A stretch of DNA of 28,063 nt. Origin: a virus. Taxonomy: Duplodnaviria > Heunggongvirae > Uroviricota > Caudoviricetes. The stretch lies in the IMG/VR virus record IMGVR_UViG_651053023_000002, positions 1 through 28,063 of that record, one strand, 5' to 3'. How positions within the stretch are numbered: position 1 is the stretch's first letter; each line of letters opens with the position of its first letter. A program made the position numbers and the translations under genes. The notes beneath the pieces are model-generated. The model was given only the letters and a program-made list of their open reading frames with translations, made no database searches and was not told where the DNA came from. Positions 1-28,063 of the stretch are shown one piece after another.

Positions 1-1164
1 TTACGCCTTCTTTATATCCTCCATAATTTCAGAGTGGGACATATTTGGGACATTATCACCAAAAATGTCGTCTATTTTCCTCGCATGCTCTGTCAAATGA
101 TTAGGCGCAAGGTGAGCATACCTACGAACCATTTCTATGGACTCCCATCCGCCCATTTCCTGAAGCACTGATAATGGGACGCCTGACTGAATCAGCCAGC
201 TTGCCCAGGTGTGTCTGAGGTCATGGAAACGGAAATCTTCAATTCCTGCACGACGACAAGCTGATAGCCATGATGTCTTGCTGTCGATGCGCATCTTCCT
301 GACCGCAGGCGTTGATGTTCCATCTGCTCGCTTAGCCGCCTTGGTATGTACAAACACCCATTTGTGATGCTTGCCTATTTGATCACGCAACACTTTACAG
401 GCGGTATCGTTCAGCGCCACACCAATGGCGCGGTTTGATTTGCTCTCTTCTGGATTCACCCAGGCAACTCGTCGCTGCATGTCGATTTGTTGCCATTCCA
501 GATTTATGATGTTCGACTTTCTCAGACCAGTTGCCAGCGCAAACTTGACGACAGATTTCAGTGGTTCGGGGCACTCATCAATAAGGCGTTTTGCTTCCTC
601 CTTTTCCAGCCATCTGACTCGCTTGTTTCTGACCGCTGGTATCTTGATGACAGGCGCTTTTTCCAGCCACTTCCAGTCGCGTTCTGCAGCACGGAGAATG
701 GCCTTTATCATGGCAAGATGCTTTGCCTTTGTCTGAGTTGATACTGGCTTTGGTTCATAAACAGGCAGTTCTTTACCTTTCCTGATGGCGGCCTGAACTT
801 TCTGTTTCCATATTTCTTTCGTCTTTCTGTTATGCATTCTGCTTACAGCAGAGTAAATCTTTGCCTCCGAGATATCTTTAAGCCTTATACCCTCAAAATG
901 TTCAAGCCAGAACTCAATCCGGCTTTTATCTGAATCGAGAGATTTTTTATCAGCTTTTTCCTCAAGCCATCTTAGGCAGGCCTCTTCAAAAGTGACATCA
1001 GGTAAATCCCCTAGCTTTTCTACTCGCCAGAGTTCTGCTTTTCGCTTGTCGTGCAACTCCTGAGCTTGCCGCTTGTCCTTTGTGCCAAGAGATTCCTTAA
1101 TTCGTTTCCCGCCCGGGAGCGAATACGAGGCATACCATATTTCATTTCTGCGGAAGAGTGACAT
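1..1164 (-). CDS. intD: Phage integrase, tyrosine recombinase (387 aa), DLP12 IntD-like
   Basis: Full ORF ending at window position 1. C-terminal catalytic region [11 protein letters not shown]...VRRYAHL has the R-H-R-Y tyrosine-recombinase signature. Followed upstream by an excisionase-like gene. Confidence 0.9.
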
Positions 1165-1391
1165 TTTCTTTCCTCTGTTATGCCATCACCCGCGCTCACC
1201 TGGACAGTATGCAGCGGAGACTGAAGCGCCGCAATGCAGGCTTGCCGTGTTGTGAGGTAAGGAGATTTTGGCTTGGTTGGATCTTTACGTGTTGCCTGTA
1301 GGCGGCCTGTTCGTATCCAGTTGGTGGCGGTTGGTCTGGATATCTTAAGAAACTGACAGGCCTCATCGAGTGTGAGGCTGTATGATTCCAT
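1020..1391 (-). CDS. Excisionase-like DNA-binding protein (Xis/AlpA-type helix-turn-helix); start uncertain (1391 or 1421)
   Basis: N-terminus [31 protein letters not shown] resembles MerR/Xis-type HTH. Sits immediately upstream of int and overlaps the int start, as xis does in lambda. The long C-terminal overlap with int may be read-through. Confidence 0.55.
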
Positions 1392-1641
1392 GGTTACCTC
1401 TGCTTTTTGAACGCATGTCACGTAACTTCTTAATGTGTTCTGCCGTTTCGATCTCTTCTGCTATCCGATCTGCATCAGCTTTATTCACAGGTTCAAAGTC
1501 ATGATTAAAGCGGAACATGCTGGCGATACATGTTCTGCCTTTTCGGATGTAGTGAACTTTGTTGTGGGTAGAACGCAGGATTTTGCAGGGAGTGCCGTGG
1601 TGGTCGACGTACCAGGTGTTAGGAAAAATGATTCTGAACAT
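1363..1641 (-). CDS. Hypothetical early-left protein (92 aa)
   Basis: ORF co-oriented with int/xis in the lambda ea/orf region between exo and xis. No recognisable motif. Confidence 0.35.
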   Translation of the reverse strand: MFRIIFPNTWYVDHHGTPCKILRSTHNKVHYIRKGRTCIASMFRFNHDFEPVNKADADRIAEEIETAEHIKKLRDMRSKSRGNHGIIQPHTR

Positions 1642-1804
1642 TTTTACACCTCAGTTGGACGATGTTGAAATTTGCTGCTTTGGCTAACGTATGAAATTCT
1701 TCGTCTGTTTCTACTGGTATTGGCACAAACCTGACTCCAATTTGAGCAAGGCTATGTGCCATCTCAATACTCGTTCTTAACTCAACAGGAGATGCTTTGT
1801 GCAT
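1619..1804 (-). CDS. Hypothetical early-left protein (61 aa)
   Basis: Small ORF co-oriented with the leftward operon. Overlaps an alternative frame (1777..1938), so either may be the real gene. Confidence 0.3.
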   Translation of the reverse strand: MHKASPVELRTSIEMAHSLAQIGVRFVPIPVETDEEFHTLAKAANFNIVQLRCKNVQNHFS

Positions 1805-1938
1805 ACCGCCTCCCGTTTATTATTTATCTTCTCAGCCAGCCGCTGTGCTTTCAGTGGATTTCTGATAACAGAAAGGCCGGGAAATACCCAGCCTCGCTTT
1901 GTAACGGAGTAGACGAAAGTGATCGCGCCTACCCGGAT
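1777..1938 (-). pseudogene. 3' part of a small orf60a-like gene split by IS copy 1 (5' end lies at 3249..3274, overlapping the exo stop)
   Basis: Removing the IS and one copy of the GAT duplication gives a continuous frame ATGGCGATGACGCATCCTCACGATAATATCCGGGTA... ([20 protein letters not shown]...), about 62 aa, starting at the exo stop codon, as orf60a does in lambda. Confidence 0.3.
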
Positions 1939-1980
1939 TGAACCGCCCCGGGTTTCCTGGAGAGTGTTTTATCTGTGAAC

Positions 1981-2871
1981 TCAGGCTGCCAGATCATTGT
2001 TTCCGATGGAAGCATAATAAGCTTTTTCTGCTTCTGCCGGAGGAGTATGGCCCAGCCTTCCCAGCAATCGTCGATTGTTATACCAGTCCACCCACGTTAG
2101 TGTGGCCAGTTCCACTTCTGCACGGTTTTTCCAGCTCTTACGGTGTATTACCTCCGCTTTGTAAAGACCATTGATGCTCTCAGCCATCGCGTTGTCATAC
2201 GAGTCGCCTGTACTCCCTGTTGATGCCAGTAATCCGGCTTCTTTTAGTCGCTCCGTATAGGCCAGTGACACATACTGAGAGCCTTTATCGCTGTAATGGA
2301 TGGTGCCAGACGGACGACGGGCCCACAACGCCTGCTCCAGCGCATCCAGCACGAATGTCGTTTCCATAGACGATGAGACCCGCCCCCCCACGATGTATCC
2401 GGCAAACACATCAATGATAAACGCCACATAGACGAAGCCCTGCCATGTGCTGACGTAAGTAAAATCAGCCACCCACAGCTGGTCAGGACGTTCTGCCACG
2501 AACTGACGGTTTACGCGGTCACCTGTGGCAACGGTTTTCCGGCTGACGGTAGTGCGGACCTTTTTACCCCGGAGAACACCGGCAAGTCCCATAACCGCCA
2601 TGAGGCGCGCCACTGTACATCTGGCCACCCTGATTCCTTCCCGTAACAACTGACGCCAGACTTTACGCACACCGTACACCTGATGATTTTCATCGTATAC
2701 GCGCTGTATCTCTCTCTTCAGCCAGTCATCGTGCTGCGCACGGGCACTGCGTTTATCCGGATGATGTCGCTGTTGCTGACAATGGTAATACGTTGACGGG
2801 GCAATATGCAGTTCGCTGCATACCGGTCCGACCCCGTACTGCTCACGCAGCTTATCCAGCAGTGGCATCAT
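1981..2871 (-). CDS. IS3-family transposase OrfB (DDE integrase domain), 296 aa
   Basis: [16 protein letters not shown]... with DDE-type catalytic core. Differs from the copy-2 OrfB at 6 residues, including G where copy 2 has W in GWRVSSS. Confidence 0.85.
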
Positions 2872-3194
2872 TTTTTCCAGAGGCGGTCGAACTCCGCCTT
2901 CGCAAAATAAGCGGAAGCCTGGCGAAGGATATCGTTACTGCGGCGCAGTTCACGATTTTCACGTTCCAGCTCTTTCAGACGCTGACGTTCAGCGCTGGTG
3001 AGCCCACCATCACCGCCCCCGGTATCCCGCTCATGCTGGCGAACCCAGACACGCAGAGTCTCCGGCGTACAGCCAATCTTTGGGGCAATGGAACAAATTG
3101 CCGCCCACTGTGAGTCATATTCATCCTGACTTTCCAGAACCATACGAATCGCCCGCTGACGGACTTCGGGGGAAAAACGAGTATTTTTAGTCAT
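2868..3194 (-). CDS. IS3-family transposase OrfA (HTH), 108 aa
   Basis: [22 protein letters not shown]... Identical to the copy-2 OrfA. Overlaps orfB by 4 nt. Confidence 0.85.
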
Positions 3195-3268
3195 CCTGTT
3201 TACCTCTTTCTCAGGGAGTTTAGTCTCCAGGATTTCCGGGGCGGTTCAGATATTATCGTGAGGATGCG

Positions 3269-3949
3269 TCATCGCCATTGCTCCCCAAATACAAAACCAA
3301 TTTCAGCCAGTGCCTCGTCCATTTTTTCGATGAACTCCGGCACCATCTCGTCAAAACTCGCCATGTACTTTTCATTCCGCTCAATCACGACATAATGCAG
3401 GCCTTCACGCTTCATGCGCGGGTCATAGTTGGCAAAGTACCAGGCATCTTTTCGCGTCACCCACATGCTGTACTGCACCTGGGCCATGTAAGCCGATTTT
3501 ATTGCCTCGAAACCACCGAGCCGGAATTTCATGAAATCCCGGGAGGTAAACGGGCATTTCAGTTCAAGGCCGTTGCCGTCACTGCATAAACCATCGGGAG
3601 AGCAGGCGGTGCGCATACTTTCGTCGCGATAGATGATCGGGGATTCAGTAATATTCACGCCGGAAGTGAATTCAAACAGGGTTCTGGCGTCGTTCTCGTA
3701 CTGTTTTCCCCAGGCCAGCGCCTTAGCATTAACTTCCGGAGCCACACCGGTGCAAACCTCAGCCAGCAGGGTGTGGAAGTAGGACATTTTCATGTCAGGC
3801 CACTTCTTTCCTGAGCGGGGCTTTGCTATCACGTTGTGAACTTCTGAAGCGGTGATGACGCCGAGCCGTAATTTGTGCCATGCATCATCCCCCTGTTCGA
3901 CAGCTCTCACGTCGATCCCGGTACGCTGCAGGATAATGTCCGGTATCAT
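3269..3949 (-). CDS. exo: Lambda-type exonuclease (Red alpha / Exo), 226 aa, apparently intact
   Basis: Near-identical to lambda Exo as recalled ([40 protein letters not shown]...GEQWR). ATGA overlap with the upstream bet-derived ORF. Confidence 0.9.
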
Positions 3950-4326
3950 GCTGCCACCTTCTGCTCAGTGGCTTTCTGTTTCAGGAATCCAAGAGCTTTC
4001 ACTGCTTCGGCCTGTGTCAGTTCTGACGATGCGCGAATGTCGCGGCGAAATATCTGGGAACAGAGCGGCAATAAGTCGTCATCCCATGTTTTATCCAGGG
4101 CGATCAGCAGAGTGTTAATCTCCTGCATGGTTTCATCGTTAATGGCTTTTTTGCTGGCCCCGTGGCGTTGCAAATGATCGATGCATAGCGATTCAAACAG
4201 GTGCTGGGGCAGGCCTTTTTCCATGTCGTCTGCCAGTTCTGCCTCTTTCTCTTCACGGGCGATCTGCTGGTAGTAACGCGCCCAGCTCTGAGCCTCAAGA
4301 CGATCCTGAATGTAATAAGCGTTCAT
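3946..4326 (-). pseudogene. In-frame gam'::'bet deletion fusion: GamS N-terminal ~60 aa joined to Bet C-terminal ~66 aa
   Basis: Residues 1-60 ([60 protein letters not shown]) match lambda Gam. Residues 61-126 ([58 protein letters not shown]...) match the lambda Bet C-terminus. Junction near 4146. Confidence 0.8.
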
Positions 4327-4401
4327 GGCTGAACTCCTGAAAATGGCTGTGAAAATATCGCCCGCGAAATGCCAGGCTGATTAGGAAAACAGGAAAGGGG
4401 A

Positions 4402-4608
4402 TTAGCGATTCAGGCCGTTACCGCGTCCGTCGAGAAAAACTTCCACGAGCAAATCACGGGTATAAGTGCGCTCGATGCCGCGATGCAGATAAAGCCGTCC
4501 GCGTAAATTAGCTGATGCAGTCCAGGTACCATCTTTGTGTTTGACCAGCATTCCTGGCATGACCGCACCTCGATTAACGGTCTGCGTTCCGTAATGTTGA
4601 TGAACCAT
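4402..4608 (-). CDS. KilR-like small protein (68 aa), Rac-prophage KilR family; the six-frame ORF 4402..4812 is probably an over-extension
   Basis: [66 protein letters not shown] aligns with Rac KilR as recalled ([34 protein letters not shown]...VFLGRDGLP). The internal ATG has an AGGAG Shine-Dalgarno 7 nt upstream; the longer ORF starts at TTG without one. Confidence 0.6.
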
Positions 4609-4829
4609 AAAAACTCCTGCCCGTAAGCTGGGCTGCTGAACATATAGAGACTTCTGCGCGTATTCAGGCGGTGGATGGCCGCCGGTTGTCATAACTAAGC
4701 CGCCTCGTTGAAGCGACTGAGGTATAAAGTGTTGTGTTGATTTCAGCTGGTCACACCGACGTTCACGCGTCCGTTTCACCCCTCGCACTCCCCGAAGCCT
4801 GCTGAAATTCAAACTGCGGATCTAAGCGG

Positions 4830-4881
4830 TCATCGCAACGGTGAAACAGGTGGTTACCGTATCGTTGTGTCGTTGCGATGA
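4830..4881. promoter_or_regulatory. 11-bp perfect inverted repeat (TCATCGCAACG / CGTTGCGATGA) with 30-nt spacer between pL/OL and kilR-like
   Basis: Seen directly. No U-run follows on either strand, so it is not a classic intrinsic terminator. Candidate protein-binding palindrome or leader RNA structure. Confidence 0.35.
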
Positions 4882-4889
4882 ATTTATTT

Positions 4890-4965
4890 AAAACTATAGT
4901 TGTTTTATCGTCAACAACAAAAGTTGTTTTATCGGTTGTTTTAAATATAACTGGTTGTATTTAGG
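4890..4965 (-). promoter_or_regulatory. Putative OL operator cluster and pL promoter
   Basis: Multiple copies of the (T)GGTTGTT / AACAAC half-site (4898-4904, 4912-4918, 4922-4928, 4935-4941, 4952-4958). The same motif forms the palindrome in OR. Lies just upstream of the leftward operon. Confidence 0.55.
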
Positions 4966-5047
4966 ATGGATTTATTTTGTGACTTGCATCGCATAGCGAT
5001 AACTGAAGTGAGGTGTGGTGGTTTTTTGGACGGTATGAGTTATGAGG

Positions 5048-5080
5048 GGGAGGAAAAGAAAACCCGGCGCGGTTGCCGGG
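5048..5080 (-). terminator. Rho-independent terminator downstream of the lipoprotein gene
   Basis: Hairpin CCCGGCGCGGTTGCCGGG (5063-5080), followed on the minus-strand transcript by UUUUCUUUUCC. Confidence 0.7.
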
Positions 5081-5088
5081 TATGATTA

Positions 5089-5469
5089 TCAGTCAGCCCA
5101 ACCTGATTTCGAGTTTATTTGGGTTTCTGACATTGTGTATTTCTTAATCGTGTCATCGTTAAAAAGAATAGTAAGTTCTTTTTTCGTACCGTTCGTTCCG
5201 TTATGGAATAATCCATAGAATGGAATAAAAGTGGTGCCATTAACTTTTACTTTTGCAAAGGCGTACTTCCAGATCTCCTTTCCACTGTCAGTATATGAAA
5301 CAGCATCAGGAGAACCAAAGTAAGATTTAACCTCATTCTTGGTTGTTTTACCTTCCTGAAGTTTAGACTGGACACTAATTTCAGTTTCATTTTTGAGTTG
5401 CTGGTTGCCTGAAGAAGCACACCCAGCCAATACAGATGCCATCATGGCAGCGATTAGGATTTTTCTCAT
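5089..5469 (-). CDS. Lipoprotein (126 aa) in the cI-proximal rexAB position; candidate superinfection-exclusion or defence moron
   Basis: Signal peptide with lipobox MRKILIAAMMASVLAG-C. Mature part is Lys/Thr-rich with weak BamE/SmpA_OmlA-like pattern. Same strand as and downstream of cI, with its own terminator. Confidence 0.6.
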   Translation of the reverse strand: MRKILIAAMMASVLAGCASSGNQQLKNETEISVQSKLQEGKTTKNEVKSYFGSPDAVSYTDSGKEIWKYAFAKVKVNGTTFIPFYGLFHNGTNGTKKELTILFNDDTIKKYTMSETQINSKSGWAD

Positions 5470-5698
5470 TTTATGTTTCCATTCATTATAATCAGAAACA
5501 TCTTAACATAATGATTCGAAATAAAAACCGCTACGAGATAGGGAGACATTTTGCTGACAGTAGCAACAAATCTCAGCTAACAACGAGAATATTTACTGAA
5601 ATATGCAAACAGATTTGGCGTTCTTATAGAGAATTTAGTGCAATATCTAATCCGAGTGGTATAAACCTTAACCTTCGCTCCCTTAAGTCGTAGATAAA

Positions 5699-6388
5699 TT
5701 AACCATGCTTCCTGTACGTCTGCGGCATGCTTCCAATGACCTTACCGAATATGAACACCCGGTTCATCTCGTCTTTCTCGATCGGGTCCCACGGCGAGTA
5801 GCTCTTGTTATCAGAGATAACCAGCAGCTTATCCTTCATCATTTGAAGACGTTTTACATGGGCAGTGTCGTCGTACAGAAACGCATAGATGCCATCACCG
5901 TCGAAAGATTTAACAGTGATATCAACGAACAGCAGGTCACCTGGTTCGATCGTCCCTGACATGCTGTCACCTCGCACGTTAATGATGCGGATATTTTCCG
6001 CCTTCCTGCCATCGAACATGTGACGAGCATCGTCAAACGAGTACTCAACCGAGCGTAGAACTTCTACAAACTCACGGTTGATTACACCTGGCCCGGCACT
6101 GACTTCTATATCAAGAACGTCAATTTTGAAGTATTTGGAATGGCTGACAGTTGATTGTATTGGTTGCACTGTACTGTCTGACATATTTCCAACGCCAGAA
6201 GATAACCATTCTGCGCGTACACCCAAAGCGTTCGCGATCTCCACGATTTTAGTTGTTTGGTTAGCTTTCCCTGTTTCGATTTTCTGAATAGCAGCCTGGC
6301 TAACCCCGACCAAATCCCCAAGCGCCTTTTGTGTAAGGCCTCGCGCTAATCTGGCTTCTTTAAGTCTTTCTGAGAGTGTTGTTTTCAT
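5699..6388 (-). CDS. cI: CI-type prophage repressor (HTH_XRE plus S24 LexA-like autopeptidase), 229 aa
   Basis: N-terminal HTH (LTQKALGDLVGVSQAAIQKIETGK). Ala-Gly cleavage site (VSAGPG). Catalytic Ser in GDSM and Lys in HVKRL. Divergent from the cro-like gene. No SD before the ATG, consistent with a leaderless pRM transcript. Confidence 0.85.
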   Translation of the reverse strand: MKTTLSERLKEARLARGLTQKALGDLVGVSQAAIQKIETGKANQTTKIVEIANALGVRAEWLSSGVGNMSDSTVQPIQSTVSHSKYFKIDVLDIEVSAGPGVINREFVEVLRSVEYSFDDARHMFDGRKAENIRIINVRGDSMSGTIEPGDLLFVDITVKSFDGDGIYAFLYDDTAHVKRLQMMKDKLLVISDNKSYSPWDPIEKDEMNRVFIFGKVIGSMPQTYRKHG

Positions 6389-6492
6389 AGATCAAATGTA
6401 CAACCAAGGTTTTATTTCATCAAACGAAAATGGTTGTTGACTAAAAACAACCATAGTTTTAATCTTGATTCGGATTAACCACGGAGGTTGTT
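6389..6492. promoter_or_regulatory. OR operator region with divergent pRM/pR promoters
   Basis: 23-bp palindrome TGGTTGTTgactaaaAACAACCA (6431-6453), plus half-sites ACAACCA (6400-6406) and GGTTGTT (6486-6492). Lies between divergent cI and cro. Confidence 0.65.
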
Positions 6493-6723
6493 ATGAACCC
6501 AGCAATCAAAACAGCGATCAATATCGTTGGTTCACAAAAGAAACTAGGCGATGCCTGCGAAGTTTCACAGCAGGCCGTCTATAAGTGGCTTCACAACAAA
6601 GCAAAGGTATCCCCTGAACATGTCGGCAGCATTGTTACGGCTACTGGTGGAGTTGTGAAGGCATACCAGATTCGCCCGGATCTTCCGAAGTTGTTTCCAC
6701 ACACCGAAAAGAACGCAGCTTAA
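6493..6723 (+). CDS. Cro-like HTH regulator (YdaS/Cro family), 76 aa
   Basis: Small HTH protein (LGDACEVSQQAVYKWL) divergent from cI, with GGAGG SD. Positional Cro analogue. Confidence 0.7.
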   Translation: MNPAIKTAINIVGSQKKLGDACEVSQQAVYKWLHNKAKVSPEHVGSIVTATGGVVKAYQIRPDLPKLFPHTEKNAA

Positions 6724-6792
6724 ATTTCCATTTCACGCTCTTTAACAATAAGCAATCAACTTAACAGTCAATTCAAACTAAAGGAGTCAATT

Positions 6793-7332
6793 ATGCAACC
6801 ACTTACATACCAACAGACTAGCGGATTTATTCCGACTGCGGTGATAAATCGTTCTCAAACAAAACAAGCTCCAGGCCACGAAAAAATCCGTGATGCCGTC
6901 CGCGCCTGGTCGGCTGTAGATAATCAGGATGTCGTTGCCGCACTCATTGTGAATGAGTATCGGGAGCAGGGCGACGGCACCATCGATTTCCCTGATGATG
7001 TCAGCCGTGCACGCCAGAAGCTGTTCCGCTTCCTCGATAACAAATTCGATTCTGAAAAATACCGAAATAACGTGCGTGAACTGACCCCGGCAATTCTGGC
7101 GGTACTACCGCTGGAATATCGCGGTTACCTGGTTGAGCAGGATAGCTTCATGACTCGGTTGGCTGAAATGGAAAAGGAACTCAGTGAGGCAAAACAGGCT
7201 GTCATTCTCAACGCACCACGCCACCAGAAACTGAAGGAAATGAGTGAAGGTATTGTGTCGATGTTTCGTGTGGACCCGGATCTGGCTGGTCCATTAATGG
7301 CGATGGTGACCACCATGCTGGGGGCAATATGA
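6793..7332 (+). CDS. YdaT-like protein in the cII position, 179 aa
   Basis: Segment LTPAILAVLPLEYRGYL resembles Rac YdaT (LIPAILAILPRELR) as recalled. AAGGAG SD. Sits between cro and O. Confidence 0.5.
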   Translation: MQPLTYQQTSGFIPTAVINRSQTKQAPGHEKIRDAVRAWSAVDNQDVVAALIVNEYREQGDGTIDFPDDVSRARQKLFRFLDNKFDSEKYRNNVRELTPAILAVLPLEYRGYLVEQDSFMTRLAEMEKELSEAKQAVILNAPRHQKLKEMSEGIVSMFRVDPDLAGPLMAMVTTMLGAI

Positions 7333-7418
7333 CAGGTTCAGAAATGGCGAAAGTCGGTCTGCGGGAACAGAACCGACTTTCAGGTGCAAATCGTAACACA
7401 CTCATTGCGGGAGGAATT

Positions 7419-8348
7419 ATGGCAAACACTGCTGAGATATTCAATTTTCCAGTGCCGGATGCGGCACAAAAGGAGCCGCGCGTGGCAGATCTCGATGATG
7501 GTTATACGCGCATTGCAAATGAGTTGCTGGAAGCTGTGATGCTGGCCGGATTAACACAGCACCAGCTTCTGGTCTTCCTGGCTGTCATGCGCAAAACATA
7601 TGGCTTTAATAAAAGACTGGATTGGGTGAGCAACGAGCAACTTTCCGAATTGACCGGGATATTGCCGCACAAGTGTTCTGCTGCAAAAAGCGTTCTGGTA
7701 AAGCGTGGGATTCTTATTCAGAGCGGGCGAAATATCGGCATTAATAATGTGGTCAGTGAATGGTCAACATTACCCGAATCAGGTAAGAAAAATAAAGTTT
7801 ACCTGAAAGAGGTAAATTTACCTGAATCAGGTAAGAAAAGTTTACCCAAATCAGGTAAAGGCGTTTACCCGAATCAGGTAAACACAAAAGACAAACTAAC
7901 AAAAGACAATATAAAACCTTTTTCGTCCGAGAATTCTGGCGAATCCTCTGACCAGCCAGAAAACGACCTTCCTGTGGTGAAACCGGATGCTGCAATTCAG
8001 AGTGGCAGCAAGTGGGGGACAGCAGAAGACCTGACCGCCGCAGAGTGGATGTTTGACATGGTGAAGACCATCGCGCCATCAGCCAGAAAACCGAATTTTG
8101 CAGGGTGGGCTAACGATATCCGCCTGATGCGTGAACGTGACGGACGTAACCACCGCGACATGTGCGTGCTGTTCCGCTGGGCATGCCAGGACAACTTCTG
8201 GTCCGGTAACGTGCTGAGTCCGGCCAAACTCCGCGACAAGTGGACCCAGCTCGAAATCAACCGAAACAAGCAACAGGCTGGCGTGACAGCCGGCAAACCA
8301 AAACTCGACCTGACGAACACTGACTGGATTTACGGGGTGGATTTATGA
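7419..8348 (+). CDS. O: Replication initiator O (lambda O family), about 309 aa; six-frame ORF starts earlier at 7329
   Basis: N-terminal domain with VADLDDGY...LLVFLAVMRKTYGFNK matches lambda O. Iteron-encoded linker. GGGAGG SD before ATG at 7419. Overlaps P by ATGA. Confidence 0.85.
   Translation: MANTAEIFNFPVPDAAQKEPRVADLDDGYTRIANELLEAVMLAGLTQHQLLVFLAVMRKTYGFNKRLDWVSNEQLSELTGILPHKCSAAKSVLVKRGILIQSGRNIGINNVVSEWSTLPESGKKNKVYLKEVNLPESGKKSLPKSGKGVYPNQVNTKDKLTKDNIKPFSSENSGESSDQPENDLPVVKPDAAIQSGSKWGTAEDLTAAEWMFDMVKTIAPSARKPNFAGWANDIRLMRERDGRNHRDMCVLFRWACQDNFWSGNVLSPAKLRDKWTQLEINRNKQQAGVTAGKPKLDLTNTDWIYGVDL
7770..7882. repeat. Origin of replication: five ~17-bp iterons (TTACCYRAATCAGGTAA, one variant TTACCTGAAAGAGGTAA) inside the O gene, followed by an AT-rich tract to about 7925
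   Basis: Five tandem near-palindromic repeats at about 19-23 bp spacing, then cacaaaagacaaactaacaaaagacaatataaaacc. Same architecture as lambda ori. Confidence 0.8.
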
Positions 8349-9046
8349 AAAACATCGCCGCACAGATGGTTAACTTTGACCGTGAGCAGATGCGCCGGAT
8401 CGCCAACAATATGCCGGAACAGTACGACGAAAAGCCGCAGGTACAGCAGGTAGCGCAGATCATCAACGGTGTGTTCAGCCAGTTACTGGCAACTTTCCCG
8501 GCGAGCCTGGCTAACCGTGACCAGAATGAACTGAACGAAATCCGCCGCCAGTGGGTTCTGGCTTTCCGGGAAAACGGGATCACCACAATGGAACAGGTTA
8601 ACGCTGGAATGCGCGTAGCCCGTCGGCAGAATCGACCATTCCTGCCATCACCCGGGCAGTTTGTCGCCTGGTGCCGGGAAGAAGCATCTGTTAACGCCGG
8701 GCTGCCAAACGTCAGCGAGCTGGTTGATATGGTTTACGAGTATTGCCGGAAGCGTGGCCTGTATCCGGATGCAGAGTCTTATCCGTGGAAATCGAACGCG
8801 CATTACTGGTTGGTTACCAACTTGTACCAGAACATGCGGGCCAATGCGCTGGCTGACGCGGAATTACGGCGCAAGGCTGCCGATGAACTGACCTGTATGA
8901 CAGCGCGAATTAACCGTGGTGAGACGATACCTGAACCAGTAAAACAACTTCCTGTTATGGGCGGTAGACCTCTAAATCGTGCACAGGCTCTGGCGAAGAT
9001 CGCAGAAATTAAAGCTAAGTTCGGACTGAAAGGAGCAAGTGTATGA
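8345..9046 (+). CDS. P: Replication protein P (DnaB loader), lambda P, 233 aa
   Basis: Near-identical to lambda P as recalled (MKNIAAQMVNFDREQMRRIANNMPEQYDEKPQVQQ...KFGLKGASV). Confidence 0.9.
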   Translation: MKNIAAQMVNFDREQMRRIANNMPEQYDEKPQVQQVAQIINGVFSQLLATFPASLANRDQNELNEIRRQWVLAFRENGITTMEQVNAGMRVARRQNRPFLPSPGQFVAWCREEASVNAGLPNVSELVDMVYEYCRKRGLYPDAESYPWKSNAHYWLVTNLYQNMRANALADAELRRKAADELTCMTARINRGETIPEPVKQLPVMGGRPLNRAQALAKIAEIKAKFGLKGASV

Positions 9047-9345
9047 CGGGCAAAGAGGCAATTATTCATTACCTGGGGACGCATAAGAGCTTCTGTGCAC
9101 AGGACGTTGCCGCGGTAACAGGCGCAACCGTAACCAGCATAAATCAGGCTGCGGCTAAAATGGCGCGGGCAGGAATCCTGGTCGTTGATGGTAAGGTCTG
9201 GCGAACGGTGTATTACCGGTTCGCTACCAGAGAAGAATGGGAAGGAAAGGTGAGCACGAATCTGATTTTTAAGGAGTGTCGCCAGAGTGCCGCGATGAAA
9301 CGGGTATTGAGGGTATATAAAAGAACATCAATGGGAACACAATGA
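9043..9345 (+). CDS. ren: Ren (Rex exclusion resistance) protein, lambda ren-like, 100 aa
   Basis: MTGKEAIIHYLGTHKSFCAQDVAAVTGATVTSINQAAAKMARAGILV... matches lambda Ren. Confidence 0.85.
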   Translation: MTGKEAIIHYLGTHKSFCAQDVAAVTGATVTSINQAAAKMARAGILVVDGKVWRTVYYRFATREEWEGKVSTNLIFKECRQSAAMKRVLRVYKRTSMGTQ

Positions 9346-9412
9346 TGAAACAGGTGAGTTGAGTTCAAACTGTAGTACAATTCTCTCCAGTTTGAACAGG
9401 AAAGAATATGCT

Positions 9413-9745
9413 ATGAACCCTTATATTTATCTTGGTGGTGCAATACTTGCAGAGGTCATTGGTACAACCTTAATGAAGTTTTCAGAAGGTTTTACACGGT
9501 TATGGCCATCTGTTGGTACAATTATTTGTTATTGTGCATCATTCTGGTTATTAGCTCAGACGCTGGCTTATATTCCTACAGGGATTGCTTATGCTATCTG
9601 GTCAGGAGTCGGTATTGTCCTGATTAGCTTACTGTCATGGGGATTTTTCGGCCAACGGCTGGACCTGCCAGCCATTATAGGCATGATGTTGATTTGTGCC
9701 GGTGTGTTGATTATTAATTTATTGTCACGAAGCACACCACATTAA
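9413..9745 (+). CDS. emrE: Small multidrug resistance efflux transporter EmrE (110 aa)
   Basis: MNPYIYLGGAILAEVIGTTLMKFSEGFTRLWPSVGTIICYCASFWLLAQTLAYIPTGIAYAIWSGVGIVLISLLSWGFFGQRLDLPAIIGMMLICAGVLIINLLSRSTPH matches E. coli EmrE, including Glu14. The six-frame ORF has an 18-codon upstream extension. Confidence 0.95.
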   Translation: MNPYIYLGGAILAEVIGTTLMKFSEGFTRLWPSVGTIICYCASFWLLAQTLAYIPTGIAYAIWSGVGIVLISLLSWGFFGQRLDLPAIIGMMLICAGVLIINLLSRSTPH

Positions 9746-9775
9746 AATAATTTGTTTCTAAACGACTAAAATATG

Positions 9776-9808
9776 GAGGCTCTTATATTTATATGAGCCT
9801 CGTTTTAT
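9776..9808 (+). terminator. Rho-independent terminator after emrE
   Basis: Hairpin GAGGCTC-ttatatttatat-GAGCCTC followed by GTTTTATGCTTTTT. Confidence 0.6.
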
Positions 9809-9999
9809 GCTTTTTGTTAATGTCTTTATTTTTTATGTATTCTTTTGTGCTTTCAAGATTATGGCGTAAGAAAATTGCAATACGATTATTGTTGTATATT
9901 CAAGATAATGTGACCTTAATTGTCTTTTTAAATAAAAAATAAACAAAAATTATATCCCACCACTAAGGTTTATAAAAGCATACGTTAGCAGGTGTCACC

Positions 10000-10569
10000 A
10001 TGAAAAAAGCCATAGCATATATGCGATTTTCATCACCAGGTCAGATGTCTGGCGACTCATTAAACCGACAGAGAAGACTTATTGCTGAATGGTTAAAGGT
10101 AAATAGTGATTATTATCTTGATACCATAACATATGAAGATTTAGGATTAAGTGCATTCAAAGGAAAGCATGCACAATCAGGAGCTTTTTCGGAATTTTTA
10201 GATGCTATAGAGCATGGTTATATATTGCCAGGAACTACATTGTTAGTTGAAAGTCTGGACAGACTTTCAAGAGAAAAAGTCGGTGAAGCGATTGAACGTC
10301 TGAAATTGATTTTGAATCACGGTATTGATGTTATAACTCTTTGCGACAATACAGTCTATAATATTGGCTCTTTGAATGAGCCATATTCATTAATAAAAGC
10401 CATACTTATAGCACAAAGGGCAAATGAAGAAAGCGAGATAAAGTCAAGTCGGGTTAAATTATCATGGAAGAAAAAACGGCAGGATGCACTGGAATCAGGT
10501 ACGATTATGACGGCGTCTTGTCCGAGATGGCTCTCCTTAGATGACAAAAGAACGGCTTTTGTTCCAGAC
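10000..10569 (+). pseudogene. ybcK: ybcK (serine recombinase, resolvase-type N-terminal domain), 5' part, interrupted by IS2
   Basis: N-terminus MKKAIAYMRFSSPGQ... fits a resolvase catalytic domain with Ser nucleophile context. The reading frame runs into the IS2 terminus at 10570. Confidence 0.8.
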
Positions 10570-10580
10570 TGGATTTGCCC

Positions 10581-11486
10581 CTATATTTCCAGACATCTGT
10601 TATCACTTAACCCATTACAGGCCCGCTGCCGCAGATATTCCCGTGGCGAGCGATAACCCAGCGCACTATGCGGATGCCATTCGTTATAATGCTCGAACGC
10701 CTCTGCAAGGTTCTTTGCTGCCGTTAACCCGTCTGGTTTGGGCATGATACTGATGTAGTCACGCTTTATCGTTTTCACGAAGCTCTCTGCTATTCCGTTA
10801 CTCTCCGGACTCCGCACCGCCGTGTTCTTCGGTTCAAGTCCCAACATCCGGGCGAACTGGCGTGTTTCATTAGCCCGGTAGCATGAACCATTATCCGTCA
10901 GCCACTCCACTGGAGACGACGGAAGATCGTTGCCGAAGCGGCGTTCCACCGCTCCCAGCATGACGTCCTGTACTGTTTCACTGTTGAAGCCGCCGGTAGT
11001 GACCGCCCAGTGCAGTGCCTCACGATCACAGCAGTCCAGCGCGAACGTGACACGCAGTCTCTCTCCGTTATCACAGCAGAACTCGAACCCGTCAGAGCAC
11101 CATCGCTGATTGCTTTCTTTCACGGCCACTCTGCCTGTATGTGCCCGTTTCGATGGCGGTACAGCAGGTTTTCGCTCAAGCAACAGCGCATTCTGGCGCA
11201 TGATCCGGTAAACACGTTTGGCATTGATCGCAGGCATACCATCAAGTTCTGCCTGTCTGCGAAGCAGCGCCCATACCCGACGATAACCATACGTTGGCAG
11301 CTCTCCGATAACATGGTGTATACGGAGAAGCACATCCGTATCATCAGTGTGACGACTGCGGCGGCCATCCATCCAGTCATCGGTTCGTCTGAGAATGACG
11401 TGCAACTGCGCACGCGACACCCGGAGACAACGGCTGACTAAGCTTACTCCCCATCCCCGGGCAATAAGGGCGCGTGCGCTATCCAC
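10581..11486 (-). CDS. insD: IS2 transposase InsD (OrfB), 301 aa
   Basis: [34 protein letters not shown]... with DDE integrase core. Matches IS2 InsD. Confidence 0.9.
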
Positions 11487-11809
11487 TTTTTTGCCCGTCC
11501 ATATTCAACGGCTTCTTTGAGGAGTTCATTTTCCATCGTTTTCTTGCCGAGCAGGCGCTGGAGTTCTTTAATCTGCTTCATGGCGGCAGCAAGTTCAGAG
11601 GCAGGAACAACCTGTTCTCCGGCGGCGACAGCAGTAAGACTTCCTTCCTGGTATTGCTTACGCCAGAGAAATAACTGGCTGGCTGCTACACCATGTTGCC
11701 GGGCAACGAGGGAGACCGTCATCCCCGGTTCAAAGCTCTGCTGAACAATTGCGATCTTTTCCTGTGTGGTACGCCGTCTGCGTTTCTCCGGCCCTAAGAC
11801 ATCAATCAT
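11444..11809 (-). CDS. insC: IS2 transposase InsC (OrfA), 121 aa
   Basis: [53 protein letters not shown]... Overlaps insD in the frameshift window. Confidence 0.85.
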
Positions 11810-11905
11810 CTGTTCTCCAATGACTAGTCTAAAAACTAGTATTAAGACTATCACTTATTTAAGTGATACTGGTTGTCTGGAGATTCAGGGGGCCAGTCTA
11901 CAGAC

Positions 11906-12862
11906 CCCGACAGGGTGAAAACTATTGAGCTAATTTTTAAACTCAGGATGGAAAGGCGCTCATTGAATGCAATAGCCAAGTATTTAAATGATCATGCTGT
12001 AAAGAATTTCTCAGGAAAAGAAAGTGCATGGGGACCTTCTGTAATTGAAAAATTATTAGCGAATAAAGCTCTGATAGGTATTTGCGTACCTTCATATCGT
12101 GCAAGAGGGAAAGGGATAAGTGAAATCGCTGGCTATTATCCCAGAGTCATATCAGATGATTTGTTTTACGCTGTACAGGAAATTCGGTTGGCACCTTTTG
12201 GTATTAGCAATAGTAGCAAGAATCCTATGCTAATAAATCTACTTCGAACAGTTATGAAGTGTGAGGCTTGTGGTAATACCATGATTGTTCATGCGGTATC
12301 TGGAAGTTTGCATGGCTATTATGTTTGTCCGATGAGAAGATTACATCGATGTGACAGGCCATCAATAAAAAGAGATTTGGTTGATTATAATATCATTAAT
12401 GAATTGCTTTTTAATTGTAGCAAAATTCAACCAGTTGAAAACAAGAAAGATGCTAATGAAACTTTAGAGTTAAAAATTATTGAGCTTCAGATGAAAATTA
12501 ATAATTTAATCGTTGCATTGTCTGTCGCGCCTGAAGTTACCGCTATAGCAGAGAAAATAAGACTATTAGATAAGGAATTACGAAGGGCTTCGGTATCATT
12601 GAAAACTTTGAAGAGTAAAGGTGTAAATTCATTCAGTGATTTTTATGCTATTGACTTAACCAGTAAAAATGGACGAGAGTTATGCCGTACACTTGCCTAT
12701 AAAACATTCGAAAAAATCATAATTAATACGGATAATAAAACCTGTGATATCTATTTTATGAATGGCATTGTTTTTAAACACTATCCTTTAATGAAAGTAA
12801 TATCCGCCCAGCAGGCGATAAGTGCTCTCAAATATATGGTTGATGGTGAGATTTATTTCTAA
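11906..12862 (+). pseudogene. ybcK: ybcK, 3' part (recombinase C-terminal region)
   Basis: Frame is continuous with 10000..10569 once IS2 and one CAGAC copy are removed. Restored product is 508 aa. Cys-rich segment CEACGNTMIVH...YYVCPMRRLHRCDRP suggests a zinc-ribbon recombinase domain. Confidence 0.8.
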
Positions 12863-13326
12863 ATAATGATCTCGGATTTTAAGTTATGCTATGGTGATAA
12901 AGTGCAAGACAGAATTAATTATCTTTGACGAAACTTAATGGGTAATTACTTTGTTTGCTCCCACAAGCGAGTTTTGTACGGCTGTATTGGGGTAGTAAAT
13001 GAGCTATACAATCTTAATCATTTGTTAGGTGAGAACTCTTGGTCGCAGATTCAAATACTGAAAATACGTGACAAATTATTATGAGCAAAATGGTGTATGT
13101 CACGTATTTTGAATGGTAGGTTAAAAAATAACACCGACTTTCGTAGGTGTTACTAATAATAAAGCAGAGTTTTTAGATAGTATCAATGTGCTTTGTGTAT
13201 ATTGTGGCAAATAATTGGGTTGGGGGTACAATTGTGATTGCTTTTGCATGAACATTGCGCCTTTATGCATAATGAGATAAAGGAATATCAAATAAAATAA
13301 CGATAGGTCATAACAAAGAGGTTTTT

Positions 13327-13878
13327 ATGAAAACACTTATCGTTTCAACTGTATTGGCATTCATAACATTTTCTGCGCAGGCTGCAGCATTTCAGGTCAC
13401 TAGTAATGAAATAAAAACAGGAGAGCAACTTACAACGTCTCATGTCTTTTCTGGATTTGGGTGTGAAGGTGGTAATACATCGCCCTCATTAACCTGGTCT
13501 GGTGTTCCTGAAGGTACCAAAAGCTTTGCCGTAACTGTATATGATCCAGATGCACCTACAGGCAGTGGTTGGTGGCATTGGACTGTTGTTAATATTCCAG
13601 CAACAGTAACATATTTGCCCGTTGATGCAGGGAGACGTGATGGAACAAAACTGCCGACTGGTGCTGTTCAAGGCCGAAATGATTTTGGCTATGCTGGGTT
13701 TGGTGGCGCATGTCCTCCTAAAGGAGATAAACCACATCATTACCAGTTTAAAGTATGGGCTCTAAAAACTGAAAAGATTCCTGTAGATTCTAACTCCAGC
13801 GGAGCGTTAGTTGGTTATATGCTTAATGCTAATAAAATCGCAACCGCTGAGATAACACCAGTTTATGAGATAAAGTAG
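13327..13878 (+). CDS. ybcL: Periplasmic PEBP/RKIP-family protein YbcL (183 aa)
   Basis: Signal peptide MKTLIVSTVLAFITFSAQA. PEBP motifs (YDPDAP, GWWHW, HHYQFKVWAL). Matches DLP12 YbcL. Confidence 0.85.
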   Translation: MKTLIVSTVLAFITFSAQAAAFQVTSNEIKTGEQLTTSHVFSGFGCEGGNTSPSLTWSGVPEGTKSFAVTVYDPDAPTGSGWWHWTVVNIPATVTYLPVDAGRRDGTKLPTGAVQGRNDFGYAGFGGACPPKGDKPHHYQFKVWALKTEKIPVDSNSSGALVGYMLNANKIATAEITPVYEIK

Positions 13879-13887
13879 GGTGAGAGT

Positions 13888-14685
13888 ATGCTGGCAAGAG
13901 GTAAGACTAACTTAAAGATCGAAGAAATACGGATGCATAAACATCATGAGATTCATAGGGTTAAGCCTCTTATGCCAGCTTTGTGTCGTATCCGTCAGGG
14001 AAAGAAAGTTATCAATTGGGAGACGCATACTTTAACTGTTGATAATAATCAAATAATATTATTTCCTTGTGGTTATGAATTTTATATTGAGAATTATCCT
14101 GAAGCAGGGCTTTATCTTGCAGAAATGCTTTACTTACCCATTGATTTAATTGAGAGTTTCCAAAAACTTTATACGGTAACTGATCAAATACGTAACAAAA
14201 CAAGTTTCTTTTTACCTCAGAATCCTGAGTTAATATATTGTTGGGAGCAACTAAAAACATCTGTTTCCCGAGGCTTCTCAACTAAAATTCAGGAGCACTT
14301 AGCAATGGGCGTTCTACTTTCGTTAGGAGTGAATCATGTTAATCATTTACTTTTATCATATAGTAAACAATCATTGATAAGTCGTTGTTATAACCTGCTG
14401 CTATCCGAACCCGGCACAAAATGGACAGCAAACAAGGTTGCTCGATATCTCTACATTTCTGTTTCTACATTACATCGCCGTCTAGCAAGCGAGGGGGTAA
14501 GTTTCCAAAGTATACTGGACGATGTGAGGTTAAATAATGCGTTGTCTGCTATACAAACGACGGTAAAACCTATAAGCGAGATTGCCAGAGAAAATGGTTA
14601 TAAGTGTCCTTCTCGTTTTACTGAAAGATTTCATAATCGTTTTAATATAACACCAAGAGAGATAAGAAAAGCTTCCAGAGAGTAA
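13888..14685 (+). CDS. ybcM: AraC-family transcriptional regulator YbcM (265 aa)
   Basis: C-terminal AraC HTH ([25 protein letters not shown]...[32 protein letters not shown]). Confidence 0.85.
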
Positions 14686-14801
14686 AAGTGTTTTAAGAAG
14701 GAGCAATTCTATCGATTTTGATTTTGGGAAATCAACACGGCATAATTATGTCACCGGAGCCTGAACAACTCCGGTGACTTCTGCGCTAAACGGGGACGTT
14801 T

Positions 14802-14903
14802 ATGCGCACATACAATCCAAACTCTCTTCTCCCTTCACAGATGCAGAAATGCACCTGCAATTCTTTGCATCTAGCGTTTGACCTCTGCGGAGGGGAAGCG
14901 TGA
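14802..14903 (+). CDS. ylcH: Small protein YlcH-like (33 aa)
   Basis: ATG with [36 protein letters not shown], ending in overlap with the ybcN GTG start. Position matches DLP12 ylcH. Confidence 0.45.
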
Positions 14904-15355
14904 ACCTCTCACAAGACGGCATCAAATTACATCGCGGCAACTTCACCGCTATCGGTCGGCAGATCCAGCCTTATCTGGAGGAGGGCAAATGCTTTCGCAT
15001 GGTGCTTAAACCGTGGCGTGAGAAACGCAGTCTTTCCCAGAATGCACTCAGCCACATGTGGTACAGCGAAATCAGTGAATACCTCATCAGCAGGGGTAAA
15101 ACGTTCGCCACTCCAGCTTGGGTAAAAGATGCTCTCAAACACACATATCTCGGTTATGAAACCAAAGACCTGGTTGATGTCGTAACCGGTGATATCACCA
15201 CTATCCAGTCGTTACGCCATACCTCCGATCTTGATACCGGAGAGATGTATGTCTTCCTGTGTAAGGTTGAAGCCTGGGCGATGAATATTGGTTGCCACCT
15301 GACTATTCCACAGAGCTGCGAGTTCCAGCTGCTGCGCGACAAGCAGGAGGCGTAA
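14900..15355 (+). CDS. ybcN: YbcN (DLP12 nin-region protein), 151 aa
   Basis: [30 protein letters not shown]... GTG start. TAATG overlap with ninE. Confidence 0.8.
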
Positions 15356-15525
15356 TGGCTACACCGCTTATTCGTGTCATGAACGGACACATCTACAGAG
15401 TACCAAATCGTCGTAAGCGTAAACCTGAGCTGAAGCCATCCGAAATACCAACACTGCTCGGATATACCGCCAGCTTGGTTGATAAAAAATGGTTGCGACT
15501 GGCAGCAAGGAGGAGTCATGGCTGA
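15355..15525 (+). CDS. ninE: NinE (56 aa)
   Basis: [56 protein letters not shown] matches lambdoid NinE. The six-frame ORF is extended upstream. Confidence 0.8.
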   Translation: MATPLIRVMNGHIYRVPNRRKRKPELKPSEIPTLLGYTASLVDKKWLRLAARRSHG

Positions 15526-15808
15526 TTTGAGAAAAGCAGCGCGTGGTCGGGAATGCCAGGTAAGAATCCCTGGCGTATGTAATGGCAACCCTGAAACGTC
15601 TGTACTGGCACATATCCGGCTGACTGGATTGTGCGGCACCGGTACGAAACCGCCAGACCTGATTGCCACCATTGCATGTTCTGCCTGCCACGACGAAATC
15701 GACCGCCGCACGCATTTTGTTGACGCTGGATATGCAAAAGAATGCGCGCTGGAAGGTATGGCGAGAACACAGGTTATCTGGCTGAAAGAGGGGGTTATTA
15801 AGGCGTGA
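15518..15808 (+). CDS. ybcO: YbcO (nin-region Cys-rich putative nuclease), 96 aa
   Basis: [34 protein letters not shown]...[11 protein letters not shown]. Start taken at the internal ATG after AGGAG. Confidence 0.75.
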
Positions 15809-16167
15809 ATACCTACAGCATCACATTACCCTGGCCTCCGAGCAATAATCGCTATTACCGCCATAATCGCGGGCGCACGCACGTCAGCGCAGAGGGGCAG
15901 GCATACCGCGATAACGTCGCCCGAATCATTAAAAACGCAATGCTGGATATCGGCCTGGCTATGCCTGTGAAAATCCGCATTGAGTGCCACATGCCGGATC
16001 GCCGTCGCCGTGACCTGGATAATCTGCAAAAAGCCGCTTTTGACGCACTCACTAAAGCAGGTTTCTGGCTGGATGATGCTCAGGTCGTTGATTACCGCGT
16101 TGTGAAGATGCCTGTTACCAAAGGTGGGAGGCTGGAACTGACCATCACCGAAATGGGGAATGAATGA
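15805..16167 (+). CDS. rusA: Holliday-junction resolvase RusA (120 aa)
   Basis: [36 protein letters not shown]...[28 protein letters not shown] matches E. coli RusA. Confidence 0.9.
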
Positions 16168-16304
16168 TGTTTGAGTTTAATATGGCAGAACTTCTTCGCC
16201 ACCGCTGGGGGCGTCTGCGCTTATATCGTTTCCCCGGTTCTGTTTTGACCGATTACCGAATACTGAAGAATTACGCCAAAACCCTGACAGGAGCAGGAGT
16301 ATGA
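16164..16304 (+). CDS. ylcG: Small protein YlcG-like (46 aa)
   Basis: [50 protein letters not shown] overlap with rusA. Confidence 0.5.
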
Positions 16305-16389
16305 AGTCAGAGATAACAATCAACTAATACTGTTTTGTTGATTTTTGCTTGTAATTGGCGTTCTGGTCTGATTTTTGTGGAGTAAGTTG

Positions 16390-16773
16390 ATGCGTGATAT
16401 TCAGATGGTTCTTGAGCGTTGGGGAGCGTGGGCGGCTAATAATCATGAAGATGTGACCTGGTCGTCCATTGCCGCCGGTTTTAAGGGATTAATTACTTCA
16501 AAAGTAAAATCTCGCCCGCAATGTTGTGACGATGACGCGATGATCATTTGCGGGTGCATGGCCCGTCTGAAAAAGAACAACAGCGATTTGCACGATTTAT
16601 TAGTAGATTATTATGTAGTCGGTATGACATTCATGTCACTGGCAGGTAAGCATTGCTGCTCTGATGGTTATATCGGGAAAAGGTTACAGAAGGCTGAGGG
16701 CATAATTGAAGGGATGTTAATGGCATTAGATATCCGGTTAGAGATGGATATCGTTGTTAATAACTCTAATTAA
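16390..16773 (+). CDS. quuD: Late-gene antiterminator Q homologue QuuD (127 aa)
   Basis: [22 protein letters not shown]...Cys-rich ([19 protein letters not shown]...HCCSDG). Located after the nin region and before the lysis cassette. Confidence 0.8.
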
Positions 16774-16785
16774 TATGCCAATTGT

Positions 16786-16824
16786 TTACTAAAAATTATT
16801 AAAAATGGGGCGTTGAGACGCCCC
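16786..16824 (-). terminator. Rho-independent terminator for the nmpC transcript
   Basis: Hairpin GGGGCGTTGAGACGCCCC (16807-16824), followed on the minus transcript by AUUUUUAAUAAUUUUU. Confidence 0.6.
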
Positions 16825-16912
16825 CAAAAATAAAGGGTAATATATAACAGAAGGTTTATATAGTTAGAAGCAAGGTTGTGCTTCTAAAGGAAGTGGCTTG
16901 AGGGAGCCACTT

Positions 16913-16952
16913 ATATGTTGGGGAGGCAACGCCTCCCGCAACATATCTTTTT
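16913..16952 (+). terminator. Rho-independent terminator on the plus strand, downstream of quuD
   Basis: Hairpin ATATGTTG-GGGAGGCaacgCCTCCC-gCAACATAT followed by CTTTTTCG. Confidence 0.55.
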
Positions 16953-16962
16953 CGTAATCAGA

Positions 16963-17001
16963 TTAGAACTGGTAAACCAGACCTACAGCAACGATGTCAT
17001 C
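16963..17001 (-). pseudogene. nmpC: nmpC porin, 3' terminal fragment (last 12 codons plus stop) separated by IS copy 2
   Basis: Encodes DDIVAVGLVYQF-stop, the canonical porin C-terminal beta-strand ending in Phe. Confidence 0.85.
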
Positions 17002-17055
17002 TGAACCGCCCCGGAAATCCTGGAGACTAAACTCCCTGAGAAAGAGGTAAACAGG

Positions 17056-17382
17056 ATGACTAAAAATACTCGTTTTTCCCCCGAAGTCCGTCAGCGGGCG
17101 ATTCGTATGGTTCTGGAAAGTCAGGATGAATATGACTCACAGTGGGCGGCAATTTGTTCCATTGCCCCAAAGATTGGCTGTACGCCGGAGACTCTGCGTG
17201 TCTGGGTTCGCCAGCATGAGCGGGATACCGGGGGCGGTGATGGTGGGCTCACCAGCGCTGAACGTCAGCGTCTGAAAGAGCTGGAACGTGAAAATCGTGA
17301 ACTGCGCCGCAGTAACGATATCCTTCGCCAGGCTTCCGCTTATTTTGCGAAGGCGGAGTTCGACCGCCTCTGGAAAAAATGA
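17056..17382 (+). CDS. IS3-family transposase OrfA, 108 aa
   Basis: Identical to the copy-1 OrfA. Confidence 0.85.
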
Positions 17383-18269
17383 TGCCACTGCTGGATAAGC
17401 TGCGTGAGCAGTACGGGGTCGGACCGGTATGCAGCGAACTGCATATTGCCCCGTCAACGTATTACCATTGTCAGCAACAGCGACATCATCCGGATAAACG
17501 CAGTGCCCGTGCGCAGCACGACGACTGGCTGAAGAGAGAGATACAGCGCGTATACGATGAAAATCATCAGGTGTACGGTGTGCGTAAAGTCTGGCGTCAG
17601 TTGTTACGGGAAGGAATCAGGGTGGCCAGATGTACAGTGGCACGTCTCATGGCGGTTATGGGACTTGCCGGTGTTCTCCGGGGTAAAAAGGTCCGTACGA
17701 CCATCAGCCGGAAAGCCGTTGCCGCAGGCGACCGCGTAAACCGTCAGTTCGTGGCAGAACGACCTGACCAGCTGTGGGTGGCTGATTTTACTTACGTCAG
17801 CACATGGCAGGGCTTCGTCTATGTGGCGTTTATCATTGATGTGTTTGCCGGATACATCGTGGGGTGGCGGGTCTCATCGTCTATGGAAACGACATTCGTG
17901 CTGGATGCGCTGGAGCAGGCGTTGTGGGCCCGTCGTCCGTCTGGCACCATCCATCACAGCGATAAAGGCTCTCAGTATGTGTCACTGGCCTATACGGAGC
18001 GACTAAAAGAAGCCGGATTACTGGCATCAACAGGGAGTACAGGCGACTCGTATGACAACGCGATGGCTGAGAGCATCAATGGTCTTTACAAAGCGGAGGT
18101 AATACACCGTAAGAGCTGGAAAAACCGTGCAGAAGTGGAACTGGCCACACTAACGTGGGTGGACTGGTATAACAATCGACGATTGCTGGGAAGGCTGGGC
18201 CATACTCCTCCGGCAGAAGCAGAAAAAGCTTATTATGCTTCCATCGGAAACGATGATCTGGCAGCCTGA
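17379..18269 (+). CDS. IS3-family transposase OrfB, 296 aa
   Basis: DDE transposase. Has the W in GWRVSSS where copy 1 has G. Confidence 0.85.
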
Positions 18270-18311
18270 GTTCACAGATAAAACACTCTCCAGGAAACCC
18301 GGGGCGGTTCA

Positions 18312-19373
18312 ATCAGTGCTTACACCGAGTGCTTTAGTGAAGTCATTTTTGTCAAGCAGGTTGATTTTGTAATCAACGAAAGTAGACATATTTTTGTTGA
18401 AGTAATAGGTTGCACCTACATCAACATATTTGACTAAGTCCTGATCGCCCCATACTCCAAGATCCTTACCTTTAGATTGCAGGTAAGCAACGGACGGACG
18501 CAGACCGAAATCGAACTGATATTGTGCAACAGCTTCGAAGTTTTGGGCTTTATTAGCAACGAAGTGATCAGCAAATACAGTCATATTCTGGGTTTCAGAA
18601 TAGGTAGTGGCCAGGTAAATGTTGTTAGCGTCATATTTCAGACCTGCGGCCCAAACTTCTGCATTTTTACCGGAAGCAAATACTTCAGGAAGAACTTTCC
18701 CTGCATTAACTTGAGTGTCGGTACGATCAGATTTCGCATAAGTTGCACCGATACCGAATCCTTCGTATTCATAGGTAGCAGAGAAACCGAAGCCATCACC
18801 GTTACCTTCAGTGTAGTTATCGAAATCGCTACGATCGTTTTTGCCTTGGTACTGAGCAGCAAAGTTCAGACCATCAACCAGACCAAAGAAGTCGTTGTTA
18901 CGATAGGTTGCAACACCAGTTGCACGTTGAGTCATGAACACGTCGGTTTGAGTCCAAGTGTCACCACCGAATTCTGGCAGGACGTCAGTCCACGCACCGA
19001 TGTCGTATGCTACACCGTAGTTACGGCCGTAATCGATGGAGCCGTAGTCACCGAATTTCAGGCCAGCGAAGGCAAGACGGGTTTTATCTTTGGAGGAACC
19101 TTGAGATTCAGCGCGGTTGCCTTTGAATTCATATTCCCACTGACCGAAACCAGTCAGTTGATCGTTGATTTGGGTTTCACCTTTGAAGCCAAGATGGGCA
19201 TAAGTAGTATCACCATCATCTGCATCATTAGAGGAGAAGTAGTGCTTAGCATTAACTTTCCCGTACAGATCCAGCTTGTTACTGTCTTTATTATAAATTT
19301 CAGCTGCCTGAGCAGACATCGCCATCAGTACTGATGCAGCTACAGCAGAAATTGCCACTGTTAATTTTTTCAT
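18312..19373 (-). pseudogene. nmpC: nmpC outer-membrane porin (OmpC/OmpF family), 5' 354 codons, truncated by IS copy 2
   Basis: Signal peptide [23 protein letters not shown] then [17 protein letters not shown]...[22 protein letters not shown]...[17 protein letters not shown]. Frame is continuous with 16963..17001 after removing the IS and one ATC. Confidence 0.85.
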
Positions 19374-19800
19374 CGTGAGCCCTTTTTTTGAACTATTATT
19401 AAAAAATGATGTCACTGCGCGATAAATATTCATCTAATCAATGTGATTATTTCAAGATGTAAGTTTTGGTTTCTCGTTTGATTTGTGAAGTAGATCTCTA
19501 TTTTTATCTGAACTTTTTTCTATCGAATCCTATTCATGGCTCTTGGCTGAATAAAAATAAATCTATTAGCCAATTTATATTAACGGCTGTTATTTATAAG
19601 CGCTCTATAATTTGAAGGTTCAATTTAAACCGGCTAAAAATAACACTGGAAATTATTTTTTGGTTATTTGTTGAGATTTGCTTATGTATTTGTAGTGGTG
19701 TTTTCAATACTCGGTAGCATTCTCTCAAATATCATTTAGTGGTTTACGTACGTAAAAAATTGGTTATGCTGTTAAGAGTGGTTACTTCGTCACACAGCTT

Positions 19801-19842
19801 AAACCCGCCGTCGAGCGGGTTTTTCCATTTTTTGAGTCTCGA
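19801..19842 (+). terminator. Rho-independent terminator upstream of the lysis cassette (candidate tR' of the late leader)
   Basis: Hairpin AAACCCGCcgtcgaGCGGGTTT followed by TTCCATTTTTTG, about 100 nt before essD. Confidence 0.6.
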
Positions 19843-19945
19843 TATTAGCTGATAACCCAATACCTGAGTTATTCACTGACTCCGAGTCTGTTACGTTTCG
19901 TAGTATTCCCTCAATTTACACCCGCTTTGTCTGCGAGGTGGGGTT

Positions 19946-20161
19946 ATGAAATCCATGGATAAGTTAACAACGGGTGTCGCCTATGGCACCTCAGCAGGTA
20001 GTGCCGGGTACTGGTTTTTACAGCTGCTAGATAAAGTCACTCCCTCACAGTGGGCAGCAATAGGTGTGCTGGGTAGCCTGGTATTTGGCCTGCTGACGTA
20101 CCTGACAAACCTTTATTTCAAGATTAAAGAAGATAAGCGCAAGGCTGCGAGAGGTGAATAA
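19946..20161 (+). CDS. essD: Phage 21-type pinholin S (71 aa)
   Basis: [71 protein letters not shown]. Two TMDs. Matches S21/EssD. Confidence 0.85.
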
Positions 20162-20658
20162 TGCCTCCATCATTACGAAAAGCCGTTGCTGCTGCTATTG
20201 GTGGCGGAGCAATTGCTATAGCATCAGTGTTAATCACTGGCCCAAGTGGTAACGATGGTCTGGAAGGTGTCAGCTACATACCATACAAAGATATTGTTGG
20301 TGTATGGACTGTATGTCACGGACACACCGGAAAAGACATCATGCTCGGTAAAACGTATACCAAAGCAGAATGCAAAGCACTCTTGAATAAAGACCTTGCC
20401 ACTGTCGCCAGACAAATTAACCCGTATATCAAAGTCGATATACCGGAAACAACGCGCGGCGCTCTTTACTCATTCGTTTACAACGTGGGTGCTGGCAATT
20501 TTAGAACATCGACGCTTCTTCGCAAAATAAACCAGGGCGATATCAAAGGCGCATGTGATCAGCTGCGTCGCTGGACATACGCTGGCGGTAAGCAATGGAA
20601 AGGCCTGATGACTCGTCGTGAGATTGAGCGTGAAGTCTGTTTGTGGGGGCAACAGTGA
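20161..20658 (+). CDS. rrrD: SAR endolysin (phage 21 R-type lysozyme), 165 aa
   Basis: N-terminal signal-anchor-release segment ([20 protein letters not shown]). Lysozyme catalytic region (E...D...T motif context [13 protein letters not shown]). TAATG overlap with the holin. Confidence 0.85.
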
Positions 20659-21116
20659 GCAGAGTAACCGCGATTATATCCGCTCTGATTATCTGCATCA
20701 TCGTCAGCCTGTCATGGGCGGTCAATCATTACCGTGATAACGCAATCGCCTACAAAGTCCAGCGCGACAAAAATGCCAGAGAACTGAAGCTAGCGAACGC
20801 GGCAATTACTGACATGCAGATGCGTCAGCGTGATGTTGCTGCGCTCGATGCAAAATACACGAAGGAGTTAGCTGATGCGAAAGCTGAAAATGATGCTCTG
20901 CGTGATGATGTTGCCGCTGGTCGTCGTCGGTTGCACATCAAAGCAGTCTGTCAGTCAGTGCGTGAAGCCACCACGGCCTCCGGCGTGGATAATGCAGCCT
21001 CCCCCCGACTGGCAGACACCGCTGAACGGGATTATTTCACCCTCAGAGAGAGGCTGATCACTATGCAAAAACAACTGGAAGGAACCCAGAAGTATATTAA
21101 TGAGCAGTGCAGATAG
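20655..21116 (+). CDS. rzpD: i-spanin Rz (153 aa); apparent GTG start overlapping the endolysin stop
   Basis: [51 protein letters not shown]... near-identical to lambda Rz as recalled. Confidence 0.85.
20875..21057 (+). CDS. rzoD: o-spanin Rz1 lipoprotein (60 aa), embedded in the +1 frame of Rz
   Basis: [60 protein letters not shown]. Lipobox VVGC and proline-rich region. Confidence 0.8.
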
Positions 21117-21147
21117 AGCTGACCATATCGATGGGCAACTCATGCAA

Positions 21148-21441
21148 TTATTTTGAGCAATACACACGCGCTTCCAGCGGAGTATAAATGCCTAAAGTAA
21201 TAAAACCGAGCAATCCATTTACGAATGTTTGCTGGGTTTCTGTTTTAACAACATTTTCTGCGCCGCCACAAATTTTAGCTGCATCGACAGTTTTCTTCTG
21301 CCCAATTCCAGAAACGAAGAAATGATGGGTGATGGTTTCCTTTGGTGCTACTGCTGTCTGTTTGTTTTGAACAGTAAATGTCTGTTGAGCACATCCTGTA
21401 ATAAGCAGGGCCAGCGCAGTAGCGAGTAGCATTTTTTTCAT
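21148..21441 (-). CDS. borD: Bor lipoprotein (serum resistance), 97 aa
   Basis: MKKMLLATALALLITGCAQQTFTVQNKQTAVAPKETITHHFFVSGIGQKKTVDAAKICGGAENVVKTETQQTFVNGLLGFITLGIYTPLEARVYCSK matches lambda Bor. Confidence 0.9.
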   Translation of the reverse strand: MKKMLLATALALLITGCAQQTFTVQNKQTAVAPKETITHHFFVSGIGQKKTVDAAKICGGAENVVKTETQQTFVNGLLGFITLGIYTPLEARVYCSK

Positions 21442-21731
21442 GGTGTTATTCCCGATGCTTTTTGAAGTTCGCAGAATCGTATGTGTAGAAAATTAAACAA
21501 ACCCTAAACAATGAGTTGAAATTTCATATTGTTAATATTTATTAATGTATGCCAGGTGCGATGAATCGTCATTGTATTCCCGGATTAACTATGTCCACAG
21601 CCCTGACGGGGAACTTCTCTGCGGGAGTGTCCGGGAATAATTAAAAACGATGCACACAGGGTTTAGCGCGTACATGTATTGTATTATGCCAACACCCCGG
21701 TGCTGACACGGAAGAAACCGGACGTTATGAT

Positions 21732-22265
21732 TTAGCGTGGAAAGATTTGTGTAGTGTTCTGAATGCTCTCAGTAAATAGTAATGAATTATCAAAGGTATA
21801 GTAATATCTTTTATGTTCGTGGATATTTGTAATCCATCGGAAAACTCCTGCTTTAGCAAGATTTTCCCTGTATTGCTGAAATGTGATTTCTCTTGATTTC
21901 AACCTATCATAGGACGTTTCTATAAGATGCGTATTTCTTGAGAATTTAACATTTACAACCTTTTTAAGTCCTTTTATTAACACGGTGTTATCGTTTTCTA
22001 ACACAATGTGAATATTATCTGTGGCTAGATAGTAAATATAATGTGAGACATTGTGACGTTTTAGTTCAGAATAAAACAATTCACAGTTTAAATCTTTTCG
22101 CACTTGATCGAATATTTCTTTAAAAATGGCAACCTGAGCCATTGGTAAAACCTTCCATGTGATACGAGGGCGCGTAGTTTGCATTATCGTTTTTATCGCT
22201 TCAATCTGGTCTGACCTCTTTGTGTTTTGTTGATGATTTATGTCAAATATTAGGAATGTTTTCAA
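21732..22265 (-). CDS. ybcV: YbcV-like protein (ORF 177 aa; alternative start at 22142 gives 136 aa)
   Basis: Position between bor and ybcW as in DLP12. No catalytic motif recognised. Confidence 0.6.
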
Positions 22266-22427
22266 TTAATAGTATTGGTTGCGTAACAAAGTGCGGTCCT
22301 GCTGGCATTCTGGAGGGAAATACAACCGACAGATGTATGTAAGGCCAACGTGCTCAAACCTTCATACAGAAAGATTTGAAGTAATATTTTAACCGCTAGA
22401 TGAAGAGCAAGCGCATGGAGCGACAAA

Positions 22428-22634
22428 ATGAATAAAGAACAATCTGCTGATGATCCCTCCGTGGATCTGATTCGTGTAAAAAATATGCTTAATAGCACCA
22501 TTTCTATGAGTTACCCTGATGTTGTAATTGCATGTATAGAACATAAGGTGTCTCTGGAAGCATTCAGGGCAATTGAGGCAGCGTTGGTGAAGCACGATAA
22601 TAATATGAAGGATTATTCCCTGGTGGTTGACTGA
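22428..22634 (+). CDS. ybcW: YbcW-like small protein (68 aa)
   Basis: [68 protein letters not shown]. Position-conserved in DLP12. Confidence 0.6.
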
Positions 22635-22798
22635 TCACCATAACTGCTAATCATTCAAACTACTTAACCTGTGACAGAGCCAACACGCAGTCTGTCACTG
22701 TCAGGAAAGTGGTAAAACTGCAACTCAATTACTGCAATGCCCTCGTAATTAAGTGAATTTACAATATCGTCCTGTTCGGAGGGAAGAACGCGGGATGT

Positions 22799-22993
22799 TC
22801 ATTCTTCATCACTTTTAATTGATGTATATGCTCTCTTTTCTGACGTTAGCCTCCGACGGCAGGCTTCAATGACCCAGGCTGAGAAATTCCCGGACCCTTT
22901 TTGCTCAAGAGCGATGTTAATTTGTTCAATCATTTGGTTAGGAAAGCGGATGTTGCGGGTTGTTGTTCTGCGGGTTCTGTTCTTAGTTGACAT
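22799..22993 (-). CDS. ylcI: YlcI-like small basic protein (64 aa)
   Basis: MSTKNRTRRTTTRNIRFPNQMIEQINIALEQKGSGNFSAWVIEACRRRL... Ribbon-helix-helix/CopG-like pattern possible. Confidence 0.55.
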   Translation of the reverse strand: MSTKNRTRRTTTRNIRFPNQMIEQINIALEQKGSGNFSAWVIEACRRRLTSEKRAYTSIKSDEE

Positions 22994-23180
22994 GAGGTTG
23001 CCCCGTATTCAGTGTCGCTGATTTGTATTGTCTGAAGTTGTTTTTACGTTAAGTTGATGCAGATCAATTAATACGATACCTGCGTCATAATTGATTATTT
23101 GACGTGGTTTGATGGCGTAGATGCACGTTGTGACATGTAGATGATAATTATTATCATTTTGTGGGTCCTTTCCGGCGATC

Positions 23181-23381
23181 CGACAGGTTACGGGGCGGCG
23201 ACCTCGCGGGTTTTCGCTATTTATGAAAATTTTCCGGTTTAAGGCGTTTCCGTTCTTCTTCGTCATAACTTAATGTTTTTATTTAAAATACCCTCTGAAA
23301 AGAAAGGAAACGACAGGTGCTGAAAGCGAGCTTTTTGGCCTCTGTCGTTTCCTTTCTCTGTTTTTGTCCGTGGAATGAACA
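23181..23381. other. Lambda-type cos site (cosN with 12-nt cohesive-end sequence GGGCGGCGACCT at 23193-23204, and cosB towards nohD)
   Basis: CGACAGGTTACG|GGGCGGCGACCT|CGCGGGTTTTCGCTATTTATGAAAATTTTCCGG... matches the lambda genome ends as recalled, directly upstream of Nu1. Confidence 0.85.
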
Positions 23382-26406
<3,025 letters not shown>

Positions 26407-26506
26407 ATTTTAGCCCCATCATCTGTGTTTTTTTTCATTAATTTCACCATGTTATAGTTTTATTTGTGAATTAAATCAATTATGGCAATGAATTACAAGG
26501 GGTTAA

Positions 26507-26767
26507 ATGCTGCCGCAGCATAGCGATATTGAAATAGCCTGGTATGCTTCAATACAGCAGGAGCCGAATAGCTGGAAGACCGTCACCACACAGTTCTACA
26601 TCCAGGAATTCAGTGAGTATATTGCGCCACTGCAGGATGCTGTAGATCTGGAAATCGCAACGGAGAAAGAAAGATCGTTGCTGGAAGCCTGAAAAAAGTA
26701 TCGGGTGCTGCTAAACCGTGTGGACACTTCCGTAGCACCAGATATCGAGTGGCTTATTCAACCATAA
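26507..26767 (+). pseudogene. tfaX: Tail fibre assembly (Tfa) gene fragment with an in-frame TGA at 26690-26692
   Basis: ...[48 protein letters not shown]-stop is one continuous frame. It matches the conserved Tfa C-terminal motif (AVDLGIATD...[18 protein letters not shown]) with W replaced by TGA. Confidence 0.6.
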
Positions 26768-27313
26768 TAAACAGTATGTATATCATAGGTTATTAATTGT
26801 GAGTTTTTTCGGTGTGTTATTTGTTTGTTTGATGTTATGCTTTTGCGCCCCAAAAGGTTGTTTAGATGTATTTTATCAATTGATTTTCAATATCGTTTAA
26901 TAAAGAAAAATTAAGCAAGCTGGATGTTGGTTTTTTGTTAATTGAATGGTTCTAATAATGTTTTTTTACTGTTGTTGAATGTGACTTGATAAGAAATGCA
27001 AGTAAAAATGATACTCTTTTTATTTTAAATTCAAACGGTTGACATATATATAGCAAGAGGTTTCAGGTGCGTTGTAGTGAGTTTATGTTAATAAAAAGTA
27101 TAGTAAGCGTTGAAAAATGTAACTTTGAAATACGTTAGAATAAAAAACAATATACATATAATAATTTAATCTTAAATGAAATTTATTAAAATTTGCAAAA
27201 ATATAATTTTGTGTATAAAAATATAAATGCACATCATCCTGATTATGATTGTGTATTTAATTGGTTGTTATTTGACTGCTATCAACTTGTTTTAATTTTA
27301 TGATAGGTGCAAG

Positions 27314-28063
27314 ATGGATTATGTTTGCTCCGTAGTTTTCATCTGTCAATCATTTGATTTAATTATAAACAGGAGAGTTATCTCGTTCAAAAAAAATTCA
27401 TTGTTTATTGTAAGCGACAAAATTAGAAGGGAGTTACCAGTATGCCCCTCTAAACTAAGAATTGTTGATATAGATAAGAAAACATGTTTATCCTTTTTTA
27501 TCGACGTGAATAATGAGCTGCCTGGCAAATTTACTCTTGATAAGAATGGCTATATTGCTGAAGGGGAACCTCCATTATCGCTTGTTTTTTCTCTGTTTGA
27601 AGGGATTAAAATAGCAGACTCACACTCCCTTTGGTTAAAAGAAAGACTATGTATATCCTTACTTGCCATGTTCAAAAAACGCGAAAGTGTAAATTCTTTT
27701 ATACTAACAAATATAAATACATTTACCTGTAAAATTACTGGAATAATCAGTTTTAATATTGAGCGGCAATGGCATTTAAAAGATATTGCGGAATTGATTT
27801 ATACGAGTGAAAGTTTAATAAAAAAAAGATTAAGGGATGAAGGAACATCATTTACTGAAATATTGAGAGATACTAGGATGAGGTATGCAAAAAAACTCAT
27901 AACTTCAAACTCTTATTCTATCAATGTCGTAGCCCAGAAATGTGGCTATAACAGTACTTCATATTTCATATGTGCATTTAAAGATTATTATGGTGTCACG
28001 CCATCTCATTATTTTGAGAAAATAATCGGCGTCACAGATGGAATAAACAAAACAATTGACTGA
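27314..28063 (+). CDS. appY: AraC-family transcriptional activator AppY (249 aa)
   Basis: [47 protein letters not shown]...[23 protein letters not shown] matches E. coli AppY. Low-GC gene preceded by a long AT-rich region. Confidence 0.9.

Follow-up and report, generated by a model that had tools for sequence, protein, structure and literature searches.

The single pair of long inverted repeats in the window analysed here, the whole stretch of 28,063 nucleotides, very probably arose by two independent simple insertions, which placed two isoforms of IS629 in a DLP12 prophage whose 13.7-kb interior between the copies is unflipped. Inversion of that interior is a potential of the arrangement only. 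Gene content and position identify the host element as DLP12, a cryptic lambdoid prophage, carried here by an E. coli strain and adjoining the argU tRNA-Arg gene.

A repeat search over the whole window found one long repeat, an inverted pair at positions 1936-3259 and 16991-18314 (99% complementary), and no direct repeats of at least 30 bp. Direct reading placed the limits of the elements at 1939-3248 on the minus strand (copy 1) and 17002-18311 on the plus strand (copy 2), 1310 bp each, with a gap of 13,753 bp between them (3249-17001). The repeat-finder match overran these limits by 11 bp and 3 bp, because ATC flanks both copies when read in the orientation of the IS and because their left flanks are alike (CACGATAATATC vs AACGATGTCATC). 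Both copies have the termini TGAACCGCCCCGG...CCGGGGCGGTTCA, which form imperfect TG...CA terminal inverted repeats with 13/13 and then 22/25 matches, end against end. Base-by-base comparison revealed 13 nucleotide differences (99.0% identity), all of them within orfB, at IS positions 521, 641, 644, 695, 698, 702, 714, 723, 728, 761, 864, 954 and 1251. No difference was found in the 108-aa OrfA, and the 296-aa OrfB exhibits six residue changes from copy 1 to copy 2 (V109I, T113A, T116A, G163W, Y193H and N292D). An earlier note on this DNA had already given the coordinates, strands and 1310-bp size of the two copies, together with identical termini, identical OrfA proteins and six OrfB changes; every one of these numbers was right.

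On the evidence of their coding capacity and sequence identity, both repeats belong to the IS3 family and, within it, to the IS629/IS1203/IS3411 isoform group, with copy 2 assigned to the IS1203 isoform. In copy 1, orfA lies at 2868-3194 and orfB at 1981-2871, both on the minus strand; in copy 2, orfA lies at 17056-17382 and orfB at 17379-18269, both on the plus strand, with orfB in the -1 frame, which is open from 17316. Domain searches identified HTH_Tnp_1 in OrfA, and HTH_21, rve (the DDE core) and rve_3 in OrfB, which scored 316 bits against the NCBIfam model NF033516 (transpos_IS3; cut-off 160). The DDE triad D136, D195 and E231 is present in both copies, and its residues are kept in 71, 72 and 56, respectively, of 75 distant homologs (<80% identity) collected in a search of 1.84 billion representative proteins. 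A full-length ALIL pseudoknot (Rfam RF01497; 121.5 bits in each copy against a cut-off of 50) was found at 2797-2913 on the minus strand and at 17337-17453 on the plus strand. This structure is the frameshift stimulator of IS3411 (PMC5009743), and the PGAP annotation of an element identical to copy 2 includes both a 'programmed frameshift' and the same pseudoknot. Judging from position, the slip site is probably the U_UUU at 17343-17346, 5 nt upstream of stem 1, in preference to the A6 run at the orfA stop; slippage at either site gives a 404-aa fusion, as implied by the 1214-nt joined CDS in the PGAP annotation.

Over all of its 1310 bp, copy 2 is 100% identical to many copies annotated by PGAP as 'IS3-like element IS1203 family transposase', in O157:H7, where this isoform is abundant, and elsewhere. 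IS1203 and IS3411 are treated as isoforms of IS629 (PMC3271280), and the IS1203-family element of PGAP is the one named IS629 in the O157 literature. The earlier proposal that the elements are IS629/IS1203/IS3411 rather than IS3 proper is thus upheld by the NF033516 score, the domains, the ALIL pseudoknot and the 100% identity to PGAP IS1203 copies. The repeats share with this group the 1310-bp length, TG...CA ends, a 108-aa OrfA, a 296-aa OrfB in the -1 frame, the ALIL pseudoknot, 3-bp duplications and a preference for prophages; for IS629, target duplications of 3-4 bp have been described and 62% of the copies are located in prophages (PMC3271280). They differ from it in two respects: copy 1 represents an isoform that diverges by 1% and whose catalytic core carries W163G and H193Y, and neither insertion site is present among 5,426 complete E. 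coli genomes. IS3 proper and IS2 also possess orfA and orfB, a -1 frameshift and a DDE rve core, but sequence identity puts both repeats with IS1203/IS629 instead. IS3 itself is about 1258 bp long, and the IS2 copy of this same prophage, unlike the 1310-bp repeats with their 3-bp duplications, has 1331 bp and a 5-bp duplication.

The two insertion sites were found unoccupied in an IS-free relative, the locus of E. coli HNSQ2209 annotated as DLP12 prophage beside tRNA-Arg (L001), which carries intD, exo, the repressor and replication genes, emrE, ybcK to quuD, the porin gene, essD/rrrD/rzpD, bor, nohD remnants, appY and ompT. BLAST comparison of the window with this locus yielded four plus-strand blocks in the same order (1-1938, 3249-10569, 11901-17001 and 18312-28063), the first three of which contain 0 mismatches, that is, 14.4 kb without a substitution. 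At each IS629 site, neighbouring blocks share exactly 3 bp of L001, with 100% identity on either side. Indeed, the single GAT at L001 5936-5938 aligns to both GAT triplets that flank copy 1, the outer one at 1936-1938 and the inner one at 3249-3251, and the single ATC at L001 18350-18352 aligns to both ATC triplets that flank copy 2, the inner one at 16999-17001 and the outer one at 18312-18314. Because L001 has each triplet only once and the alignments overlap by exactly 3 bp, both triplets are true target duplications and both copies are simple insertions, so that the earlier claim of a separate 3-bp duplication for each copy (GAT and ATC) stands. A 25-kb query against the 5,426 complete E. 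coli genomes found the same structure in none of them; the best matches were 100% identical but lacked about 4 kb.

By the same comparison, the IS629 insertions are dated to after the split from HNSQ2209; recent movement of both copies is implied by the clean duplications that they carry at sites left empty in 100%-identical relatives. We infer from the 0 substitutions over 14.4 kb relative to the IS-free locus that all three IS insertions of the prophage are recent. The third is an IS2 copy (10570-11900, minus strand; 1331 bp, 99.9% identical to an IS2 labelled by PGAP), which interrupts the ybcK recombinase gene, is flanked by the 5-bp duplication CAGAC at 10565-10569 and 11901-11905, and is absent from HNSQ2209.

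Read in the orientation of the IS, the duplications of both copies are ATC, and the left flanks (3238-3259 and 16991-17012) share the pattern ACGATnnnATC. The target preference of the element was assessed in a sample of 45 unique IS629 sites with both flanks, drawn from public viral contigs and previously retrieved loci. Perfect 3-bp duplications were found at approximately 30 of these sites, with diverse triplets, and neither the ATC triplet nor the flank motif was found among the 45. Since these other sites show no ATC and no motif, the shared ATC is probably a coincidence, even if one that was unlikely a priori (about 1/64 counting only the triplet). IS629 has no known target consensus (PMC3271280).

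Each insertion interrupted a gene. On the right, the nmpC-type porin gene is cut off by copy 2 after its first 354 codons (18312-19373, minus strand), 11 codons before the natural stop; the frame runs ...GVSTD up to 18312-18314 and then meets a stop codon inside copy 2. Its severed 3' tail (DIVAVGLVYQF plus stop) was read directly at 16963-16998 on the minus strand, on the other side of the element, and is collinear with the porin gene of L001, in agreement with the earlier statement that the nmpC halves around copy 2 are collinear. The truncated product would lack the last beta-strand and the terminal Phe. On the left, copy 1 split a DUF1317 gene, located immediately downstream of exo, after its first 8 codons, separating the gene start (MTHPHDNI; 3249-3272, minus strand) from the remainder at 1777-1938. 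This gene has 60 codons and overlaps the stop codon of exo, which is intact.

Inactivation of the DLP12 porin was found to have occurred independently in different strains. In the window, the gene is disrupted by IS629 (16963-19373), 11 codons from the stop; in HNSQ2209 (L001 18314-19412), it carries a 1-bp insertion and frameshift that matches window position 18989; and in O39:NM strain F8704-2 (L002 18961-21356), an IS629-type element lies in the middle of the gene. The DLP12 of K-12 carries nmpC::IS5, an insertion close to the 3' end of the gene that inactivates the porin; gene, prophage and proximity to the 3' end are the same as here, whereas the IS and its site are different. In addition, in a related prophage of E. 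coli TW10573 (L007 3162-4375), the 3' end of exo holds an independent IS1203 that is oriented like copy 1. As this insertion lies only a few tens of bp from the site of copy 1, the exo/DUF1317 junction has been struck more than once.

The DNA bracketed by the two copies (3252-16998) is native DLP12 sequence, collinear with and 100% identical to the IS-free L001 apart from the IS2 in ybcK. It contains exo, the bet/gam remnants, a kil-like gene, the repressor gene, a cro-like gene, a ydaT-domain gene, O, P and ren, followed by emrE, ylcJ, ybcK::IS2, ybcL, ybcM, ybcN, ninE, ybcO, rusA, ylcG, quuD and the 3' tail of the porin gene. The genes bet and gam persist as fused remnants (region 3946-4326 of the window; L001 6633-7013), and the structural genes from nohD to J are deleted, so the prophage is cryptic irrespective of the IS insertions. 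To the right of copy 2, 17 substitutions separate the window from HNSQ2209, 16 of which are clustered within approximately 500 bp (24921-25413) in a truncated J gene remnant. This cluster looks like a recombination patch in the fragment of the host-specificity (J) tail gene.

Across both insertion points, the window and the IS-free DLP12 run collinearly on a single strand, and for this reason the 13.7-kb interior lies in its ancestral orientation, with no net inversion. The earlier note had warned that the duplications by themselves could not exclude a past inversion and had relied on collinearity around copy 2 to argue against one. Both parts of this reasoning proved sound: the triplets are non-discriminating, as each is ATC when read along its IS, and the collinearity with L001 extends over both insertion points. 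It is very unlikely that the present arrangement is a flipped isomer, produced by an odd number of homologous recombination events between the copies. The ATC duplications would indeed look intact after such a flip, and a crossover within the identical inner 520 bp would leave no chimeric IS; nevertheless, the 100% identity on one strand with the HNSQ2209 prophage across both sites contradicts it, as do the gene order int-exo-repressor-O-P-emrE-nin-Q-porin-lysis, which is the annotated DLP12 order and the canonical lambdoid one, and the halves of the porin and DUF1317 genes, each of which faces its own partner. Past inversions that were even in number, or crossovers within the 520-bp tract that a re-inversion later undid, would be invisible.

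Intramolecular replicative transposition, in which one copy gives birth to the other as an inverted duplicate, inverts the DNA between them and leaves reverse-complement target repeats, is barely conceivable here. The arrangement GAT-IS-GAT ... ATC-IS-ATC would fit if the old and new triplets happened to be reverse complements, but the interior is not inverted, the copies differ at 13 positions, and each is 100% identical to a different widespread haplotype. Moreover, the route used by IS3-family elements is copy-out-paste-in with a circular intermediate, driven by an OrfAB fusion that results from a programmed -1 frameshift, and not cointegrate-type replicative transposition; this too speaks against such an origin. 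Because each copy equals a separate haplotype existing elsewhere, neither is a chimera of both over positions 521-1251, and the two are not mother and daughter. Next to nothing can be said for a composite transposon that entered as one unit with emrE as its cargo: inverted IS copies do bracket a drug-efflux gene, but the outer flanks are GAT and ATC and form no direct repeat, a separate duplication accompanies each IS, and the DNA inside belongs to DLP12 itself, found in the same place with 100% identity in IS-free relatives. Net inversion, intramolecular replicative inversion and a composite transposon were rejected on these grounds, namely collinearity, the two haplotypes, and unmatched outer flanks together with a native interior. 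An assembly artefact, with misplaced IS copies or an arbitrary orientation of the interior, is hardly credible either. Inverted repeats of 1.3 kb are a classic source of short-read misassembly; here, in contrast, the copies keep distinct haplotypes, the exact 3-bp duplications match empty sites, and the orientation is the ancestral one. Two independent simple insertions thus remain the best explanation, each of which generated its own 3-bp target duplication, with production of OrfAB by -1 frameshifting presumably stimulated by the ALIL pseudoknot.

The anatomy of the pair suggests that it could nonetheless support inversion, so that the corresponding proposal of the earlier note is sound as a deduction. 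The two copies offer 1310 bp of inverted homology at 99% identity, with perfect tracts of 520, 296, 119 and 102 bp, the longest of them at the inner, orfA-side ends (2729-3248 and 17002-17521). A plausible reading is that the pair would be a competent substrate for RecA-dependent inversion, a potential that we infer from this anatomy; the ancestral orientation alone was seen in the comparison of the window with L001. In E. coli O157:H7, a 1.15-Mb inversion between 174-bp inverted repeats located in two prophages has been reported (PMC7430833), and prophage-dependent large rearrangements have been described (PMC8743559). Those cases and the present one have in common inverted homologous repeats within prophage DNA; however, the O157:H7 inversions were observed and involve different prophages, whereas here the repeats lie in one cryptic prophage, 13.7 kb apart, and inversion is a potential only. 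If the segment were flipped, quuD (the Q antiterminator gene) would be parted from the lysis genes, and int from the other early-left genes (exo and the bet/gam remnants). The effect of such a flip would be negligible because the prophage is already defective. The 16.4-kb structure could flip by recombination and can also be misoriented by short-read assemblers.

Searches for the two insertions in other genomes were negative. Queries of 120 bp covering both outer junctions found no contiguous match among the 5,426 complete E. coli genomes, only nearby, different insertions, and queries composed of the IS with 1 kb of flank on each side found only insertions at other sites among the matches examined. 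Genome, metagenome and viral contig collections contained no exact 30-mer match to either outer junction, and the truncated porin, looked up as an exact protein with each of two alternative start codons, gave no match.

The two copies differ in the predicted state of their transposases. Copy 1 is 100% identical over its 1310 bp to another widespread haplotype, found in O26:H11 strain 11368, O103 strain RM8385 and related strains. In the set of 75 distant homologs, position 163 of OrfB is W in 72 and position 193 is H in 74, a conservation on a par with that seen at the catalytic positions D136 (71/75) and D195 (72/75). Copy 1 carries G and Y at these positions (W163G and H193Y), and its match to the rve model drops from 96.9 to 87.9 bits. 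Among 44 full-length copies drawn from viral contigs and complete-genome loci, the two substitutions are restricted to the copy 1 haplotype, and the nearest other haplotype, 4 nt away, retains both W and H. Substitution of two near-invariant residues of the catalytic core probably impairs the transposase of copy 1. A 141-bp diagnostic segment of copy 1, tried for haplotype counting, was dropped, being common to many isoforms, including those of CFT073, S88 and IAI39.

The copy 1 haplotype occupied one orthologous site, from cptA to an IS110 remnant beside iha, in 6/6 other genomes sampled, all of O26/O103 type, and the one pair of flanks read at this cptA-iha copy showed no duplication. We tentatively consider it possible that copy 1 is an impaired full-length isoform, frozen at cptA-iha elsewhere, that was moved in trans to its new site here by an IS1203-type transposase acting on its identical ends. 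If true, this would be a natural non-autonomous, full-length IS parasitising its active isoform. As a separate matter, the population of this strain might hold both orientations of the interior. It is rather unlikely that an IS1203-type copy inserted first and that gene conversion from the cptA-iha copy subsequently replaced its orfB region. The occurrence of the haplotype at a single orthologous site in all six other genomes would be in line with conversion, and this single site together with the near-invariant core substitutions makes autonomous movement of copy 1 doubtful; however, the conversion tract must cover at least positions 521-1251 with no mosaic, and mobilisation in trans by a functional OrfAB on identical ends is at least as simple. 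The window itself holds nothing that discriminates between trans mobilisation and gene conversion as the origin of copy 1.

Nothing about the case is new in kind, since both the IS and the cryptic prophage that holds it are well known. What is gained is mainly annotation, as the element can now be named as a member of the IS629 group, with copy 2 as the IS1203 isoform. For the strain, the comparison indicates that its cryptic prophage took three recent IS hits, in the porin gene, the DUF1317 gene and ybcK. The recurrent, independent inactivation of the DLP12 porin and the probably defective isoform represented by copy 1 are of minor interest for IS biology.

Follow-up and report, generated by a model that had tools for sequence, protein, structure and literature searches.

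A single 707-bp deletion joins gam to bet in frame in a DLP12-type prophage, most likely leaving a pseudogene remnant

The window, the whole 28,063-nt stretch of DNA analysed here, carries on its minus strand an open reading frame of 126 aa (3946..4326) that consists of GamS residues 1-62 followed by Bet residues 198-261. The gam-derived part (4143..4326, minus) comprises GamS codons 1-61 and the first bases of codon 62, and the bet-derived part (3946..4139, minus) covers the crystallised Red-beta C-terminal three-helix bundle. Between them lies a deletion junction (4140..4142) at which TAA (plus strand), a 3-bp microhomology, is present at both parental breakpoints. The fusion is followed by exo (3269..3949, minus; 226 aa), whose start overlaps its stop: in the ATGA at 3946-3949 (minus), the fusion TGA shares bases with the exo ATG. 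Exo is intact and matches a full-length lambda exonuclease (Pfam YqaJ, E = 2.6e-29); it is 97.8% identical to lambda Exo, with 5 substitutions, and retains the catalytic residues D109, E129 and K131 as well as F94, a Bet-contacting residue according to published work.

The closest intact parent of the fusion is the gam-bet-exo region of E. coli N3, to which window 3800-4480 is 100% identical on both arms. Compared base by base, the left arm matches N3 up to 4142 and the right arm from 4140, and exactly 707 bp of N3 are absent from the window. Fusion residues 1-62 are those of the 98-aa N3 Gam, and the last 64 residues and the stop are the C-terminus of N3 Bet; what is lost is Gam 63-98 (36 of 98 residues) and Bet 1-197 (197 of 261). 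The comparison with lambda, for which gam, bet and exo were translated from NC_001416, gives the same picture. In BLAST, at ~97.4% identity, lambda 31328-32221 pairs with window 3249-4142, which holds exo and the 3' end of bet, and lambda 32926-33190 pairs with window 4140-4405, which holds the leader and the 5' portion of gam. The lambda arms are collinear with a 3-bp overlap, and lambda 32222-32928 is missing from the window. Overall, the lambda Red module (31348-33232) is collinear with the window at ~97.4% nucleotide identity and has the same bet/exo ATGA overlap, GamS start and Shine-Dalgarno (SD) sequence. The fusion is in frame because 707 equals 2 mod 3, which cancels the +2 offset between the gam and bet frames; chance alone would leave the frame open one time in three, so this is no evidence for selection.

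A sequence-only reading of the window had proposed an in-frame gam'::'bet fusion made by one deletion, and the two collinear arms seen against both lambda and N3 bear this out. The abrupt switch from Gam to Bet was correctly placed within a few residues (62 + 64 aa, not 60 + ~66 aa), but the deletion is shorter than the ~0.8 kb suggested. The reading was also right that about three-quarters of Bet had gone, but not that Gam had lost its C-terminal half. Its further claims that exo stays intact with the bet-exo ATGA coupling kept, and that the C-terminal region of Bet is retained (residues 198-261, here aligned to 6M9K chain D), hold. The pairwise alignment to lambda gam-bet-exo that it called for mapped the breakpoints, and the N3 comparison identified the TAA microhomology. 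It had also named a naturally short homologue as the finding that would overturn it. Such a homologue, or an assembly artefact, has next to no probability as an explanation of the open reading frame: each half matches, at 100% identity, one of two neighbouring full-length genes in other strains, the arms lie 707 bp apart in the intact N3 allele, and the identical junction is shared by six genomes that were finished independently and by ~100 contigs of several origins.

Upstream of the fusion, the GamS start and its ribosome-binding region (4327..4345, minus; AGGAG 7 nt before the ATG) remain, as had been claimed. The leader reads CACAGCCATTTTCAGG in the window and CACAGCTATTTCAGG in lambda, which amounts to one substitution and one extra T. 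The extra T, just upstream of the SD, brings TAA stops into the frame of lambda's GamL extension and closes it. The earlier reading had correctly noticed that this frame was closed, but had counted a 1-nt difference; in N3 and many other genomes the identical leader (3800-4480, 100%) stands before an intact gam, where Gam is annotated at 98 aa and is preceded by a KilR-type gene in place of lambda kil. Because it is common to intact gam alleles, the GamL difference is a feature of this allele family, not decay. Homology with lambda stops at window 4405, and a gene for a KilR-type cell-division inhibitor (4402..4608, minus; 68 aa) replaces lambda kil upstream of gam. Lambda thus has kil-cIII upstream of gam and a GamL frame, whereas the window has the KilR-type gene and no GamL frame.

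Further upstream, a block of about 30 nt, GTTGTTGAC(G/T)A(T/A)AAAACAAC(T/C)ATAGTTTTAA, is present twice on opposite strands: at about 4885-4935 (minus), where it reads GTTGTTGACGATAAAACAACTATAGTTTTAA, and in near-identical form in the repressor/cro intergenic region at 6430-6465, where it reads GTTGTTGACTAAAAACAACCATAGTTTTAA. The two blocks bracket a lipoprotein gene and an intact gene for an S24-peptidase (CI/LexA-like) repressor (5699..6388, minus), and are probably OL/pL and OR/pR of this immunity type in the usual lambdoid arrangement. The putative pL/OL (4885..4935, minus) would then be separated from the downstream fusion by ~560 nt that include kilR, and no N-like gene is evident between pL and kilR. 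With this layout, the lysogen probably does not express the fusion, which may be translated when pL is derepressed by SOS. An Rfam scan near the fusion for put-like, nut or any other RNA elements returned nothing besides two IS-borne ALIL pseudoknots. A strong terminator-like hairpin at 5062-5081 closes off the BamE-like lipoprotein gene, which is flanked by the repressor gene and pL; as a block of pL transcription into the fusion this hairpin (5081..5062, minus) was rejected, since the pL block (~4885-4935) sits downstream of it. The lipoprotein-like open reading frame itself (5089-5469, minus; 126 aa) has a weak BamE-domain match just under the Pfam cut-off. In other lambdoid relatives its slot holds SIR2 or other cargo, which makes it resemble a moron or defence-gene slot.

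The prophage that hosts the fusion can be recognised from its relatives. Over window 1-1938 and 3249-10569, identity to the argU-flanked locus of the pig E. coli ETEC1716 and P13-6 is 99.99-100%; that locus is bounded by tRNA-Arg/fimZ and by the emrE-ybcK...rusA-quuD-porin-essD-rrrD-bor-nohD' set. The intD integrase gene (1..1164, minus) adjoins argU in related complete genomes; as the window begins inside intD, we infer its own argU adjacency from these relatives. Judged by the argU/fimZ site, intD, the emrE...nohD set and the missing morphogenesis genes, the locus is the cryptic prophage DLP12 at argU beside fimZ, as annotated in K-12. The prophage is defective: a truncated nohD is joined to a fragment of J, and every head gene and most of the tail genes have been lost; this joint appears to be a large deletion that took out the morphogenesis genes. 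The annotation of near-identical relatives puts the joint between nohD (terminase small subunit) and the host-specificity protein J at window about 23382-26406, as an estimate.

K-12 DLP12 has the same argU/fimZ site, the same intD and the same emrE-ybcK...rusA-quuD-nmpC-essD-rrrD-borD-nohD backbone. Its early-left recombination region is likewise decayed by deletion (exoD, xisD, peaD and renD are pseudogenes), but through a larger and different event, in which everything between the exo fragment and the P fragment was lost. The lineage of the window retains exo, what is left of gam and bet, kilR, the repressor, cro, O and P, and the window is a less decayed state of DLP12 than that of K-12.

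Three IS insertions in the window are missing from most relatives. An IS3-family element of 1310 bp (1939..3248, minus), with an ALIL frameshift pseudoknot and a 3-bp GAT target duplication, sits inside a DUF1317 gene just downstream of exo; a draft genome (L011, GCA_012651785.1) carries the first IS at the same position. The second 1310-bp copy (17002-18311), in inverted orientation and 99% identical to the first, also has an ALIL pseudoknot and a 3-bp target duplication (ATC), and lies between quuD and the porin gene. The third insertion is an IS2 (10570-11900) with a 5-bp CAGAC target duplication, which interrupts the ybcK serine-recombinase gene. P13-6 has IS2 at another place, in ybcM.

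We next consider what the two halves of the fusion keep and lose. Gam is an inhibitor of host nuclease, and its dimer obstructs the site at which RecBCD binds DNA. On the Gam side, published work shows that the protein works as a dimer whose long N-terminal helix inserts into the 3'-ssDNA channel of RecB. Residues 1-62, identical to intact Gam, would supply this RecB-channel helix, and a low-confidence AlphaFold2 model predicts a helix at fusion residues 3-36; the model was made from the single sequence (mean pLDDT 44.6, pTM 0.26) and is usable for helix positions alone. The Gam Pfam profile (PF06064) matches positions 1-64 of its 98 only, short of a full-length domain. The region C-terminal to residue 62 reportedly forms part of the dimer core in the 2007 Gam structure of Court and colleagues. 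On the Bet side, no Pfam match to a RecT domain is obtained in the 126-aa fusion. Bet 1-177 carries annealing and oligomerisation and Bet 178-261 carries Exo binding, according to published work, and with Bet 1-197 deleted the N-terminal DNA-binding and oligomerisation domain of a Red-beta/RecT annealase is absent. Red-beta's C-terminal domain (CTD) has been described as a three-helix bundle that binds the lambda Exo trimer; in vitro, the isolated domain did not bind the SSB C-terminal peptide. In the PDB, fusion residues 1-63 match GamS (2UUZ, 5MBV) and the remaining matches are to the Bet CTD only: residues 62-125 align over their entire length to the Red-beta CTD crystals 6M9K chain D and 8TFU (E about 1e-35), with one substitution relative to the crystallised domain (A to T, fusion residue 120). 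Bet 198-261 is nearly the entire crystallised CTD, so by alignment the Exo-binding bundle is present in the fusion, joined here to a truncated Gam and not to the annealase N-terminal domain. The chimera would therefore be a protein that lacks the annealase domain as well as Gam's C-terminal third, and that retains the Gam helix and the Exo-docking domain.

To place the allele among E. coli, the junction was searched as a 70-nt probe against 5,426 complete genomes. It was found in six, all porcine, while the region itself is present in 3,343; among the records read, the origins of carriers include Belgium and France. The junction is also present in two IMG/VR prophage fragments and in none of 50,697 phage records. 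The exact 126-aa protein is AEJ55159.1, a 'recT domain protein' of E. coli UMNF18, and is found on 99 contigs and in 171 index blocks. Variants of 126 aa differ at 1-3 residues, mirroring the standing allele variation of gam. The reading frame is open in every copy seen, three diverged haplotypes included; because the copies are nearly identical, they give no power to test for purifying selection. A literature search on DLP12 gam-bet-exo found no description of the fusion allele. In the three complete genomes whose annotation was read, PGAP labels both halves as 'incomplete; partial' pseudogenes. The fusion is thus already marked there as two broken genes, and is a case of ordinary prophage decay.

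The same junction lies in prophages other than DLP12, which bears on whether the deletion arose once. L012 and L016 carry it in a defective prophage that has a lambda-type integrase adjoining a pectinesterase gene (the neighbourhood of lambda att), a SIR2 gene and neither immunity nor replication region; this element is 98.0% identical over 1.28 kb. In L013 and L014 it lies in an intD prophage whose immunity region differs. The junction open reading frame is at 8001-8381 in both L012 and L013 and at about 5600-6000 in L016, and is also seen in L014 and L015. That it is present not only at argU (DLP12) but also at a lambda-att-type site (L012, L016) and within an intD prophage of other immunity (L013) could be taken to mean that the deletion occurred independently at one hotspot in different prophages. 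We consider this very unlikely, as an exact repeat is improbable with 3 bp of microhomology. Copies in other backgrounds are 96-98% identical to the window, with differences that cluster away from the junction; in L012, 270 nt around it (window 3946-4214) are identical and the differences fall within exo and towards the 5' end of gam, which is the pattern of recombinational mosaicism. Moreover, gam-bet-exo is 97-100% conserved among lambdoid elements, which offers ample homology for exchange. These comparisons suggest that the deletion allele spread between backgrounds by homologous recombination, and because the microhomology is only 3 bp, one origin with recombinational spread is far likelier than recurrence.

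The locus has eroded further in some relatives. In ETEC4090, L008 and L017, a second deletion, with a GGTA microhomology, runs from inside int to 26 bp inside exo. It corresponds to window 1005-3919 (relative to L004, L008 and L017) and removes the 5' end of intD, small open reading frames and, apart from its first 30 nt, exo; its breakpoint lies just downstream of the fusion stop, and the fusion is left intact. We count this second deletion, which takes away exo, as continuing decay of the locus, in support of the pseudogene reading. Other relatives have deletions in O/P. A 379-bp deletion (window 7164-7542) in L004 (22686-23858) and L008 fuses a YdaT-like gene to O in a 390-aa open reading frame (region equivalent to window 6793-8348), and L009 lacks window 8151-9114, across O-P. 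These O/P-region deletions add to the in-frame or near-frame fusions of this prophage.

Altogether, we conclude that the fusion is a deletion pseudogene remnant left by illegitimate recombination in a DLP12-type prophage, with a probability of about 0.88. Three observations match what such a pseudogene should show: flanks that are collinear and 100% identical to an intact allele, the 3-bp TAA microhomology, and the loss of essential domains. Illegitimate recombination or replication slippage between the 3-bp microhomologies would have produced the single 707-bp deletion in the early-left (pL) operon. Both activities would have been abolished, with the Gam dimerisation region and the whole Bet DNA-binding/annealing domain gone; the frame stayed open by a 1-in-3 chance, and the SD and ATG are kept. 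Lying ~560 nt below a putative repressor-controlled pL, the fusion would probably be silent in the lysogen, with translation possible on SOS derepression. The allele would then have passed vertically in a pig-associated E. coli lineage, and a few other lambdoid backgrounds would have received it, most simply by homologous recombination through the conserved gam-bet-exo DNA.

There is no evidence that the chimera has a function. Several points nevertheless go against the pseudogene reading: no haplotype has a closed reading frame, a complete folded domain for Exo binding and the Gam helix that enters RecB are both there, and the fusion survives the deletion that removes exo. The rival reading is a new functional protein whose CTD would dock on the Exo trimer of the prophage itself or of a superinfecting lambdoid phage, or on SSB, but would provide no annealing. 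It would be either a dominant-negative modulator of Red recombination or a tether that links the RecB-channel helix of Gam to Exo. The CTD, nearly all of it present, binds Exo by itself, the SD, the ATG and translational coupling to exo are all kept, and the allele, open in every haplotype, is found in at least three prophage backgrounds. Even so, we regard a functional chimera of either kind as improbable. The open frame is expected one time in three and the copies are too alike for selection to be tested; the in vitro result on the isolated CTD argues against SSB as a partner, and Exo, the other partner, is deleted in some carriers. Gam acts as a dimer and the region past residue 62, said to be part of its dimer core, is lost; the allele is rare and missing from sequenced phages, and the AlphaFold2 model, at pLDDT 44.6, is uninformative. 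A more specific version, in which the chimera is expressed on derepression and its CTD acts as a decoy that caps the Exo of the resident or a superinfecting phage, or competes for SSB, is a long shot. If true, a decaying Red module would have been turned into a recombination modulator or a weak anti-phage factor, which could explain why the allele was retained and possibly why it moved across prophage backgrounds.

As a deletion pseudogene, the fusion is of limited importance, and it would inform Red biology only if the chimera binds Exo in vivo. It calls for caution with annotation, as gene callers outside PGAP name the open reading frame 'recombinase RecT' or 'recT domain protein' despite the missing annealase domain. 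In practice, the junction offers a lineage marker by which to recognise a pig-associated ETEC/STEC clade. For the biology of the prophage, it provides a cleanly mapped case of the erosion of cryptic prophages through small microhomology-mediated deletions, and it captures DLP12 in an intermediate state that K-12 has already passed.

Follow-up and report, generated by a model that had tools for sequence, protein, structure and literature searches.

On the minus strand of a lambdoid prophage, a mechanically called open reading frame (ORF) of 136 codons combines a C-terminal half that resembles KilR of the Rac prophage with 68 further codons upstream, and the locus therefore raises the question of which of these codons are translated and what the resulting protein does. 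The sequence-only reading of the window, i.e. of the whole stretch of 28,063 nucleotides that was analysed, had proposed that a kil gene lies hidden inside an over-extended ORF, and the long frame opening on TTG was indeed present in the ORF list. In regard to the overall account, we consider it highly probable that the locus holds an intact KilR-family kil gene that starts at ATG 4608, follows an untranslated pL leader, and persists as a latent toxin in a decayed prophage. The features needed for the question of translation are as follows.

4402-4812, minus strand: mechanical ORF of 136 aa with a TTG start, from the ORF list
4810-4812, minus strand: TTG opening this ORF, judged to be a non-start, as it has no Shine-Dalgarno (SD) sequence and is not conserved as a start beyond the lineage
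4753-4797, minus strand: Arg-rich codons (RLRGVRGVKRTRERR), probably untranslated leader and not an N-type arginine-rich motif
4614-4618, minus strand: SD AGGAG, 5 nt (five T) before ATG 4608-4606, read directly
4402-4608, minus strand: kil, from ATG 4608-4606 to the stop TAA 4404-4402, encoding a 68-aa KilR-family protein

The 68-aa product and the KilR family

The likeness to Rac KilR that had been proposed for the C-terminal 68 residues, counted from the internal Met, was borne out at the level of both single sequences and profiles. In BLASTP, Rac KilR of MG1655 shares 36% identity with the kil product over 61 residues (1-61, E 9e-13), and the alignment runs from Met1 to Met1, with MVHQHYGT facing MIAHHFGT. 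The NCBIfam model NF008465 ("FtsZ inhibitor protein", PRK11354), which is the KilR model, matched the 68-aa product at E 3.6e-17 and 62.1 bits over profile positions 1-67 of 73, while PHROG 294 ("Kil protein for bacterial septation inhibition") matched it at E 1.7e-37 over profile positions 13-79/83. The match to the broad KilR family (PHROG 294, PF27398) is thus significant and full-length, and the precomputed label PF27398 is carried by all homologues of the kil product among the matches listed (at least 120). By NCBI's rule, the product lies outside the narrow KilR subfamily of NF008465, as its 62.1 bits are below the curated cutoff of 92 bits. The Kil protein of phi80 (PHI80_42, 69 aa) shares 40% identity with the window protein (BLASTP E 5e-15) and 41% with KilR, and therefore bridges both subfamilies.

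Searches of a local copy of Pfam without PF27398 gave no match for the 68-aa or the 136-aa protein at E up to 1, and Rac KilR itself was also unmatched in this copy. The lambda Kil domain PF06301 gave no match in either protein at E up to 1, with the Kil of phage 2B8 serving as a positive control (E 1.2e-18). Only 78 clusters of the kil family emerged at E up to 1e-3 when 1.84 billion representative proteins were searched with a profile, and their full-length members are mostly 65-73 aa long. The family was found in 146 phage records, including HK225, mEp237, HK639, phi80 and many Stx2a phages.

The AF2 model of the 68-aa protein (pLDDT 84.6) presents six strands (residues 8-12, 20-24, 27-35, 38-43, 46-50 and 54-59) and a disordered tail, with low confidence at residues 1-7 and 60-68, and a search of a viral fold library with this model returned one likely homologue only. 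As modelled, the product would be a small beta-barrel of the SH3-like type that ends in a flexible tail, and it shows the architecture of the KilR family, with about 65-75 aa, a beta-sheet core, a disordered short N-terminus and a C-terminal tail. Rac KilR (b1352, 73 aa), an inhibitor of FtsZ and MreB, belongs to the same size class and shares the predicted beta core and the disordered tail. In KilR, the tail following the beta core is disordered and essential in a length-dependent manner, and its shortening by 3 residues uncouples the inhibition of elongation from that of division (PMC12482147). The tail of the window protein, DGRGNGLNR, is about 3 residues shorter than that of KilR and different in sequence.

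FtsZ is the predicted target of the window Kil, on the strength of the 36-40% identity described above. Alternatively, the protein could be a relative of KilR that does not inhibit FtsZ and has another target, e.g. MreB only or something unrelated, which we regard as unlikely. Such a protein could be expected from the score under the cutoff of the KilR model and from the C-tail, which bears activity in KilR and is not conserved here, and no published experiment on this Kil subfamily was found in the literature. However, the homology is full-length, the predicted fold and the tail architecture are the same, and the operon position is shared with lambda kil, phi80 kil and Rac kilR. The functional names in NCBI and PHROG are also consistent, though names are not tests. 

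The early-left operon and the RNA motif in its leader

The following features describe the surroundings of kil and the leader of its transcript.

5699-6388, minus strand: cI-type repressor (Peptidase_S24, E 1.2e-18, and HTH_3, E 5.4e-13, in Pfam)
5062-5081, minus strand: intrinsic terminator (7-bp stem, 6 GC pairs, T-run) that ends the cI-lipoprotein transcript upstream of pL
4880-4968, no strand assigned: oL, immunity-specific operator block, with direct repeats AGTTGTTTTATCG at 4892-4910 and 4916-4934
4886-4914, minus strand: predicted pL, by reading (-35 TTGACG 4914-4909, 17-nt spacer, -10 TTAAAT 4891-4886)
4609-4879, minus strand: predicted 5' leader of the pL transcript, about 270 nt, including the 68 'extra' codons
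4660-4728, minus strand: structured RNA motif, 92.7 bits with the R1 covariance model, single copy in the window
4619-4633, minus strand: candidate small hairpin GCCC-AGCUUAC-GGGC that abuts the SD; relatives have GCGC...GCGC, GCC...GGC or GCCC...GGGC before the first ORF
3946-4326, minus strand: gam'-'bet in-frame fusion (gam remnant), Pfam Gam positions 1-64/98, with a 704-nt deletion relative to E. coli strain EC42405

In comparison with the heteroimmune phage 4A7, the window is near-identical save for one block of about 95 nt (~4880-4968). This block, with 56/95 columns variable, is the only strongly divergent one against heteroimmune phages, which is the pattern expected of immunity-specific operators. 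Conservation with 4A7 resumes at TCGCAAC (~4878), a few bases past the TTGACG-17-TTAAAT pair, and the 19-nt stretch 4888-4906 is 95% complementary to 6444-6462 on the pR side, inside a 29-nt match at 72%. The annotated layout of phi80 matches that of the window, with cI, the accessory gene 40A, and then the operators and pL, while in Turner the pL block comes directly after cI. The gene between cI and the operator block varies, being a lipoprotein gene in the window and encoding HipA, an ASCH protein or membrane proteins elsewhere, with none in Turner. A variable gene after cI that ends in the terminator at 5081-5062 points to a rexAB-like slot. The proposed pL, with only 4/6 positions of its -10 matched, went unflagged in the promoter scan, and no acceptable -35/-10 was seen by eye within or after the upstream terminator. 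We infer the exact position of pL to be about 4886-4914, past the lipoprotein gene that follows cI. With pL at this place, no other gene would separate it from kil, and the leader of about 270 nt would take in the extra codons; kil thus appears to be the first gene of the early-left operon, and this phage type has no N gene.

The earlier suggestion that kil occupies the slot of lambda kil, directly upstream of a gam remnant, also holds, as the kil stop lies 75 nt before the ORF at 3946-4326, in which the Pfam Gam domain is confined to the positions given above. From gam up to the stop of kil, lambda-like phages share the DNA of the window at 99% identity. In the lambda-like phage 2B8, the one checked, a lambda-type Kil (PF06301) is found in the same slot upstream of gam, suggesting that KilR-type and lambda-type genes swap at this position. 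Lambda Kil (47 aa) is a ZipA-dependent inhibitor of FtsZ that shares this slot but has no sequence relation to the window protein, whereas KilR acts independently of ZipA (PMC12482147). To judge from sequence, the window kil is a non-orthologous replacement of lambda kil, and the same physiological role is expected of it. Rac kilR, like the window kil, is an early-left gene of a lambdoid prophage and is controlled by a repressor, but it is followed by recET, in contrast to gam-bet-exo in the window type.

In regard to the leader itself, BLAST revealed a segment of about 60-80 nt common to HK225 and to Enterobacter and Klebsiella phages. It is composed, in order, of an invariant CAUACC, a covarying 9-bp hairpin, an invariant YAGUUAUGA, and an invariant hairpin GCGGCYAUCCACCGC. 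Twelve versions of the motif, from which the covariance model R1 was built, showed 94% pairing and five pairs with compensatory changes, equalled by none of 500 shuffles, while in slid registers the pairing dropped to 30-51%. A pattern scan of viral contigs gave at least 120 motif loci, with 71 distinct versions among the matches listed. Pairing in these 71 sequences extends to 97.7% of cells, and covariation is seen at six pairs of hairpin 1, each with up to six pair types (0/500 shuffles); the alignment was fitted to the R1 model and thereby favours the structure. The occurrence of G-U pairs, one of them invariant, places the structure on the kil-sense RNA. By thermodynamic folding, the leader did no better than shuffles (z -0.78 and +0.14), so the case for structure rests on covariation. 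No Rfam model reached its gathering score in the window or in any of 18 related loci, and the matches at E up to 10 were at chance level only; a full-text literature search by the motif sequence returned no match. As a side observation, CTATCCACC in hairpin 2 bears a resemblance to a DnaA box.

The conserved leader runs on through the small hairpin to the SD and the start of the first downstream ORF, which is kil in some phages and one of a dozen unrelated genes in others. Among the matches listed, most loci have a KilR-family gene 85-960 nt downstream of the motif, and R1 found no motif in 15/21 diverse kil loci or in Rac. Since the motif precedes varied genes and kil loci without it exist, it would be the leader of an accessory-gene block and not of kil as such. 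Outside the window type, the motif is nearly always located 0-10 nt past the T-run of an intrinsic terminator, among the matches listed. In phi80, the R1 match (L238 2507-2574, 66.3 bits) follows N and the annotated rho-independent tL1A (2486-2508) and stands 108 nt before the annotated rho-dependent tL1B (2682-2719), and in M11919, a record from 1985, the match at 1366-1433 overlaps the "t-L1 regulatory signal" (1408-1777). The motif is thus homologous to DNA of the phi80 tL1 terminator region. Its placement appears to be directly after the tL1 terminator in most phages and in the pL leader of N-less phages like that of the window. Related to this, the motif of phi80 is preceded by nutL, N and tL1A and separated from kil by other ORFs, whereas in the window the motif lies in the pL leader and kil comes next.

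The layout of lambda tR1 is rutA, a hairpin and rutB. Within the leader, the C/G ratio is highest (1.73) over 4744-4667, a weak compositional hint, and the conserved C-rich single strands of the motif are split by a hairpin that is conserved in pairing but not in sequence, as in lambda tR1, which is the basis of a rut-like guess. Tentatively, and as a possibility that we favour for the motif but do not regard as probable, it could represent an undescribed class of cis-acting RNA of lambdoid phages: within a composite tL1, it would provide the site of Rho loading (rut-like) or of attenuation and silence toxic early-left genes such as kil. Such silencing would be lifted by antitermination or by limiting Rho. 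Rac kilR is silenced by Rho/NusG, and rut-like silencing of the window kil would, if true, be parallel to it.

Other RNA classes were also considered. The put RNA of HK022, about 70 nt with two stem-loops, is located early in the pL transcript of an N-less phage (PMC9378689). The window motif is alike in length, in its two stem-loops and in its early pL position without N, but its sequence is dissimilar, and in most phages it comes after N and tL1, not instead of them. A put-type antiterminator was rejected given the lack of similarity to the pL-putL segment of HK022 and the single copy without a partner on the pR side; the by-eye likeness of GGGAGCGCGGCGGG to GGGGAGTGCGAGGGG, which belonged to this reading, was unsupported. 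A KilS-like sRNA was likewise rejected, as the leader has no similarity to the region upstream of Rac kilR and R1 has no match in Rac, the leader of which contains the KilS sRNA and not the window motif. Runs resembling CACAACA in the leader prompted the idea of an AgvB-type anti-sRNA, which was given up.

Candidate starts of translation

The internal ATG is preceded by an SD sequence AGGAG, as had been claimed, although the spacer is shorter than the 7 nt given in that claim. The TTG had been described as lacking such a sequence, and accordingly neither a GGAG- nor a GAGG-type motif is present in the 20 nt ahead of it (gaccgcttagatccgcagt). Other genera (Citrobacter, Leclercia, Klebsiella, Siccibacter, Raoultella and others) contributed 21 loci, in all of which the same Met opens the protein and an SD-like GGAG/GGGG purine run precedes it by 5-9 nt; 6/21 have an in-frame stop 1-4 codons upstream of the kil Met, and 9/21 have an upstream open frame without any start codon. 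Longer homologues in the databases (83-116 aa) have mutually unrelated N-terminal extensions, all of which converge on MVHQHYGT.

Variation among close relatives adds to this. In a set of nine sequences picked by DNA similarity (eight phages and the prophage of EC42405), the long frame is broken in four, while the 68-aa frame is intact in all nine. The long frame is interrupted by a stop at codon -37 in PhiR70_1 and PhiR5_1, by one extra T in the T-run before the ATG, i.e. a frameshift next to the SD, in PhiR30_1, and by a deletion with frameshift in the same T-run in Turner, with the kil frame kept in each case. In 78 near-identical viral loci, 17/19 segregating sites of kil are at codon position 3, whereas the 204 nt upstream have 28 segregating sites distributed 12/6/10 over codon positions 1, 2 and 3 (12 synonymous changes, 16 non-synonymous and 1 stop), of which 24 lie between -204 and -91, without codon-position bias. 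The contrast between kil and the upstream part is significant (Fisher p 3e-4), its kil half being biased in that the loci were picked by protein identity. In the nine-sequence set, the same contrast (10/12 for kil and 7/14 upstream, p 0.11) is not significant alone, and the argument is carried by the frame-breaking variants. Taken together, the unrelated upstream extensions, the stops and frameshifts with kil intact, and the codon-position contrast argue that the internal ATG 4608 is the start of kil and that the 204 upstream nt are untranslated.

It could also be proposed that the AUG at 4692-4690, inside the RNA motif, is translated, giving a 96-aa isoform of Kil (MTTGGHPPP...) here and a short regulatory uORF elsewhere. 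In the uORF version, translation would modulate the leader in other phages, e.g. by masking a Rho-loading site. We hold this proposal to be improbable. The sequence GUUAUGA is invariant in the 71 versions among the matches listed, GAGG is found 10 nt upstream of the AUG, and the 96-aa form represents a large database cluster (P0005), with MTTGGHPPP present in the window, ENT1 and KO-TP1 and MTIGGHPPP in HK225. However, indels of 1, 2, 3 and 5 nt just past the AUG shift the frame between versions, and hence no peptide is conserved; the same indels rule out a conserved leader peptide MTTGGHPPP with polyproline stalling. Furthermore, the nine codons are without synonymous variation, which points to a constraint on nucleotides, the predicted hairpin has both the AUG and its GAGG in paired positions, and in PhiR30_1 and Turner this frame and kil are out of register.

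Compared with a start at ATG 4608, it is very improbable that the real product is the long ORF, in its 136-aa (TTG), 125-aa (GTG) or 139-aa form, i.e. Kil with an Arg-rich N-terminal extension. Long forms are annotated in several GenBank records, and the window shares with 69/80 near-identical viral loci a frame that stays open over 71 codons, but 71 upstream sense codons in one frame have a chance expectation of about 3% per frame, so the open frame alone is no evidence of coding. The TTG without a preceding SD, the extensions that differ without relation among relatives, the stops 1-4 codons upstream in other genera, the four close relatives that lose the long frame and keep kil, and the absence of third-position bias upstream all stand against such a product, as does the RNA structure held by this stretch, in which variation keeps base pairs and not the peptide.

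The weakest of the proposals, with next to no probability, is to see in the Arg-rich upstream codons an N-type antiterminator, as a remnant or a variant, since, although they form part of the first ORF after pL, which is the usual position of N, and include KRTRERR, which we take to be similar to the arginine-rich motif of lambda N, none of the signs of such a protein (conserved coding, family match, likeness to phi80 N) is present in the upstream 68 codons: the first 68 residues of the 136-aa ORF match no NCBIfam, Pfam or PHROG entry, N families of the last two included, phi80 N gives no alignment with them even at E 100, inspection of the leader by eye revealed no site of the boxA or boxB type, and coding constraint is lacking, with the frame broken in relatives. 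The sequence-only reading had itself pointed out that this stretch could be mistaken for an N-like motif.

Annotation and the decayed prophage

Positions 4300-5100 of the window are 100% identical to several complete E. coli chromosomes, including that of strain EC42405, and a match to them is present in 3183/5426 complete E. coli genomes. In EC42405, the RefSeq CDS corresponds exactly to the 207-nt kil, with the accession WP_000233577.1 and the name "phage encoded cell division inhibitor protein"; the protein is encoded in DLP12-type prophages of E. coli, and in EC42405 and others the DNA, the start and the stop are the same as in the window. The kil gene is thus already known and correctly named in RefSeq, and is a very common prophage gene, while the RNA motif of the leader may be the only new part. 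The concern that the gene is mis-annotated as a larger protein applies to GenBank phage records, with 93 aa in Turner, 96 aa in PhiR70_1 and PhiR5_1, 125 aa in PhiR26_1 (GTG start) and 139 aa in Perceval, but not to RefSeq with its named 68-aa CDS, and the 68-aa form is also annotated in the GenBank records of 4A7, HK225 and KO-TP1. Caution is therefore advised with gene callers driven by ORF length, which, like several GenBank phage records, over-extend kil by 25-71 codons. In cloning of this region, it should be considered that the 68-aa ORF is probably toxic.

The window and EC42405 hold the same DLP12-type prophage, which is adjoined by tRNA-Arg in EC42405, while the window begins at the integrase. 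Relative to EC42405, the window has a 683-nt deletion, a 1310-nt insertion of the IS3 family at 1939-3248, and the 704-nt deletion by which the 3' end of bet follows in frame on residues 1-64 of Gam. Compared with the prophage encoding WP_000233577.1, the kil gene is unchanged, while the prophage of the window is more decayed through the IS insertion and the gam-bet deletion. The window is thus a decayed DLP12-type lambdoid prophage with an intact kil.

In a lysogen of this type, the S24-type repressor would hold pL shut, and kil would hence be silent. After cleavage of the repressor, pL would fire and Kil would be made, which would then block the assembly of the FtsZ ring, and perhaps MreB, in the manner of Rac KilR, leading to division arrest during lytic growth. 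This course of events is drawn from what is known of the family (PMC12482147; PMC5793797). In a defective prophage, kil would persist as a latent toxin, as kilR does in Rac.

Such an organization is of interest for the "domestication" of prophages, as an intact kil under an intact repressor outlasts the loss of bet and gam and the gain of an IS. Furthermore, the RNA motif, for which Rfam has no family, is widespread among phi80-like, HK225-like and DLP12-like phages, where it belongs to the early-left operon, and it could explain the gating of toxic accessory genes in those phages.

The two-hairpin motif of the kil leader

The leader upstream of the window's kil gene holds an RNA motif of two hairpins, for which Rfam has no family, and the same motif is found in phi80 (L238) and in HK225 (L105):

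Window 4660-4728, minus strand: two-hairpin RNA motif, strong covariation
phi80, L238 2507-2574: same motif
HK225, L105 2501-2569: same motif

Among viral contigs, at least 71 distinct versions of it were recovered. In most phages an intrinsic terminator lies directly 5' of the motif (tL1A in phi80), while a block of accessory genes, kil included, follows downstream. The motif could function as a rut site or as an attenuator.

In phi80, an ORF without annotation (MSDLELGLKIYALWFVGTF...) starts at L238 2644, at the exact end of the conserved leader. This ORF is seen again as the first ORF past the leader in several viral contigs, and the annotated rho-dependent terminator tL1B of phi80 (L238 2682-2719) is located inside it. 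Furthermore, a second stretch of phi80 that is conserved but non-coding, AAAGCATTTCTCCCGCATCAGCGGGTaac...ATG, lies at about L238 2140-2190 and includes a CCCGC-AUCA-GCGGG hairpin. This stretch is also present upstream of the terminator in other phage loci (L108, L109, L135, L143 and L193). Since it is followed by N in phi80 and by unrelated ORFs in the other phages, it may be another portable leader.

Early-left region and decay of the prophage

The predicted early-left promoter and operators are located approximately 800 nt left of cI, beyond the gene for a BamE-like lipoprotein and the terminator that follows this gene:

4880-4968: predicted pL and oL (pR-side counterpart, 6419-6462)
5062-5081: terminator of the BamE-like lipoprotein gene
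5089-5469: BamE-like lipoprotein gene

The lipoprotein gene occupies the rexAB-like slot, which in related phages holds HipA, ASCH or membrane proteins instead. The N gene is absent from this phage type, and kil is the first gene of pL.

Several rearrangements mark the decayed prophage:

1939-3248: IS3-family insertion of 1310 nt, adjoining exo
2797-2913, minus strand: IS frameshift pseudoknot ALIL, 121.5 bits
17337-17453, plus strand: second ALIL copy, 121.5 bits
3946-4326, minus strand: gam'-'bet in-frame fusion ORF, 126 aa

The two copies of this pseudoknot are 14.5 kb apart and mutually inverted. The IS arrangement of the window is not found in any complete RefSeq E. coli genome. With E. 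coli strain EC42405 as the reference, the fusion ORF results from a 704-nt deletion, and another 683 nt have been deleted at the 1681/1682 junction.

kil genes and their leaders elsewhere

The window Kil ends in ...NGLNR (last codon 4405-4407), the terminal R being common to EC42405 and phage Turner, whereas most close relatives end in ...NGLNH. The lambda-type Kil of phage 2B8 (L236 1603-1866) is annotated with 87 aa, of which the Lambda_Kil domain spans no more than residues 42-72. The type of over-extension seen for the window kil may also affect lambda-type kil genes.

In the Rac prophage (L003), the annotated 5'-UTR sRNA of kilR, KilS (b4833; 5406-5503), has a terminator of its own, located about 175 nt upstream of kilR. 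Rac kilR and the window kil are thus alike in standing behind long, apparently regulatory leaders; however, KilS bears no sequence relation to the window leader, and the two kil genes therefore have apparently regulatory leaders of different kinds.

Follow-up and report, generated by a model that had tools for sequence, protein, structure and literature searches.

The stretch of viral DNA analysed here, 28,063 nucleotides in length and hereafter called the window, carries a small gene between its cI-type repressor gene and its OL operators. This gene very probably is a moron that encodes an outer-membrane lipoprotein of the BamE superfamily. From its position, we tentatively propose that the product acts in superinfection exclusion at the cell envelope. 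Only a few prophage envelope proteins are known to stop other phages (Cor, Llp, SieA and gp15), by mechanisms that are mostly unexplained. The family described here is common in enterobacterial prophages, strongly conserved and mobile between two classical exclusion slots, and its fold is one that is known from protein-protein inhibitors and from the BAM machinery.

Genetic context of the lipoprotein gene

The features of the immunity region are as follows, with positions in the window.

6493 to 6723, plus strand: YdaS/Cro-like gene, divergent from cI
6419 to 6462: OR operators, between cI and the cro-like gene
5699 to 6388, minus strand: cI-type repressor (HTH_3 and Peptidase_S24), directly upstream of the lipoprotein gene and on the same strand
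5470 to 5698, minus strand: spacer between the cI stop codon and the lipoprotein ATG, 229 nt, AT-rich; the upstream ~190 nt occur in the E. coli lineage only
5500 to 5508, minus strand: extended -10-like element TGTTAAGAT (TGnTAAGAT), putative promoter; consensus match with a poor -35
5089 to 5469, minus strand: lipoprotein coding sequence, 126 aa, stop codon within the range; member of PHROG 3135 / 'SEN1984 family'
5419 to 5469, minus strand: signal peptide (residues 1-16) and lipidated Cys17, with the lipobox LAGC at 5430-5419, as read from the sequence
5203 to 5238, minus strand: hydrophobic loop VNGTTFIPFYGL, codons 78-89; family-specific, conserved (F/Y)(I/V)P...LF
5052 to 5081, minus strand: intrinsic terminator with a 7-bp GC-rich stem, a 6-nt loop and a U-tract, which ends the cI-lipoprotein unit
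4888 to 4965: OL operator cluster and PL region, immediately downstream of the terminator, with direct repeats at 4892-4910 and 4916-4934
5082 to 5709: inserted cassette relative to phage PhiR34_1, from the alignment; sharp boundaries at about 5082 and 5709

An earlier note on this DNA had placed the gene directly downstream of cI, on the same strand and before OL, with an upstream region of about 230 bp. This layout is borne out by the positions of cI and of the operators, and the spacer from the cI stop codon to the ATG measures 229 nt. The 19-mer operator at 4888-4906 and the OR site at 6444-6462 match at 95% as reverse complements; therefore, OL lies downstream of the lipoprotein gene, and the gene lies between cI and OL.

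Positions 4800-6500 of the window are 99.6% identical to Escherichia phage PhiR26_1 (PV340555), in which the gene is annotated as "putative lipoprotein" and for which E. coli K-12 MG1655 is recorded as the host. The phages PhiR34_1 and Turner lack the lipoprotein gene and are otherwise collinear. The cassette has a G+C content of 35-38%, versus about 50% in its flanks, according to the composition profile.

The terminator hairpin, ACCCGGC-AACCGC-GCCGGGT at 5081-5062 on the minus strand, is followed by UUUUCUUUU and lies 8 nt past the lipoprotein stop codon, with a folding energy of -18.2 kcal/mol (z -2.4). The hairpin 3' of the gene was thus correctly noticed before, but its attribution to the gene itself does not hold, because it is common, nearly base for base, to PhiR34_1, which has the same cI and OL and no lipoprotein gene. 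The terminator is accordingly a backbone feature that closes the immunity transcription unit, and not the cassette's own. The copies of the lipoprotein gene found in the tail module carry a different terminator.

With regard to transcription, a scan of the window revealed no terminator-like site between cI and the lipoprotein gene, and read-through from the repressor promoter is therefore expected. The upstream region had also been suspected of holding a second promoter, which our comparison of loci makes plausible. A comparison of the 5' flanks of 58 non-redundant loci placed an element of the form TGnTA(A/G)GAT about 30-35 nt ahead of the ATG in most of the cassettes, and this spacing is kept in immunity-region and tail-module cassettes alike. 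The core of the element is often located just past the terminator of the preceding unit, and some loci exhibit a TTGACC -35 at 16 nt. The TGTTAAGAT motif has a single match within the window where chance would give about 1.7, and it carries no significance by itself; a simple promoter scan of the window did not call the element at 5508-5500, where the -35 is weak. We count the element as promoter-like because its position is conserved across unrelated contexts, and not because of the motif match alone. About 15 other loci form a second class, in which only 47 nt separate the gene from cI and the TGnTA(A/G)GAT element is missing; this indicates an operon with cI. In its presence or absence between otherwise collinear phages and in its deviant G+C content, the lipoprotein gene agrees with the Juhala/Hendrix definition of a moron (PMC3594210); it is a self-contained accessory cassette whose own promoter is putative and whose terminator belongs to the backbone.

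Several other readings of the spacer and its surroundings were tried and set aside. The spacer matched just 23 near-identical loci in blastn and tblastx searches, and the idea that it is the remnant of another cargo gene was dropped, as these matches are confined to a near-identical E. coli lineage. An RNA gene in the 229-nt spacer or its flanks was rejected, with a 13.8-bit chance match as the best Rfam result. A leader hairpin masking the ribosome-binding site (UUUCC/GGAAA) yielded no RNAalifold consensus, and its pair counts did not exceed those of shuffles or slid controls. An 85-aa antisense open reading frame at 5436-5693 on the plus strand overlaps the lipoprotein region; it occurs only in near-identical loci, is unannotated in PhiR26_1 and was treated as spurious.

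Signal sequence, fold and family of the lipoprotein

The N-terminus of the protein reads MRKILIAAMMASVLAG up to the lipidated cysteine and CASSGNQQ... from there on. It comprises a positively charged n-region (MRK), a hydrophobic core (ILIAAMMASV) and a lipobox, L14-A15-G16-C17, which fits the pattern [LVI][ASTVI][GAS]C. The +2 residue is Ala and the +3 residue is Ser, and the Lol-avoidance Asp is absent. C17 never varies among 75 diverse homologues, and G21 and N22 vary hardly or not at all; the +2 residue in the homologue rows listed is A, S, T, V, W or Q, and never Asp. The open reading frame and these residues agree with the previous description of a 126-aa lipoprotein with a LAG-C lipobox, and the protein is predicted to be lipidated and of the outer-membrane type.

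A profile search and a synteny survey had been suggested as checks. The former returned a full-length match to PHROG 3135 (E 7.7e-48, residues 1-124 versus profile positions 1-114 of 114), whereas the Pfam BamE profile (PF04355) scored 21.5 bits, under its gathering cut-off of 23.2. The protein has 227 close homologues and, at E<1e-3, 865 homologous cluster representatives among the 1.84 billion searched. In comparisons with further enterobacterial copies, dN amounts to 0.10-0.14 and dS has reached saturation, with a dN/dS below 0.1. The PHROG 3135 match, these two sets of homologues and a dN far below the saturated dS all indicate that the gene is real and constrained. The family is already catalogued, as PHROG 3135, as the PGAP 'SEN1984 family' and through SEN1984 of the island ROD21, and it is uncharacterised; the term "undescribed" that had been applied to the gene is thus inexact for the family and apt for its function, which is unreported. 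A literature search found no publication that describes the PhiR phages or the lipoprotein.

An AF2 model built from the 75 diverse homologues (mean pLDDT 86.7) shows the mature lipoprotein as a compact alpha-alpha-beta-beta-beta domain of the BamE/BLIP type, with two helices packed on a three-stranded sheet and a short N-terminal strand right after the lipidated Cys. The model is almost devoid of a tether, as the domain starts within a few residues of the lipid anchor, and the mature protein would therefore sit close to the membrane. The loop at residues about 78-90 (FIPxxGLF) has a low pLDDT, and P83 within it is nearly invariant. In a Foldseek search of the PDB, BamE chains take the first nine places (TM 0.62-0.69 on target), and the fold resembles those of OsmE and YfeY-type stress lipoproteins. 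The matches listed in a BFVD fold search are solely SmpA/OmlA-type lipoproteins of Pseudomonas phages. At the profile level, hhalign aligned the family with E. coli BamE (sequence verified) at 91.5% probability and 25% identity, whereas the family profile reached only E about 0.05 with PDB BamE sequences. The faint BamE/SmpA_OmlA pattern that had been noticed by eye thus proves to be genuine remote homology, given the Pfam score, the fold matches and the hhalign result taken together. In NCBIfam release 20, no model reached its cut-off for the lipoprotein; the matches to Ag473, TrsH and other lipoproteins are far under the cut-offs and cover N-terminal residues only (mainly signal peptide and lipobox), so they were discarded. 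Among the PADLOC-DB 2.0 defence models, no family matched at E<=1.

We conclude from the profiles and the model that the protein is a remote member of the BamE superfamily and not a BamE orthologue. E. coli possesses its own core bamE. The lipoprotein shares the alpha-alpha-beta-beta-beta SmpA/OmlA fold with BamE. In contrast to BamE, it has almost no N-terminal tether, carries a conserved hydrophobic loop of 11 residues and an extra C-terminal strand, and is borne by prophages in 1.4% of E. coli genomes. The label 'BamE' that PGAP gives to it is therefore an over-annotation.

As BamE is the best structural and profile match, the protein could act as a BamE mimic that docks on BAM (BamA POTRA5/BamD), replacing BamE or sitting beside it, and thereby alters outer-membrane protein assembly or the conformation of BamA. 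The outcomes would be fewer receptors, the exclusion of BamA-dependent phages or toxins, or help with the assembly of the phage's own porin, Lom and omptin. Conservation across phyla would fit a universal partner such as BamA or BamD, and the parent phage PhiR26_1 encodes three beta-barrel proteins. However, the identity to BamE is about 20-25%, the score falls below the Pfam cut-off, and the N-terminal segment differs, with hhalign leaving the invariant GN of the family unaligned to the QGN of BamE. The hydrophobic loop is likewise left unaligned, as an insertion relative to BamE, to which the extra C-terminal strand adds a further difference, and many carrier phages lack barrel morons. We consider this mimicry improbable. 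The narrower proposal that a phage-borne BamE paralogue docks on BAM and reshapes BamA or its output as a defence is quite improbable. If it were true, such a paralogue would exclude BamA-using phages or contact-dependent toxins, or would control surface receptor barrels; its chromosomal relatives in other phyla would represent an unrecognised accessory BAM lipoprotein, and prophages would be manipulating outer-membrane biogenesis as a defence.

The same fold is used by BLIP and BtiO, which bind their targets directly, and the lipoprotein could similarly be a periplasmic immunity or inhibitor protein that neutralises an enzyme or toxin active in the periplasm. Targets of this kind would be T6SS effectors, domains of colicins or bacteriocins, or muralytic enzymes in the tails of incoming phages. 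Immunity proteins are usually fast-evolving and encoded beside the effector, whereas sequence conservation is strong in this family and no neighbouring gene is conserved. The likeness to BLIP and BtiO is limited to the fold and does not extend to sequence similarity, and we see little chance that this explanation is correct.

Distribution and mobility of the cassette

For the synteny survey, we examined 94 loci with close homologues (78-100% identity) from phage records, IMG/VR and assemblies; the scan of viral contigs used a single lipoprotein sequence as the query. The gene follows a repressor in 61 loci, which comprise three unrelated S24/HTH repressor clusters and an Arc-type repressor. 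In another 27, it directly precedes the tape-measure gene within the tail module, where its neighbours are KilA-N or Bro-N genes and genes for further small lipoproteins or secreted proteins. Among the other six are a ParAB plasmid-like contig and a site on the chromosome. Near-identical copies in phage and viral collections come directly after the same cI repressor as in the window. The carriers are lambda-like, Rac-like and other siphophages, found in several genera. In Serratia prophages, the lipoprotein gene of the tail slot abuts a YebO/gp15-family gene. The homologues from Pseudomonas phage vB_Pae_U7 and Alteromonas phage P24, which are more distant, likewise precede the tape-measure gene immediately. 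Tail-slot copies are nested in immunity-slot clades of the protein tree, with a 5' element common to both; the cassette has therefore changed slots more than once.

The view that the cI-OL slot is a hotspot for cargo genes is also supported by the siblings of the parent phage. PADLOC candidates occupy it in PhiR30_1 (PDC-M63), PhiR47_2 (PDC-M11) and PhiR5_1 (PDC-M66), uncharacterised pairs of about 340 aa and 150-170 aa in PhiR68_2 and Perceval, and nothing in PhiR34_1 and Turner. The cI-N interval is a known mosaic hotspot with rexAB and bstA (bioRxiv 10.1101/2020.07.13.199331).

The window itself corresponds to a defective lambda-like prophage, a decayed relative of PhiR26_1: bet is deleted, the head genes and most tail genes are lost, IS3 copies are present at about 1939-3248 and 17001-18312, and a third IS interrupts a serine recombinase. 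The lipoprotein gene, cI and cro are all intact despite this decay. IS insertions and deletions of this kind could suggest that the lipoprotein gene is a neutral passenger of no benefit to prophage or host. We regard this as hardly credible, given that the open reading frame is intact where neighbouring genes are not, that dN/dS is below 0.1, and that the cassette has repeatedly moved into other genera and from slot to slot.

Outside the enterobacteria, members at 37-58% identity are found in Nitrospirae, Delta-, Zeta- and Betaproteobacteria, Verrucomicrobia, Lentisphaerae and others. These distant members are single chromosomal genes among housekeeping genes. The commonest neighbour families of these genes include no phage genes, and no conserved operon partner was found among 125 neighbouring proteins. 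Based on these sequences, the family appears to be an old chromosomal envelope lipoprotein of diderm bacteria, from which the phage copies have not obviously diverged. The enterobacterial members examined are on mobile elements, namely prophages, to which the literature adds SEN1984 on the ROD21 island (PMC10655114, PMC3198454). Among complete E. coli genomes, the segment is present in 77 of 5426 (1.4%), each time in the chromosome; PGAP usually names the protein "outer membrane protein assembly factor BamE" and once "SEN1984 family lipoprotein" (NZ_AP045810).

This ancestry is relevant to the close rival of the exclusion model, namely that the protein is a Bor/OsmE-like conversion factor which kept its ancestral function and has no direct anti-phage role. 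The benefit would be to host envelope fitness: outer-membrane robustness, stress or serum tolerance, or colonisation. Widespread, highly conserved single chromosomal genes in diderm phyla with no partner gene are what would be expected of such a factor, as are the likeness to the OsmE/YfeY-type stress fold and the strong purifying selection that keeps phage copies near the family consensus. The parent phage PhiR26_1 is also rich in envelope morons (porin, Bor, Lom and omptin), and the namesake SEN1984 resides in the Salmonella pathogenicity island ROD21 (PMC10655114, PMC3198454). Nevertheless, an envelope-fitness role does not predict the repeated use of two exclusion or defence slots, beside a gp15/YebO-family gene, and E. 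coli has no core-genome copy. This role seems rather unlikely to us. If it proved correct, the lipoprotein would be one more conversion gene, and slot position would be a weak predictor of defence.

Possible superinfection exclusion and comparison with known systems

Superinfection exclusion at the envelope is the most likely of the functions considered for the lipoprotein, though somewhat doubtful in itself. The case for it is based on the occupation of both classical exclusion/defence slots and on the adjacency to a gp15-family gene, and the argument from position is stronger because the gene also fills the second known exclusion slot. The PADLOC candidates in the cI-OL slot of the siblings and the intact state of the gene in a decayed prophage were also counted in favour. 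Counted against it were the lack of a match in PADLOC, of detected similarity to Cor or Llp, and of a link to one receptor-binding protein, as well as a promoter that is a consensus match with no significance of the motif alone. Since both slots also carry non-defence morons, position is suggestive only, and the ancestral role was not anti-phage, as the chromosomal relatives lie among housekeeping genes.

In the lysogen, the lipoprotein gene would be transcribed through read-through from the repressor promoter, and additional transcripts may start at the putative extended -10 promoter. By the Lol rule, the protein would end up in the periplasm-facing inner leaflet of the outer membrane, where it could act as a protein-binding module. 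An incoming phage would then be blocked at a step between adsorption and DNA passage, at the envelope and not by an intracellular abortive mechanism. The target could be a host component of the outer membrane or periplasm, or the tail tip or tape-measure protein of the incoming phage. If exclusion is confirmed, it would represent a new mechanism at the periplasmic side of the outer membrane, and it would also correct the PGAP 'BamE' annotation that most E. coli copies bear. Specialists would probably find little surprise in any outcome other than BAM mimicry.

Among known systems, Cor (phi80, N15 and HK022) and Llp (T5) are likewise small phage-encoded outer-membrane lipoproteins, some of which are expressed from the prophage. 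Both are associated with FhuA-using phages. The analogy to Cor and Llp drawn in the earlier note found no support. The similarity to Cor (PHROG 1119, E 0.064) is confined to the signal peptide, with no stretch passing alone, and neither Cor nor Llp is among the PDB and BFVD fold matches listed. The lipoprotein gene also shows no association with one type of receptor-binding protein. A Cor-like link to the receptor-binding domain of the tail tip was sought and not found: many phages devoid of the lipoprotein gene have a J C-terminus 96-100% identical to that of PhiR26_1. This finding speaks against a Cor-type model that depends on a single receptor.

With regard to position, lambda rexAB and BTP1 bstA are located, like the lipoprotein gene, downstream of and co-oriented with the repressor, and end at the immunity-region terminator. 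Their slot is highly transcribed in lysogens (bioRxiv 10.1101/2020.07.13.199331). However, rexAB and bstA are abortive-infection systems of the cytoplasm or inner membrane, whereas the lipoprotein is a single protein that is predicted to be exported and has no PADLOC match.

HK97 gene 15, the first moron described, codes for an inner-membrane protein of the YebO family that keeps the DNA of superinfecting phages from entering (PMC3594210). [quoted passage not shown] In contrast, gp15 is a single-pass inner-membrane protein, while the lipoprotein is predicted to be in the outer membrane and is unrelated in sequence and fold. Exclusion has been demonstrated for gp15 and is proposed from position for the lipoprotein, and the gene in the window occupies the other slot, after cI.

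SEN1984 of Salmonella Enteritidis is a 378-bp gene of the ROD21 island that encodes an exported lipoprotein with a BamE-like structure predicted by Phyre2 (PMC10655114, PMC3198454). By name, it is of the same family, with one E. coli copy labelled 'SEN1984 family lipoprotein' by PGAP. SEN1984 is carried by an excisable island and not by a prophage immunity region, and it is equally uncharacterised. The lipoprotein belongs to none of the groups of prophage envelope morons represented by Cor, Llp, gp15 and Bor, to which it is at most akin.

Deletions and insertion sequences in the prophage

With regard to PhiR26_1, the parent-type Escherichia phage, about 705 bp, corresponding to most of bet, are missing from the window at 3946-4326 (-). 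As the Gam match of the 126-aa ORF at this position is limited to residues 1-64, this ORF looks like a gam'-'bet fusion. At a junction near window position ~23887, the terminase Nu1 region runs straight into tail-tip I/J sequence. The prophage has lost the head genes and most of the tail genes that a PhiR26_1-type phage carries, and is therefore defective. Nevertheless, cI, cro, and the lipoprotein gene located between cI and OL are intact.

The window also contains two IS3-family copies, which are inverted relative to each other and are missing from PhiR26_1. Each comprises an orfA of 108 aa and an orfB of 296 aa, and in both copies an ALIL frameshift pseudoknot is present with a score of 121.5 bits. 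At 10000-12862, a large serine recombinase appears to be split by a third IS. This segment of the nin region is unlike PhiR26_1, where PD-lambda-1 occupies the same place.

Mobile elements and apparently split recombinase of the window
1939-3248 (-): IS3-family copy 1, adjoining exo
17001-18312 (+): IS3-family copy 2, adjoining the porin gene
10000-10656: Resolvase domain of the serine recombinase
10581-11486, strand opposite to the recombinase: third IS (rve integrase)
11873-12862: Recombinase and Zn-ribbon domains of the serine recombinase

Cassette palindrome and PL leader

In most cassettes, which comprise the lipoprotein gene and its promoter-like element, the conserved -10-like element is directly followed on its 3' side by a perfect 10-bp palindrome, GATTGCAATC (L002, L004, L047, L053, and other loci). 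The window exhibits the version ATTATAAT at 5484-5493 (-), which retains the symmetry. This palindrome could be an operator at which a regulator acts.

Between OL/PL and kil, the window is devoid of an N gene. The PL leader, of about 80 nt (4812-4890, -), exhibits a hairpin with an 11-bp stem (-20.6 kcal/mol, z -2.8), which is kept in PhiR34_1, a sibling phage devoid of the lipoprotein gene. An Rfam search with this leader returned no matching family. The hairpin may be a leader element of an N-independent, put-like, or other kind.

Outer-membrane morons and other accessory genes

The phage lineage of the window is rich in outer-membrane morons, including a porin of the OmpD/NmpC type, Bor, Lom, and an omptin protease. 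The PEBP-family and AraC-type genes of the window presumably resemble the DLP12 prophage genes ybcL and ybcM. In many enterobacterial prophages, an island 5' of the tape-measure gene contains several more small lipoproteins or signal-peptide proteins with no function assigned, together with a YebO (HK97 gp15 family) gene.

Accessory genes
Window 18309-19433 (-); PhiR26_1 (L135) 6617-7714, 9490-9783, 30523-31122, 37782-38735: outer-membrane morons (porin, Bor, Lom, omptin)
Window 13327-14685: PEBP-family gene and AraC-type regulator gene, nin/Q-proximal region
Window 27314-28063: second AraC-type gene, incomplete, continuing past the window end
L065:6414-6815, L086:6399-6794, L079:6438-6815, L091:6834-7493, L016:5766-6011: tape-measure-upstream island genes

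Cargo and neighbours of the cI-OL slot

Directly 3' of the lipoprotein gene and ahead of the kil/PL region, prophages of Citrobacter and Enterobacter carry on the opposite strand a conserved ORF of 68-97 aa without a Pfam match. In sibling phages with the same backbone, the slot holds the PADLOC candidates PDC-M63, PDC-M11, and PDC-M66.

Slot cargo and neighbouring ORF
L139:1518-2872, L138:1503-2931, L010:3305-4878, L140:1448-2903, L141:1327-2877: slot cargo of sibling phages
L005:6413-6619 (-), L052:5056-5298 (-), plus 22 further loci: ORF on the strand opposite to the lipoprotein gene

In PhiR68_2 and Perceval, the slot is instead occupied by an unrecognised gene pair encoding proteins of ~340 aa and ~150-170 aa, the smaller of which is annotated as transmembrane in Perceval. 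This two-gene arrangement is similar to that of RexA/RexB.
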